The notes under the pieces: generated by a model
Told to the model about the DNA's origin: nothing
The model's database searches: none
Seen by the model: the letters and a program-made list of their open reading frames with translations, nothing else
Assembly (NCBI GenBank): GCA_040285745.1
Contig: JAUFOR010000007.1
Coordinates: 1 to 64,000, forward strand
Length of the DNA: 64,000 nucleotides
DNA from: Barthelona sp. PCE
Taxonomy: Eukaryota
Reading direction: 5' to 3'
Made by a program: the position numbers and the translations under genes
Shown: piece after piece, positions 1 through 64,000 of the stretch
How the letters are laid out: every line of letters starts with the position of its first letter
Numbering within the stretch: the stretch's first letter is position 1

Positions 1-2
1 AA

Positions 3-3000
3 GTATACCATATTGGTACTACTATTGTAATGAGTGAGAGCGGTACGCTGACTACTGAAGAGAACCTTATCATTGATAATGCTCTCTTTGTTCGTGTGGT
101 GGTCGTATTGTTGTCGACAAAACACTTGTTGTTAACGGTATCATGGAAGTACGTGGTGGTGAAATCACCAACGGTGGTACAGTCGTTTGTAACGATGTCC
201 TCAATTGGGACAATGGTACCATCTCTGGTATTGGTACAACCCTTAATATCACTGCTCCATTCAACTTCCAGAACGTTATGTATCTGGAGGATAAACCAGT
301 GCTCAATATCTTCAGCACTTGGACTTACGGATCAGGTACTATTGTGCCTAGCGGTGAAACTGTTATCAACATCCTAAAGGATGCCAATGTTGATTTCCAA
401 GTCAACAGTGCTGCAGCTGTTCTTTCTGGAACAGCCAATATCTTTAATATTTACGGTAACGTCACGCTTCAATCCACCCAGTCTGTCATTATTGATTGGT
501 TGTCTAATTTCCATGAGGGATCTAATCTTTTCTGTAACAGTGGTTTGATTGCATTCAATAGTTACGCCGAGTTCGAATCAGATACTGTGATTGACGTTGA
601 CTGTACTGTTCTACTTGAGAATGGTACTTTCGCGATGCAGCAACATGCTGATTTCTCTGGTGCTGGTACACTCGATATCAGTAACGCTACCTTGGAATTG
701 AACGGTCATCTTGAAATGAGCAACATTTCCAATGGTGTCATTCTTCGTGACAGTAATGCTGATTTCACAATGATTTCCACGCCACGCGGTTCCATCACTA
801 TTAAGTCCGGTACTCTTCAACTTGATAACGGTAACGTCATCTTTGACAACCTGCAAGTAATCGGTGGTGATGTTAAGATGAGCTCTCATGGTACCATTGT
901 TACAATCAATGAGTATATGAAGCTCAACGGTGGTACGTATAGCCTTCCTGCCAACTCTCGCCTCATCATCAATGGTGAATTCGATTGGGTTGGAGACTTC
1001 GCCTCCACTGGTCGTGTTGAGATCGGTTCTACTGGTGTTGTCAACATGCTTCATCCTGAGCTGATCTCCCGTGCAGTTGAGAATGATGGAACAATCCATC
1101 TTCCGCATTCTGGTGTCTACAAGATCGAGGATCTCAACTCGAGAATCTCCACTTCTTCTAGCGGTCGCGTCTTTATCTACAACAACACTCGTGTTGAAAC
1201 GTTTGATATTGATACTTCCCTCGTTGTTGATGGTGAAGTTCTCATCTATGGTGATGTCACACTCAAGAACGTCAAGTTCACAGGTGCTGTGCATGTGTTT
1301 GAAGGCAATGTGCGTTGCGAAACTGAAACTAAATTCACAGGTGAACTTTATTTGTGGAACTCTTCGGTTATTAACTTCAACTTCGGCACACATCAGCTTT
1401 CTGGTAGTGTTGAGGAAGGAACTGTTGTTGTCAACAATGCTTCTGCTGTTCTGACAATAGGTTCACTTGACGTTAAGAACACCAAGTTCCATCTTACTGA
1501 TGGTCAAATCACCGTCACTCAGTCTTCAACTGGTGCAACAGTCGCTGATCCTTTCTTCACTGTTGATGGTGGTAGTATGACATTCAACCCAACAGCTTCT
1601 AACCACTCTGTTGGTGTCTTACTACTTAATGATGGCCTTGTTACACTCAACGGTGCTATCTACGTCAAACAAGCATTGAATATTACTGGTGGTGAAATTA
1701 CTGGCACTGGTAAGGTGTACACCGAGTATCTCTTCATGAGCAACGGTCTCATCACCACATCAAGTCAGTTCTATATCCTGACTGACAGTGACATGACTCT
1801 TACTTCCACTACTCTCCGCGATATCACATTCGTTAACATGGGTGAGATGCGTTGGAACTCAGGTTCTATTACAATGTCCAATGGTATCTTTATTAACGAG
1901 GCTTCCGGTACTCTGCGCATCATTGGTCTCGATTGTAACTTCGGTTCAACCGCCACTGGTATTGTACTCATCAACAAGGGTCTTGTTAAGAAGGAAATCT
2001 TTGGCACTACTTCCATTGCTGGCCTGCAGAACATGGGTAATATTAGGTGTACCGGTGGTATCCTTCAACTCATCTCTGAATCTGATATGTCAGGTGGTTC
2101 CGTATCACTCAAGTACGGTTCTCAACTGCAATACAAAGATGGTTCTCACAATATGTACTCATCTATTGAAGGTGATTACACTGGTATCCTCTCTGTTGAT
2201 GGTGAGTGGACTCAGGTAAGCATTTATGCATCTCTTCGAGTCTCATCGATTCAAATTAACGAAGGTACTGTTACAATCTATCACGGCGCATCACCCATGA
2301 TCTATGACAATCAAGTTTCTATTGAGACGTTTGGTGGTGTCATCAACATAGGTAAACATCCGTCTGCTTCATCATCGGCCAAATTCAAGAATATTGCCGT
2401 CTATGGTGGTTATGTTAACATTTTCAACACAACCAGATCAAACAACATTCTCATGAATGGTGGTGATCTGGTTATCGAATCTGAACTACAAGTAACTTCC
2501 ATCGTCACATTTAAGAACGGTTCTGTTTCCGGTGCTGGTCGCCTCAGTGGTGGCTGTAGCATTCAGGCTGTTCTTCCTAATCACTATACAAAACTTTCTA
2601 TTCAGGATTACGCATGTACTCAAACAATCTCTGTTGATAAGAAAGCTGAAATTCAGCTTTCCTATCCGTTCTCCATCTCCTCATCTGCCAGAATTGAAGT
2701 TGATGACGGCAACGTTCGCTTTATGCCTAACCCATGGCATTCACCCAACTTCGAGTTTGAAATCAACGCCATTAAAATCTATAAGCCTGCTGTCATCATT
2801 GAATCTGGTGCCAAGGTCACTTTACTTGACTCTCTTGATCTCACATCAGAGGCCGAGATCGAAGTCGATGGCGAACTGACTATCCAGTCAGGTAAGTCGA
2901 TCGTCTTCACTAACGGTTTAATTCACGGTTCCGGTACGATTGTCACTGATACATTTGTTTGGAAGGGTGGTAACTTCAACTCCACTGGTACCCTTACAAC

Positions 3001-6000
3001 TTCACAGATGACCATCAAAGATTCAGCTCGTTTCAAGGCTATCGCCGGTGAATACGAGGTTACAACAACCTCATCAATGAAGTGGGAGGCTGGTGCCATC
3101 AACTTCTACGATTACGGTAAGCTAATTATTGGAGCTGGTGTTTTGGCAGAGATGACTGGTTTCACAGCCAACTCTTATGTACATAATTCTACCGTGGCTG
3201 GTATCTACAACTATGGTGTCTTTAAGAAGCTGTCTAACGCAGAGAACACTGAAATCCAGGGTCTCTTCAACTACGACGACTTCCGTCATGAGCGTGGAAA
3301 ACTGTATCTTACTGGATTCACACTTTCAACAGGTAAGTTCACTGTCGGTCAGCCACTTTACATTCAAGGTGTTCTGAGTCTCCAGGGAACAAGCGCTGAG
3401 ATGTTTGTATACTCCACAATCTCTCTTATCGATGGTGTGCTCAGTCTTGACGGTGCTTCATTCGATCTCTCTGATCGTAAGTTCAACTTCGACAACGCTA
3501 CTATCGAGATGCGTAATAACGCCACACTTGTTAGCTCAATTCCTCTTGAACTCATTGATGTCACTCTTCATTTCAAGGATGGCATTTCATCATACGTAGC
3601 TGATGTCGAAGTAACAGAGAGCGGCCGCATTCTCATTGATGATGATGCACGTATCGGCTCTATTGACCTCAACCGAGGTTTAATCACCGGTTCCGCAAAC
3701 CTCACTGTCGACAACCTGTTGTTGCAGAGAGGTACTATCAACTCTTCCCTCGTGTTACACGTGAAGGATCTTGTCATTGACAAGTACGACACACACGTCA
3801 AGGATACGGTTGAGCTCAATCTTGAAAATGGTACGTTATTATGGATTGGAGGTAAGCTTCTTGCTTCCGACAACGCACGTGTTACTGTTGACGCTGATTC
3901 ATCTATTCTGTTCGACATTGCGCTCGAAGAGGCTGTATTTGAGTTCGTTGACAACAGTATTCTTGTCCTGAACGGTTCTTTACACAAGACCGACGTCAAA
4001 CCTGCCATTATCAGTCTTCCCTCAATCATTATTGGTGAAACTGGTAGTGTTTACATCCGTGATTCCATATTGCAGTTCAACGGAACAGCTTTGATCCAAG
4101 GTAATGTTACACATGTTACAGGTGATGCTGTTGTATTCGCCAACGGTGAGCATGTTATTGATAACACTGCTACGTTGACGGTCTCTGGTCAGTCTACATA
4201 TATGCAGATTGTATCAGACAGCTTTACCATATTAGGTAGAGTTAACATTGAGCAAATGGCCACAAATAACAGTGTCGTCACTATTGGAGAGGATTCACAT
4301 GTTTCTATTGAACTTCTTCACGTAGTCAATGATACCACGTTCACTTCTGATATATGTGGCTCCTTCATGGAAGTCACTTCATTCACTTTCAACCCTGGTG
4401 TTGATCTCACTATTGAGCGTGTGAACATGAGTATTGCATCCAACAACAATTGGAGATACGGTGATATCTTACTCGGTGAGTGTGCTGCACTTCATATTCC
4501 TGCTGGTATCAGATTTACTGTCGACTGTCGTGAGGACTGTACGATTGCGCCCGCAGGTGTTTATTCGAGCACTATGGTTCCCCGCATCGACGTCTGGGGT
4601 GAAATGTACAAGAGTGGAGATTCAGTTTTCACATTGGCCGCCTTTACTTATCTCAATGAAGGTGGTAAACTTCACATGCACCGTCGTCACTCTATCTTTG
4701 ATTTGGGTGATCATAAGATTGTTGGACCTGGTACATTCAGCATGGGTGATACCGCACAGATCCGCCACATCTCTGGTCGTCTCTCACTGCCTGAAAGCAG
4801 TCACACAATGCTCAAGAACAACTACTACCTGGAAGGAGGTGTCATTCATCTCAAGGCCGATGCTAACATCACAATTATGGCCGACTTCCATATTACAGCT
4901 GGTTCCCTTGTTCTTGAAGAGGGTACAAATGTGACAATCGATGGCGACATTGCAAGCTTCGAGATGGACTTCAACTGTCCTCTTCCTCCCAATGTGCAAG
5001 ACCTTGCAGATGACATTACATTCTGGGAGTCATTCTGTACTGGTACTCCAGGTATCCACCTTCTGGATGGTACCGCACCTGTTGAGGTCAGTGGTCTTAT
5101 TCTTCGCGGTGGTGTCCTCAAGGCCTCCAACGATATGACATTCCACCAACTTCGTCTCATCGAAAATGGTGTTCTTTATGCTCTCAACAGCAACGTCACA
5201 TTTGTTGGTAATTCATCCCTGAGCGATCACTACGTTCGTGATGATGACGCAGCAGTCTTTGCAGGTAACGGCTTCCTAAATATTGAGAACGGCTACTGTT
5301 ACCCCGATGATTGTGCTTGTTCTTATGGTTTTGATGGCAAGAGTTGTCAAAGTGATTGCTCAACACATGCAGTTAAGGATCGCTGTCTCACATACAACTT
5401 CTGCGGTTGGTGCAACACCACTTCCACTTGTCAACTGGCCACCATTGCCGGTCTACCGGCTGAGGGTGACTGTCCTGAGTTCTACTTCGGTGATGTTGAG
5501 GAATGTATAGGTGTTTCAACATCAATACCCACGTCCGAATCCATATCTAAACCGGTTATTTCTTCTTCATGGAGTAATATTGATCAAACTGTATCATTTA
5601 TCGTTGATTCACGCTATTATCGTGGTGGAATAACATGGTACTTGAACTTTGGTGAATTTAACCCTACCGAACGTAACATTACAGCTGCAGATAATTGTGA
5701 GAACCACGATGCAGATAGTTACGTGGTTGATGGTGAATTAATTGAATCAAGCAGTTTCATCAGCACTGCACCCCATGCAAACATTAGAGGAGCACTGTCT
5801 AACCCTCACTATCCCGCTTACACTCGTTCATCTCAGTATTGGTCTCTGACTAATACTTCTTGTTCAGAAGTGCAGTATGGTGCGACATTCTCACTCGCCT
5901 CTGCATTTGGATGTGTGGAAAGGTCTTCGGGTCGTCCTTATTGGGAGGCCTACGGTTATAACAACACTGCACTACTCAACATTAAGAGCACCCTCTTCTG

Positions 6001-9000
6001 GGCTGGTGTTGTTCCCAGATATTACGAGAGTCTAACTGGTGACATCACTCAAGATGAAATAGTTGCACAAGGCAATCACACTTTCTACGAGCAATTCGTT
6101 CTTCGTTCCGTTTCTAACTATTATGCCACATGTGGTGCCTCCCTAGAGTCTGCCACTTGTACACCTTGTGACTTGAGTGGCTGTACTACATATCCCGAAA
6201 TTAGTGTTCAATTCGAGCTTCTTGACCTCAAGCTAGTCAATACCAAGCCTGGTTTCTACTATAAGTATGAAATCCATATGGTTATCCACACCGTTTCTCG
6301 TCAAGGTTATGCTCTTAACGATCCTTCATCTCTGAAGGTGGGCGATATTGACCTGGAAGGAGAGCGTTTGGAGGTTGCTGGACAGGGTATCCATGATCAG
6401 TATTGGCTCATTAAGACGGCTGCTGGTTCTGCTCTTAAGAACCCTGAGGCGTTTGCAGCACAACTCCACGTTGGATGGATTCCTCAGTATTGCGGTCTCA
6501 ATACCACTTCTCTTAGCAGTTGTCGTGCATATGGTGGTTCTGGTCTTCGTGTCCGTTACTCGACAACCCTCCGCTTCATCAATACCCCTACCTTCAAGGT
6601 TAATTCCTACGTCGGTATGGTATTCTACGCTTCCGGTCTTACCCCTGAGGTTGATCCGTCAACATCATTGTTCGGTCCCTATAGCGTTGGCTCCACCATT
6701 CGTGCCAAACACTTTATGTCAATCAACGAGGTCGATTCTATTGATCTCAACGCCTTGATTGGCAAGCGCCTTGAGTACAGACTCAAGAACGTGTCAGTTT
6801 GCGTAAGCGACGGCGACATGCCTTCTTGGGACCCTGAAAACAACCACTTTGGATGTGCAGATTTCGATCCCACATACCTTGCCGTTGATGGTACTGCTGT
6901 CCAAGGTTCCGATGCCACAGCTTACAAGTTCCGCATCGAGAGCATGCAGCTGAAGTCCGCAGTCGTCCAAGACGACGGAAAGATGCAGGAGGATAAGGCT
7001 AACCTCTTTGGTACCTTCAGTTTCAAGGCTCCTAATTATGCAGTTGTCACGTTGGTTAACGTCCATGTCGTCGCCGATCTTATCGACGTCGAAGATGGAA
7101 GCATCCTCAAGACAGAACACATCATCTCTCCTGTTCAGGTTGAGTCATCAACAGTACTCCGAACTGTTACAGTTAATGATGATGAAGGTTCAAATACCCT
7201 ACTCATTGTAGGTGTTAGTGCTGCTGTTCTATTAATCATTTCAACGATTGTTTACTGTTTCTTACGTGGAAGAAAGAAGAGCAATCCTGTGAAGAACCTG
7301 CTTGATACCCAAAATGAGAAGATCCTCCGTGAACTCGCTGAGCTCACATCCCTTGATCATCAAGCTGTTTCAATTGTCAGTCCAAAGGACAGACTGCTCC
7401 GCACAATGCAATCTCTTACATCACTCGTCCGTACAGCCTCATCAGCTGGAATGAGTTTCACTCATTCTGAAGCCAGTGAGTATGATTTCGATAGCATTGA
7501 ACGTGGGCCTATTCATGATCTTATAGATCTTGAAAGTGACATCGACTCGTTGGGTGATGGATATGACGACGATTTTGTGGAAGAAAGCCTTGCTCTCGCT
7601 CGCAGACTCGATGAATGCGTCAAAGAATCCAATAATCTGCCACTAACTGTCGATGAGTGTGGGCATATTATAGAACTAATGTCAACCATATCACCGCGTA
7701 TCATTGATGCTGATCTTCGCACGATTCTCATCACGGTACAAACACAGGTCAACACTAATGAAGAGTACACTGTAGATCCAGCCTCTTGTATTCTTTTGAA
7801 CCGTTTTATCAATACCATTCCTGTATCACAGCCTGGTATTGATACTGATAGTGTCATTACCAAGTTGTCCATGGGTCTTACGTATTCTGCGCGTTCAGCA
7901 CCCCAGACACAACTGACTGCTATCGAAGCTGAGTGCTGTATGCAGATTCTCAACTGTGTACAGCTCATAACTTACACCCCCACTGAGATTGATGTTGTTA
8001 GCCGTTTAGCAAACACATTACACAGTGGACGTATCGTAACTCTCATGAATGACGAAGCACTGATGATCTCCAGACTTCTCAGTCGTGCTGCTGCGCCTAC
8101 ATGGTTACCAGACGATTATAGTCTTATCAAGCTCGTGTCATTGTTGCGCTCCAACGCCAGAAGCGGACAAAAGACCGTCCTATCTCCTGTTGAAATGGAA
8201 AGAGCCGCAGTTACACTTGAGAATGTTCCTGTTGGCGACATTGAACCTAAACAAGCCATTGACGTGGCTGAGTTCTTAAAATTGCGTGAACAGGGTATGC
8301 ATTCGATGCTCACAACTACTCGCGCTTGGCGCATCGCAGACGTTCTCGAAATCGCACAAGATTACGATGAAGTCGATGAAGATGAAGCTATGTGGTATAA
8401 CTACGTTGATGAAGATGTATCTGTATACCTCACCAATGAGAACTACGAAGAACCAAGTGAGGACGAAGAAATTGTTCGTCATGATATCACATCATTCGAA
8501 ATGAAGTCAAAGCGGGATGTCTCACCTCGTGAACGTCGTGCAATTCTTAAACGTCTCAAGATGGCAACAGAAGCTGGAGTCCGCCTACCTTTCATTGATG
8601 AAGAGGTGGTTACTGTTTCCCTCATGATTGAAGCTGATCAGATTGATTGCACTCATGTTGAGTCTCTAATTGAAAAGTTACAAGTTGCTGTCCAAGATAA
8701 CAAGGGATGCTACCTGCGCAGAGATGAGGCACGTGAGCTGTATTGGGCGTTTGATCCCGATAAGCGTCCTAAACCATTCACAATGTCAGCTCATATTTGG
8801 ACAGGTCATATTCCCGAGGATGGTATGTTCCTCTCTGATGCAAAAACTCTTAAGCGACTCATCGTCGTTGCGCCTGAGCAGAGTATCACTGATGAAATGA
8901 ATGCTTTTATTGATACTTTCCGTCATCGCATCAAAAATTGCGATGAAGACGGTATAACGTACTCTGAGCATGAACAAGAAATGTTGGAGCATATTTTGAA

Positions 9001-10078
9001 CGCAGCCTCAGAATTTGCACTCGAAATTTCTCGGGAGTTGGATTTCGAAGGTCAAATTGTTGAAGAGTACACTATTGATTCTGATATGGTTGCTATTTGT
9101 TTCTCTGTCGTTTCATCGCTTAAGGATGTACTTGATAGCACTTCCGAAAAGGCTATGTACAAACTACTTAAACGTGCTTATCGTGAAAATGAACCTACCA
9201 TTTTGATTTCTGAAATTGCATTGGTTCTTTCAGAAGTATTACAAAAGGCATTCAAGCCTCTGTATTTTGATTCATATTTTGAAGAAGAAGAAGAGGAAGA
9301 AGAAGCAGAAGAAGAAAAAACAAAAGAAGAAGAAATTCCTGTCGAAGAAACGGTCGAAATCAATGATATTGAACAGACAGAAGATCTTCCTGTTCTTGAT
9401 GGTGAGCAATTACCTGAAGAATCGATTCCCATCGCTGAAGAAGATGAGTTACCTGTTATTGAAGAATCTCTTCCACCACTTCAAACCGTTTCAAAGATGG
9501 AGGATGATTTTACAGTTGGCATTCAGCAACAGCCTGAATCTGAAGGTAGTGAAGTGAGTAACACTTCTGGTAAGCGCAAACGTAAAAAGAAGAAAAAGTC
9601 AGACAGTCTGGAAGATCGTCTACTTGCTGCAGCAACGCAACAAAACATCCCCAGTCCCGTTAAGGAGGTTGACCAGAGAGCTTTGAAGAAGGCTAAGAAG
9701 GATAAGGTTGTTCTTGAAATTTCCGCAAGATTGAGCAACATTGGTGTAAGTGAATCACCAGTTATGGCATTATCTCCGCTTTATGCCAAAAAACTGAGTG
9801 AAGTTCTCACACATCTTGTCTATTGGGAAGCTACTGATGATGAACAAAGAATTATTGAAATTATTCAACAAGCTGCAGCCAAACGCAGACCCATCCTGTT
9901 ACAAAATGAGGAGGTTGAAGTTACTCAAAACATGATCTCTCGTTGTTTAGAATCTGGTGAAGGTACTGCTGAAGAGAACGGAACTATGAAACGTGAAGTT
10001 TCTTTGCAAGATTTATCTCATAAGTTTGGTTCAGATGATAAAAAACGTAAGAAGAGAAAAAGAAAACGCCGCAACTAA
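3..10078 (+). CDS. Giant type I membrane protein (>3300 aa, 5'-truncated by the window, apparent frameshift at ~96-97): Gly/Asn/Thr-rich beta-helix-like repeats, EGF-like and PSI-like Cys modules, ZP-like/FRAS1-FREM2-like domain, one TM, ~930-aa cytoplasmic tail
   Basis: Long ORF 143..10078. The repeat-like coding sequence continues upstream in another frame. EGF-like CYPDDCACSYGFDGKSC; PSI-like CLTYNFCGWCNTTSTC; TM NTLLIVGVSAAVLLIISTIVYCFL followed by RGRKK (~7193-7280). Confidence 0.85.
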
Positions 10079-10163
10079 TTAAGCGGTTTATTATGATTTT
10101 CTTCATTCAAACAAACAAACATTAATATAGTAAAAACAAATATAAAACTTTGATCAATGCTGT

Positions 10164-11969
10164 TTACTGATTAATAGGTGCGTTTTCTGGTCTGTAATAA
10201 CCTTGCGAATTGTCATTATCACGATGATTTCTACGATCCCCACGGTAGCCACGGTTGTTATTGCGACGGTTCATGGGACCTCCACCACCTTGACGTCTGT
10301 CTCTGTATCTCCTGCGACCGCCTCTACGACCACCACGGTGACCGCCTCTAAACCTCTGGGCTTGCAACAGGAACTCGGGAATTTCTTGCTCTGCTTCACG
10401 AAGAATATTGAGCAAATCCTTAATGCATTTGGAATCACCTCTAATAGAGAAGTATGAACGAGAAATTCCTTCCTTACCGGCACGACCAGTACGACCAATT
10501 CGATGAATATAATCAGTACAGTTACCAGGGAAGTCATAGTTAATAACAACTTCCAGATCACGAATATCAACACCTCTTGATACAACGTCTGTTCCAATAA
10601 GAACCTGACAGTGACCACGCTTAAATCTGTTGAGTGACTGCTCGCGCATTGACTGTGTCTTATCACCATGAATACCTTCACAAGACATTCCTTGTGACTG
10701 AATAAGATCGACCAAACGTTCAACTTCGTTCTTCTTTGCAACGAAAATAAGTGCACGTTCTCTCTTTAAAGTCATGAGGTAGTTGAGCAGATCGTGCTGC
10801 TTTCGAATGGAATCGGCATCGACAAACTCTTGTTTAATAGCCTTGTTTGCTCTATGTTGATCAGCTTCAGCAATAACCAACTTAACAGGGTTGGAAATGA
10901 AATCATTGGCCAAAGAAACAACCTCCTTAGGCCATGTAGCACTGAACATCAGTGTCTGACGATCGGGTCTCGTCTGACCAACGATAGAACGCACTTGATC
11001 CTCGAAACCCATCTCAAGCATACGATCGGCCTCATCCAAGACAACATAAGACACACGATCAAACATTAAAACGCCTTGCTTGATCAAATCAATGATACGA
11101 CCAGGCGTACCGACACAAATAGAACAACCATAACGAATCCATCTCAACTGAGCACTCTTACGAGTACCTCCATAACAGGGGACAACGGGCATATCGCGAT
11201 AGTGACAAAAGTTCTTCATTTCATCGACAATCTGCATTGCTAACTCTCTTGTGGGTGTCAGCACAAGCATGACAGGGCCTTCCTTGTGGTGCTGCTGTGC
11301 AGCGGTATGAATGATACCAGGAAGAGCAAAAGCTAAAGTCTTACCAGAACCGGTTTTTGCGACACCAATAAGATCTTTACCTGACATAAGAGCAGGCCAA
11401 GCACAAGCTTGAATAGAAGAAGGTTTCTCGAAACGGAGACGCTTGTAAATGGTATCAAGCATGTGTGTGGGGAAGTTCATGTGATAAAATTCCTTGATGG
11501 GCCTGGGGATGGCTTCATGATAGTCAATTCTTGCCTCATGCTCATTATATATCTCAGCAACCTCCTCGTCTGTGAATTTGGTCACATCTTCGTGTTCCTT
11601 ATAGAAATCACGCTCAAATGGTTCCAACTTAGCTTCAGAAAAATCTTTTGCCTCAAGATAGAAAGCATCATCATTATAACCACCAGAAGGAGCGTTGTAA
11701 TCGCTCCACGGGTTCTTACGACGATCGTAATCATGATTGTTGTTGTAACTAGGAGCATAAGAATTGTAACCTCCATTAGAAGGCTGATAACCCTGATACC
11801 CTTGCTGATACCCACCATAATTCGACTGCTGTTGGTGACCGTACCCCTGGTAACCTCCGTAGCCTTGTTGCTGCTGAGGTTGCTGGAAATTCGGTTTCTG
11901 AACTTGCTGATTTTGCTCATCAACACTGCTGTCGTGGTTCTCCGATTTGCTTTGATTGTCCCAACTCAT
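10164..11969 (-). CDS. DBP2: DEAD-box RNA helicase, DBP2/DDX5/p68 family
   Basis: Intact AKTGSGKT, PTRELA, TPGR, LDEAD, SAT and HRIGRTGR motifs. DBP2-like FERDFYKEH, QTRPDRQTLMFSATWPKEV. Q/G/Y-rich N-terminus and RGG tail. Start set at MSWDNQ. Confidence 0.88.
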   Translation of the reverse strand: MSWDNQSKSENHDSSVDEQNQQVQKPNFQQPQQQQGYGGYQGYGHQQQSNYGGYQQGYQGYQPSNGGYNSYAPSYNNNHDYDRRKNPWSDYNAPSGGYNDDAFYLEAKDFSEAKLEPFERDFYKEHEDVTKFTDEEVAEIYNEHEARIDYHEAIPRPIKEFYHMNFPTHMLDTIYKRLRFEKPSSIQACAWPALMSGKDLIGVAKTGSGKTLAFALPGIIHTAAQQHHKEGPVMLVLTPTRELAMQIVDEMKNFCHYRDMPVVPCYGGTRKSAQLRWIRYGCSICVGTPGRIIDLIKQGVLMFDRVSYVVLDEADRMLEMGFEDQVRSIVGQTRPDRQTLMFSATWPKEVVSLANDFISNPVKLVIAEADQHRANKAIKQEFVDADSIRKQHDLLNYLMTLKRERALIFVAKKNEVERLVDLIQSQGMSCEGIHGDKTQSMREQSLNRFKRGHCQVLIGTDVVSRGVDIRDLEVVINYDFPGNCTDYIHRIGRTGRAGKEGISRSYFSIRGDSKCIKDLLNILREAEQEIPEFLLQAQRFRGGHRGGRRGGRRRYRDRRQGGGGPMNRRNNNRGYRGDRRNHRDNDNSQGYYRPENAPINQ

Positions 11970-12521
11970 TCTCTGAATATTTCGTACTGAAAAGGGTTGA
12001 AAAAAACAAAGTAAGTAGTTCAACATGAATTTCAGGATATCTTATGCGGGCCAAGACTTTATCAGGTACGGATATGCAATTTATGACAACTTAATGACTG
12101 AAATATGCTCAAAAAAAGTGCCTGAGATAACCATTCAATGACACTCAGAAACTAGGTTTGACGTTATAACCACCACAGTCTTCAGTATTAATACTCGTTA
12201 TGACCATATATGACACACTTCTGGATTAACTTAAACAACTTATTCGTAAACAAACATTTAAATCCATTATATAGCTGCGTTCGACATGGCCATGTGACCC
12301 TAAACACCATTTAAGGTTGCTTTAATGTTAGTTTTAGCACTGTATGCTTTACAACTATAACCTTTCAAAGCCAGGTATAGATTGAAGTATTTATTTGACT
12401 AGTGTATCCTCAAACCAGCGTATTCTATAATATTTGCTTTTTCCAAGTGATAGGAAGAATCGAATATTTAAGGAATGAATATGTAAAAATTTGGAGTACA
12501 TATTCTCACCCTTCTCACACA

Positions 12522-13415
12522 ATGCCAAAGAATCCCAATGAGATTAAGAGCAAAACGAAACGTCATCAAGTGAAAGTTCAGAACAAAGTTCTTAAGAATC
12601 GTGAAAAACATAAGCTTAGGCGAGAAAGAAAGCGTATTGCAGCTGAAACTGGTAAACCCTATGTACCAGAACAGATGCCAGTCACCATTGATGAAAAGAG
12701 AATTGCTGAACTGGATTTCGTCGATAAAACAGATCCTATTGTCCAAACTGAAGAACAATTTGATGAATTCAGTGGTATGTTCAGGGGAGATCGCACTGCA
12801 AAGGTGCTCATCACTTTGAAACAAGATGCTAGCGCAAAGATTAGACCTTTTATAAGGGATTTTATGTTTATGTTCCCCCACGGAGAATTTATTGAACGTG
12901 AGACAAAGACTGTTGAGGAGTTGCAAAATTATGCAATTGAAAACGATTTTACAGGCATTCTTATCTTCAATGATAAAGATCATGAAATTGTTGGGCTCAT
13001 GCACATTCATCTTCCTTATGGACCAACAGCTTATTACAGAATGAGTTCATGCGTGTGCCGCAAGAACATTAGGAATTGTGGCAAGCCACTAACATTTCCT
13101 CCTGAGATATCCGTTAAGAATTTTTCGACTCGTCTTGGTGTTCGAGTTGGACGTATGTTAAGGACATTGTTTCCCAATGCTGAGCGTAGGGATGCTAGAC
13201 AGATTGTAATGGTTAAGAATCAACGTGATTACATGTTTTTTAGATTTCACAGATACATATTCAATACCAAAGAAGATGTTCGCATTCAAGAATTAGGACC
13301 GCAATTCACTCTAAAATTAAGATGGATAAGCGATGGTTTATTCACTCCATTCAAGGTTTATGAGTGGAAATACAGAAAGGACAATTACACTGATCGTAAG
13401 AGATTTTTCCTATAG
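12522..13415 (+). CDS. RPF1: Brix-domain ribosome biogenesis protein RPF1
   Basis: HLPYGPTAYY, NFSTRLGVRVGRMLRTLFP, NQRDYMFFRFHRY, ELGPQFTLKL and C-terminal RKRFFL. Start set at MPKNPN. Confidence 0.9.
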   Translation: MPKNPNEIKSKTKRHQVKVQNKVLKNREKHKLRRERKRIAAETGKPYVPEQMPVTIDEKRIAELDFVDKTDPIVQTEEQFDEFSGMFRGDRTAKVLITLKQDASAKIRPFIRDFMFMFPHGEFIERETKTVEELQNYAIENDFTGILIFNDKDHEIVGLMHIHLPYGPTAYYRMSSCVCRKNIRNCGKPLTFPPEISVKNFSTRLGVRVGRMLRTLFPNAERRDARQIVMVKNQRDYMFFRFHRYIFNTKEDVRIQELGPQFTLKLRWISDGLFTPFKVYEWKYRKDNYTDRKRFFL

Positions 13416-13416
13416 A

Positions 13417-16356
13417 TTATTTGATCTTTGTTTTATCCATAACATCTTGGTAACTTGCTAAATTTAGCTGATTGTGGCATAATTCGCACTTTTCAAAACC
13501 AGTGCTTGAAATAAAACTAGCACCACAACTCTCACAAAGTAAGCTAGTGTCTGAATTTGGTAAATGTAACAAAGTTCGATGACAAAGCAACAACATTGAA
13601 TCACACCGGTTACATTTTAGTGTATTCATCGATATCTCACCCTGACGACAATGAGGACATATACACTGTCTTCCACTAATCATCTTGCTTTTCTGTAAAG
13701 CCTTACCCGCCCCACTTAGTCCGATTTCAATCAGGAATGCACCTGCTTCGTAACAAGCAGAGCGGTAATGACTCTTGAGCAAATTAAGGGAAGGGACGAA
13801 CAATGCAGCCTTCACACGCATTGCCGATTCAGCACGTTCATTGCTGATTAACATTCGAACTTTACCGTACATTGCATACGATCGAAGCTGTGACATCTCA
13901 TCAAAAGAATGTTCTGTTTCTTTAAGTTTCCTTAGTGCAACAACACTCATTTCCCTCCAGTTTCCGTCTATAAACAATGGTTTGATCTCTTGTAAAACGT
14001 CATTACGACTCTTCAGAGAAATTCTCAACTTCGGTGTTCCTCCAGTGTTGGAACTACCCCACAGCTCAGGATCAAAGTCTCTCTTCCTCTTGAACAGATT
14101 ATTTTTGGGGGATGGTGATGGCGATGATACTTCAACATCAGGAGATTGGATATCAAGTGTAGCTACGCTGTTAATAGGTTCAGGAACAGGTGAGATTTCC
14201 TCCTTTGGTGAAGATTTCTTCTTTCCACGTAATTTGCGATAACAGGGCATTGAATCCAGGTTTGTCATCCAAACATCTGTTGAAGTCATGGTACCAATAC
14301 GATGGGCCAATGGAGGTAATGGATCATCCTCTGAAGCATCAATGGAACGTGAAAATGGTTGCAAAACTAATGTATCATTTATACATGACAGTAGAGTACG
14401 GGTGGCACCGACAGCAGCCATAATACCAATCAACACAAGCTTGTTTTCAGGACTCATGTCAGTGAGAGACACTGGCATTCCTTTAGCAGCCTCAGCCAGC
14501 TTACGAATTGCTTCATCATTAACAGTAATGAGATCAACGTACCGTAAAATCCAAAACTTATTGTTTAACACACATGAGAAGAAGAAACGTTCCGGGAAAT
14601 CGATGGGGAAACATGCAATTGAGTCATCCTGAATAAAATTCAAAGAAGGACATGCTGTATAAATAGGCAATGTTGAAGTACTGTTGAAAAAAAGAAAATT
14701 ATCGTGAATAGATCCTTTAAGTGCTGGAGCAAGGAACATTTTAGAACGGAATGATTCAAAAGAAAGAAGAGGATCCGTTTTAAAACAGCCTTCACTCCAA
14801 TCTGCAAATCCCCATCCACAGAAAAGCTCAACCAAAACCATTGAGGTTTCAGGCACATGATGAACACTACGAATAGGAACAGGAAACTCAACACTGAAAC
14901 CTTGGTTTCCTGCCTCCTTCTCATCAAATATCCACAAAGTATTCACATCTGTCAGCAATACACAGTCATTGAGACCAATCATTCCATTTGGCGAAAAATC
15001 TAAACGCTTCTCAACACCGCTGAGGAACACTAACCGATCAGACAATATATATTGACCTGAATAATGAGTACATGTTCCCACACCACTAACAGGCGAACTT
15101 TCCGCCTCTTTTTTATCATTGAGATGAAGAGTCACCGAATGCGCTACGTTTTGCTTCACAAAAACAATTTGTTCATTAGATATTGATGCATGAGAGCAAG
15201 GTGAAGAAAATATCACCTCTCCATTGAATATCACCTCCAAATTATATGTATCCTTTTCAACTAACTGCAGCAAGACGAATATTCCAGGTTCAAACTCCCA
15301 TGCCTGAACGATGGGATAAGTAGCGGTTAGAACTTCGGTGGATACAAAATCGTTGATCTTAAGAAGCTTATTGTAATCAGAGACGATATATTCTGAGACC
15401 AAGGGTTGTTTTGGACGAATGAACTCTTTAGTGTGACAAATTCTCTGAAATAAGACATGTGACAAAACCACACACTCTTTCTTATTGTAAAACGCAACAA
15501 CACCTTGATCGTTACACACAGTAACCACCTTGGGGGTGAACCTGTCTGGGAACTGAACTTCATCAATAATTTGAAAAGTAAGCTTATCAAGCAGCAACAC
15601 AAAATTTTTGTAAACTACAATAACTATCCCATTAATGTGCTCAACGAACAATATATTCCACGGAATCGTGATACTTACGCTGTTAGTGTCATACTCCCCA
15701 TCTACTCCAATTTTTAGCAGCGTACTCTCACCTTCCTTAAGAGATAATATACCATTATCAGACTTTATGGCAAATAAGCTATTCAAACTGTCCAGCTTAT
15801 CACATGCTTCACAAGTGTTGATGTTGAATACTCTTCGAGGACTTCCATCGTAAACTGTCACCAAATGATTCTTCAACAAGTACAACCCATCAACCTTCTT
15901 TCCTCCTGATGGAATGATCACACGCTCGTTTGTAGAGATGTAGTAAATAAAAAGGGACTTCGTGTTGTCCAAACAACGACCAAATACAATATCAATTCCA
16001 TTCATATTAACAAAATCCAATTTAAAATCAACCATTGAGTATCTCTGTACTCTGTCGGGTGCTGCCTCGGTGTATACGAAGAGCATACCGTTGGAAAATA
16101 CAACAAGAAGTTCAAAAAGTGCCTCAACCTTTGATGGACGAGCTGAAATGTAAATAGGATCCATATCTTGAGGTAGTTGCAATGTGGGAAGTGTGGATAT
16201 CCTGGGATCGTTGTATATAGGTACAAATACAACCTCATGGGAATACAGACATGCTAAAATTGGAGCATGACTTAGCAACGTAATACATTTGCTATTATTT
16301 GTGATATCAACGATACCAGATATCGAGTGCAGAAATGGTGCCCTCTTGATGACCAT
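13417..16356 (-). CDS. Protocoatomer-type protein (divergent beta-propellers, alpha-COP-C-like helical domain, C-terminal Zn fingers); TSET subunit TTRAY1/TWD40-1-like
   Basis: Beta-rich N-terminal ~600 aa; Pro/Ser linker ending KLRISLK; helical motif FVPSLNLLKSHYRSA; Cys pairs CPHC..CNRC..CHRTL..CESC..CELC. Start set at MVIKRA so it does not overlap the divergent ArfGAP. Confidence 0.55.
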   Translation of the reverse strand: MVIKRAPFLHSISGIVDITNNSKCITLLSHAPILACLYSHEVVFVPIYNDPRISTLPTLQLPQDMDPIYISARPSKVEALFELLVVFSNGMLFVYTEAAPDRVQRYSMVDFKLDFVNMNGIDIVFGRCLDNTKSLFIYYISTNERVIIPSGGKKVDGLYLLKNHLVTVYDGSPRRVFNINTCEACDKLDSLNSLFAIKSDNGILSLKEGESTLLKIGVDGEYDTNSVSITIPWNILFVEHINGIVIVVYKNFVLLLDKLTFQIIDEVQFPDRFTPKVVTVCNDQGVVAFYNKKECVVLSHVLFQRICHTKEFIRPKQPLVSEYIVSDYNKLLKINDFVSTEVLTATYPIVQAWEFEPGIFVLLQLVEKDTYNLEVIFNGEVIFSSPCSHASISNEQIVFVKQNVAHSVTLHLNDKKEAESSPVSGVGTCTHYSGQYILSDRLVFLSGVEKRLDFSPNGMIGLNDCVLLTDVNTLWIFDEKEAGNQGFSVEFPVPIRSVHHVPETSMVLVELFCGWGFADWSEGCFKTDPLLSFESFRSKMFLAPALKGSIHDNFLFFNSTSTLPIYTACPSLNFIQDDSIACFPIDFPERFFFSCVLNNKFWILRYVDLITVNDEAIRKLAEAAKGMPVSLTDMSPENKLVLIGIMAAVGATRTLLSCINDTLVLQPFSRSIDASEDDPLPPLAHRIGTMTSTDVWMTNLDSMPCYRKLRGKKKSSPKEEISPVPEPINSVATLDIQSPDVEVSSPSPSPKNNLFKRKRDFDPELWGSSNTGGTPKLRISLKSRNDVLQEIKPLFIDGNWREMSVVALRKLKETEHSFDEMSQLRSYAMYGKVRMLISNERAESAMRVKAALFVPSLNLLKSHYRSACYEAGAFLIEIGLSGAGKALQKSKMISGRQCICPHCRQGEISMNTLKCNRCDSMLLLCHRTLLHLPNSDTSLLCESCGASFISSTGFEKCELCHNQLNLASYQDVMDKTKIK

Positions 16357-16419
16357 GTTAACGCAGTATAAACTTGAAAACGCATTTATCTTCCATCTCT
16401 TCACTTTCTTCCGTGTAAT

Positions 16420-17547
16420 ATGTTTGGGAGGAATTCTGGGCATCAATTGAAGCAAGAAATCAAACAGTTAAACCGTGAACCGGGTAACAAACGCTGTGCT
16501 GATTGTAACAGTCTTGGAGCTAACAATATCGTTGTAGATTTTGGTATTTTCGTATGTCCTTCGTGTGCTGGTATGCATAGAGATATGAATTTTGGAGTCA
16601 AAAGCTTATCTGCAGCTGTATTTACCAGAGATGATGTTAAGAAGGTTAAACAGTGTGGAAATGAAATGAGCAATAGCAAATTCCTTGCGGACATATCTGA
16701 ATCTATTCCTGATAAAAAGAACACTTCAGCATTCCGAAACTTTTTGCGAGAGAAGTATGTTAATAAGAAGTTTCTCTTCGACAATCATGGTGTTTTTGGT
16801 AACCAGAAGGAGGAAGCAGCAGTTAGCGCTACTGCTGCTGTTGAATCATCAAAAACAGAGACTACAGAGGCATTTAGCTGGGGAAATGCAGAAACACAAC
16901 CGCAAAATAATATGTTTTTGTTTGAAGAACACAAAAAGAAAGAAGAGTTCCTCCCGGAAGTACAACAACATACAAATGAGACAGAAAACTTCTTTTTTGA
17001 TGCTGAAGAACCCGTCTCAAAACCTACAGTTGCACAACAACCATTTTTTGAGGAAAAGAAACCTGCTTCTTCCAACGACGATATGTTTTCTTTCTTTTCT
17101 AACACACCAACAACTGTAATCAAAGAACCAACACCCAATAATGAACCCCAACCCACTAGCATAACAAAGACAGATGTTTCATTTTTTGAAATTGGACCTA
17201 AAAAGGTGGATAGTCAGCCAACCAAAGCAGAAACAAATTCTAATTCAAAAGATTTATTTTCTCTTCTTAACTTTGAAGAACAACCTAAAGTAACTGAGAA
17301 AAAGCCTGCTGCTGCTATGCTGGACTTCAGTTCTATTCAAGATAAACCTAAAGGTACTTCTTTTAGTGATTTAATTGGGAATATTCATGAATCAACTACG
17401 AAACGCTCCAAACCTGTATTTGGAACAGCTGTTAGTGGGACAAAACAATCTTCCAATCCATTCATGGACAATACATCTGAACCTGCACAACAACAGAATG
17501 CCACCCGGAAGAAAAATGCTAGTTTTGCTCATTTATTTGAGTTTTAA
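16420..17547 (+). CDS. ArfGAP-domain protein (AGFG/SMAP-like) with disordered adaptor-binding tail
   Basis: GNKRCADC-x16-CPSCAGMHR Zn finger with the catalytic Arg; VKSLS, GNE, FLREKY. The tail has FF, DLF, DMF and one NPF motif. Confidence 0.9.
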   Translation: MFGRNSGHQLKQEIKQLNREPGNKRCADCNSLGANNIVVDFGIFVCPSCAGMHRDMNFGVKSLSAAVFTRDDVKKVKQCGNEMSNSKFLADISESIPDKKNTSAFRNFLREKYVNKKFLFDNHGVFGNQKEEAAVSATAAVESSKTETTEAFSWGNAETQPQNNMFLFEEHKKKEEFLPEVQQHTNETENFFFDAEEPVSKPTVAQQPFFEEKKPASSNDDMFSFFSNTPTTVIKEPTPNNEPQPTSITKTDVSFFEIGPKKVDSQPTKAETNSNSKDLFSLLNFEEQPKVTEKKPAAAMLDFSSIQDKPKGTSFSDLIGNIHESTTKRSKPVFGTAVSGTKQSSNPFMDNTSEPAQQQNATRKKNASFAHLFEF

Positions 17548-17644
17548 ATATCAAACGTGTTCTTAGAGGGTTATTGAGTACTAGGTAATGTAAATATTAC
17601 GAGAAAATAGTGTTTCCACTTTTTTTTTTTTAATTCACGTGATT

Positions 17645-18763
17645 ATGGATTCCTTTGACGTTCTAAAACGTTGCATAAAACCACAAATTCTCGAAACGCT
17701 GGTTACACTGTCTAAAACTCTCAAATTCCCAGAACTGGCAGAAAGTATTCCAGTTCTAGCCGATATGAACCATACATTACTCCAATATCCAGCCACAACA
17801 CTCGAATGCCCGTCATACCTACTGCATTGTGCGAACATAACGGATGAATCAATTTTTGCACCACAAGCAATCATTCTTTGTCCAACAAGAGAAGTTGTGG
17901 TTGCTTTATCAGAATACAGTGAACAATTACTGGAGAAAACTTCCATTTTCACTGCAGGTTTTTGGGGAGGAACCAGTCTTGATGCAGATTTCAAAAAAAT
18001 TGCTCGAAATCCACAAATACTGATTGGTGCACCTGGAAGACTTATGCATATATTAAACGACTCCAAAATACCACTTTCCAATGTGAAAACAATAGTATTT
18101 GTCAATGCACATGGACTTCTAACGTCTGGTTTCAGCAACCATGTTTCTAACATTACCAATTTACTTCCTTCTAACGTACAAACTGTGTTTTCGGCGGTCA
18201 CGGTTGATACACACTTACAAAGAATCATAAACAGAATTGCACCAGATATTGTACGTATTTCTCAACCCCTTTCAGTTTTGTATGATAATATTGAACATTC
18301 TATGATCATCACACCGGAGAAATCTGAAGCAGCAATGAGAGATATGGTTTTAACCATTTTATCCAATGTATTATATACTCAATGTGTGATTTTTCCTCCA
18401 AACAAAGAAATAGAAGAATATGCACAATTTTTATCCTCAAATGGTATCCATTGTGCCGTTATGACAGGTGGATTACCTCAAGCAGAACGTGAACACCAAC
18501 TGAAATCTTTTAGAAACGGTAATTTGCGTGTTCTTGTTGGCTCAGGTGTTATTGAAGGTAATGTAATTCTGAGAAACATAGATTTAATCATAAATGTTGC
18601 CCCCATTTCGTCTCCACAATACGCTGCACATTGTACGTTGCTTAACATTACACGTGGAAAGCCAAGGTGTGTAACCATTTCAGGAAAAAGTTTTAACCTA
18701 CCACGGGTTCGAATTGGTAGAATTGACGTTGAAAATTTGGAAATACTTAACATTATAGATTAA
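17645..18763 (+). CDS. Degenerate DEAD-box helicase-like protein (probable pseudo-helicase; eIF4A/DDX20-like size and layout)
   Basis: Retains QAIILCPTRE (Ia), GG, GAPGRL (Ib), FSA, QCVIF and GGLPQAER..FRNG..RVLV. Walker A is absent, DEAD reads VNAH, and motif VI is degenerate. Confidence 0.75.
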   Translation: MDSFDVLKRCIKPQILETLVTLSKTLKFPELAESIPVLADMNHTLLQYPATTLECPSYLLHCANITDESIFAPQAIILCPTREVVVALSEYSEQLLEKTSIFTAGFWGGTSLDADFKKIARNPQILIGAPGRLMHILNDSKIPLSNVKTIVFVNAHGLLTSGFSNHVSNITNLLPSNVQTVFSAVTVDTHLQRIINRIAPDIVRISQPLSVLYDNIEHSMIITPEKSEAAMRDMVLTILSNVLYTQCVIFPPNKEIEEYAQFLSSNGIHCAVMTGGLPQAEREHQLKSFRNGNLRVLVGSGVIEGNVILRNIDLIINVAPISSPQYAAHCTLLNITRGKPRCVTISGKSFNLPRVRIGRIDVENLEILNIID

Positions 18764-19671
18764 ATTTCCTCTTCACTATCATCCTCCAGTGGAGCTCTCA
18801 ACACAACCGTTTCCTCTTCTTCTTCTTCTTCGTTTTCTGCATTAGCTTCTTCAACGGTGAGTAACCCAGAAGGTGCTTCTTGTGGCCAAATAAGTAGCTC
18901 AACATCAAACCCGATAGCTGAGTCTTTCGTCTGAGACACGTAACGTAATCCCATCAATCCTCTTTCATCGATGCGAATGGTGCACTCATCAATCTTTTTG
19001 GGGAGTGGAACACGCTGAGCCCCTTGTAATATATGGGGGTATCTTATCTCAAACGGACTATATATATTTAACATTGTAACACACGTTGATTGCGGTGATA
19101 TAACGGTTTTAGTCTTAAGTGCGACTCCTAAATTTTCAATAATCAATTCAGTGGCTTGTTGATTGCTTCTTAATAAAAAACATGTTCCTGGAAGATTGAA
19201 AAAAAACGATGGGTGGACACTACATCTCATATGGAACACAAGGTTCTGTAGTTGATCATATGGAATGCTGTCTTCCTGTTGTAATAGGCAAATTTCGTAT
19301 TCATAGAGTGGAGTCCTATTTATGAGAACTGAAAGACTTAAAACATCTATTGAACTCTCTTTTAACGCAATGACAAACTCATAGTGGCTTTCGTATGCGA
19401 GTGCATTTACCAAACTATTTAAAATAGTTAACAACTGCCTGGCTTTTACGCAAATAACAACAGGCATTGCTGATTCTAATGTATAATGTGTAAAAGTGGA
19501 ACTAGGAAGCACGACATATGAATTACTACTGCCAAACTTTGTGTGAAAAATAAGCTGCTCACTATTAACCTCAATTGTTAATAAAGCCTGTTTTGATGCA
19601 CCCCGACCAGCTGAGAGTTGCACCACGTCCATAAAGGTGCGTGCTGAATCAAGAACTAAGTGAAATACCAT
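18760..19671 (-). CDS. RAD1: PCNA-fold 9-1-1 checkpoint clamp subunit, Rad1-like
   Basis: ~300 aa. N-terminal LVLDSARTF, then LPSSTFTHY..ICVKARQLLTIL; C-terminal IRIDERGLMGLRY..VELLIWPQE plus acidic tail. This resembles the recalled Rad1 pattern IRTDxRGFLSLQY..VEYYCCPD. Confidence 0.6.
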   Translation of the reverse strand: MVFHLVLDSARTFMDVVQLSAGRGASKQALLTIEVNSEQLIFHTKFGSSNSYVVLPSSTFTHYTLESAMPVVICVKARQLLTILNSLVNALAYESHYEFVIALKESSIDVLSLSVLINRTPLYEYEICLLQQEDSIPYDQLQNLVFHMRCSVHPSFFFNLPGTCFLLRSNQQATELIIENLGVALKTKTVISPQSTCVTMLNIYSPFEIRYPHILQGAQRVPLPKKIDECTIRIDERGLMGLRYVSQTKDSAIGFDVELLIWPQEAPSGLLTVEEANAENEEEEEEETVVLRAPLEDDSEEEI

Positions 19672-19744
19672 AAAAAAAGCCTATAATGATTGAAAGCAGT
19701 AAGATAAGGTAAAACGAAACGTATATTGTTAACCATCCTTTTTC

Positions 19745-20569
19745 ATGCCAAGAAGTGCAGTAGGGAAGAGAACAGGGCTTCCAGTTTCCCCAAAATCTCG
19801 CAGATCAGGAAAGCGACCTTCTTCATCAACTAAAAGTCGGCGCCATTCGAAACAAGGGGTTACAAGTCTCAAAAATTCGACTAAGGGCATTGCCAAGCGT
19901 AAGGTAAGACAGAATTTAAACGAACTTATGAACTCTGAAGATTTCGAGGAAGCAATTTCTAGTCTTGCTCCATTATCACAGAATACAGGGTCAGAGGCGT
20001 ATGAAACAAGCCAGAGTCTCAGTTCTTTGTGTGATTTACTTGCAAATCAGAAGAGCGCGAGTGATAATTTGTTGAAGGCACTTCGCGCTTCCAGTCAACG
20101 AACTAAAGATACCAAAAGCAAATTAAAGAACATAACCGTGACTCTAAACCGACTTAAAGAGCATTATGACCATGGTAGTATCAACATTGAGAATCACGAT
20201 AATTGGGATACAGTAAGTGTTTTTTCTGTTAATAGTACAGTACCATTAACAACACTGGAGAATCTAGAAGAGAAACTTAAAGTAGGTGGTTTGGATGAAG
20301 ATCGTAAACAACGAGACAAAATTAAGCAAGAGCGTAGCATGGCGAAGATGGAAAAAATGTTGCAAGAGAGAGATTTAATAATTGAAGACCTTCAGAACAC
20401 AATGAAGGACCAACAAGTTAAACATCACAACAATCTTAAAACAGCATTAAATCAATTAAAAAGTCTTGCTGGAAGAATTCAAGAACTTGAGAAACTTTTG
20501 AATGAAAAAGATCGAATAATCAAATCGCAACAGGATCAGTTGGATGTGTTGAGTGAAAATAGGAGTTGA
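19745..20569 (+). CDS. Hypothetical protein, basic N-terminus and C-terminal coiled coil
   Basis: 274-aa ATG ORF filling the gap; heptad pattern in the C-terminal half. Confidence 0.7.
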   Translation: MPRSAVGKRTGLPVSPKSRRSGKRPSSSTKSRRHSKQGVTSLKNSTKGIAKRKVRQNLNELMNSEDFEEAISSLAPLSQNTGSEAYETSQSLSSLCDLLANQKSASDNLLKALRASSQRTKDTKSKLKNITVTLNRLKEHYDHGSINIENHDNWDTVSVFSVNSTVPLTTLENLEEKLKVGGLDEDRKQRDKIKQERSMAKMEKMLQERDLIIEDLQNTMKDQQVKHHNNLKTALNQLKSLAGRIQELEKLLNEKDRIIKSQQDQLDVLSENRS

Positions 20570-20839
20570 GAATTGCATGTATATTGGTTTGTGTTTATAG
20601 TATGCTGATTTTAATTAAATGATTGTAAATTATCAGCTTTTAAATGGTGTTTTATTGTTTACGATAGTCTTTTGCAGTTTTAATGCAATGATAAAGTGCA
20701 GGTCTATTTAGTCTACTTATTTGAAAGTTTAGACACGCTACATGTGGTCGCAAACGTTTTTTAATGTCCTTTAAATATAACAGAACTAGGTGAAACAAAA
20801 TAATGTGTGGAAACACACATCTCACCCATTTCTCTCTCA

Positions 20840-21811
20840 ATGACACTACCGGACCCACTCAGCCCCATGGCGTTCCGTTCTTGCTTCACTGAAGATTACT
20901 TAAATTCACCAGACGATGATAGCGATTTATTTCAATTACCTGAGCCACTTTCAGCTCGAATCAGCAATTTTAGTTTGCGATCTCCCATTCTCCCGGTCCC
21001 TATGACCGTTATTGAGCCCGAACTAACTCCAAAAAGGGATATTAGAGCACCCCCTGTCCCTCAAACAACACGTGTTTATCGTAAGTCGAGGAAAAGTGTA
21101 CACGGTACACCCATTGCAACCCAGGTAGACCGTTTAAAGAGATCACTAGAGTTGGAACGCAAACAGAACAAAAAGTTAATGATGCAACTAGATACCGCGG
21201 TTGCTGATCGTGTTCGTGAGTTAGAAGATGCCGTAAAAGACATGGAAAAGACAATCAAAGACCTGAAGAAGGAGAATTTGGGTATGGATCGCACCATTAA
21301 AACACAATCAAACGAATTAATGAAAAATGATGATTTTGATGATTTTATAGAGAAGCAACGCCTTGAAATTGAATACTTAACCAAAACAAACAAAACTTTG
21401 ATGCGTGAACGTAAGGAAAATGCGAGTGAAATGGAGATTTTAAAGGGTGAAAATCGTGCTTATGTCCGAAAAATCGATTTACTTGAACATGAAAATGAAG
21501 ACCTTGCCAAAGAATTGGAGCTCAAGACTCAAGAATATCTAGATGCCGATGAAAAGTTAATCGACTTGGAGAATAAGTTGAACTTCCACATTTCTCATCG
21601 CAAAAAATCTATTGAGCTTATGGATGATGATTTAGTTCAAAAGAACTCTGATTTGCTGTTGAGCCAGCATCTAGAGATCCGAGAATTTGATTCTCCTGTT
21701 GCACAACCTTCACAACCTTCACACCAACAAATTGAAGCACAGAGTGATATTGAACATGAATTCCCTGACATTCAAGTAACATATAGTCCTACTAAGATAC
21801 GCCACATTTAA
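20840..21811 (+). CDS. Hypothetical coiled-coil protein with Ser/Thr-Pro-rich termini
   Basis: Long ORF with a central E/K/L heptad region and many SP/TP sites. First ATG at 20840. Confidence 0.7.
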   Translation: MTLPDPLSPMAFRSCFTEDYLNSPDDDSDLFQLPEPLSARISNFSLRSPILPVPMTVIEPELTPKRDIRAPPVPQTTRVYRKSRKSVHGTPIATQVDRLKRSLELERKQNKKLMMQLDTAVADRVRELEDAVKDMEKTIKDLKKENLGMDRTIKTQSNELMKNDDFDDFIEKQRLEIEYLTKTNKTLMRERKENASEMEILKGENRAYVRKIDLLEHENEDLAKELELKTQEYLDADEKLIDLENKLNFHISHRKKSIELMDDDLVQKNSDLLLSQHLEIREFDSPVAQPSQPSHQQIEAQSDIEHEFPDIQVTYSPTKIRHI

Positions 21812-21906
21812 ATGGTATATGTAAAAAATGAGTTTAATTTGATAAAAGATGCCATTGAGGTTCATTTAGTGTTTATATTCCCTTTCACTTTTATTTTGCA
21901 AAATAG

Positions 21907-23697
21907 ATGAAGTGGTTCACGTTAGCACCTCCACAGAGCGTATTACGCTCATCTAGGGAAGCATTGAGTTATATTAACTCAGATAATCCGAAACAAATAT
22001 TCCAGGGGCTTCTGGCACTACAATTCATGAACGAAAGTAAGACTAAGGTCTGTTTCTCCATCGGAAAGATGAAGAGCATCCTCACAAACCTTTTTGATCG
22101 TGAAGAAGTTTGTAGCAGTTTCGTTCGATGTGCTGTTTTACATGTAGTTAACAGTTACCACCGTCACTGTGGCCCCAAAGACTATTACAGTCTCCTAAAC
22201 TTTGCTCTTCCACTTGTTGTTGATGCAATGTCTGAGGAGCATCCAACTTTTTTCAAACTAATCTGTCTTACGCTGTCACATTATCCTAAGGCACCGCGTC
22301 ATATCGAAACACTGCTCATGCGCCTCATCAGCCTTACAATCGAAGCTGACATGATAAGCAACACAGTACTCTTGTTAACAACCTACTCTAGATTATTCAA
22401 CAAACATAGTACATTGGTTACAATGGGTCTCCAGTGCTGCGAGCTTGTCGGCCTCAGCGACGAACGTAATCCTCTGTTTCATGTTTTGTCACCACAGTAC
22501 GGATTGGATCTCGATGAACAAATTAAAAGTCAACCTCTTAAAATGTTGAAAATTATTATGGACACACTCAACGTCAGTTATATGCAAAAATTCATCCGCT
22601 CGATAGACCCTATCTCGTATTCTATTCTTCATTTGTTAGCAGGACAGCGCTATGAAAAAAGTTTAAGTTATTTTGTACCTTTTCTTGAGGAACATGCACA
22701 TAGGCTCCTTCCTTTTGCGTCAGATCTTTGCGCAATTTTTGAAAAGATGATGATTTTTACATATCACCATGCCACTGTTATTTGCTTTTATCCTTTTAAC
22801 ACATTGATGCGCAAGTTCACAAGCTTGTTCAGCCCAGAAACCAACAAAAACATTAGTATTTACGAAAACGTGGATTTAAAGAAAATTTTAGACGTCCTCA
22901 TCAGTGTTGATTGTGATTTCGATGAAAATATTCTGCGTCATCTTGCTCTTGAGTCATATTCGAGTGATAAAAAGAGCGCATTACTTGCATCCAAGTATTT
23001 ATTGAGCATGAGACGCAGTGCCTTTTCAGCCATGCTTCACGCTGACATTTACGGAGCTCTTCAACCTCATAGTATGAATAACATTGGTGTCGTACATACT
23101 GTTGCGCCCCACTTTATGAGTGTTGAAAGCCCCTTCATCACAATTGAAGGAACTCCACAACAGCAATTTATGGAGCCTCATGTAGAGAACAATGTTGTGA
23201 TTCCACCAGTCAGTGCATTTCTTGAGCAACCAGCTGAAAACAATGAGGAAATGATGGAAGAAACGTCAACCACTCCTGTCTTAACTTCCGGAACTTCTTC
23301 TTTTACAACGAAGCAGTTTACCATCACCCCACAACCTAGGATCACTTTGGAATGGGAAACAGAACGTGAAAGCAGTAAGATACAGGAAGTTCTCACTGTT
23401 CCTCCGGGCTCATCACCATCAACACCAGAGATGACTGCTTTGGCGTTGAGTAGACATCCTAAAGTAACAAATGCACATCCTCTATCGCAGACAGAGGTTG
23501 AAACGGAGGAAGAACGTGAAATTGAACCGAAGAATGAGGGAATGATTCCCATTGAAAACGAAGTGATGGTGGATGCTGAACCAAGAGATGTGATAACAAC
23601 TCCTGTTACAAAGAAAACAAAGTCTTCAACTTTTGATCTGTCGACTAGTCAAAAAGATTTCTTCGATAGATTCAAGCAAAAGATGAAGAAAGAGTAA
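21907..23697 (+). CDS. Hypothetical protein, alpha-solenoid (ARM/HEAT-like) N-terminal region and disordered acidic tail
   Basis: 596-aa ORF; Leu-rich amphipathic helices for ~380 aa, then E/T/P-rich tail. Confidence 0.7.
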   Translation: MKWFTLAPPQSVLRSSREALSYINSDNPKQIFQGLLALQFMNESKTKVCFSIGKMKSILTNLFDREEVCSSFVRCAVLHVVNSYHRHCGPKDYYSLLNFALPLVVDAMSEEHPTFFKLICLTLSHYPKAPRHIETLLMRLISLTIEADMISNTVLLLTTYSRLFNKHSTLVTMGLQCCELVGLSDERNPLFHVLSPQYGLDLDEQIKSQPLKMLKIIMDTLNVSYMQKFIRSIDPISYSILHLLAGQRYEKSLSYFVPFLEEHAHRLLPFASDLCAIFEKMMIFTYHHATVICFYPFNTLMRKFTSLFSPETNKNISIYENVDLKKILDVLISVDCDFDENILRHLALESYSSDKKSALLASKYLLSMRRSAFSAMLHADIYGALQPHSMNNIGVVHTVAPHFMSVESPFITIEGTPQQQFMEPHVENNVVIPPVSAFLEQPAENNEEMMEETSTTPVLTSGTSSFTTKQFTITPQPRITLEWETERESSKIQEVLTVPPGSSPSTPEMTALALSRHPKVTNAHPLSQTEVETEEEREIEPKNEGMIPIENEVMVDAEPRDVITTPVTKKTKSSTFDLSTSQKDFFDRFKQKMKKE

Positions 23698-23873
23698 ACG
23701 AATTAATGATAAAAATTTCATAACTGGAGTATATCTTTCATATTAAGAATTTTTCTCATAATGTGCTTCTTTGATCAACAACAAATATTGTAAGTAAACA
23801 GTGATGAAAAGTGAAATAAGAAAAGAGGAGTTCAGTTTCGGTTTTTTTATTCAAAACTTAATGATATTCACCT

Positions 23874-24665
23874 TTACTGATGATCCCGGACATCATCTAT
23901 GATCTTACTATGTAATAACATCGTTGTAAGCATGCGCAAAATCAAGAAACTCCAGTACAAATGCAAAATCCACAGAACAATCAATGGAGTACCCCAAATC
24001 CACGGGCCAAGATAGTGCAACTGTTCGATTATGTGGTAGAAGCGATGAACACGAAGATAAAAATAACTTCCAGTCATTAGTGCAAAAAAAAATGCAGCAC
24101 TTCTGTTCCATGATAGGTACTTAAAAAATTTTGCCATGTGCAATAAAACATCAACTGCATCATGTATAAATAGTATATAAGCTCCATAACGTGGGATGGC
24201 ACTTATAGTCATACTTGTTCCTAACAAAAACACTGTGGCGCAATGGTGAATGATGTACTCAATGAAATCCTTGCGCTTCTTCTCAAAAAAGCATGTTACA
24301 AGCATTAGTAAATATCCTGCAGTGCCCATGTGGTAGTAAATTTTGACAGCTGGTTTCACACATTTGTGAGGACTACTATACATCATACCCTGCCAGTAAA
24401 CAGCCCAATTTGTGCCCCAAACGGCATATAAACCAAAGCAAAAAGAACCAAAGTACCAAAATAATAAAAATGTATTGTGGACAAAGTAATCCTGCAGTTT
24501 TTTCTTTTTAAACAACCGTGTACCTATCTTTCTGAGGAAATGGTGTACTAAAAAGTGTCTTATTACAAAGAAAACCGAAAAAAATGCTGCAATATTTAGA
24601 GAATCTTTTGACCCAAAATTATAGAGTCCTGGGATACAACTCTCACCGTGAAACAGTGGATACAT
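23874..24665 (-). CDS. LAG1: Ceramide synthase (LAG1/LAC1, TLC domain)
   Basis: Lag1p motif RKDFIEYIIHH..G..ILFIHDAVDVLLHMAK; multiple TM segments; C-terminal DDVRD. First in-frame ATG used. Confidence 0.88.
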   Translation of the reverse strand: MYPLFHGESCIPGLYNFGSKDSLNIAAFFSVFFVIRHFLVHHFLRKIGTRLFKKKKLQDYFVHNTFLLFWYFGSFCFGLYAVWGTNWAVYWQGMMYSSPHKCVKPAVKIYYHMGTAGYLLMLVTCFFEKKRKDFIEYIIHHCATVFLLGTSMTISAIPRYGAYILFIHDAVDVLLHMAKFFKYLSWNRSAAFFFALMTGSYFYLRVHRFYHIIEQLHYLGPWIWGTPLIVLWILHLYWSFLILRMLTTMLLHSKIIDDVRDHQ

Positions 24666-24969
24666 GCCTTTATAAATTGATAAAGCCAAAAAATTGAAAA
24701 CAAAGTTTTCAGAAACACTTAAAGTTCATAATTCCTGCATAATACGCAAATTTCTAATTTTATAATCTCTTAGACATAAATTCCCACACATACGCGATAA
24801 ATTAACCGTAAAACAACCAAAAACAAACTTTCCCGAGCACATACAAAAAAGCAATGGTGTCAAAAAAAAACATGTACAATAACCCCTCAATCGGCGTAGT
24901 CACGTATCTGCTAATTATATCAAATCAAATTCAATAATCTTGATAAAGGGAAAAAAATTTTTAATATGT

Positions 24970-27900
24970 TTATTCTTCGTCCTCAAGTTCGTCCACTTCT
25001 ATATCAATCTCTTCTACCTCCATGGGCATACCAGTATACCCTATTTTGTGTTTAAACAAATCTAAAAGCTCATTGTAACCTTTCACCATACTCCAATGCA
25101 ACTCAGCACGTAAACTATCACCAAGCACAGAATTGTAGTTGATAAACAGTGCCTGTTTTGATGCATCAAAGAAATTCCTCATTGCTTCACTCAAAATGTC
25201 AATGTGTTCGCGGAAAAATCTGTATCGTTGATTATTGTAAAACAACTCAAAAACTTCCGGCAACCCAGCGTGTACTTGAGGAATGAGCATCCCACTGAGC
25301 AGTCCCTGTCTTGATGTGTATGATTCATTGGGGTCCAACAACTGGCGGCACTTTGGCATCAGCTGCTCTCTTGCAAAAACAACTGGCGGTGTCAACTCTG
25401 TCGACTTGACGGTCAAAACTGGAATCCGACCAACAGCATGCGGAAAGTCAAATACGGTCTTTAATCTAAAGCACTTCATGTACTTCTGGTCAATGCGCTT
25501 CTCCTTCTTCGCCTCCGGTTCCTGGAAGAAGCCAATCTTATATATGAATGTGTTCACTGGTACTTTAACCAGTCTTCCTTTGGCGCCTTGCGGCAACGTA
25601 TGAGGTGATATCTCAGGATATATCTCGAAGCACTGGATGTAACCAATACCCTCTTTCATCTTATCAGGAGAAATGCCTTCAGGGGGTACAATTTTGATTG
25701 TGTAAGGTTCACCATGCACTTCTGTCAACTTTGCACTGTATACGCTCTTTAGATACTCGTTAATGATTACCGAACGCGTGAATGCAGGCATACGGTACAC
25801 AAAAGAGTGACCAACAGTTTCATTATTGGGTTGCTTGAATATGGCATCAAAAACAGTACCACGGAAACACACAAGGAAGAAAGTACCGAATCTTGATCCC
25901 AAACCTCTTTTGTCGGTTCGAATAACAAGAGCGCTTTCCTTGGCAAGCGCTGCATATACACCTGCCCACCTGTCAAAGAGTATAGCAAATAACTGGATCT
26001 CACCACACGAATCGAGGATGAAGCGAACCAAATCACAAATCTGTAAAGCCATCTCAAAGTATTTTGCCTGGTAGAAATATTCACAACTTTCGAGCAATCG
26101 AGTAATGCAGTTTTCTATTGTGAACTCACTTGTCAATAAGTTGGGCACATTCTGAACCTCAACAGATCGCTTGACAGAGCGTCTCCGGCTGAGTTTTGAA
26201 CGACGTGGTTTTGAGCGATTTGATGAAAGCGAAGAAACAGAATCTTTTCTGTGCAGCTTCGGCTCATCACCGTTCACAGTCTGTAACTTGAACATATCAA
26301 AGAATGGCTGCAAAAAGGTGAGCTCAAAGGGTATGTTGAACCCGGTCAGATGATCGGATCCAGTCTTCTGGAGAGTAGACAGAAATACGAGGCCTAGACG
26401 GAGTGCGACATTACCCATCTCAACTGGGAAGAAAACAGCGCTCATGTCGTCATAGTCTTCATCGTACTGGCTCTGTAGTGTACTGTAGTCCTTCTTCTTC
26501 TTGTCCTTTGCGAAAAGTTTACGGTACTTCTTTTTCAGTTTGAGAGAAACCCGGTACTGTTCTACCGCTCGATCTCTCATCTTTTTCAACATGTACTGAA
26601 GCCATGGAGCCTCCAGATGGGGTGTGAGACGAGAGCTTTCTGCGAGACGATGAATAGTCTCGTAATACTCCTCAAAATCACGCTGTGCTGCGTCTTTACG
26701 TTCCAATACGCGAAGATGATGCGACGCGTCAACAATGGTGATTAGATCTTCAATAAATGTCTTGAACTCAAATACCTCATCAGGACGTAGCTTAAGTGAA
26801 CCTGTGTTCTCGACCAACATTCCGAGATTGTCCTTCAGGTGTACAGCGTCGAGATTACTATCAGTTGCAATCTCAGTTATAGTAACCATCGTAATGTAGC
26901 GTGTGTTCATCTGATCCCTCACAAAAAGAATACCGAGCAGACAACCAGCAAACATGGTTAGTGAGGCGCGGCGGGAGTTGAAAGTACGCACGCAGTAATC
27001 AATCAGAACAGATGCGATGGACGCCTCACTATATTGCTCAATATCCATATTCCCTTTGTGCAGCTGCCTTGGTGAGACAAAGAGCAAGGGAGACAATAGC
27101 GTGAACAATGAAGATGAAGTCGAGTCCAGGAACATGCAAAAGAATGTACGTGCCATTTGTGTGGACTTTTCCCTTTCTAACAATTGCCTAATGATCGTAA
27201 ACCATAGATTGAACTCCTTAAGATACTTGGGTGATGGGAGCGGAAACTTACCTGATTGTACGCACTCGTTGTACGCTGTAGCAATGCGTTCCACAACTCT
27301 GGATAGTGTGTAGGGGCTTTCAAGGCGCCCAACCTTGCGCTTCTTAACGAGCAAATTGAGGATCTTGTTGTGTAATACAGTCAGTAACTTTTGCTGGAAC
27401 ATGTGATACAAATACTTTTTCCTCCTTTCTTTCTCCTCGCGCATTGCGTTGGCCTGGTTAAGGACTGCGCTACGGGGAGAAAGAACATCAGAAGATTTGA
27501 GACGCTCTTGAAGGGAGACGGACTTGCCCTGGGTTGGCATCATGAGTGTGCTAGAATGCAACGACCGAACCGCTTCGTTCAGTGATGCCGCCTTACGGTT
27601 GCGATACTGTTCGTCAACAACGTTTGACACAACCTTCATTATCGAAGTTTTGTTGAACAAACGAAGGCCAGTCTCAACAATGGTCATGAATCGAATATTC
27701 TGCAGTGATGCAAGAGTATCAATGAGACGCTTGATGTTTGAGTCTGCTGCGTTGGAACAAATAATTGCAACAGCCATGAATACAAGCTTCTGAAGGTGCG
27801 GGGAAAGTGACTCAAAGCCATCATAACGAATTACAAGCTCCATGACAAACATAAGATAAACATTAAAGATGCGCAAATGTGCAACATCCTCCTGACACAC

Positions 27901-30900
27901 CAAGTCGGTCATGTGATCGACGAAGAACTGCAACAGCTCTGCCGCTTGATCATCATCGTTCCTATCAAGAGGATCAAAGACGGCGCTTATGATACTCGCT
28001 GCCCACGGGTTGTGGTTCACGCAGCGACGCAACATTGCCTCAGTCATCCGCTCGTAACCGGTACTAAGTGCGGGTGTCAGTGTTTGGATGAGTATTCTCC
28101 AGTAGTTTGATGTGGTTGCTATATCACGGATCAGGCGGAAGCGAATCGTACCAGCGCGGTTGCTGTAAAAGGCATACACCTCGTCGCTGACTGCTTGAGT
28201 TTCGGCTGGTTTAACATGATGGTGATCGATCTTGATTGACGGGAAGAAATTTCCAATTGAGCTTTGCCTCCTCTCCATCACGGGCGAAGGTGGTTTCTCA
28301 ACGAACGGTTCGTCTGGTGACATCTCAGCCTTAGGAGTGTCTGGATATGGTTTGGTAACCTCTTTGGGTGCTTCTTGGGCATCAACAAGCTTCTTATACA
28401 CCTGAGCCTCATGTGTCATGAACTTTGCGGTATCAACGGCAGACCATGAAGATAGATGACGATCAAAAGCCTTACTAAATGGAATTATAGGATCAGTGAG
28501 AGTTGTCAATGGGGTTACTAAGTGCTCAAACAGAGGGACACCGCTGGAATTAAGCGATGAAAGTACAAAACTCACATAGCGTGTAGCATCAGCGAAGAAT
28601 GCCTCGACGGGGTCAAATGGCTGATTGAGTGCAAGTAATCTCTCCAAAAAGGCTGACACCCGACCCATTGCAATAACACTCATGAGAAAAGGTGAGTGTT
28701 GAATTGCTGAGTACATTTCAGCCTTATATCCATCAATTACCCTGCGGTAACTTTCAAACGTCACAACGGTTGAGAACGAGGACACTGCAGTTTCCTTGTG
28801 CACAATGTGTAACTTCTCCACTGCCTCAAAAATAAACCATCCAAAACGGAGAACGCGCAAGGATGTGGCTGATAACATAGTGTTGACTTCATTGGCTGCC
28901 AGGTCACCTAAGAGATTCGTGAAACAGGCTAGCAGCGCAATATGGAGAGGCAACACCTTCTTGTCTGAGCGGGAGGCGCTATCGTCCTGCAGGTGATACA
29001 TAAGGAAAGTAAGTAAAAGCTTATTGTCACGTGCTTCCTCGTCTCTTAGCAGCGTTGAAGAAGCGTGAGAGATCTTAGCTAAACATGTGAACAACAAGCC
29101 CATAAGTTGTGTTGAGACGCGGGGTGCTGTATCTTCAGGACGGCGAGTACGACTCTCTGAATACAAATGATACTGCAACTTGCTCAACAAAAGTTTAAGG
29201 ATTGTTGGGGCGAACCTCAGTATTTCCTCGTTTTTGGCCGCAGAAATCATTCCGTCCAATCCTACTCGCCCAACGGCATTTGTATCAACGTTCGTTATTG
29301 TGTTAAAGAACAGGTTCAGTGGCTGATCACGTGTGTAAAGTGAGGAACGTGTTCTTGTACTAACAGAAAACGGTGTTGATGGGGCAACCCGCACTAATGC
29401 CTTTTGAACGGCGTTCGATAAGTAACCCTCAGTCAACTTTTGATAGATGTGTAGCTTGTCGACTGAATCGTCTTTCAAATAATACCCTTTAAACAGTGGC
29501 ATCCAGGCAGCACCGCAAGGTATGAAACGAGATGTATTAGTGTTTTGCTTGCACACAACGTGGAAGAACTCAAAGTGTAAGTGATGTTTAGCTTCCAGTT
29601 TAAGAGGCAGCTCAATTCTGTATTGAAAGTTGAGCTGGGGACGATCACTGTGATAAATGACTGGCGTCAGCACGAAGTCAGTGAGAACTCTTTTGATGGG
29701 GTTGAAAAATGAATGTGGAACAATATCTTCAACCTGGGTAGAATCATTATTACGCAGTGATATCTTCACGACAATATTACGTAGCCTCTTCCTTGGCTTC
29801 AGCTGTTGCAGGTACTGTGACAGGTTGAGTGAGTTCAAACTGAGGTACAGACGATGCATGAACATCAGATAGGGGCTTGGTTTGTTCTCCCAAAAGGCAA
29901 GAGAGGATTTACCGTCATCGAGCGTGGTGGGGATCATATCAAGCGTGTCCATATCAGCCTCAAGATTCATCATAAACGCATCCCTCTCTGAACGAGGCTC
30001 AAAACTTCGTATCATGCCACACAAGGCCTCCGTGGAGTAATCTGAGATGCCCTGCGCCGGGTAAAGACGCACCTGGATCGGTCCTGTGCGCATTGCGTGT
30101 GTGTACAATGGTGTAAAACCGATCAAATAAGGTTGTGTAATTAGTTCATCAGCAGCAACCAAAGCGTCTTCGCCCTCAAGATTTGACATTGCTGAATAAT
30201 TAGCTGTGAACTTATCTTTGATGCGCTGGAACCTTGAAACATTGCGCAAATGACTTATTGAAGGAGGTTTGACAGTGAGCAAACGATGTGCAACAACAAC
30301 CAATTGTAATGCCGGGTTCAGTGTTTCACTCTTAAGAATGAATGAGAGTTCTGTTGTTGGAGAACATTTGTAAAGATCGGAATCTTCTTCAGGAAAAACA
30401 GCGAAAGAAACCATTTCGGATACAATCTTGTGTGTATCAGGTAAAAAAAAGAAGACAAAACCAAAGATTGGCTCTGGGTTTTCAGTCTGGAAAGAAGCAA
30501 ACGAGAGATTGTACTGATAATAATTACCTCTTTGTGAAAGTGGTTGGATGTCTGTCCTTACTGTTTCTGAAACGTGATTGTGTGATGGGTTACCAAATAT
30601 GGCAAAGTCGGTACAGTCTTCACTTGCTTCCAGCTTAGAAATAAGAAAATTACTGTAAGATTGCTGGTTATTTTCTGACAGAATAAGTTCCTCAGAATCT
30701 GACCATTCTCCTTCGCCATGTAATGAATCGTCCGTCATTTCAGGCAATCCCTTGCGCTTGACATCTGATTGTGGTACAACACGGATAATTGGATCTGTTA
30801 AAAATCTAATCGCCTCATCTACGTGGGTATCTACAACATCTGGTGCCCCATCAGGCCCTAAATCATCAGTGGATGCCCTAGTAGGAGTAACAACCTGAGA

Positions 30901-31011
30901 TCTCCTCCGCTCTTCTGAGATTATTGCTAACTGTTGTAACTCTGCGGTTACTCGTTCAGGAATTGAGTTCTGCACCTCGACAATTTCTATCTTGCGGAGG
31001 GCAGGAAGCAT
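24970..31011 (-). CDS. DOCK-family Rho GEF (DOCK-C/D, zizimin-like) with C2 DHR-1 and DHR-2 domains
   Basis: EPIFG..SE N-terminal segment; DHR-1 RNIVVKI..VIYHSDRPQ..IELP..KHHLHFEFFHV; DHR-2 GTFFLVCFRG..FVYR, FPH..GRIPV and LSGMLIPQVHAG nucleotide-sensor Val motif. Confidence 0.88.
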   Translation of the reverse strand: MLPALRKIEIVEVQNSIPERVTAELQQLAIISEERRRSQVVTPTRASTDDLGPDGAPDVVDTHVDEAIRFLTDPIIRVVPQSDVKRKGLPEMTDDSLHGEGEWSDSEELILSENNQQSYSNFLISKLEASEDCTDFAIFGNPSHNHVSETVRTDIQPLSQRGNYYQYNLSFASFQTENPEPIFGFVFFFLPDTHKIVSEMVSFAVFPEEDSDLYKCSPTTELSFILKSETLNPALQLVVVAHRLLTVKPPSISHLRNVSRFQRIKDKFTANYSAMSNLEGEDALVAADELITQPYLIGFTPLYTHAMRTGPIQVRLYPAQGISDYSTEALCGMIRSFEPRSERDAFMMNLEADMDTLDMIPTTLDDGKSSLAFWENKPSPYLMFMHRLYLSLNSLNLSQYLQQLKPRKRLRNIVVKISLRNNDSTQVEDIVPHSFFNPIKRVLTDFVLTPVIYHSDRPQLNFQYRIELPLKLEAKHHLHFEFFHVVCKQNTNTSRFIPCGAAWMPLFKGYYLKDDSVDKLHIYQKLTEGYLSNAVQKALVRVAPSTPFSVSTRTRSSLYTRDQPLNLFFNTITNVDTNAVGRVGLDGMISAAKNEEILRFAPTILKLLLSKLQYHLYSESRTRRPEDTAPRVSTQLMGLLFTCLAKISHASSTLLRDEEARDNKLLLTFLMYHLQDDSASRSDKKVLPLHIALLACFTNLLGDLAANEVNTMLSATSLRVLRFGWFIFEAVEKLHIVHKETAVSSFSTVVTFESYRRVIDGYKAEMYSAIQHSPFLMSVIAMGRVSAFLERLLALNQPFDPVEAFFADATRYVSFVLSSLNSSGVPLFEHLVTPLTTLTDPIIPFSKAFDRHLSSWSAVDTAKFMTHEAQVYKKLVDAQEAPKEVTKPYPDTPKAEMSPDEPFVEKPPSPVMERRQSSIGNFFPSIKIDHHHVKPAETQAVSDEVYAFYSNRAGTIRFRLIRDIATTSNYWRILIQTLTPALSTGYERMTEAMLRRCVNHNPWAASIISAVFDPLDRNDDDQAAELLQFFVDHMTDLVCQEDVAHLRIFNVYLMFVMELVIRYDGFESLSPHLQKLVFMAVAIICSNAADSNIKRLIDTLASLQNIRFMTIVETGLRLFNKTSIMKVVSNVVDEQYRNRKAASLNEAVRSLHSSTLMMPTQGKSVSLQERLKSSDVLSPRSAVLNQANAMREEKERRKKYLYHMFQQKLLTVLHNKILNLLVKKRKVGRLESPYTLSRVVERIATAYNECVQSGKFPLPSPKYLKEFNLWFTIIRQLLEREKSTQMARTFFCMFLDSTSSSLFTLLSPLLFVSPRQLHKGNMDIEQYSEASIASVLIDYCVRTFNSRRASLTMFAGCLLGILFVRDQMNTRYITMVTITEIATDSNLDAVHLKDNLGMLVENTGSLKLRPDEVFEFKTFIEDLITIVDASHHLRVLERKDAAQRDFEEYYETIHRLAESSRLTPHLEAPWLQYMLKKMRDRAVEQYRVSLKLKKKYRKLFAKDKKKKDYSTLQSQYDEDYDDMSAVFFPVEMGNVALRLGLVFLSTLQKTGSDHLTGFNIPFELTFLQPFFDMFKLQTVNGDEPKLHRKDSVSSLSSNRSKPRRSKLSRRRSVKRSVEVQNVPNLLTSEFTIENCITRLLESCEYFYQAKYFEMALQICDLVRFILDSCGEIQLFAILFDRWAGVYAALAKESALVIRTDKRGLGSRFGTFFLVCFRGTVFDAIFKQPNNETVGHSFVYRMPAFTRSVIINEYLKSVYSAKLTEVHGEPYTIKIVPPEGISPDKMKEGIGYIQCFEIYPEISPHTLPQGAKGRLVKVPVNTFIYKIGFFQEPEAKKEKRIDQKYMKCFRLKTVFDFPHAVGRIPVLTVKSTELTPPVVFAREQLMPKCRQLLDPNESYTSRQGLLSGMLIPQVHAGLPEVFELFYNNQRYRFFREHIDILSEAMRNFFDASKQALFINYNSVLGDSLRAELHWSMVKGYNELLDLFKHKIGYTGMPMEVEEIDIEVDELEDEE

Positions 31012-31021
31012 TTAATGTTAT

Positions 31022-31041
31022 GAGGTAAAAAGGAGGTAAAA
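31022..31041 (-). promoter_or_regulatory. Tandem pair of TTTTACCTC motifs upstream of the DOCK start codon
   Basis: gaggtaaaa at 31022-31030 and 31033-31041, 11-30 nt upstream of the ATG at 31011. Confidence 0.45.
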
Positions 31042-31301
31042 TAGATTAACAAATCTTATTCAACCATAAACTCAAATGCAACACGTGGTTCTTGAAAGTT
31101 TTATCCTTCTCAATGCAGGAAATATTCCAAAACATGAAGCAAGAAGATCAAAATTTGTGGGGGGGGGAAATTCAATTGGTTGGTTCAATTCAAACTTTAT
31201 GGGTGTGGCAACAAATTTACAGAGACAGTAGAAGAAAATATCAAAATAAGAACCGTGATGCAAAACACTGAAAATCAAATTTTGTATAACTAAATGATTA
31301 T

Positions 31302-31868
31302 CTACCGTCTGAATGGATTGTGTGGATTGTGTGGGTGGTGGTGGCTATGAATTGGATTATGCATGTTACGATTCATCTGTGCGTGGTGATTATTCATTCT
31401 GTTAATCTGTGCGTGGTGATTTCGCATTGCAATGTTGTGTGCACTATTCATGTTGTGGGGGTTTGCATGATGATGGGGATTCCTGATGCTGTTTGGGTTT
31501 GCTGGATTGTTGGGATCAGTCATGGGATTATACGGTTTAGAAGAAGAGGATGATCCTGTACTAATTTTAATGGAAGGATTTGACGAAAGAGGAGGCTGTG
31601 TGGCTGCGTCCGAGTTTGGGTCGTATGTTTCAGGGTTGGAAGGTGCTGAAAAATTAGTCGCATTTGCCCTGCTTGTTGCAGCTCTGATACTGTTCATTGT
31701 GGAAGTGACAATTGAATCAGCCATGAGATTTGCATTTAGACTTGTATTTGGGTGAGCGAAGCTTTGCATAGTGAAGGCCATTGACTTGCGAATCATAAAA
31801 AACACAAAGAAAAACACCAAAAAGATGAATCCAAACGTCATCAACGTTATCTGCATGCCCAAATCCAT
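31302..31868 (-). CDS. Small single-pass membrane protein with Asn/His/Pro-rich low-complexity tail
   Basis: TM ITLMTFGFIFLVFFFVFFMI followed by RK; tail with NPNNPANPNS and HHAQxNR repeats. Confidence 0.7.
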   Translation of the reverse strand: MDLGMQITLMTFGFIFLVFFFVFFMIRKSMAFTMQSFAHPNTSLNANLMADSIVTSTMNSIRAATSRANATNFSAPSNPETYDPNSDAATQPPLSSNPSIKISTGSSSSSKPYNPMTDPNNPANPNSIRNPHHHANPHNMNSAHNIAMRNHHAQINRMNNHHAQMNRNMHNPIHSHHHPHNPHNPFRR

Positions 31869-31955
31869 TTTAAAAAAGGAGGAAAAGAAAGAAAAAGACA
31901 ATTCAATTGCTTCCTAAATTTTCTTTCCTTCCAACAAAGGGCATCTTAACGGTTC

Positions 31956-32651
31956 ATGACAAATATACCACATGAGCTCGATGAAGAGCTGTTCACAGAA
32001 AATTTAAGTACGCTAGTGAATTCTCGTAACAGTAGCGTCTTAAGAATTAAAAAAGCAAGGGAGGAGCAGGCATCAAGTATGAGTTATCGGACAAACATAT
32101 ATACAATGGGCAAAATTGTAATTAATCATCCCAAATTTTCGGATGCCATTGTTTCAAGCGGATCAACATTATCTGTCAATCACAAAACCCACTCTCTTCA
32201 CGGGAAACAGCTGTTTCTATCTACACTAGCAATGCTATCGTGTAAGACAAAGTGCCGGATATGCATTATTGATGTCTTGGGTTCTCTTTTACTTTCACAG
32301 CTTGATTTCGTCACAAACAGTGTGGAAAACACCGATTGCATTCATTTATTAAGAATAGAAACCCTTGCCGAACTGATGAGTGTTCAAGAACGGATATTAC
32401 CAGTTTATGACTATATCTTTACCATCAACCTTTCCGCTCTTAACAACACATTCAGTTCAAATTACTCACCCAACACATTTTATTCGTTCCTAATTGAGTA
32501 CGCGACATATAGCAATACTACACTTTATTTCTTTGACAAACAATCATATCCTTGCGACATCACTGCACACATAACAACAGTTCATGGGCGAGAGTACTTT
32601 CGCACTATTGCGATGGATGAGCCATCGTATTTTTTTCCTCTTTCTCGATGA
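31956..32651 (+). CDS. Highly divergent RAD51-paralog-like (RAD51D/XRCC2-type) RecA-fold protein
   Basis: Order of elements fits RecA-fold paralogs: SGSTLSV..SLHGKQLF (Walker A-like), RICIIDVLGSL..SQL, DCIHLLRIETLAEL, YIFTINLSAL (Walker B position lacking Asp). Confidence 0.45.
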   Translation: MTNIPHELDEELFTENLSTLVNSRNSSVLRIKKAREEQASSMSYRTNIYTMGKIVINHPKFSDAIVSSGSTLSVNHKTHSLHGKQLFLSTLAMLSCKTKCRICIIDVLGSLLLSQLDFVTNSVENTDCIHLLRIETLAELMSVQERILPVYDYIFTINLSALNNTFSSNYSPNTFYSFLIEYATYSNTTLYFFDKQSYPCDITAHITTVHGREYFRTIAMDEPSYFFPLSR

Positions 32652-35100
32652 GGGCTGTCAAATCACTAACGACATCCCGCGCATCCTTTTTGGATGTCAA
32701 ATACAAATCCCATAGGATGGCCTCCTCTTGCTCGAACGCCTTCCTCATTTTCACCGGGAAGTTGATGAGCGTTCTGTTGCTCTGGAACTTTTTGCATGCA
32801 ACAGGAGAGTGGAACATGGCACATAACTCATTCTTTGACATTCGTGCCAGGTGAACAAGACTCTTATAACCCTTGCTGTGTATGTACTCGTGAAAATCTA
32901 ATAAACCAACGTTGCGTGGTATTCCTTGTGGGAATCTAATCATACAGATGCAATCTGGTAAATAGTGGTTATCTTTGCTAAACAGGGCATGGGCGTGTAT
33001 AAGAAGTTGGAATAGCTGTCTTTCATTTCTGAAGTAACGTTCGCCCAAGAAAATTTGTAACAGGGAAAGACAGTCTGAGGAACGCTTGTGCACAGGTGAA
33101 CATCGCAAAACCTGACAGAGCGACTCGTACAAGAAAACAAATAGATCAGCAGGGATCACATCGTGTTGCTGTAGTGACAAAAACTCTTCAATGACAAAAC
33201 CTGCATCCTGCTCACTTCTATACGTAAGCAACTGAGGTTTTCCTTTGAAGAAGAGTCTTAGTGGATCGATTAGGCTGGGCATTTCGTCCTCGAATATGCT
33301 GCATCGAATGACGTTGCAGATTTCACCAATATCAATGCGACTTGCTGAGATAGCACAGGTAATACGTTCCAGTAATTCAATGAGTGCGCACACAGACCAT
33401 GGAAGTTCGTTGTGACTATGTCTCCTTTCGAAGCGCCACACGTCCAGGAACCCTTTCTTGTAGTCAAAGTACTTACTTAGGAGGCGCTCAAACGTACATG
33501 GGGATACTACACCTTCGGTGCTGTACATTGCGCTGCGTGAGAAATCAAGGTATGAAACATGCCACGCAGTAACAATGCCATCCGCCAGGCCGTTAACGAA
33601 TGCCATAGCATGGTCTTTGGGTTTTTTCCCCAAGTACGACGCAAACTGTTGCGATAAAGATGATAAACGTGTTGCGTAAAGATACTCAACAGTTTCATCG
33701 AATATAGAACCGCACACAATACTGTCGAAAGCAAACCGGATGTTACCATAATTCACAATTGTTGGATCAATCCTTAAAAGAATAGGAGCCATTATCTTGT
33801 GGTAGATCTCAGCGCCACCCTTCTTAAAATCAATACTGCTGTTAAGACCCCCTGAAAACGCAGCCAACAACACGCACATATCGTGGACGTCGTCGCTACT
33901 CGTGGCACTAAATATTGGAACATCTACAACACATAGCTTAGTGACGTCTCCCAACAAAATCTGTAGCAGAGATCCGAAATCAAGCTCGTCCTTCATTGCT
34001 ATGAGAGGGAGAAGACCATATGAGAGACCGCTTAAGACAAAGCGGACATTAGAAGATGAGAATATTTGACACAAAACGCTGGCCAACGCAATGGTGTCCG
34101 TACGTGACATGTTGCCCCAAATGGCCTCGAAGTCGTCCAGTACAATGGTGACGGGCCCCTTAAGGGTTGCCTCAATGGAGTCAAAAAGAGCAACGAATTC
34201 GCGGTATAACTGATATGATTCCGCGCTGAGATTAAGGTTATCGGGTAGGTTGAGTTCACTTTTGATCTCAAACTGTGTGGGTTCTTCATCAACAGGATCA
34301 TCATCGATGAATGGATTGGGTACAACGGAAGACATCTCGACATTCGATGACAGTGGCAGACGAGGAGGGACCTGACGACGGTGGCGCAGGGTATTCTGGA
34401 AATCGGGCACAACTGTTGGTGCTGGATACACCTCCTTCATTGGTGAAGATACAGGAGTGTGCATCACTGATAAGCTTGATGCTCGTTCAAGGACAGGGGA
34501 TGTGTGAGCCCTTTTGATTGTCTTCTTACCCCAAGGGCTACGCAACCCGAAGTTCTTAAGCGAAAATGCGTTTTCTGTGTTACCGATCTCTGGCTCATTC
34601 TGCCAATCAACCGATCGCAAAATTTGTGAATGAATTCCCAACAGAAGAGCGCGAAGGCGGGCTGCAAGGGGGTCTGCTTGCGAGCAGAATGCAAAGAGAT
34701 CTGCTGGAACATCAAGAGCATTCATAGAAAGGTAGCACATAGTAACACTGCTCTTCTGCAGACATTGATCAATCACAGAAGGAAGAATATGACGTGCAAC
34801 TGTTGTAATACCCGACCCAACCTGGCCCCGCACAAAGAAAACATTCGTATCCTTATGGGATGTAATGTGCGATTGAACTTTGTCATATATGGTGTTAATA
34901 CCACAAAAAAAGTCCGTCTTTCCCTCGTGGGTTGTGTATGCAACAGTGTTTTTGCCCTCATGTGACAAAAAACCCTCAATTGAAGTTGGTAATTTATGTA
35001 AAACGGTTGAATTTGAGTTTAAAAGAGAATAAGACTGCTCCATCATCATTGATGCTGATCTCTTAAGAGAGATCAGATTCTTTATAAGACTTTCAGACAT
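32605..35100 (-). CDS. STAND/AAA+-like P-loop protein with degenerate Walker A
   Basis: FFCG..VFFVRGQVGSGITT (Lys replaced by Ile), CYLSM, Walker B TIVLDDFE, sensor-like RFVLSG. Start set at MSESLI. Confidence 0.65.
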   Translation of the reverse strand: MSESLIKNLISLKRSASMMMEQSYSLLNSNSTVLHKLPTSIEGFLSHEGKNTVAYTTHEGKTDFFCGINTIYDKVQSHITSHKDTNVFFVRGQVGSGITTVARHILPSVIDQCLQKSSVTMCYLSMNALDVPADLFAFCSQADPLAARLRALLLGIHSQILRSVDWQNEPEIGNTENAFSLKNFGLRSPWGKKTIKRAHTSPVLERASSLSVMHTPVSSPMKEVYPAPTVVPDFQNTLRHRRQVPPRLPLSSNVEMSSVVPNPFIDDDPVDEEPTQFEIKSELNLPDNLNLSAESYQLYREFVALFDSIEATLKGPVTIVLDDFEAIWGNMSRTDTIALASVLCQIFSSSNVRFVLSGLSYGLLPLIAMKDELDFGSLLQILLGDVTKLCVVDVPIFSATSSDDVHDMCVLLAAFSGGLNSSIDFKKGGAEIYHKIMAPILLRIDPTIVNYGNIRFAFDSIVCGSIFDETVEYLYATRLSSLSQQFASYLGKKPKDHAMAFVNGLADGIVTAWHVSYLDFSRSAMYSTEGVVSPCTFERLLSKYFDYKKGFLDVWRFERRHSHNELPWSVCALIELLERITCAISASRIDIGEICNVIRCSIFEDEMPSLIDPLRLFFKGKPQLLTYRSEQDAGFVIEEFLSLQQHDVIPADLFVFLYESLCQVLRCSPVHKRSSDCLSLLQIFLGERYFRNERQLFQLLIHAHALFSKDNHYLPDCICMIRFPQGIPRNVGLLDFHEYIHSKGYKSLVHLARMSKNELCAMFHSPVACKKFQSNRTLINFPVKMRKAFEQEEAILWDLYLTSKKDARDVVSDLTALIEKEEKNTMAHPSQ

Positions 35101-35155
35101 CGAAAAGGATAGAAATGACTTAACACTCGTATTACCATTTATTTTCCTTTTCATC

Positions 35156-38100
35156 ATGCTATCTAAGGTGGAAGCTGTGCTTCCTAGCGATTTCTATGAT
35201 AGCTTAGCGTTATTTTTACCCATTATTTCGATTTTGTGTGTGATAAATCTGTTCCTTTTCTTTAAAAACTTCGGTTCATTCGCCCATGCAGCTAAAATCA
35301 ACATCGTTCTCTATGTAGGAGTTTGCGTTACAACTCTAGGAACAGTTGTTGCTCTTTTAGTTTATGTTATAAAATTGTTGGGACATGACCCTAATGATTT
35401 CTCTAGGATTGTTGCTGTTATATGCTGCATAGGTGTATGCACCACAATGGCTTTTTCAAGTGTGTATTCACAACGTTGGAGAGTTAATAGCTTCTCTTTG
35501 TGGATTTCATTGGTTGCAGTGCTGTTAACAGTCGCAATCACACTTATAATCCCCATACAAAGGAGCACATATAGTTTTATGACTATGTTCTTTGCTTTTT
35601 CACTTCTCAACTTTGTATTTCTCGCTATTGCAGTATACTTCTGGTCTCCTATTGGTACTTTCGATAGGAAGATGCTGTTTGAGCACCAGGTAGCTCCTTT
35701 TGTTGCGAAAAAGAACGGATGGATCGGTACACTCAGCTATTTGTGCAGCGTAATTCTATTACTGATATTTGCACTAATTCATAAGAATAAGGATCCATCA
35801 GGTTCCCCCTATCTCGGATTTCTGAGCGCTGCTATCATGGTTGCTGTTGATATAACATTGTTCTTTATGAAAACACCATTCGTCATTAACAATCCCGTAT
35901 TCTTTTTATCATTATTTGCTGTAGCCCGCGGTATCCTGGTACTTTGTAGTTATAATTATTTTTTCCTCGGTCACGCTGGCATTTTATTCATTATTATTTT
36001 AAGCGTAGGCGCAAATGTTCTCGGAATGCACAGAAAATCGGTTGTCACGGTCATGCTATCAATTCTTTCAGATGTTGATACGAGACCAAAGGCTCTCGTA
36101 AACTTCGAGTCCCTCTCCTTCTTAAACTCAACATTGTTTGTTGGATTGCTTCTCACAGTTCTTTTTGGTGTTGATTTTGTCATTGCAATCATCAAACCTG
36201 ACTCATTTAACATTCCAAAGATTACAATGCTGGATACTGCTCATGAACAGTGGGTATTTGGTGTTGGTGCTATTCTCATTGCTTTAACCGTTCTTTTGTG
36301 GTGGCAAGCAACTCGTGATGTTCAAGAAACTGACATTAACCCAATTATTTCATCTGAGAAGAGCGCTTCATTCATGTCTTGTGTGTCAAAAAAAACACTT
36401 ACATACTCAGTATGGTTTGGAGTTTGGCTTTTAGCAAGCACTCTGCTGGGGTTCTGGATGACAGAATCCTCAATGATCTTGTTTGCGGGTCTGTTCATTT
36501 TCCCAACCGTGTTCCTGGCAACATGGCTCCTACTACTCGTCCGCAAGTCCGACTTCAACAGAAAGAAATCGGCGGAGGTCACTTCCCCAATAATATGGTT
36601 AAGTGTTCTGATTACGGTGTTTGTTCTCCTGAATATTGTTATGACACTCATCTTCCTCAGTGATTTGAGCGGAGTACAGATTTTATATTGTATCATTCCA
36701 CCTCTGTACGTAATTGCTAACCTGTATACTGCGTCAAAGTACTCACATCATCTCTCCACATTGAGGATTGTCTTATTATTAATCACTTTCATATTGGCAA
36801 CATTAGGCACTGTTTTGGGTTTCATGTCTTCTCAAAGGGTAGCAGGTGGTACGTTTTTGATTGCTCTGTTTGTACTATATATCTCCATCCTTCGCAAATC
36901 AATTGGTGTATCAGGAAACATGACTGGAGCTCACAAAACACAACTAATGCTTCTTTACTGTCTTTTATTCTGCGGCTCTGTTGCCACTCCAATCGTAGCA
37001 GGCTATTCTATCATCTTTGCAATCACAACAGCTGTTGGCCTGATCGGTCTTTCAATTTTTGCATATATTATATACAGTTACTTTAAGAGCGATAGATATC
37101 TTTCAAAGAGTCTCAAGACGTTGCTGTGGGTGTGTCTCGTCATTATGTTTGCAGCCGCCCTCAGCGTTACTTTCCAGGGAACTGGTGTATTCTGGGGTTT
37201 GTCGATGGTTGTCATGTTACTTGTTGCTGTTCTAGTAATATATAGCTCTCTCAATTTCCCATTCCCGTTTGTCAAAACATACCTCCATTGCTTCGTGTCG
37301 AAGCGTATCTTCCCAATTAATCATTATGACGACAATATGCGCTCAGCAATTTCCTTGAATTTCCCTGTCGCGTGTATGTTTTCTGGTGTCATTATTGCAA
37401 TGATATGGGCATTTATAGCCTCTTACTGGATTGATCCACCACAGTTCGGCCTCGGTTGTCTATTTTTATTGGGATCTTGCTTTGTATTGCTCGTGTACCA
37501 CCTGAAGTCGTTGAACTCGACCATCGTGCACAAGTACGGTAACATAACAAGCCTTAATGTCGTGAAGGCGTTCCGTACAGCTTCTACTCGATACAGCGCC
37601 AACCCGCCAGCCCCAACAACACGTAATAACGATGAACCAGATAATATCGATCAAATAGAACTCATTGTTGATGTTGACGATGTTTTTATTGCTGATGTTG
37701 ACTATAAACAGGCAAAGAGTGTATCGGACCTCGCCAAGGTATTTGATCGCTTCGAAAAGGAGAGTAACTTCTGCTGCGAGGTTTTATACAACATTTTAAT
37801 CAACATTGAGAGTGTTAACACAGACACTGAGACCGATCTCTTTGCCTTCATTTCTTCAGAGCTCAAGGGAATGGGAATGAACACATCCACGATGATGAAG
37901 TGGTCTGAAGATATCGTCAGTGTCTGGCGCGACCGTTTTGAAGAGTACAAAAAGAATCGTTCAGAAGACAAGCAATTTGTTCGTTTGCTAATTGATGCTG
38001 AGAATCAAGGCAGAACTGATATCACCGACGATGAGTTCAGGACTCAGCTAAGCGTTGAGTGGGTGAACTGTAAGCGTACTATTGGCACATTGCTCCGTGA

Positions 38101-38545
38101 TTGTACTGAAGTAACACAAAACACGAAAAAGGCACCTAAACTCCGCCGTATGGTCGATAAGATGGGTGTTCCCGAAGCACCTGAGACTGCAGAAGCCAAG
38201 GAAGTCTCATATGAGATCCAAGATTTGTATTTCGAGTCGCAAAACGTTTTGCAAGAACTGTCATTCTTCAAAGGTGTGTACGATGATCCAGTTGTAATGA
38301 AAAAGTTTGTTGTTTTACCAAAGGGAGACAATTCTCCTGGTGCACGTGAGCACGCTATCTCATCTTGTATTCGAACTATTCACAAACAATACAGCAATAA
38401 GGTCGATATTGTAACAGAGATGTATGATGATATGATTGAGTTACGTGATGAGTTTAAGATGCTTCAAAAAGCACTGGACCAGAAGAACCGTGAGCGTATG
38501 ATGGCAGAAATGTCAGCAAACAAGGAGGTTAAGGTTGAGTTGTAG
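35156..38545 (+). CDS. Multi-pass (~23 TM) membrane protein resembling the membrane (MEM/TML) domain of DEK1-type calpains, with no protease domain
   Basis: About 23 hydrophobic segments counted by eye. Motif SKRIFPINHYD..WAFIASYWIDPPQFG (~37298-37450) matches the recalled DEK1 segment SPRVLPVYVYD..WGVVASL.IYPPFAG. Followed by a ~340-aa soluble helical tail. Confidence 0.75.
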   Translation: MLSKVEAVLPSDFYDSLALFLPIISILCVINLFLFFKNFGSFAHAAKINIVLYVGVCVTTLGTVVALLVYVIKLLGHDPNDFSRIVAVICCIGVCTTMAFSSVYSQRWRVNSFSLWISLVAVLLTVAITLIIPIQRSTYSFMTMFFAFSLLNFVFLAIAVYFWSPIGTFDRKMLFEHQVAPFVAKKNGWIGTLSYLCSVILLLIFALIHKNKDPSGSPYLGFLSAAIMVAVDITLFFMKTPFVINNPVFFLSLFAVARGILVLCSYNYFFLGHAGILFIIILSVGANVLGMHRKSVVTVMLSILSDVDTRPKALVNFESLSFLNSTLFVGLLLTVLFGVDFVIAIIKPDSFNIPKITMLDTAHEQWVFGVGAILIALTVLLWWQATRDVQETDINPIISSEKSASFMSCVSKKTLTYSVWFGVWLLASTLLGFWMTESSMILFAGLFIFPTVFLATWLLLLVRKSDFNRKKSAEVTSPIIWLSVLITVFVLLNIVMTLIFLSDLSGVQILYCIIPPLYVIANLYTASKYSHHLSTLRIVLLLITFILATLGTVLGFMSSQRVAGGTFLIALFVLYISILRKSIGVSGNMTGAHKTQLMLLYCLLFCGSVATPIVAGYSIIFAITTAVGLIGLSIFAYIIYSYFKSDRYLSKSLKTLLWVCLVIMFAAALSVTFQGTGVFWGLSMVVMLLVAVLVIYSSLNFPFPFVKTYLHCFVSKRIFPINHYDDNMRSAISLNFPVACMFSGVIIAMIWAFIASYWIDPPQFGLGCLFLLGSCFVLLVYHLKSLNSTIVHKYGNITSLNVVKAFRTASTRYSANPPAPTTRNNDEPDNIDQIELIVDVDDVFIADVDYKQAKSVSDLAKVFDRFEKESNFCCEVLYNILINIESVNTDTETDLFAFISSELKGMGMNTSTMMKWSEDIVSVWRDRFEEYKKNRSEDKQFVRLLIDAENQGRTDITDDEFRTQLSVEWVNCKRTIGTLLRDCTEVTQNTKKAPKLRRMVDKMGVPEAPETAEAKEVSYEIQDLYFESQNVLQELSFFKGVYDDPVVMKKFVVLPKGDNSPGAREHAISSCIRTIHKQYSNKVDIVTEMYDDMIELRDEFKMLQKALDQKNRERMMAEMSANKEVKVEL

Positions 38546-38656
38546 TAGTATGTCATCAGTTTTTGATATTTCTTTTGGACCAGTGGTCCCTAGCAAATAT
38601 TCAATGTGTTACAATTAATAATTTGTAATAAACAATGTAAAACTTGATTTAAATTT

Positions 38657-38666
38657 TTTTACCCTT
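38657..38666 (+). promoter_or_regulatory. TTTTACCCTT candidate core-promoter/initiator motif upstream of the calpain ATG
   Basis: The same TTTTACC core occurs shortly upstream of five other start codons in the window. Confidence 0.45.
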
Positions 38667-38682
38667 TTCATTTAAAATAACC

Positions 38683-41600
38683 ATGGACGAAGACTTTGGA
38701 GAAGAGTACTATGAGTACGACATGGGGGAGGACGGCTATCAAGAAGCTGAATATCAGGAAGATGAGTATTATGAAGGAGAAGAAGACGAGTATGTCGATA
38801 ATGCAAATGAAGAAGGATATTACGATGAAAACGGTGAATACTGTGTCACAGAAGAGCAAGTAGAACCAGAGGATACTGGTTATTACGATGATGAAGGTAA
38901 CTACATTGAATATACAAATGAAGACGAAGAATACGCTGGATATTATGATGAAGACGGCAACTATGTTGAAAATACCAATGATGAAAATTACGCTGCAGAA
39001 GAAGATGCTGGATATTATGATGAAGACGGCAACTATGTTGAATATGCCAATGATGGTGAAGAATACGTTGAAGAAGGTGAAGAATACATTGAAGAAGGTG
39101 AAGAATACATTGAAGAAGGTGAAGAATACGTTGAAGAAGAAGATCTTAACGATGATTATTGGGGTTATGAGGGTGAAGAGCCTCAATATGATGATGAGGA
39201 GGGTGAGTATGGCGAAGAGAGACCCTTTAAGTTATATGGAGCCACTGAAGAAAGTTCTGTTACAGAGAAATATGAAGCAGTGCGTGAAGCACTTTTGGAT
39301 CATTTATTTGCATCATTGGAAATTGGTGGAGAATATGATATCCTGAGTCTCAACGTTGCGTTGTGCAATACTCATGTGATGGCGTGCATGGATAAGTTGC
39401 CTTACATCGAACAGTATGGTGAAGCCGTTACCAAACAATTGAAGAAGCTTGAAAGAACAAACGTAGATCCAGAACTGTATACTAAATATCAAACATCCGA
39501 GGAATATTACGTGAAGAAGGCTGCTGAGTTTAAGGAAAAGCTTATTCCACTCAAGGATCGCTTCCAGAATATGTGCATGTCCAGTGAGGGAGAGGAGATA
39601 GTAGACCACGTTCTTGCTGAGTTTGATCGTTCCGGAGAGGTTGAGCAATCCATTGAAATATGGTGGGATGTCGGCACCACCAAGATTGCTGAGATCATGG
39701 AAAAGCAGAAGCAAGAGAGTGACTTGGTGAGAACGTTCATCGAGGGTATGTTGCGAGATGTTGAGTCAAACGATGAGGCTGTACGTAAGATCTACAATTA
39801 CGTCAAGGATCTGGCTGATAAACATCAGGAAGCTATTGATGATGTTAGGTATGCTGAGATGCACCGCATTGAGGCTGAGAAGATTGCTAAAAGGCAGGAG
39901 ATTGTCAATGCGCGGGAACGTGAGCATTTGAAGAAGCTTCAAGAGGCTAGAGAGGCTAGAAGACTCGAGATTCGACGCCAAAACGAAGAAATGATTGCTA
40001 AACAGGCAATTGCTGATGCTGAACGCCAAGAGAAACTGCGTATCTTGCGAGAGGAGGCCGCAAGGGAGTTTGCAATCGAAGAGGAAAAAAGACAGAAGGA
40101 GATCCAGTTGCAGATCAAGTTGTTCAAGCAGGGTCAAGCTATTGATGAGTACTACCGTAAACTAATAATTTGGGAGCGAGAAGAAGCAGCGAGAAAGGAG
40201 CGTGAACGTATTGCAGCAATTGAGGCCGAGCGTCTTCGTTTAATTGAGCTTGAGAAGCAGAGGATTGCTGCTGAGAAGGAAAGACAGCGCTTAATCTTCG
40301 AGCAACAAGAGCGTGCAAGAAAAGCTGCGATTGAAGCTAAGCGCCAAGCCGCTCTTGAAGCCAAGCGCAAAGAGCAGGAGCGTTTCCGCGAGGAGCAACG
40401 ACGTGCTGCAGAAGCTGAGCGAATTAGACTTGCAAATGAGGCTGCAGAGGCTGCCCGCAAGGCTGCAGAGGCTGAGCAAACAAGACTTGCAAATGAGGCT
40501 GCTGCAGCTGCAAAAGCTACCCGCCAGGCTGTAGAGGCTGCCCGCAATGAAGAAGAGCGCTTGGAGCAGGAGCGCTTGGCCGCAATTGAAGCTGAGAAAC
40601 AGCGTGTTGCCGCAGCAGAGCGTAAGCGCATTGAGGAGCAACGTAGAAAGCAGGCTGATGAGCGCCGTCTCGCTGAGCTGGATCAACAACGCCAGCGTCA
40701 GGAAGCTGAACGTAAGCGTATTGAAAAGGAGCGTGAAGAGCGCAAGGCAGAAGCAGTCAGACAAGAAGAAGAACGTTTACGCCGCGAGTATGATATAAAG
40801 CAGCGTCAGGCAAAAATCAACGAGTGTAAGAACAGATTGACTCAGACTGGTATCCCCAACGACGAGATTAATGAGCTGCTGGAGAGGTTTTCTGCTGAAA
40901 AACCCTTCAACGAAGACGAAATGTACAAGGATGTTATGCAGGCAGTTGCAACGGAGGCTCAAGGTGGTGCGCTTGCTCGTCAGCAGATGCAAGATGCTGG
41001 TATTGACGTTGATCTGGGGTACACGCCCATCGGCTTTGCTAAATCAACAGTGAAGACAATTCCGAAAAACCCGACTCCAAGGATTGTCAATAGAGGTAGC
41101 AAGTACACTCAAGAGCTAAGCAAGCGGCAGATGGCGCATAATTGGAAGTCGGATATTGGCTGGAAGCGAATTAGTGAGATTGATAGTTTGAATGATTCTG
41201 TTTTATGGAACGGTAGTGGTCCAGATCCTCTAGATTTCGAACAGGGTTCTATGGGTGATTGTTACCTAATATCCAGTATGAATGCGTTGTGCGCAGACCC
41301 TGAGTATCGTCCGTTTTTAATGGATGCCTTGGTTGAAATGGATAGACCTAACGGTTACTATAAGTTTCGATTCTTTGACAAGGAGGAGAACATCACTTAC
41401 GTCGAAATCGACGACTACATCCCAGTTAAAGACGGTGATAAAATTGTTTGTTGTGAGCCACATAATAATTGTATCTTTGCAGTTTTGCTTGAAAAAGCAT
41501 TTGCTGTGCTACGGGGTGGGTATGGAGCGATTGGCCATGGTGGAACCTCAACTGATGCTTTTGTAACTATATGTGGAGGAGAAGCAGATTTTTGTACAAC

Positions 41601-42384
41601 TTTTGAAGAATTTAAGGGAACAGAACGTCAACGTTTTTACAAGGCAAAGGCGATATTTGACCGCGGCGTTATGTGCTGTAGTGATAGTGATAAAACTACG
41701 CTTGCTGATGACCAGGGATTGATTACCCAGCATTTATACGCTGTGCTTGATATGAAGGAAGTTGGTGGACGATTTTTCGTCAAAGTACATAACCCTTGGC
41801 GTGGTACGGAAATCAATGCCGCTAACAATAGGTATGCGGACGAAAATTTACCTGCAGATGTGAGACAAGCATTTTCACATCAAACTGCTAATGATGGTAC
41901 GTTTATTATGTCATGGTCCGACTTTGACATCCAATTTGGTGATATTTCATATGGATGGCCACTGTTTCAATACACTCATAGAGCTTCTGTTTCTGGAAAG
42001 ATCACAATGCAAGATAATTTCATATCGAAAACAATCTCAACGGCCCCGAAATGGGAGATTCATGCTTCAAAGCCTGCCAATTTCAAGGTTTTCGTTCAGG
42101 TGAAGAACCAGAGCGCTAACTGGAAAGTAACACCGTGTTACTTGCAGCATTTACCTCGCAAAGATGAGTTCTACATTCCTAAAACTTGGTCTACCAACTT
42201 GATTGATTACGCTGCGACTAACAGTTCGAGCATGCGTTCCAATCCCTTGAATTTCCGTCTCGATTTTGATGGTTTCAGATTCTTCGTTTCGTTTTTAAGC
42301 TGGTTGGACGATGAACCCGTTTATTGTGATTATACTATTCATGTTGTTGGTGAAACCGACTTCTGTCTGTTCAGAGTCCGATAA
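38683..42384 (+). CDS. Calpain (CysPc + C2L/domain III) with acidic Tyr-rich N-terminal repeats and E/R/K/A-rich helical linker
   Basis: Catalytic triad intact: QGSMGDCY (Cys ~41260), QHLYAV (His ~41731), HNPW (Asn ~41791). Also WKRISE, VEIDDYIP, LLEKAFA..GGY and DGTFIMSWSDF. Confidence 0.92.
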   Translation: MDEDFGEEYYEYDMGEDGYQEAEYQEDEYYEGEEDEYVDNANEEGYYDENGEYCVTEEQVEPEDTGYYDDEGNYIEYTNEDEEYAGYYDEDGNYVENTNDENYAAEEDAGYYDEDGNYVEYANDGEEYVEEGEEYIEEGEEYIEEGEEYVEEEDLNDDYWGYEGEEPQYDDEEGEYGEERPFKLYGATEESSVTEKYEAVREALLDHLFASLEIGGEYDILSLNVALCNTHVMACMDKLPYIEQYGEAVTKQLKKLERTNVDPELYTKYQTSEEYYVKKAAEFKEKLIPLKDRFQNMCMSSEGEEIVDHVLAEFDRSGEVEQSIEIWWDVGTTKIAEIMEKQKQESDLVRTFIEGMLRDVESNDEAVRKIYNYVKDLADKHQEAIDDVRYAEMHRIEAEKIAKRQEIVNAREREHLKKLQEAREARRLEIRRQNEEMIAKQAIADAERQEKLRILREEAAREFAIEEEKRQKEIQLQIKLFKQGQAIDEYYRKLIIWEREEAARKERERIAAIEAERLRLIELEKQRIAAEKERQRLIFEQQERARKAAIEAKRQAALEAKRKEQERFREEQRRAAEAERIRLANEAAEAARKAAEAEQTRLANEAAAAAKATRQAVEAARNEEERLEQERLAAIEAEKQRVAAAERKRIEEQRRKQADERRLAELDQQRQRQEAERKRIEKEREERKAEAVRQEEERLRREYDIKQRQAKINECKNRLTQTGIPNDEINELLERFSAEKPFNEDEMYKDVMQAVATEAQGGALARQQMQDAGIDVDLGYTPIGFAKSTVKTIPKNPTPRIVNRGSKYTQELSKRQMAHNWKSDIGWKRISEIDSLNDSVLWNGSGPDPLDFEQGSMGDCYLISSMNALCADPEYRPFLMDALVEMDRPNGYYKFRFFDKEENITYVEIDDYIPVKDGDKIVCCEPHNNCIFAVLLEKAFAVLRGGYGAIGHGGTSTDAFVTICGGEADFCTTFEEFKGTERQRFYKAKAIFDRGVMCCSDSDKTTLADDQGLITQHLYAVLDMKEVGGRFFVKVHNPWRGTEINAANNRYADENLPADVRQAFSHQTANDGTFIMSWSDFDIQFGDISYGWPLFQYTHRASVSGKITMQDNFISKTISTAPKWEIHASKPANFKVFVQVKNQSANWKVTPCYLQHLPRKDEFYIPKTWSTNLIDYAATNSSSMRSNPLNFRLDFDGFRFFVSFLSWLDDEPVYCDYTIHVVGETDFCLFRVR
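38935..39042 (+). repeat. Two identical 36-bp copies (38935-38970, 39007-39042) encoding AGYYDEDGNYVE
   Basis: gctggatattatgatgaagacggcaactatgttgaa occurs twice; two more diverged copies lie upstream. Confidence 0.9.
39055..39138 (+). repeat. Coding minisatellite, 4 x 21 bp (GEEY[V/I]EE)
   Basis: ggtgaagaatac(g/a)ttgaagaa repeated four times in tandem. Confidence 0.92.
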
Positions 42385-42407
42385 TAAAAGAAACTGTTTG
42401 TTTATTA

Positions 42408-43742
42408 TTACTTTCCTTCTTCATATATGGCAGCCTCTCTTTCCTTTTGTCGAACCTTTCTGCCACCATTATCAACACGACGACGATCCTTACGAGTGAC
42501 GGATTCAAGCTGAATATGTTCTCTTCTTTTGGCGTTAATAAGTGCCTTGGGTAACTTGTGAGCTCTTCTGATATTGCGGATCTGATCAACAGAACCGAAC
42601 TTCTTCTTTAATTGGTTCTCATAATTGATCTTAACACGTTCTTTCCTCACCATTGGCTTCACCTGCATGTTAGCGCGTGTCTTCCAAATTCTGATATTGG
42701 TATCATCACTACCACTTAAAACAAAACGTCCATCTCCGCTGAACTCCACAGAGAAAAGCCTCTGCATTCGACGTGTGTGATAAACATCCCTGGATCGACC
42801 ATCAAGACTGTTCCAAATACGTAGCGTTCTGTCAAAGGAACCAGACACGAATTCACGACCTGTAGGACTGAAACGACAGCACTGTACTGAATTCATATGA
42901 TCCTTGTGCACAGTCTTGGCCTTCTTAAAGTTACGCATATCGAATGAGTAAACATTTCCGTCCATACTTGCCATAATAAAGTTAACGGGCTCCTGAGGGT
43001 TCCAATCAATATCATTACATATATGCTTCATTGTCAACCTGCGGATCGCCTTTTTCGCCCTGGTGTCGTATAGAATCATACTACGTTGTGTGTCACAGGC
43101 CAACACCAGATGCGGTTCGGAGGGTGCGAATTTGAGCTTTGCGATTTCACCGTCCATCATATCGAACTTGAGCTCCTGGATGGGTGTTGTCGAGTTGACG
43201 TCCCAGAGGCGCATCGTTGTGTCTCCTGTTGCGTACAGTGGTACCACAGGGTTACAATCAACGCAACGCAAGGAATGGGGTGATATCCATGTGTGTACTG
43301 GAAGGATGGATCCTGACTCATCCTGATCAACCTCCCACATCTTGACTGTGCAATCATCTGAGCACGTAAGCACGTGATCTCCGTCCCTCTGTAATGCAAC
43401 ACCGCGAACAAAACCTTGATGTGCTTTAACTGTCCAAAGTGGCATTCTAGCTGAGATATTCCACCTAACTAAATCACCATCGCACGCTCCAGAGAAAAAT
43501 GTGCTAATTCTAATGGGATGCCGTTGAAGACACCAAATACTATCTGTGTGTGATTCCAATGCACCTATGAGTGGCTTGGCGAACGTTTTGTCCAGTTTTG
43601 TCGAGTTTAAAGCCCTTACATACTCTCTCTCATGAAGAAAAGGATGTGCTTCCTTGGATTTGGAATGGAAAATTGGTTGAAGCACTTCTTTTGTGTCAGA
43701 AGTGTATTTACGCTTCGATCTGCTCAGCACCTTCACTCTCAT
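42408..43742 (-). CDS. SOF1: DCAF13/SOF1 WD40 protein (U3 snoRNP / SSU processome)
   Basis: MRVKVLSR start, HPF..EREYVRALN.TKLDK.FAKP, WNPQEP.NF, FSPTGREFVSGSFDRT, SRDVYHTRRMQR, SGSDDTNIRIWK and Sof1 C-terminus. Confidence 0.95.
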   Translation of the reverse strand: MRVKVLSRSKRKYTSDTKEVLQPIFHSKSKEAHPFLHEREYVRALNSTKLDKTFAKPLIGALESHTDSIWCLQRHPIRISTFFSGACDGDLVRWNISARMPLWTVKAHQGFVRGVALQRDGDHVLTCSDDCTVKMWEVDQDESGSILPVHTWISPHSLRCVDCNPVVPLYATGDTTMRLWDVNSTTPIQELKFDMMDGEIAKLKFAPSEPHLVLACDTQRSMILYDTRAKKAIRRLTMKHICNDIDWNPQEPVNFIMASMDGNVYSFDMRNFKKAKTVHKDHMNSVQCCRFSPTGREFVSGSFDRTLRIWNSLDGRSRDVYHTRRMQRLFSVEFSGDGRFVLSGSDDTNIRIWKTRANMQVKPMVRKERVKINYENQLKKKFGSVDQIRNIRRAHKLPKALINAKRREHIQLESVTRKDRRRVDNGGRKVRQKEREAAIYEEGK

Positions 43743-44054
43743 TTGCAAAAAAAAGAACTTTTGAAAAGGGTCAGAAAAAATGTGCCACTTAAATGAAATA
43801 ATTTCATTATGTAGAAGCTTTTTCATCCTTTCCATAGCTGGATTGGGCCCTAATGTTGAGCTAATGAGCGGTAAATTGATGATTAAGATTCCCTGCTATT
43901 TTCAGACATATCCTTCATCCTTGAGGTCTAATGTTCCTTGATGTTGGTATCAACAGCAGTATGCGCCGTGAATCAAAGATAAAGTAAGCATTAGATGCAA
44001 TTCAATTTATGAAGCTCAATTCAAGCTTTTATATTCCTTTTCTTTCCCAATGAT

Positions 44055-47000
44055 ATGATTAAGCGGGTTATTTTTTTAATATTCATTTTAATTGGATGTT
44101 CAATTGCAGATTCATCCAACCCATGCACATTTTTTGCAACTTATAATACAAATTCTTGCAATGGTGATATAACTGAGCTCAACGCTGATACTGGAGCACT
44201 TTTTATGCGTGTGGGTACATCATCAGCATTCATATCCGTTAACTGTTCACACACAAACTCAATTTTGTCTTCTAGGTGCTTTAAATCAGTGAATATGATT
44301 AATCACTTGGGGTTAGATAAGGTAGACAGTTCATCCAAACAATTTGTTGTAATCAGTACAACGAAGAACATCGAAGATCTAAGCAACATCACGTTTTTAA
44401 CATTTTCTCAGAGTTTTCTGCACAAAACGTCTCAATACCCCCATGGATTAAGCATGTTCAACGTGCGCGTATCAGTTCTATGCTCTTTTTCATGTTTTAA
44501 GAAAAAAATTGTCACAAACCCTCATCTTTTTATTCATGTGTTTGATATTGTCCAGAACGTACCACTTCTCAACCGTGCAGTGCCCTTTGTACTCGGATCG
44601 CCCGAGTACAACATCACAAACAGCTTTTACCAAAAGGGCTTCTTCGGACGGAATGAGCTGCTGGCTATTGCCGATAGTGGATTGAATTTGTTCTCCCCAT
44701 TCCTTTACGATTCAGCCGGCACGATCATATACAACTCAGAAACCCCCAGTAATCACCGCAAGGTCAAGTACTATTTCACAGAGTACGGTGATAGTTTCGA
44801 TCTCAATGGTCATGGTACTACCGTTGCATCATGTGCAGCTGGAAGTGTGTATGACTCATGCGACAATCTTATCGGATACAATGGGGTCTCAGATGCGTTC
44901 ATCCACTTCCAGGACCTTAGCACCTCAGAAGGGACAAGTATAACCGTCCCGCCCGACATTGCTAATGATCTATTCGTTCCAGCCGCCGACAGAGGCGTGT
45001 CTGTACACTCCAATTCGTATGGTGGTGGTCCGTATCTGTACAGTTATCAGGACCTCGGCCTAGATGCAACTGCCGAACACTCTCATCACATGCTCATAGT
45101 CGTTGCTGCAGGAAACGCTGGTACTAGCGGATTTCAGACAGTCATGACCCCTGCGGCAGCCAAAAACTCGCTTTCTGTGGGAGCTACAGTACATCGTGCT
45201 GAGGGATACAGGCGGTATTGTTGTTTGATGGGTTATGAATGTTGTTCAAGTGATAGCATCAGCGACGGTGACGCAGTGGCGTATTTTTCGTCACGTGGTC
45301 CAATGGCCAACGGTGCAATGGGAATTGACATCGTAGCACCGGGTTCAAAGATCTTAGCTGGAAAAGTAGTCACTACACCCTTGCCCGGAGATACACAGAA
45401 CTGCACAGAGTCCACAACAGACAGTAACTCGTTGTTGGGGTATGTTGACGGTACATCCTTTTCTGCACCGATTGTAAGCGGTGCAGCTATTCTTATCAAG
45501 GAGTGGATGGATGCAGAGTACACTAACTTGAACAATTCACTGTACATGAACGCTTCATTCGTCACAAACACACTGCTGAAGGCACTTGTACTGGGAGGCG
45601 CTGATTATGATTATGTTGATACGGCCTATATGGTGCGGCCGTCAGATTTCATTAAAGTAGCGTATCTGAGACCTTTGCCCGCCTTTGCTAAGCCATTCTT
45701 TGTTGGGTTTGGACTGCTCCGCGCAGATAAAAGTGTTCCCATTAACAATGATTTCGATTTGGTTGCCGAAGATCTCACCATCTACCCTCTGAAATTCTAT
45801 GTCTTTGATCTGGTCGTCCAGAACACAACCACAATCACGATCGCCTACAACGATGAGCCAGTCTTTCCGGGCTCTGATAACCCCATTGTCAATATTGTGA
45901 ACCTTGCTCTTCGCAGAACAGATCAGTGTCTGTATTACTTTGAGAATGAGTTTGACCTGACTGGAATGAGTATTGAGCATAATGTGACATCCGACAGGGA
46001 AAAAATAGATCGCAATACCGTTAAGAAAATAGTGGTTGGACCGGGTTCCTACTCAGGTAAATTTTTCATTCAACAGAGTTCTGGCACAGCGCTAAATATT
46101 AGTCTCGCCATAAACGGACACTTCCAATACGAAAACCTTACAAAACACTCGTATCTGACATTTGTTGAGGTTACAGAACGAGACAGTCAAATGGATTGCT
46201 GCAACCCAGGGACCGCACAGTTGACACGTGGTGGGTTCTGTGTATGCTCTGCCTTTTCCTATGGACCATTTTGTAACGGAAGCGCTACTATAGTCAATCA
46301 GAAGATTTCTGTGGAAAATTTAACTGTCAAATATGAGATGAAGAACATTGTGCACTTCAACAATTGGATCAACATGTATGATATGTTTTACTTTCGAGTT
46401 AACACATCCGGTATCGTTGCACGAACATTACTTCTTGAGATGAAACCCTTGTTGGTTTCAAGAGAAGCAAATTTGAAGCTCGTGATTCCTGACTACTCAT
46501 TGGCTGTGCACCATGAGGGTGCTAGTACTTATATACCAGCAACACCGCATTTTTTCAATGACACCAGTCGTTCAGATTTTTTCTATGCGGTCGACGAAGA
46601 AATTCACTTATTTGCCGTGGAAGCAACTATCCCAAGCAATGTCTTGGATGCTATATTCGATTCAAGTCACTTCATTGATGCAATTGATGATGGTTACCTG
46701 TACGATTGGGCACTTAACGTATCTATGGAAGTTACAACGACCATGTGTCTTCCACAATGCCACATCAGTGGCGGCTCCTGTGAATTCAGCAGCTTGACAC
46801 CATGGAGATCTATCACGACCTGGATATTTGATAAAATCCACTCATTTGAACCAAAAGACATTGATGTAGAAGTTGTAGATGGTGAAGAGTACTCCCACTT
46901 GTGCAAGTGCACTTCTTCCAAATACGGCAGTGCATGTGAGAACAGCATTTTTGCTCACAATGCTTCGGTTTTGTGGTTTAGAACCATTATTTTCATGCTA

Positions 47001-47096
47001 CCAGTTTATTGTTTGATCATGATGTTTTCTCCACCAAAAACCGAGCTGAAACGCAAAAAGGATGAGGCAGAACAAAAAATTGATGATGTTGTATAA
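44055..47096 (+). CDS. Membrane-anchored subtilisin-like serine protease (S8, KP-43/TagB-like) with EGF-like modules
   Basis: Signal peptide; catalytic IADSG, NGHGTTVA, oxyanion AAGN, GTSFSAP; HSNSYG, TPAAAKN, FSSRGP; Cys-rich EGF-like segments; C-terminal TM. Confidence 0.9.
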   Translation: MIKRVIFLIFILIGCSIADSSNPCTFFATYNTNSCNGDITELNADTGALFMRVGTSSAFISVNCSHTNSILSSRCFKSVNMINHLGLDKVDSSSKQFVVISTTKNIEDLSNITFLTFSQSFLHKTSQYPHGLSMFNVRVSVLCSFSCFKKKIVTNPHLFIHVFDIVQNVPLLNRAVPFVLGSPEYNITNSFYQKGFFGRNELLAIADSGLNLFSPFLYDSAGTIIYNSETPSNHRKVKYYFTEYGDSFDLNGHGTTVASCAAGSVYDSCDNLIGYNGVSDAFIHFQDLSTSEGTSITVPPDIANDLFVPAADRGVSVHSNSYGGGPYLYSYQDLGLDATAEHSHHMLIVVAAGNAGTSGFQTVMTPAAAKNSLSVGATVHRAEGYRRYCCLMGYECCSSDSISDGDAVAYFSSRGPMANGAMGIDIVAPGSKILAGKVVTTPLPGDTQNCTESTTDSNSLLGYVDGTSFSAPIVSGAAILIKEWMDAEYTNLNNSLYMNASFVTNTLLKALVLGGADYDYVDTAYMVRPSDFIKVAYLRPLPAFAKPFFVGFGLLRADKSVPINNDFDLVAEDLTIYPLKFYVFDLVVQNTTTITIAYNDEPVFPGSDNPIVNIVNLALRRTDQCLYYFENEFDLTGMSIEHNVTSDREKIDRNTVKKIVVGPGSYSGKFFIQQSSGTALNISLAINGHFQYENLTKHSYLTFVEVTERDSQMDCCNPGTAQLTRGGFCVCSAFSYGPFCNGSATIVNQKISVENLTVKYEMKNIVHFNNWINMYDMFYFRVNTSGIVARTLLLEMKPLLVSREANLKLVIPDYSLAVHHEGASTYIPATPHFFNDTSRSDFFYAVDEEIHLFAVEATIPSNVLDAIFDSSHFIDAIDDGYLYDWALNVSMEVTTTMCLPQCHISGGSCEFSSLTPWRSITTWIFDKIHSFEPKDIDVEVVDGEEYSHLCKCTSSKYGSACENSIFAHNASVLWFRTIIFMLPVYCLIMMFSPPKTELKRKKDEAEQKIDDVV

Positions 47097-47105
47097 TTTA
47101 ATTTT

Positions 47106-47819
47106 TTACCTTTTTAATATTTCAGTGAATGTATCATGAACTTGTGGTTCAACTGATAAAAATTTCAAAATATTAATTATTTTAGACCTACAACCATCAA
47201 TTAAAAAAGAATACAACAATTTGGAATGTGTTGTTTTTTGAATCGCATTAATCATCAGATTTAAACTCCTGATCCTTTCCTTATCATCATTGAATGCTAA
47301 AAATACTAGTAATCTACAATAAAATAAGTCAATCTCTGATTCTGGGATCTGCTCTGTATGAAGACATACTGATTCAGACAATTTGTACTGTGGCATGTCA
47401 ACAAACATGAAACTGCGAAGAGTTGCGGTCGGGAGAGCATCAAGAATTGTGGAAAAGTGATCACGCTTCAAATTCTTTTTCATACAAGTGTAGAATGGAG
47501 TTATTTTCCATTCATCTGGTGTTCTGCATGTAATATGGGATGCGTAGCCACTCATCTTTGATAATATAAAGTGCTCTGACTCATCATTCAATGCAATAAA
47601 CAATTGTGAGAATAGAATAAGCTCAAATTCATACTTATCAACGGTCATTTCACCGATTTTCAAAAGTGCAGCATCAATAAAACGTTCAAAACCATAAATA
47701 TCATCGTCATTCGAAAAATCAAGTCTAAAAAGAATTCGTTCCAAGACAGTTTCGAACTCCATGGGGTCCAAGTCCCTCAAAGCAGCATTGGCCCGTTTGA
47801 ATTGCTTCTTAATAAGCAT
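47106..47819 (-). CDS. Hypothetical helical protein
   Basis: 237-aa ATG ORF exactly filling the space between flanking genes. Confidence 0.65.
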   Translation of the reverse strand: MLIKKQFKRANAALRDLDPMEFETVLERILFRLDFSNDDDIYGFERFIDAALLKIGEMTVDKYEFELILFSQLFIALNDESEHFILSKMSGYASHITCRTPDEWKITPFYTCMKKNLKRDHFSTILDALPTATLRSFMFVDMPQYKLSESVCLHTEQIPESEIDLFYCRLLVFLAFNDDKERIRSLNLMINAIQKTTHSKLLYSFLIDGCRSKIINILKFLSVEPQVHDTFTEILKR

Positions 47820-47860
47820 TGTGAAGGTTGTTTTTTAGATTTCGAGCACTTTTATTCTTT

Positions 47861-50800
47861 ATGAACTTCTACCCCGCTGAATTCACTTCTCTGGGTGTCG
47901 AACTACGTATAAATCGTAGGGATTTTGCATTTGGGCAAGTAGATGATTGTTTTGTTATCTTTGGTGGATCCGCGGGTCAAAATCTCGTGAATACGTTATC
48001 TCACGTCAGCTGTGATGAGTCAGAAGCCGCATTTACCGACATTGAACTTCCAAATCTTCCTTCTCCACGTGTTTATGCAGCTGGTTGTGGTGTACGAACC
48101 AGCAGTGGACCAAATATGTTTTTTCACGGCGGCCGTGATACAAGCTCATTCTTAAGTGACTGCATGATCTATTCTCCATTAGAAAAAGCTATTTTACCTA
48201 TTGCCTTTCAACACGTGTATCAACCAAATATTACACGTCTACCGACCTTGGGCTACAAGTGGCGCCTCGTCCGTGACAAGCGCTTCCAGCTCCCTGCCCT
48301 TTCCGGACATAGTGCAGCCAGCACTAATGGATTGGTTTTTCTCTTTGGTGGTCAGATGCCTTCGGGCAAGTCATCCAAGCTGTCAAACGCACTCCATGTT
48401 GTGGACCTGGAGACGTTGCAGTGGATGATTGTTGAGACGAAAAACGTGCCCGACCCCGTTACGTTGCACAGTTCAGAAATTGTTGGTAATAATATGTACG
48501 TATTTGGAGGAAGAACCAAGAATGGTGTCTCAGACATCATACACAAGCTGGATCTATCATCAATGACATGGACGATCGTTTCAAGTTTCTACAAACCTCA
48601 GCCAAGATTCCACATGAGCACTTTTGTCATCGAGAAGGAGCGTACCAAGCTAATCGGAATAAGCGGCGGACTCACGACAATGGGTAATGCCAAGCAGCAA
48701 ATTCCACTGAGCGACCTATGGTTCTTCAACACGTCAAACGAGGAGTTCTTCTTTATCAAGACTCCAAGCATTCAGATGAACGGTCATGCCTCACTGCTAT
48801 TTGACTCAAACGCGTCTATTCTGCTCTTTGATGGGCTCAGTTCGGTCAGCCTTTCGCTTTTGTTCGACTTTGAGAAGCCAAAGAAGGAGGATAGTTCTGA
48901 GAGTGTTTCTCTCCTCATGCAGCAGATCAGTGATCTCAAACAAGCTGATGTTTCAAAGAGCATGGCCCACCAGGCCGCTGAGCACCGCTTAACTTCAACG
49001 ATTAGTGAACTTGAGGAGAGTATCAAAGTCCATGAGCTTTCGAAGCAACAGTACAACTGTGACATTGCTGAGTTACACGAACAATTGTTATCTATCCATC
49101 AGTATGCTGACGAGCAGACCGAGGAGGTAACGAGTCTTACTAGCAAGAAGGCCAGCCTCGAGTCCGAACGCGATGATCTGCTGAGTCGACTCAATTCTCT
49201 TAGTGAAGTTAAGAGCGATGTCACCAAGAGCATTGAAGAATTGCAGAGCAAAATTGATTTATTGCAATCTGAGCGAGATTCAGTTCAGATTGATCATGAT
49301 TCTATGAAAAATGAACGCGATGCAATTAAAAACGAGCGGGACGTTGTCAATGAGCAATTTAACTCTTTGAAAAATGAACGCGACAGTATTGAAAAGCAGC
49401 TAAATACAACCAAGACCGAATGCATTAACATAAAAGAAGAATGCGAGCAGTTGAAGAGACAATACCAGACTGTCAAACATGAGGCTGAGAACAACCAAGC
49501 TGATGCAGATGAGGCAAACCAGGCGCTGTTCCGCATTTCCGATGAGTTTGAAGATTTTCGACTGAAGGCTGAGGATGAGCTCATTGCGTGCAACACCGAG
49601 ATTGCAACGCTACAGGAGGCCAACGACACGCTGCACAAAACACTTGCCTCTTCGACAGATGACAAGGACAGAATGGCAACGCTTAGAACCGAATTCGATA
49701 ACAGGATTGCTGCACTTCAAGACAAACTGGTTGAAATCGACCAGCAGAAGACTGTTGTTGAACAGCAGCTTGAAGCGAAGAATAAGAAGATTGCCTCGTT
49801 GGAGAATAAGCTTAAAGCATCAATGGAAGAACTCGAGAACGGTAAGGCTGACCTATCATCTACGTTAAGTGAACTCAACAGCTTGAATACCATGCTTGAT
49901 GCCATGCGTATGTCGCACACTGATGAAATCTCGGCTGTTAAGCAAGATGCTGAAAAGATACATGCTACAGAACTTGCAAAGATGGAAGCTGCACTCGATG
50001 AGTTAAAATTGAGTTACACTGATTTAGAGGCAAAATTCGAGTCCATTAGTTCAGAAAAGGCCAAGGCGGAGGAAGCAATTGCTGCCCGTGATGCCAAGAT
50101 TGTGCAACTCAATGAACAGAGCAATGAGATGGAGATCAAATTTAAAACTCATTTGGCTGATGAGATTCAACTTCGCGAGACAGTTGAGATGCAGAACGTG
50201 CAGCTCACTGATGATCTCCGCTTGAAGGGTGAAGCGCTTGCTGACAAGAATGAAAAAATCATTGATTTGACGAGTGCTGCAACCAACAATGAGGCTGAAT
50301 TCAAAACTCAACTAGCTGATGAGATTCGTCTTCGTGAAGAAACTACATTAGCTCTTGAAGCAAAGATAGATGAGCTTACCAATGCAGTTAGTGATGTAAC
50401 CGCCCGCTTGACATCTGAAACCAAACTACGCGAGGAAACTGAGGCAAAAATTGAATCTATTGCTGAAACTCACAATGAAGCTTTAGAAGCTTTGAATCTG
50501 TCTCACTCTGCAACAATGGCCAATGAAAAGGCTCTTCATGAGACAAAGCTGACTGAATTGGAAGAAAAAATAACTGAAAAGGATAGTGAAATTGAAAATC
50601 TCACAAAATCTCTGAAATCTTCTGAAGTAATTTTCAATAATAAGTGTGAACAAATGCAAATACATAACGAAACTGTTTGTGCTGGCCTTAAAAAAGAAAT
50701 AATTGATAAGGAAAGTAAGATATTAAAGTTGAATGAATGTTTTATTGAATCAAACAATGATATCATCAGGCTAAATGATGAAATCATAAAGTTGAATGAT

Positions 50801-52456
50801 GTAATCATTCAAAAGAACACTGTTATTAATGAAGCTTCATCTTCTATTGCTGAAAGAAATGCTACGATAGATGGACTTAAATCTTCAAAGCAGGCACTTG
50901 AAGAAGAGTTCAGCACACAATTATCGGACGAGATCCGCATGAGGGAGGAGGCTGCTGCTGACTTTGAAGCGAAAATTGATGCACTCACGACTGAAAACGC
51001 AGAGCTTCACAAGTCTCTCACAATTCTTGAAGATAACAACAAGTTGCAGATTGCAACAGTTGAGAAGGAGGTTGAGGTCGTCAAGCAACGCGCTGATGAA
51101 GCAGATAGTATGAAGGATTCCATCATTGATGATTTACGAGAGGAGGTTAATCAGCTCAGCGTACAAATCGAAAAGGTGAAAGAAACCGCTGCTGTGCAAA
51201 ATGAAAAGGCCCGCAAGACCAGCACCGATCTTAGGAAGGAGCTTGCTCTTGTCCAGGCTGAGAAAACGGAATTGGCTTCTGATGTTGAGTCGCTCGTTCA
51301 TAAAGTGGGTAAACACAGAACCTCTGCTGATAAGCTTCAGAAGGATCTAGGCTTTAGAAACGAGGAAATCAACTCTCTAAAAGAGGAGCTTAACGTTGCC
51401 CGCAATAAGGCTGAGGATACCACTCTTTCTGATAAAATTAGAGTGTTAGAATCTGATCTTACCGATCTTTCTGATAAGTACAATGTCCTAAAATCGCAGA
51501 ATATAGTACTAAAAACGACAATTTCTGAACTGGAAGAGGCTAACAACACTATGCTACTTGAATCAAAGGAAAATGAGCACAAATTCAGTGTGATGTCGAC
51601 AGGATTTGCCGAACTTACTCAGGAGCACCAAGATCTACGCACGTTGCACGATGATATCAAAATTGACAGGGATAAGCTACTCACCGAATTACAAACTGCA
51701 GGCGACTTGCTCTTCGAACTCTCAGAAGACAATAAGTTGCAGTTATCAAAGGCTGAGACCATATGGAAGGAGGAGCGCGATGTTCTGCTACTCAAGAACG
51801 TTAGTCTTCAGAAGGAAGTTGACGATGCTGCCGCTCTAGTTTCCAGTGTTGAGGGTTTGGAAATCTTCGTACAAGATCTTGTTTCACGCATGGATCACCT
51901 TGGTACCGTCACTCAGCAACAGCGCGACGAGCTTAAGGCGATTAAAATTGAGAGAGATTCAATCGCGGAAGAAAGGCAGCGAATCAGCGATGATCTTCGC
52001 ATTGTTGAGGCTGAAAACATCGTTATCCGAGAGGAAATGATTGTGAAGAACTCAAGTTACGCGGATATGGAAGAACGCCTTGCAAAATTCCACGAGACCA
52101 CAATGGACAGTGCTACAGAAAAAGACTTACATGACGAAATTGATGTATTACGTGCAGATATTACAGCTAAAGACCGCTCAATTGATGACCTCACGGTTAA
52201 ATTTGAAGAGAAAGATGCTCTTTTATCGTATCGCGAGAATGAAATGGAATTAGCTACCTCAGCCCATGCTATTGAGGTTGAAAATTTAAAAAAGAGGATC
52301 AGAAAGGATGAGAAAGCAAGCGATGCTCTTCATGCCAAACTCAAGGACACTATTGATCAACAAGAGCACATGCTTAAAATGCGTGACAAGGAGATTATCG
52401 AGTTAAGATCTGATTTACAATTAGCACAAGGTGGTAAAGGCTGTCTTTGTTTTTAA
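47861..52456 (+). CDS. Kelch-repeat protein with ~1150-aa coiled coil and C-terminal CaaX-like motif (GCLCF)
   Basis: Kelch signatures VIFGG, FFHGG, SGHS..FLFGG, LHSS..MYVFGG, FHMS..ISGG; long heptad region; ends GGKGCLCF-stop. First ATG at 47861. Confidence 0.88.
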   Translation: MNFYPAEFTSLGVELRINRRDFAFGQVDDCFVIFGGSAGQNLVNTLSHVSCDESEAAFTDIELPNLPSPRVYAAGCGVRTSSGPNMFFHGGRDTSSFLSDCMIYSPLEKAILPIAFQHVYQPNITRLPTLGYKWRLVRDKRFQLPALSGHSAASTNGLVFLFGGQMPSGKSSKLSNALHVVDLETLQWMIVETKNVPDPVTLHSSEIVGNNMYVFGGRTKNGVSDIIHKLDLSSMTWTIVSSFYKPQPRFHMSTFVIEKERTKLIGISGGLTTMGNAKQQIPLSDLWFFNTSNEEFFFIKTPSIQMNGHASLLFDSNASILLFDGLSSVSLSLLFDFEKPKKEDSSESVSLLMQQISDLKQADVSKSMAHQAAEHRLTSTISELEESIKVHELSKQQYNCDIAELHEQLLSIHQYADEQTEEVTSLTSKKASLESERDDLLSRLNSLSEVKSDVTKSIEELQSKIDLLQSERDSVQIDHDSMKNERDAIKNERDVVNEQFNSLKNERDSIEKQLNTTKTECINIKEECEQLKRQYQTVKHEAENNQADADEANQALFRISDEFEDFRLKAEDELIACNTEIATLQEANDTLHKTLASSTDDKDRMATLRTEFDNRIAALQDKLVEIDQQKTVVEQQLEAKNKKIASLENKLKASMEELENGKADLSSTLSELNSLNTMLDAMRMSHTDEISAVKQDAEKIHATELAKMEAALDELKLSYTDLEAKFESISSEKAKAEEAIAARDAKIVQLNEQSNEMEIKFKTHLADEIQLRETVEMQNVQLTDDLRLKGEALADKNEKIIDLTSAATNNEAEFKTQLADEIRLREETTLALEAKIDELTNAVSDVTARLTSETKLREETEAKIESIAETHNEALEALNLSHSATMANEKALHETKLTELEEKITEKDSEIENLTKSLKSSEVIFNNKCEQMQIHNETVCAGLKKEIIDKESKILKLNECFIESNNDIIRLNDEIIKLNDVIIQKNTVINEASSSIAERNATIDGLKSSKQALEEEFSTQLSDEIRMREEAAADFEAKIDALTTENAELHKSLTILEDNNKLQIATVEKEVEVVKQRADEADSMKDSIIDDLREEVNQLSVQIEKVKETAAVQNEKARKTSTDLRKELALVQAEKTELASDVESLVHKVGKHRTSADKLQKDLGFRNEEINSLKEELNVARNKAEDTTLSDKIRVLESDLTDLSDKYNVLKSQNIVLKTTISELEEANNTMLLESKENEHKFSVMSTGFAELTQEHQDLRTLHDDIKIDRDKLLTELQTAGDLLFELSEDNKLQLSKAETIWKEERDVLLLKNVSLQKEVDDAAALVSSVEGLEIFVQDLVSRMDHLGTVTQQQRDELKAIKIERDSIAEERQRISDDLRIVEAENIVIREEMIVKNSSYADMEERLAKFHETTMDSATEKDLHDEIDVLRADITAKDRSIDDLTVKFEEKDALLSYRENEMELATSAHAIEVENLKKRIRKDEKASDALHAKLKDTIDQQEHMLKMRDKEIIELRSDLQLAQGGKGCLCF

Positions 52457-52496
52457 TTAACTGCAAATAAAGTAATTATAATGCTTTTTACTAAAA

Positions 52497-53462
52497 TTAA
52501 ATCCGTACAGACAAAAGCTCATTAATCTTCGACGCCACAACAGTAACGTTGGAAACCTCTGGTTCTTCATGTTGAATCTTCTTCCGTTGTGTGCGAGGTG
52601 AAAAAGAAGATTGAAATCCGTTCTTTGGAGCATAACCAAGTTGGTGTGATAACATACCGGGATCATCAATAAACAATGATGAAACATTCTTGTATCGCCT
52701 TTCCTTCATTTTTGGTGAATGACTTAACCGTAGCTGCGGAATTGATGGCTTCTTACGTTGTGGATAAGCCACTGCTGGTGGTGAATCAGTAAAGAACCGA
52801 ATCTCAGGTTTCTCGAAGTCATCAGTGTTATCTAACTGTCTAAGAGCGCGAGGACTCTGAATTGGGGATGGTACATAACTAGGGAATACGGAAGCAGGTT
52901 TTTCTAATCGAATTTTGATATCAGGGACTTTGGGTACATCTTGTTTTCGTTTTTTCCTACGAAAACTGCGTCTAGCTGGCTTTTTGGGAGATTTTGAAGG
53001 TTCTAAATCAGGTATATCCTCCATACAGGCATATCTAAATCTAGCAAGTCGTGATCCCATATTTGATGCCTGTTTCTCCTTTCCTGACATTGTCAGGAGA
53101 CTGTCAAGTTTCTTTTTTGAGAAATTAAGCTCATTATTCGGAGTTTTGGGTGCCCTATTTTTAATCACCTTTCTGATCTGTTTTCTCGTTTGAAAGTTGT
53201 TCTTCGGCTTTGGAGCTGATATCATCAAAGTGGGAAGTCTTAGAGGCTTCTTCAACGTTTCTTCAAGGTTTTGTTGAAGTTCTGTGGATACTTGACCGAG
53301 TTTGCTAAATTCCTCCCTCGTTGAACGGGAGGACCGAGCTGTACGCGGCATTCTCACGTGCACATCATCGTTAGAATTAGGTTGACGAAACTTTCTCGCT
53401 GTTTGCGCCCCGGATCGCTGTATTTGTGCTTTGTATAGGTTCAAAAACGTCCTAGAGTTCAT
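52497..53462 (-). CDS. Hypothetical basic, disordered protein
   Basis: 321-aa ATG ORF, rich in K/R/P/S, with RRKKRK cluster. Confidence 0.65.
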   Translation of the reverse strand: MNSRTFLNLYKAQIQRSGAQTARKFRQPNSNDDVHVRMPRTARSSRSTREEFSKLGQVSTELQQNLEETLKKPLRLPTLMISAPKPKNNFQTRKQIRKVIKNRAPKTPNNELNFSKKKLDSLLTMSGKEKQASNMGSRLARFRYACMEDIPDLEPSKSPKKPARRSFRRKKRKQDVPKVPDIKIRLEKPASVFPSYVPSPIQSPRALRQLDNTDDFEKPEIRFFTDSPPAVAYPQRKKPSIPQLRLSHSPKMKERRYKNVSSLFIDDPGMLSHQLGYAPKNGFQSSFSPRTQRKKIQHEEPEVSNVTVVASKINELLSVRI

Positions 53463-53596
53463 CTATACACGTATGCGAACAAACAGTGTCAGTATTTATA
53501 ACGAAAGAGTGAATTTTCAATTTTACGAAGATGCAGTAACTTCTCATCATTCAATCATCTAATCGTGGCTTATTCATAATATAATAACAACACTAT

Positions 53597-55057
53597 TTAC
53601 TTCAAAGCTACTACTGACGTAACAACACTAAAAGCAGGTACATTCACCAATCCACAATTGTCATCAATGCACAATGCAATCTCCTGTTCATCATACTCCA
53701 GGTTTTGAACCACGAAAACGTACTTATCCGTTCCTTTTGCAACAATAGAGTGCTCAGTCGAATCTGGGTGCAAAATTTCCATACCAGGTTCTATATACTT
53801 ACTGAGCTGTCTAAGCAGTGTGTACTCGTGCCTGTACCACACCCTTCCACTGGGCATGACATGTCCGGGTGCATTGCACCAGTTATATGCAACATTTGGA
53901 CCACCTGCCTTGAAAATGGAACCATTGATAGGAGGATGAGGATCATAAATGTCGTAACCGAGAAGCAGCGCGTTCCACACGATGTATGACTGCGCACCAC
54001 TACCGATTGCCTTCATTGCATCATGAATAAGACGCTCACCCCATTCATAGTCACCAAGCACGTCATCAATAACAATAGGGCAATTACATGCCTCAGTAGC
54101 GAGTATTTTCTTATTTCCATAGCTATCGGCGACATTTTTCACACGATGGAAGTCTCCAGGACGCTGATGATAGTAGTGAAAACTGATGAACTGATACAAA
54201 TCACTGCAATCCGAGCCGATAGGACACTCTGTCTCAAAATCGTTAAGAAACGTCGTCATATCGTGCTTGTTGTGATCGTATATACCAATACCTACCGAAC
54301 CATCGTGATCTTTCTTAATAATTGGACCTAAATGATCTCGAATGAACCGGGCCATCTCACCACCGTTCCAAACACATGCTGGCCACGTGGACTTTCCGTT
54401 GCGCCCGTGGTTGACCTCGTTCTGAACGGAAAGGAAAGATATCGGAATTCCTTCCTTGGCATACTCGCTGATCCACTTAGATAGATAGCGTGCGTATGCA
54501 TCATGATAGCGCGCATCCTCCTTCAAACAAGGGATGGTTGTGTAATCATAGGAATCTCCGTTCTTCATCCATTTAGGTGGACTCCATGGAGCTGCGATGA
54601 ACCTAATGTGATCGTAGCGATTACGAATATCTCTCAACAACGGAAGGATGTACTTTCTGTCGTTTTCAAGCGAGAATGAACTCAACTCAAAGTCGTCAGT
54701 CTGCTCTGCGCAAGACCATCTACTTAAAGAAAAATCACACGAACCAATGTGCAGGCGGACGAGATTAATCCTTGCGTCAGCAAACAATGTATCCAAGAAA
54801 GCTTCCTTATCAACCACAAGACCATAAGAATATGCGGTGCTTTCTGTGATTGCAACTCCAAAGCCCTCGTGTGGTCTTCCAGTACTAGCTGAGCTTACCT
54901 TGACAAATTTGTCGTAGAATTCACTAGTTGGAAGATCAATAGCAAGTGTTTTGTGAACAAAATCTCGTGTTGCAGTGTGAATATCTGCAACGAGAGATTG
55001 AGCGGTGCAAAGAACCATAATTGCTAAAAAAAAGGAACAACAAAACCTCATTGCCAT
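53597..55057 (-). CDS. Glycoside hydrolase family 30, glucosylceramidase-like
   Basis: Signal peptide; GFGVAITE, IGSCDFS, AAPWSPPKWMK, acid/base QNE, nucleophile ATEAC, WN..GGPN. Confidence 0.9.
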   Translation of the reverse strand: MAMRFCCSFFLAIMVLCTAQSLVADIHTATRDFVHKTLAIDLPTSEFYDKFVKVSSASTGRPHEGFGVAITESTAYSYGLVVDKEAFLDTLFADARINLVRLHIGSCDFSLSRWSCAEQTDDFELSSFSLENDRKYILPLLRDIRNRYDHIRFIAAPWSPPKWMKNGDSYDYTTIPCLKEDARYHDAYARYLSKWISEYAKEGIPISFLSVQNEVNHGRNGKSTWPACVWNGGEMARFIRDHLGPIIKKDHDGSVGIGIYDHNKHDMTTFLNDFETECPIGSDCSDLYQFISFHYYHQRPGDFHRVKNVADSYGNKKILATEACNCPIVIDDVLGDYEWGERLIHDAMKAIGSGAQSYIVWNALLLGYDIYDPHPPINGSIFKAGGPNVAYNWCNAPGHVMPSGRVWYRHEYTLLRQLSKYIEPGMEILHPDSTEHSIVAKGTDKYVFVVQNLEYDEQEIALCIDDNCGLVNVPAFSVVTSVVALK

Positions 55058-55261
55058 GTTTATGGTAAAAATGAGAAAGACAACGACAAAACTCCAAAGA
55101 TCTGTACATTAAGTTTTAAATATTGATGATTGGCCGATCTATACAGTAAAAAGCTTAAGACCACTAATAGTATCCTCAAAATGGTATAAATTGTTGTTTT
55201 CTATTTTAAGCCTTTCTTCTACAAATTTTTACCTTATTTTAACCCATTACTCGTGATTAAT

Positions 55262-55489
55262 ATGGGCCTAAAAACGGAAATAATGCTCGAAATTGCCTTG
55301 TATGTCCTTGCATCGTTACTAGCTGTTGTAGGAATTATTCTCCTGGCTTTTTGTTGCAAAAATCGAGTAGGTAAGCGCCAGCGTCGCGGAATGCCTTTTC
55401 CCAGACTTCCTGTTCAAGCAACTGCAAAGGTTGGTACTCCAATGGGTTTACATGACGTTAACGTTGTTGCGATGGGCAGAGAACCGTAA
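55262..55489 (+). CDS. Small single-pass membrane protein
   Basis: TM IALYVLASLLAVVGIILLAF followed by CCKNR (palmitoylation-like) and basic residues; TTTTACC motif upstream. Confidence 0.55.
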   Translation: MGLKTEIMLEIALYVLASLLAVVGIILLAFCCKNRVGKRQRRGMPFPRLPVQATAKVGTPMGLHDVNVVAMGREP

Positions 55490-56071
55490 AAAATGACTAA
55501 ATGCTATTTTCTGATGGATGCAATGAGCAGCTTGTGCAATACGGAAAAGGATTTTGTAGATTTTGTTAGCATTCTAAATTTGTATCGTTGTTTAAACGGT
55601 ATAGATGAAGCTCTGGCTGTATAAGCAGCACATTATATGTAACCAAAATATCAAAAGCAAAAAGTTATATTTTGTGCAGGTATTTACTAATACATCATTT
55701 CATCATTTATTTATGTAAATCATATCGATTGTCTATTTTGTATCCTATATACATTTCAATACTGATATAACAAGGAAAAATATATAATTTAAAATATTTA
55801 CTCTTCACTACCACCTTGACATAGTGTTTATCACTTGTCATTAAAACTGTAACGTTTCGCAAATGCTTTGAAATACATTAAAACCTTAAACACTTGAATC
55901 ATCAAACAATACACCGGCATTTCCTGTGAGCGGTATTAACGGTCAGTTTGCTGTTGGAACGACACTAAAGCCCATACAAGTGTAAAACATGTATTCACAT
56001 TGGTCGTCAAGAATTGTGAAAATACCATTTCCAATATTTTTACCCCTTTACATAATCTTTAAGTACTTTTA

Positions 56072-57319
56072 ATGTTTGAAACTGTCCAATCTATCCCCTG
56101 GGATCCCATTTTGAAGCTCATTACCGAGTTCAAAGAAGATTCAAACCCTAAGAAGGTTAATCTTGGCGTTGGCGCATTCAGAACCGATGAGGGTAAGCCT
56201 TATGTGCTTCCTGCCGTTCAAAAAGCATGTGAGCGCGTCGCAAGCACTCCCCATGAGTATCCACCTATGCAAGGTTTAACTGGATATCCTGAAGCAGCCA
56301 GGACCATCATTTTTGGTAAAAACCACCGTGTCATGGCCGACGGAGAAGAGAGAGCCAGAACAATGAGCATGCAGACTCTCTCAGGTTGTGGTTCATTAAG
56401 CCTTATCTTTGAACTACTCAGATTGTACAAACCTGAAGTCAATTTCTTTTTGAGTGATCCCACGTGGCCCAACCATCAGGGCATGATCAAATATAGGTTT
56501 GATGCTGATCAGATGCAGAGCTACAGGTACTTTAACAACAAAACCTGTAGTCTTGATTTTGAAGGTATGATTGAGGACATGAACGCCATCCCTGAGGGTT
56601 CTGTCATCCTCTTGCAGGCATGTGGACATAACCCAACCGGTGTGGATCCAACAAAGGAGCAATGGGAAGTCATTGCAAACATTGTCGTTGAGCGTAAGCT
56701 CTTCCCCATCGTTGATTGTGCGTACCAGGGATTTGTCTCTGGATCTCTTGACGAGGACGCATTTGCCGTTCGCTATATTGCCGATGTTTTACTTGACAAC
56801 AACATGGAAGGTGCATTTTGTCAATCTTTCTCGAAGAATCTGGGTCTCTACGGCGAGCGTATCGGTGCGTTACACGTCATCACCAAGGCTCCTGAGCACG
56901 CTCATGCTCTCCTCACTCAGTTTTGTGCTATTGCCAGGTCTTCGTACTCAATGCCATCCATTAATGGTGCCAAGATCGTCACAACCGTGTTTAATGACCC
57001 TGAGCTCCTCCAATCATGGAATGAGAGCATGCATTACATGTTTACACGAATCAGTGGCATCCGTTCAAAATTCCACGCTCGTCTCATGCATTACGAGAAA
57101 GCCCGTAACCCAGATGTTGACGAGCACGTCTGGGACCATGTCCTTAAGCAGAAGGGTATGTTCACATACACCGGTCTTGAAGCGAAGCATGTCGATCACA
57201 TTAAGACTAACTATTCCATTTATTTCGTTGGCAACGGCCGTATTTCTATGTCTGGATTAAACGATAGCAACCTTGATTATGTTGCTGAAGTTTTTGTTCG
57301 CGTCAAATACGATCTCTAA
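56072..57319 (+). CDS. GOT1: Aspartate aminotransferase (class I PLP enzyme), no obvious presequence
   Basis: KVNLGVGAFR, QTLSG.GSL, SDPTWPNH, HNPTGVDP, DCAYQGF, SFSKNLGLYGERIG (PLP Lys), QKGMF, GRIS. Confidence 0.93.
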   Translation: MFETVQSIPWDPILKLITEFKEDSNPKKVNLGVGAFRTDEGKPYVLPAVQKACERVASTPHEYPPMQGLTGYPEAARTIIFGKNHRVMADGEERARTMSMQTLSGCGSLSLIFELLRLYKPEVNFFLSDPTWPNHQGMIKYRFDADQMQSYRYFNNKTCSLDFEGMIEDMNAIPEGSVILLQACGHNPTGVDPTKEQWEVIANIVVERKLFPIVDCAYQGFVSGSLDEDAFAVRYIADVLLDNNMEGAFCQSFSKNLGLYGERIGALHVITKAPEHAHALLTQFCAIARSSYSMPSINGAKIVTTVFNDPELLQSWNESMHYMFTRISGIRSKFHARLMHYEKARNPDVDEHVWDHVLKQKGMFTYTGLEAKHVDHIKTNYSIYFVGNGRISMSGLNDSNLDYVAEVFVRVKYDL

Positions 57320-57401
57320 CCCTTTCTAATTTTTTCTCTAATCCCCTCCACCATTACCACCAAACCACCAATAAATTTGCATGTCTTTTATTTTTGATTG
57401 A

Positions 57402-58859
57402 TTAGAAGAATATTGATTTGAGACCGAGAATCATTGAAACAACACATAGTAAAATCGAAATCCACGAAAAAATGATTAGGGTGCGATTTTTCACAGCCTG
57501 CTCCTTTGTCAGACGCAGATATGCGAATGGGGCGAGGAAGAAGACAACAATCGACCCCACAGTAGAACCTGTAAATCCTAATATAACGCCTAGATCTGTG
57601 ACGAAAAATGTGAGCGTATAAACACACGTAATAAAAATTACAATCTTCAGTGTGTATGATTTCGTGTTGAAAAGTCCCAACAGAATCGTTCTTGCGGCGA
57701 ATGCAAGGACGGGGAAGCTGAAAACAACCACAAAAAGCATGGATAACCTGCTCACGATTGTAATCCAGGAAGAATTAGGGTAGTTTAGCAATAGATTCGA
57801 CTTGACAGCGCCTCCAAACTGCAGATATCCGGAAAAGCTGATGATAAGATATAGCAAGCCCACCATCGTCATACTGGAAACCACAACCTTCTTCATACGC
57901 GGCACAGTGCGAGCCTTAAGCTCATAGTACAGCTGTGGAATATTGATATGGGCACCAAACATTAGGATGATGATGCCGAATCCAGCAAATACATTTGGTG
58001 AATCAAATAGCTTGATGTTTTTCGCTGCTGAAAACCCGTCCATGATACAGGCTACTAGAATGAGCAATACTGTGACACCGACGCAGATGGTCGCCAGTAC
58101 GCTTGTGAATGCGAGACTCTTAAGACTCTTGAGCAAGCAAAGAGGAATGAGGATAAGGAACACAACAATGCCAAGCACAATCTGCTCAACTGTGAATGTG
58201 AGATCCTCACCAACAATGCCCTCGACAACAGGAATAGAATAATCCCTTATAATTACGATATAAGCATTTAAAATGCAGAAGACCAGACAGAGAACCAGAA
58301 TATCCATAAACACCACAAATCGAGGAGAGACAGCCTTAAGCAGTACTTCCTTCCATGTGTACTTCTTGGTCATCTCACAACAGTGCGAGGCAATCAACAT
58401 GGTCACACTACTGAAAAAAGCAATGACCAACAGACCAATCAGGAACCAGAACACTCCCATTAGGTTGAGCGCGCTCGCAATGGCAAGAATACCAGCTCCC
58501 AAGACGTTGTTACTGAGAACAGCAAATTGCTGAAAAATTGTTCCTCCTTCGTTTTCTGGTTTGCGTTCGATAATGATATTAACCGAATCCATGGAGATGG
58601 AACATCCTGAAAAACTCCTCTTTAATCTTGACACAGTTTGTGTTGGGTGTTTTGGTGACAATGCCGGGATTGGTTCTGAGTCACTACTTTCACCAGTTAA
58701 ATCCGGAGAAGATGATGGAGAAAAGCTATCTTCGTCGCGGGAACGATTATAAGGTTGTGGCGATTGACTGATTGCTGGACTTATACTAGTTTGGCGTAGC
58801 AGATGATCTGGTGCATTTCCGATGGTTCTTGAACCTGATTCCACTACTTCTGGTTGCAT
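57402..58859 (-). CDS. Amino acid transporter, AAAP/SLC38 family
   Basis: NNVLGAGILAI, F..HINIPQLYYEL, GYLQFG..V.SNLLLNY, SFP..AR, GFTGST; ~11 TM with a Ser-rich N-tail. Confidence 0.9.
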   Translation of the reverse strand: MQPEVVESGSRTIGNAPDHLLRQTSISPAISQSPQPYNRSRDEDSFSPSSSPDLTGESSDSEPIPALSPKHPTQTVSRLKRSFSGCSISMDSVNIIIERKPENEGGTIFQQFAVLSNNVLGAGILAIASALNLMGVFWFLIGLLVIAFFSSVTMLIASHCCEMTKKYTWKEVLLKAVSPRFVVFMDILVLCLVFCILNAYIVIIRDYSIPVVEGIVGEDLTFTVEQIVLGIVVFLILIPLCLLKSLKSLAFTSVLATICVGVTVLLILVACIMDGFSAAKNIKLFDSPNVFAGFGIIILMFGAHINIPQLYYELKARTVPRMKKVVVSSMTMVGLLYLIISFSGYLQFGGAVKSNLLLNYPNSSWITIVSRLSMLFVVVFSFPVLAFAARTILLGLFNTKSYTLKIVIFITCVYTLTFFVTDLGVILGFTGSTVGSIVVFFLAPFAYLRLTKEQAVKNRTLIIFSWISILLCVVSMILGLKSIFF

Positions 58860-59013
58860 TGTGCGTGAGAAATGGTTTTTAAAGTGCTAAATAAAACAAT
58901 GAAATGGGCTCAAATTGCAAAAACAATCCCATCACTCGATTTCTGCATTTTACTAGTGTGCTACTGTCGATTGAAGGTGTAGTAAGAGCACTTGACCACC
59001 AGAATGATTCAAA

Positions 59014-62000
59014 TTAATCCCGAAGCATATCGCTAATTATACTAGGTTCGATAACAGAATAGCCTTCCTCATTCTTTGCAACTCTGTATACGTGTTGGCT
59101 GATGTCAACCCTGTTCTGTGCACATTGTGCATAAAGCTCACGGAGAAAGTCAACATCATGAGTGATCAAAACTAATTGCAAATTCACTTCATTACTTTCC
59201 ATGTTCCCCAATAGCTTTGCCAGTGCAGCGGCGAGGTAGTCAACGTGCTGTTTGTCGAGGTTTGTTGTAGGTTCATCCAATGCTATGAAACGGCAATTCT
59301 TTGAAAAAGTCTCTGCAATTGCCATTCTGATAACCAGCGAAGCCAGGACCTTCTGTCCAGCAGAACAACGACCACGCATGGGCATGATCTCGTCGAAATG
59401 GTTCTGGAACACAACCCTGTAATTCGTTTTCGTCTTCCTGTTCGACTTGTTGATTTCACTGACAAGCTTGATGTTCTTGATGTCATTCTGCTTGTACGAC
59501 CAGTTCCAAATCCTGCTTAGTGCCTCATTTATGCTGCTTAACCTCTCCTGATGATACTCAACGAGAGAGTACTCAAGATCGCTTATGAACTTGATCAAGT
59601 CCTGCTGTCTGGCCTCCAGCTCGGTAACCTCGATCAGTAGCTTGTATGAGTGCTTCCTGGTATTCTCCAAATCCTCCTCACTTGTGTGCTCCGATATTTT
59701 TCTTATTTGCTTCTTCGCAATACTCAATTGCTTCTCAAACCCGCTCTTCTCGTTCATTTTATCCTGATGCGCCTGCTTTTTCTTCTCATATTCCTCACGG
59801 AAGGCCTCTCCGTTTCCGAAAAGTTCATCAATGTGCTGTTGCTGCTTGACAATATCCTTCTTAAGCTTCTCTGCGTCGTTCCTGATGCTGTGTGCTTTGA
59901 GTGTTATTTGTACCTGATCCAGGTGGTGTTCAAACTTATGGATTCTCTCAAGAATGCCGTTCTTCTCCAACCTAGTCGCCTTAATTTCCTCTTCCAGAGC
60001 AGCGTTAGAGCGTTGAAGATCGCACATATCCTCTTCTCGCTGTGCGAGGTACTCAGGATCCCTCTTTGTCATGTGTTCCTCAAATTCTGTAAAGAGTCTG
60101 CGAGCGGTCGTCAAGGTGTTGTCTAGCTCAAACATGTGCTTTTGGTGCACCTCCTTGATCTCTTCGACCTTCTGACGGTGCGCATCCAGCTTCTGCTGAG
60201 CATTTTGAACGTCTTCTTGGTTCTGTTTATGAGCACGACGTGCTACTGTCATGCGTTTGGTCGCATCCAACTTCTCATCCCTCAACTGGCTGATTTCCCT
60301 CTCAAGACGGTCATATTCAGCTGTCTGCTCCTTCAAAGAGGATAAAAGTTCGGTCATGCTCTCAATTTCAGCTTCTTCCTTACGAATCCTCATCTCAATG
60401 CGACTACTCCGCTTATCAATCATCTGCATGTCGTTCTGTCGCTGTTCCAGCGCCATCTGCTCGTCCTCGGCCTGTAACGTGAGCTTTTGGATCACAGAAC
60501 GTGGGTTCTGACACGACATTGTCTTTTGATAGTCGGCTATCTCCTTCGCCAGTCGCTTCATCGCCTTAGCCTCCATACGCATCCTCTGTATCTGATTCAG
60601 ATGTCCGCTCAGCTCTGATAACTGTTGCGATATAGCCCCGCTGTCAACCACCGAACCGATCTTTCGCTGGATGAACTCAAATATCTCGGGTGAGATCGTC
60701 TGGCTACACACAGGGCATGAGCTCATTGTATCATCAGTAACCATTGGGCGTAAGACTGTATAAAGAGATGCCTTGTTCTGCTCATCCTTGAGCAGAGAAA
60801 TACGCTCATCCAAAAACAAGTCAAGCGTGCTAAAATCATACCCCTCGGTGAACTTGAACTCGATGGTCATATCAGCCTCCGGCACTCCATCTATGTGCAG
60901 CATGAAGGTGCGGCTTACCTGTCCCAAGAAAGCGTTGATATTGGCGCGATGTGTGTCTATCTCAGCTTGGCATGCCTTTATACGATCCTCTCGAGTGACA
61001 TCATCGTACAGCTTATCCTTCTGAGCACTGTAGTCACTCAAGTTATCTCGGTGACTCTCTATGTCATCTCTCACAGCTTTCAGCTGCTCTTTTTGCTCCT
61101 GTAACGCTGTGCGGTTGCTCTCTCGGTTGGAAATCAATGACTTCAAGTCATCCTCCACAGTCATGTACTGTGTTGACTGAAGGTTGTTAAACTCCTTCTG
61201 TTGTTGTAAAAGCCCGTTGATCCGGCTCCCAAACGTCTTGATCTGATCATTCAACATGCCTATAGTTGCTGTGTTTTCCAGAAACTTCGCGTTTGCGTCA
61301 TCATATACCTTCTGTTTCTCAGTAACTTCGTCTGACATACCATCTGCCTGATCCTCGTGCTCTCTGCTGGCCTCCATTATCGCCCTGCGTATTGTTCTCT
61401 CAACCTCAGTTTGATGATCGAGCAGACTGCTCTCTTCAATATGCTCTAGCGAAAGCTGTTCTTTAACAATGTTAATCAGCTCATCACTGTGTGAGTTACT
61501 GCTGAGGTTCCTGAGTTCTGCGCTCATATTGGCTATCTTCTTAAGATTTGCACCGAACAACTCCTCCTTATCTTCAAGAAAACTATCGAGCGCTGCCAAG
61601 TTGCTTGTGAGGCGCTGCTTCTGAACATCTTTAGTATCTAGCATCTGCTGCAGCTCAGATACATCGTTGGCCAGACACTGATCCTTGAGCTCGACAAAAG
61701 TCTTCTTCATCGCCTGTCGCTGGTCTTTTAAAGACTGAATTTTGGTCTGAAAGACGAGATACTGCTCGTACTGCTCGTGAAGCACCTCCAGCTCCTCGTC
61801 CAGGCCGCTAATAACCGTTTGCAATCGGACGATCTGTGACTGAGATTCGGAGTGCATGTCGTGAAATTTGACAAGCTCCTTCAGCCAATCCTCTTGGTGT
61901 TTGACCTTCTGTTCGAGCAGATCAAACTTATTCTGTCTTGTCTTAATAGCCTTACTGAGATCTGTATTAACCGATTTCATGTTCTTAATAAAAAGAGACG

Positions 62001-62583
62001 ATCTGTCGGTTGCAAAGATCTTCTCTATGATTGGCTTGACAGCTGAATCTGTCCCGAACGGCCAGAGACTTGACTCTTGATGGCAAAATAAAATCGAATT
62101 GATGATCTCTGCATTCACCCCCAGCTTCTGTGGTATTCTCTCAACGATTTCGCTATTTGGAACTGACTCAACAATTGGTTCCTCGCCTCCCCTACGCTGT
62201 TCAAGCCACTTATTGGACTTTGTAGTAAAACTAGTTTTCGTTCCCTCAACCATTTTCTTCACACCAAAGTTTTCTGTCTCATTATGCCCTCTGACATCAA
62301 AGTACAGCTCAACACCCGCCTTGATACGAGATGCTGTAGTACTATTAGCGTTAAGAAATAGTCTTGGTTTAGGAAGATCAGGTGGAGTGGCACCTGTACA
62401 TGCAAACTTGAGAGATTCAATGAGTGTTGTCTTGCCCGCGCCGTTATCACCCTGGATAATTGTTAACGGCAGGTGAAACTTAATAGACTGAGAATTATGT
62501 GGATCTGGGTTGAAACTACGAATTCCATACAGCTTCAGCTCGTCCAAAACAAAGACATAATCAGATGCTGTTGTGCTTTCCAT
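59014..62583 (-). CDS. RAD50: DNA repair protein RAD50
   Basis: GIRSF, GDNGAGKTTLIESLK, FCHQE..WP, central Zn hook CPVC, MRGRCSAGQKVLAS, ALDEPTTNLD, ITHD. Confidence 0.96.
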   Translation of the reverse strand: MESTTASDYVFVLDELKLYGIRSFNPDPHNSQSIKFHLPLTIIQGDNGAGKTTLIESLKFACTGATPPDLPKPRLFLNANSTTASRIKAGVELYFDVRGHNETENFGVKKMVEGTKTSFTTKSNKWLEQRRGGEEPIVESVPNSEIVERIPQKLGVNAEIINSILFCHQESSLWPFGTDSAVKPIIEKIFATDRSSLFIKNMKSVNTDLSKAIKTRQNKFDLLEQKVKHQEDWLKELVKFHDMHSESQSQIVRLQTVISGLDEELEVLHEQYEQYLVFQTKIQSLKDQRQAMKKTFVELKDQCLANDVSELQQMLDTKDVQKQRLTSNLAALDSFLEDKEELFGANLKKIANMSAELRNLSSNSHSDELINIVKEQLSLEHIEESSLLDHQTEVERTIRRAIMEASREHEDQADGMSDEVTEKQKVYDDANAKFLENTATIGMLNDQIKTFGSRINGLLQQQKEFNNLQSTQYMTVEDDLKSLISNRESNRTALQEQKEQLKAVRDDIESHRDNLSDYSAQKDKLYDDVTREDRIKACQAEIDTHRANINAFLGQVSRTFMLHIDGVPEADMTIEFKFTEGYDFSTLDLFLDERISLLKDEQNKASLYTVLRPMVTDDTMSSCPVCSQTISPEIFEFIQRKIGSVVDSGAISQQLSELSGHLNQIQRMRMEAKAMKRLAKEIADYQKTMSCQNPRSVIQKLTLQAEDEQMALEQRQNDMQMIDKRSSRIEMRIRKEEAEIESMTELLSSLKEQTAEYDRLEREISQLRDEKLDATKRMTVARRAHKQNQEDVQNAQQKLDAHRQKVEEIKEVHQKHMFELDNTLTTARRLFTEFEEHMTKRDPEYLAQREEDMCDLQRSNAALEEEIKATRLEKNGILERIHKFEHHLDQVQITLKAHSIRNDAEKLKKDIVKQQQHIDELFGNGEAFREEYEKKKQAHQDKMNEKSGFEKQLSIAKKQIRKISEHTSEEDLENTRKHSYKLLIEVTELEARQQDLIKFISDLEYSLVEYHQERLSSINEALSRIWNWSYKQNDIKNIKLVSEINKSNRKTKTNYRVVFQNHFDEIMPMRGRCSAGQKVLASLVIRMAIAETFSKNCRFIALDEPTTNLDKQHVDYLAAALAKLLGNMESNEVNLQLVLITHDVDFLRELYAQCAQNRVDISQHVYRVAKNEEGYSVIEPSIISDMLRD

Positions 62584-62741
62584 CTGAACGTAAGAAACGG
62601 GTAAGAATTGGAAAAACGAAACTTTTCTGCATAAAAATCATTTTCTTGTTCTTTTCAATTGGAATATGGTCTCCCCAAAGAACAAAAGTACTTTTAAAAT
62701 GAATAAAACAAAATAAAATCACTGAAGTTTATTACTGGTTT

Positions 62742-63371
62742 CTAATTTATAGTATCGCGTTGTAATAAATCATTACAAAGGTTTGCAATTGGACGGAATT
62801 CGGATTCATTAATCAGATTATATTCCTTTACGAAGAAAAGAAAATGTTTTAATGTTGAATTGACACTTTGCTCGATATGACAGTGTTCCATTGTCTCATA
62901 ATGCTTAGTGTATAAGTGTGCAAAAACCCTAAAGAGTCTTCGGAAACAAGTCTTAACGATAGAATCAAAGTCTGAAGGCCAACTTTCATTAGCATCAGTT
63001 GGAAAACGCTCAATTTGTTGTTTGACATAAGCAAACAACATATAAATATAATCTGGAGCAGGCATGCTTGTGGGCTGAGGGTATTTATCGTTATCGCGCC
63101 ACAAATAACGGTGCTGACTTCCTGCTGTCATTTCTGGACAAGATTCCTTGGTACAATCGTAACTGACAACTTCATAAATCATTGTGAGTATGTTATAGAA
63201 TTCTAGAAGCTGGACAGAGACGAAGTCTTGGTATGTGTCTGATTCAGGAAGCTGTACAAGTAAACGTAAATTTCCGCTACCGATTGTCAAGCGTGAAAAG
63301 GTGGCACGAAGGTTTTCAGCTGCCTGAGATGCAGAATTTCTCACCTCCATTACGGTTGTGCTTGGGGCCAT
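62742..63371 (-). CDS. MOB1: MOB kinase activator (MOB1 family)
   Basis: GSGNLRLLVQLPE, CTKESCPEMTAG..YLW, APDYI, FRRLFRVFAHLY, KHF..FVKEYNLI. Start set at MAPSTT. Confidence 0.9.
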   Translation of the reverse strand: MAPSTTVMEVRNSASQAAENLRATFSRLTIGSGNLRLLVQLPESDTYQDFVSVQLLEFYNILTMIYEVVSYDCTKESCPEMTAGSQHRYLWRDNDKYPQPTSMPAPDYIYMLFAYVKQQIERFPTDANESWPSDFDSIVKTCFRRLFRVFAHLYTKHYETMEHCHIEQSVNSTLKHFLFFVKEYNLINESEFRPIANLCNDLLQRDTIN

Positions 63372-63618
63372 TGAGTGTTTTGTGAGTGAAAGGGGATTTT
63401 TTTTGGATGACAGGTTTAGAATATTTTTTGCTGATGAAATAACGCCAATAAGATAATCATGCCACAAATTTGGGTTTACAACGATAAAAATAGAAAAATA
63501 AATTGCTCAAATATTGCCTGAAACTCATACTTCTCAATCATAATGTTCTAAATGAACTTACTGCTGTTTATTGCGTGCGGGGTAGATCTGTGTGGTGCTC
63601 ATTATGTTTGACTACAAT

Positions 63619-63849
63619 TTAAAGGATTTCAAACTGGTTTGAACCGCTAGCAGCCAATAGATGTACGGCTATGAAGAACCAAATCGTAGCCGACACAAAG
63701 CCCAATGAATTAATGAACTCTTTTATGATTTCTAAGATATCACTTTGTGCATCAGATGCTTTCATCCAACTAACACCATAACAAATAATGCTGATGATGA
63801 TAAACAAAATAGAAAAGACTACGTGACGTGCCCTGCTGCTTTTTGCCAT
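63619..63849 (-). CDS. Small two-TM protein (weak resemblance to OST5/TMEM258)
   Basis: 76 aa with two hydrophobic helices separated by DILEIIKEFINSL. Family call is tentative. Confidence 0.5.
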   Translation of the reverse strand: MAKSSRARHVVFSILFIIISIICYGVSWMKASDAQSDILEIIKEFINSLGFVSATIWFFIAVHLLAASGSNQFEIL

Positions 63850-64000
63850 TTTTGGAAAGGGAATAAAACACAAAAACACTATGTTAGATGATTACAAGTT
63901 TTTAATTCGGCTAATTAGACTAAGTGATGAATGTACACTGTGCAAATATGCAAAAAAACATTGAATTTACTGTTTTCCACATTGAAACCCTAACAACCCT

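Follow-up and report, generated by a model that had tools for sequence, protein, structure and literature searches.

Gene layout and the break between the genes

The 64-kb stretch of Barthelona sp. PCE DNA analysed here (the window) contains one ORF with a MEM domain and one with a CysPc domain, counts that refer to the window rather than to the whole genome. The original prediction described a TM-rich gene without a protease, followed 137 bp later on the same strand by a calpain gene, and both ORFs were found where it had placed them. MEM and CysPc are not one polypeptide at the DNA level, being encoded by two ORFs in different frames with a 137-nt gap between them. The genome is compact, and 26 of 26 large ORFs in the window are uninterrupted. 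The principal features are as follows.

35132..35136, + strand: TTACC, promoter/initiator-like, 24 nt upstream of the gene 1 ATG
35156..38545, + strand: gene 1, MEM plus proximal linker protein, 1129 aa (ORF, homologues)
38543..38566, + strand: gene 1 termination, TAG TAG, then an in-frame TGA 6 codons on
38546..38682, + strand: intergenic gap, 137 nt, GC 0.248, stop codons in all three frames
38627..38641, + strand: poly(A)-signal-like hexamers after gene 1, AATAAA (38627-38632) and TGTAAA (38636-38641)
38659..38663, + strand: TTACC, in TTTTTTTACCCTTTTCA, 24 nt upstream of the gene 2 ATG
38683..42384, + strand: gene 2, soluble calpain, 1233 aa (ORF, Pfam, homologues)

The gap is AT-rich, as had been claimed, with a GC content (0.248) below that of gene 1 (0.407) and gene 2 (0.443), and the predicted TAG TAG end of gene 1 with a further in-frame TGA is present. 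Stop usage across the 26 large ORFs of the window is TAA in 20, TAG in 4 and TGA in 2. TTACC at -24 is common to both ATGs; within 70 nt upstream and on the same strand, this motif occurs at 9 of the 26 ORF ATGs (10 matches versus 1.55 expected), and the upstream motif that the original prediction assigned to gene 2 is one that recurs before other ORFs of the window. Downstream of the gene 1 stop, and ahead of the gene 2 TTACC, come the hexamers AATAAA and TGTAAA; 16 of 26 ORFs carry such a hexamer in the 100 nt that follow their stop (18 matches versus 2.15 expected). No GTATGT or GTAAGT donor was found across the last 300 nt of gene 1, no CTAAC in 38200-39000, and no intron signals joining gene 1 to gene 2 at the locus. 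Both genes possess a start, a stop and flanking motifs of their own, the motifs being of the kind found at other genes of the window. With stops in three frames and both 3' and 5' motifs, the gap resembles a normal intergenic region of this DNA, and the predicted break appears to be real.

Gene 1 encodes a membrane domain without a protease

The features of gene 1 are listed here, with reference to P0002 (PCE1_002316, KAL0233810.1), a 1934-aa hypothetical protein of Barthelona sp. PCE.

35156..37546, + strand: MEM domain, aa 1-797 (21 hydropathy peaks, 23 AF2 helices)
37289..37450, + strand: most conserved MEM signature, aa 712-765, a beta hairpin with FP..YD, and W751...PP.FG
37547..38542, + strand: soluble tail, aa 798-1129 (alignment to P0002, AF2)

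Gene 1 has 21 non-overlapping hydrophobic peaks (Kyte-Doolittle), the last ending at aa 783, and its AF2 model has 23 long helices within aa 11-797. A Pfam scan (E <= 0.01) returned zero families; the earlier description of ~23 TM helices without a protease domain stands, with 21-23 spans. The beta strands of the MEM signature are at aa 712-733 of the AF2 model, and the signature adjoins the second-last helix. Two motifs had been claimed to bracket the last helices, and both are found around helix 735-758: SKRIFPINHYD, starting at aa 715, lies directly before this second-last helix, and WAFIASYWIDPPQFG, starting at aa 751, lies at its C-terminal end. P720 is the sole invariant column of a 30-row MEM alignment, in which F679 and W751 are the sole nearly invariant columns. 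The first ~200 aa of the soluble tail are the counterpart of the P0002 proximal linker (aa 798-1000 versus P0002 790-1000, shuffle z 5.0); in the AF2 model the tail has helices at 856-1003, and the remainder has pLDDT < 50.

A phmmer search with gene 1 against 1.84 billion representative proteins returned 13 proteins at E <= 0.001, gene 1 itself included. The best four full-length relatives are fused MEM-calpains of barthelonid and skoliomonad metamonads (P0002, 7.1e-64; P0003, 4.1e-35; P0004, 8.8e-23; P0009, 3.4e-5), from Barthelona sp. PCE, Barthelona PAP020 and Eukaryota sp. TZLM1-RC. All four have a C-terminal Peptidase_C2 and three of the four a Calpain_III. Hydropathy counts agree: gene 1 has 21 peaks, the last of which ends at aa 783, and the corresponding values are 21 and aa 785 for P0002, 21 and aa 782 for P0003, and 20 and aa 784 for P0009. 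Gene 1 matched a MEM HMM built without it at E 1.1e-88, and gene 1 alone matched the skoliomonad MEM at E 3.5e-23 (hhalign). A profile of gene 1 and Barthelona sequences matched the plant DEK1 MEM over 411 columns (hhalign, probability 98.1%, E 1.3e-13), versus E 0.019-0.42 in seven reversed-template controls, which bears out the predicted profile similarity to DEK1/TML membrane regions; the membrane-end motif that had been given for DEK1 also aligns with actual DEK1 sequences. Gene 1 by itself did not match the plant DEK1 MEM (hhalign, probability 7%), so the DEK1 link is transitive, via the metamonad proteins. A maximum-likelihood MEM tree built in careful mode from 22 rows x 819 columns joins gene 1 to P0002 and P0003 with support 95/86, to these plus P0004 with 99/97, and to all of these plus the skoliomonads with 98/95; P0002 is the row nearest gene 1. 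By sequence, gene 1 and the MEM/TML domain of membrane-anchored calpains are genuinely homologous, and gene 1 is nested within the barthelonid fused MEM-calpain clade (99/97).

Gene 2 encodes a divergent soluble calpain

38683..39192, + strand: acidic Tyr-rich N-terminus, aa 1-170 (composition)
39880..40842, + strand: E/A/R-rich charged helical segment, aa 400-720 (composition, alignment)
41131..41946, + strand: CysPc core, aa 817-1088 (Pfam Peptidase_C2, E 1.3e-38)
41260-41262, 41731-41733 and 41791-41793, + strand: triad residues Cys860, His1017 and Asn1037, all present
41947..42381, + strand: C-terminal all-beta domain, aa 1089-1233 (C2-like by predicted fold only)

The hydropathy count gave 0 hydrophobic peaks in gene 2, and the Peptidase_C2 match together with Cys860, His1017 and Asn1037 agrees with the prediction of a TM-less calpain with an intact C/H/N triad. 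Peptidase_C2 is the sole Pfam family of gene 2 (E <= 0.01), with no match to the penta-EF-hand that ends classical calpains (CysPc-C2L-PEF). The N-terminus is acidic, as had been noted, with 31% E and 14% D over aa 1-170, and also 18% Y; a 21-nt tandem repeat lies inside it (39055-39139, 4 copies, 96% matches). The likeness between the charged segment and the charged linker in fused barthelonid calpains is mostly one of composition (shuffle z 2.8 versus the P0002 linker), and aa 170-816 gave a shuffle z of 5.4 versus the P0004 linker. Several widely conserved calpain core motifs are altered, the NPWG..EW.G.WSD block reading NPWRGTEINAANNRYADEN, and the NPW motif is retained alongside the triad. 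Superposition of the AF2-modelled core on that of calpain-3 (6bdt_C) gave Z 30.3 and an rmsd of 2.7 over 283. The C2L domain claimed for the C terminus was borne out only in part, by predicted fold, and had zero sequence matches: neither Pfam Calpain_III nor local 3-row and 54-row profiles matched gene 2, and the tail is an all-beta block of moderate model confidence (pLDDT 57-83, one loop < 50) that fits calpain C2-like domains. Model residues 6-437 match m-calpain (3bow_A, 28-506) through domain III with Z 29.3, and the tail matches the distal C2L of calpain-7 (2qfe) with Z 10.1 over 127 aligned. 

A maximum-likelihood CysPc tree (careful mode, 57 rows x 314 columns) gives gene 2 no firm place because its core is so divergent: with an end branch of 3.43 changes per column, it is grouped among other long branches. 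Forcing it to join 28 soluble calpains lowers lnL by 6.1 (p-AU 0.316), and forcing it to join the three barthelonid TML cores lowers lnL by 6.7 (p-AU 0.311), neither placement being rejected. In phmmer searches the gene 2 core scored 94.5 bits with Anaeramoeba TML calpains and about 75-80 bits with DEK1, above Barthelona P0003 (49.9 bits) and P0004 (42.4 bits); the best solved classical calpain scored 68.4 bits. Among the rows of the tree alignment, SOL_L053, a soluble calpain, has the highest identity to the gene 2 core (28% over 263 columns).

Both genes are collinear with a fused relative

The ancestral domain order proposed for the two genes is borne out by P0002, a single MEM-Linker-CysPc-Calpain_III chain onto which both genes map collinearly. 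Gene 1 aa 120-1002 align with P0002 127-1022 (E 1e-66, 25% identity), and gene 2 aligns at aa 559-773 with P0002 964-1178 (E 0.005) and at aa 849-1081 with P0002 1541-1776 (E 8e-21), with 29% identity in the CysPc. P0002 resembles gene 1 in having a MEM with 21 hydrophobic peaks (the last ending at aa 785 versus 783), and gene 2 in having a charged helical linker followed by CysPc. It differs from the locus, besides being one chain rather than two genes, in that its Calpain_III is detectable by Pfam, whereas gene 2 gives no such match, and in that the acidic Tyr-rich N-terminus of gene 2 has no counterpart in it. The combined 'linker' of the split pair is about 1150 aa, versus about 710 aa in P0002.

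Origin of the split

The locus probably arose by lineage-specific gene fission, inside the linker, of an ancestral single-chain type-2 membrane calpain. The ancestor would have been a MEM-Linker-CysPc-C2L chain of DEK1/TML architecture, split in the lineage of this organism. Gene 1 retains the ~23-helix MEM and proximal linker. Gene 2, which has acquired the acidic Tyr-rich N-terminus, retains a helical segment rich in charge, the triad-bearing protease core and a predicted beta-sandwich tail. The very fast evolution of the gene 2 core suggests changed constraints after the split.

The adjacency could instead be due to chance or be secondary, gene 1 having lost its own protease and gene 2 being an unrelated soluble calpain that lies downstream. 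The unrejected grouping with soluble calpains (p-AU 0.316), the identity rank of SOL_L053 and the missing Calpain_III sequence match are all compatible with this, as is P0016, a distant, protease-less MEM-like metagenome protein (1387 aa, 20 hydrophobic peaks) whose Pfam content is fn3 alone. However, the AU test is equally unable to reject a placement beside barthelonid TML cores (p-AU 0.311), and the gene 2 core scores highest with TML calpains, at 94.5 bits versus 68.4 for the best solved classical calpain. Both genes are collinear on P0002, they are co-stranded in ancestral order with 137 nt between them, and they are the one MEM and the one CysPc in the entire 64 kb; the prior odds of a calpain neighbour would be roughly the number of calpain genes over total genes. 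We consider chance adjacency unlikely. Still less likely is a single gene, in which an intron, recoding or an assembly error masks one MEM-Linker-CysPc protein. Every close relative is a single chain, the ORFs are adjacent, in the same orientation and in ancestral order, and 227 frame-preserving GT..AG pairs are possible on paper over the gap. Against splicing, the gene 2 frame meets a TAA at 38650-38652 and there is no AG ahead of 38691, the candidate acceptors all lie within purine-rich coding sequence, CTAAC is absent, and GTGTGT at 38274 is the sole GTRWGT donor ahead of the stop. One indel could not fuse the ORFs, given that every frame of the gap contains a stop. Stop reassignment cannot join them either, because the frames differ and the gene 1 frame meets TAG, TGA and TAA; the other ORFs of the window use all three stop codons, and the gap bears the 3' and 5' motifs typical of genes in the window.

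A decaying locus, in which the split is recent and one or both halves are becoming pseudogenes, seems very improbable. It would accord with the extreme divergence of the gene 2 core (end branch 3.4) and with its loss of widely conserved calpain motifs such as the NPWG..EW.G.WSD block. Yet the frames are open over 1129 and 1233 codons, gene 2 retains the triad and NPW motif and gene 1 the invariant MEM positions, the modelled gene 2 core still fits that of calpain-3 (Z 30.3), and the gap carries regular gene-end and gene-start motifs rather than residual coding sequence.

Comparison with known membrane calpains

Plant DEK1 shares several features with the locus: a MEM homologous to that of gene 1 at profile level (E 1.3e-13, via the metamonad proteins), the FP..YD / W...PP.G signature, and a CysPc triad followed by a beta-sandwich, which in gene 2 is recognizable at fold level only. 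DEK1 is, however, a single chain of about 2150 aa, whereas the present locus has two genes. Neither gene matched Laminin_G_3 (PF13385; Pfam, E <= 0.01); the LGL domain is described as unique to streptophyte DEK1 (PMC10762896). Trichomonas vaginalis TML calpains are type 1, MEM-Linker-CysPc without C2L (Zhao et al. 2012, PMC3563603), and illustrate that domain make-up varies among metamonad membrane calpains; they are single-chain proteins that have lost C2L with MEM and CysPc still joined, unlike the split pair. Four types of membrane-anchored calpain, all single chains, are defined in the text of PMC10762896. Relative to that text, a two-gene MEM/protease split appears to be new; the paper's Supplementary Table S1 lists 54 non-plant membrane calpains, which may bear on this.

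In plants, expressing just the CysPc-C2L part of DEK1 is enough to rescue dek1 mutants (PMC10762896). Arabidopsis dek1-3 CALPAIN-OE plants, with a MEM-only transcript and a separate calpain, are viable, and their mechanically activated Ca2+ current persists with inactivation 6-8 times faster (Tran et al. 2017, PMC5647327; for the lines also Johnson 2008 and Liang 2013, as cited in PMC10762896). These plants resemble the locus in having the MEM part and a soluble calpain apart; theirs is an artificial, overexpressed arrangement, whereas the split here is natural, concerns adjacent genes and is known from sequence. After fission, by analogy with plants rescued by the detached moiety, the protease would be made as a free cytosolic protein, and the MEM protein would remain in the membrane as an autonomous module. 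Any retained coupling would act in trans, through a local Ca2+ signal tied to the MEM or through docking between the former linker halves. That the pair is a working two-component system, in which an autonomous MEM controls a separately encoded calpain in trans, is a tentative proposal that we regard as rather doubtful. In such a system the MEM may serve as a scaffold or may sense mechanical force in association with a Ca2+ current, and control may run through local Ca2+ or non-covalent docking of the linker halves. The role of the DEK1 MEM itself is debated, as a channel, a transceptor or a plain anchor (PMC10762896).

The split locus offers a natural test of whether the membrane part and the protease must be joined, and a natural MEM protein open to expression and study apart from its protease. 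It is an evolutionary counterpart to the plant experiments with a functional detached calpain moiety, and would place fission beside the domain gains and losses already known for calpains. Were the pair to work as two components, the covalent link that has been kept from plants to protists would be dispensable, and the MEM would have a function of its own.

A protease-free membrane protein among fused calpains

The two genes at issue lie next to each other on the forward strand:

35156-38545, +, gene 1, ORF of 1129 aa, multi-helix membrane (MEM/TML) protein
38683-42384, +, gene 2, ORF of 1233 aa, soluble calpain

Gene 1 has 21 non-overlapping hydropathy peaks, the last ending at residue 783, and its AlphaFold2 (AF2) model (30-row alignment; mean pLDDT 64.9, pTM 0.67) contains 23 long helices between residues 11 and 797, a beta hairpin at 712-733 and a helical region at 856-1003; the end of the protein is poorly predicted. 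No Pfam family was detected, in keeping with the original prediction of a many-helix membrane gene devoid of a protease domain. A word-index search returned the query alone and the ESM Atlas gave no usable match. Foldseek against the PDB returned nothing at E <= 0.001 (best E 0.018, TM <= 0.19), which says little because the model exceeds 1000 residues at a mean pLDDT of 64.9.

Relatives were recovered by exhaustive searching with phmmer, which found 13 proteins at E <= 0.001, query included, among 1.84 billion representatives. Four of the 12 non-query matches are full length and have a calpain core at the C-terminus, in three cases together with Calpain_III; seven are fragments of at most 541 aa without a Pfam family, and one (P0011) has an fn3 domain. 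The full-length proteins come from Barthelona sp. PCE (two), Barthelona sp. PAP020 and 'Eukaryota sp. TZLM1-RC', and the membrane domains of the three with peak values below match that of gene 1 in size.

Full-length relatives of gene 1, all fused MEM-calpains (length; phmmer E to gene 1; hydropathy peaks and residue at which the last ends)
P0002 (KAL0233810.1, PCE1_002316, Barthelona sp. PCE): 1934 aa; 7.1e-64; 21, 785
P0003: 1533 aa; 4.1e-35; 21, 782
P0004: 1805 aa; 8.8e-23
P0009: 1489 aa; 3.4e-5; 20, 784

BLASTP aligned gene 1 residues 120-1002 with P0002 127-1022 at 25% identity (E 1e-66). A search with the P0009 core returned 343 proteins, the best 120 of which (mostly plant DEFECTIVE KERNEL 1 (DEK1), plus skoliomonad, Anaeramoeba and Polarella membrane calpains) supplied real DEK1 sequences for comparison. 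Alone, gene 1 matched the skoliomonad MEM (hhalign probability 99.5%, E 3.5e-23) and a Polarella-containing group (E 4.4e-12) and failed against plant DEK1 MEM (probability 7%). Profiled with three Barthelona MEMs, it matched seven plant DEK1 MEMs over 411 columns (probability 98.1%, E 1.3e-13; gene 1 residues 330-768, DEK1 631-1094), and a skoliomonad profile matched DEK1 at E 6e-24. Seven reversed-template controls reached E values of only 0.019 to 0.42 (probabilities <=2.4%), so the MEM-DEK1 signal does not come from hydrophobic composition alone, and the profile similarity of gene 1 to DEK1/TML membrane regions that had been proposed is borne out. The alignment pairs SKRIFPINHYDD and WAFIASYWIDPPQFG of gene 1 with SPRVLPVYVYDAHAD and GWGVVASL.IYPPFAG of DEK1; the DEK1 motif that the original prediction quoted is thus correct. 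These regions are the most conserved of the MEM, with P720 the sole invariant column and F679 and W751 nearly invariant in the 30-row alignment.

In a careful maximum-likelihood (ML) MEM tree (22 rows x 819 columns), gene 1 groups with the two Barthelona PCE proteins (support 95/86), then with Barthelona PAP020 (99/97) and with skoliomonads (98/95); a quick tree is in agreement. Its branch is long (1.93), yet lies inside a clade of otherwise solely fused proteins. Among more distant sequences, a metagenome cluster (P0016/P0011) represents a MEM-like protein of 1387 aa with 20 hydrophobic peaks, fn3 as its sole Pfam family and no calpain core, a possible second case of a protease-free MEM module.

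A soluble calpain downstream

Gene 2 has no hydrophobic peaks and carries Peptidase_C2 at residues 817-1088 (Pfam, E 1.3e-38) with the catalytic triad in place (Cys860, His1017 and Asn1037), as expected of the TM-less, triad-bearing calpain first described here. Its closest solved relative is calpain-8 (E 2.5e-18), and the ESM Atlas places the core near generic calpain clusters (score 0.96); a word-index search with residues 790-1233 returned the query alone. When the AF2 model of the same residues (pLDDT 74.2, pTM 0.77) is superposed on the calpain-3 protease core, 283 residues align (Z 30.3, rmsd 2.7).

The C2L domain, the beta-sandwich that follows the protease core (CysPc), had also been claimed, and here the outcome is mixed. 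The last 145 residues are predicted by AF2 as an all-beta domain, the model scores Z 10.1 against the distal C2-like domain of calpain-7, and m-calpain (3bow_A) aligns through domain III (model 6-437, chain 28-506; Z 29.3, 403 aligned, rmsd 7.9). At the sequence level, neither Pfam Calpain_III nor 3-row and 54-row profiles detected a C2L, and a single-sequence comparison paired APKWEIHASKP..FKVFVQV locally with the NPQF block at a marginal E of 0.044. Because the domain is undetectable in sequence, its putative assignment as C2L depends on the predicted fold, which is of moderate confidence.

Three parts precede the core:

aa 1-170, acidic Tyr-rich segment (E 31%, Y 18%, D 14%) with 21-nt tandem repeats
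second part, helical
aa 400-720, E/A/R-rich segment

Between the E/A/R-rich segment and the charged linker of P0002 the alignment is weak (E 0.005), and the likeness is mostly compositional (shuffle z 2.8; 5.4 against the P0004 linker). Altered core motifs and a long branch suggest changed constraints on gene 2 after the proposed split and leave its Ca2+ dependence uncertain.

The boundary between the two genes

The window is eukaryotic DNA with a very compact layout, its two strands together holding 28 ORFs of 200 aa or more; the 26 taken as genes make up ~92% of it, show no visible interruptions and end in TAA (20), TAG (4) or TGA (2). Genes 1 and 2 sit among ordinary eukaryotic housekeeping genes (Pfam), with products including DEAD-box helicases, Brix, ArfGAP, DOCK, Kelch, a Rad50-like ATPase, Mob1, a Sof1-type WD40 protein and a subtilase. 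Neither Rfam nor tRNA scanning found a match in the window. The largest gene (143-10078, +, 3311 aa) has no Pfam family at E <= 1e-5. The subtilase (44055-47096, +, 1013 aa; Peptidase_S8, E 3.5e-34), two genes downstream of the calpain, looks hydrophobic by eye at its N-terminus and in a stretch close to its C-terminus, and is possibly secreted or membrane-bound. Three ORF pairs, drawn from their first possible starts, overlap at their ends by 4 to 47 nt, indicating tight genome packing:

13417-16455, -, and 16420-17547, +
17639-18763, +, and 18760-19671, -
31956-32651, +, and 32605-35157, -

The last of these ORFs (32605-35157, -) is the divergent neighbour of gene 1 and nominally starts 2 nt inside the gene 1 start codon. 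Its true start is probably an in-frame ATG at codon 20 (MSESL...), which would leave an intergenic space of ~55 nt; ahead of this ATG stands TATCCTTTTCG, similar to the CCYTTTC element that genes 1 and 2 have upstream.

The gap between genes 1 and 2 spans 137 nt, inside the intergenic distance range of the window, and has a GC content of 0.248 versus 0.407 and 0.443 for the genes. Each of its three frames contains stops, and gene 1 and gene 2 do not share a frame, so neither a single indel nor stop-codon reassignment joins them. Reading TAG as a sense codon was dropped because it would add merely 6 codons before a TGA and because TAA, TAG and TGA all serve as stops here. For an intron to span the gap, its donor would need to lie before 38543 and its acceptor no earlier than the first AG (38691-38692), inside gene 2. 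The final 300 nt of gene 1 offer a single GTRWGT donor, GTGTGT at 38274, there is no CTAAC in 38200-39000, and all candidate acceptors fall within purine-rich coding sequence.

Each gene also appears to have its own flanking signals. AATAAA (38627) and TGTAAA (38636) lie downstream of the gene 1 stop, and such motifs occur within 100 nt after the stop in 16/26 ORFs (18 matches versus 2.15 expected). TTACC stands 24 nt upstream of the ATG of both gene 2 (38659) and gene 1 (35132) and within 70 nt upstream in 9/26 ORFs (10 matches versus 1.55 expected). In the upstream element, which lies 10-45 nt before ATGs, TTACC leads into a C/T-rich TTTC(A) stretch; further sites are at 56040, 62604, 31039 and 55068. 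We regard this element as a candidate core promoter signal, and AATAAA/TGTAAA as a candidate poly(A) signal, of the organism. The AT-rich gap seen originally appears to be a real break and looks like other intergenic regions here; the boundaries of genes 1 and 2 are separate at the DNA level, and we infer that the genes are transcribed separately.

Ancestry of the protease gene

Whether gene 2 descends from a membrane calpain or from a soluble one was addressed in a careful ML CysPc tree (57 rows x 314 columns) comprising 25 membrane-calpain cores and 31 soluble cores, the latter from 28 metagenome-scan ORFs and three stored proteins (most with a closed N-terminus, all with 0-1 hydrophobic peaks). 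Gene 2 has a terminal branch 3.43 changes per column long and joins other long branches without support. For this long-branch sequence, approximately unbiased (AU) tests rejected neither a grouping with 28 soluble cores (p 0.316) nor one with three barthelonid membrane-calpain cores (p 0.311); the phylogeny thus failed to decide its origin because of that branch. No convincing indel common to gene 2 and the barthelonid cores was seen in a 20-row alignment. Pairwise phmmer scores of the gene 2 core slightly favour membrane calpains, with 94.5 bits for those of Anaeramoeba, 82 for P0009 and about 75-80 for DEK1, against 68 for the best solved classical calpain; P0003 and P0004, Barthelona proteins that are themselves divergent, score merely 50 and 42 bits. 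Two metagenome proteins, P0018 (2226 aa) and P0019 (2051 aa), each carry four CysPc cores in tandem and are essentially free of membrane helices.

Common descent of the two genes is argued from their adjacency, shared strand and ancestral domain order, and from their being the only MEM and the only CysPc gene within the window. That gene 2 comes from the same ancestral fused gene as gene 1 is the weak point of the case. PMC10762896 and PMC3563603 place the fused form in plants, SAR, Thecamonas and metamonads, and gene 1 is nested among fused proteins; we infer that in this lineage the gene of a type-2 membrane calpain was split inside its linker.

A probable split of a membrane calpain

Such a fission would divide the linker, giving a protease-free MEM protein and a soluble calpain with an intact triad. 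By analogy with DEK1, the gene 2 protease would be expected to work free in the cytosol and the MEM protein to retain its own role in the membrane, because the CysPc-CBSW part of DEK1 is enough by itself to rescue dek1 mutants (PMC10762896) and dek1-3 CALPAIN-OE Arabidopsis plants, which express a MEM-only transcript beside free calpain, are viable (PMC5647327). These plants, whose MEM-only part and free calpain the arrangement of genes 1 and 2 would mirror, keep the mechanically activated Ca2+ current, with inactivation 6-8 times faster (same paper). Putative crosstalk between the MEM protein and the calpain could run through local Ca2+ or docking of the former linker halves.

The pair resembles a DEK1-type system in its parts but lacks the defining single-chain feature. 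It also lacks the LGL domain of streptophyte DEK1 and is therefore not DEK1 in the strict sense. In PMC10762896, all four described membrane-anchored calpain types are single chains, and PMC3563603 (Zhao et al. 2012) describes C2L loss in Trichomonas and, in the text covered, no TML-CysPc separation. No split membrane calpain was found in the literature searches or in the paper text covered. Within this scope, separate MEM and calpain genes would represent a split form beyond the described single-chain types.
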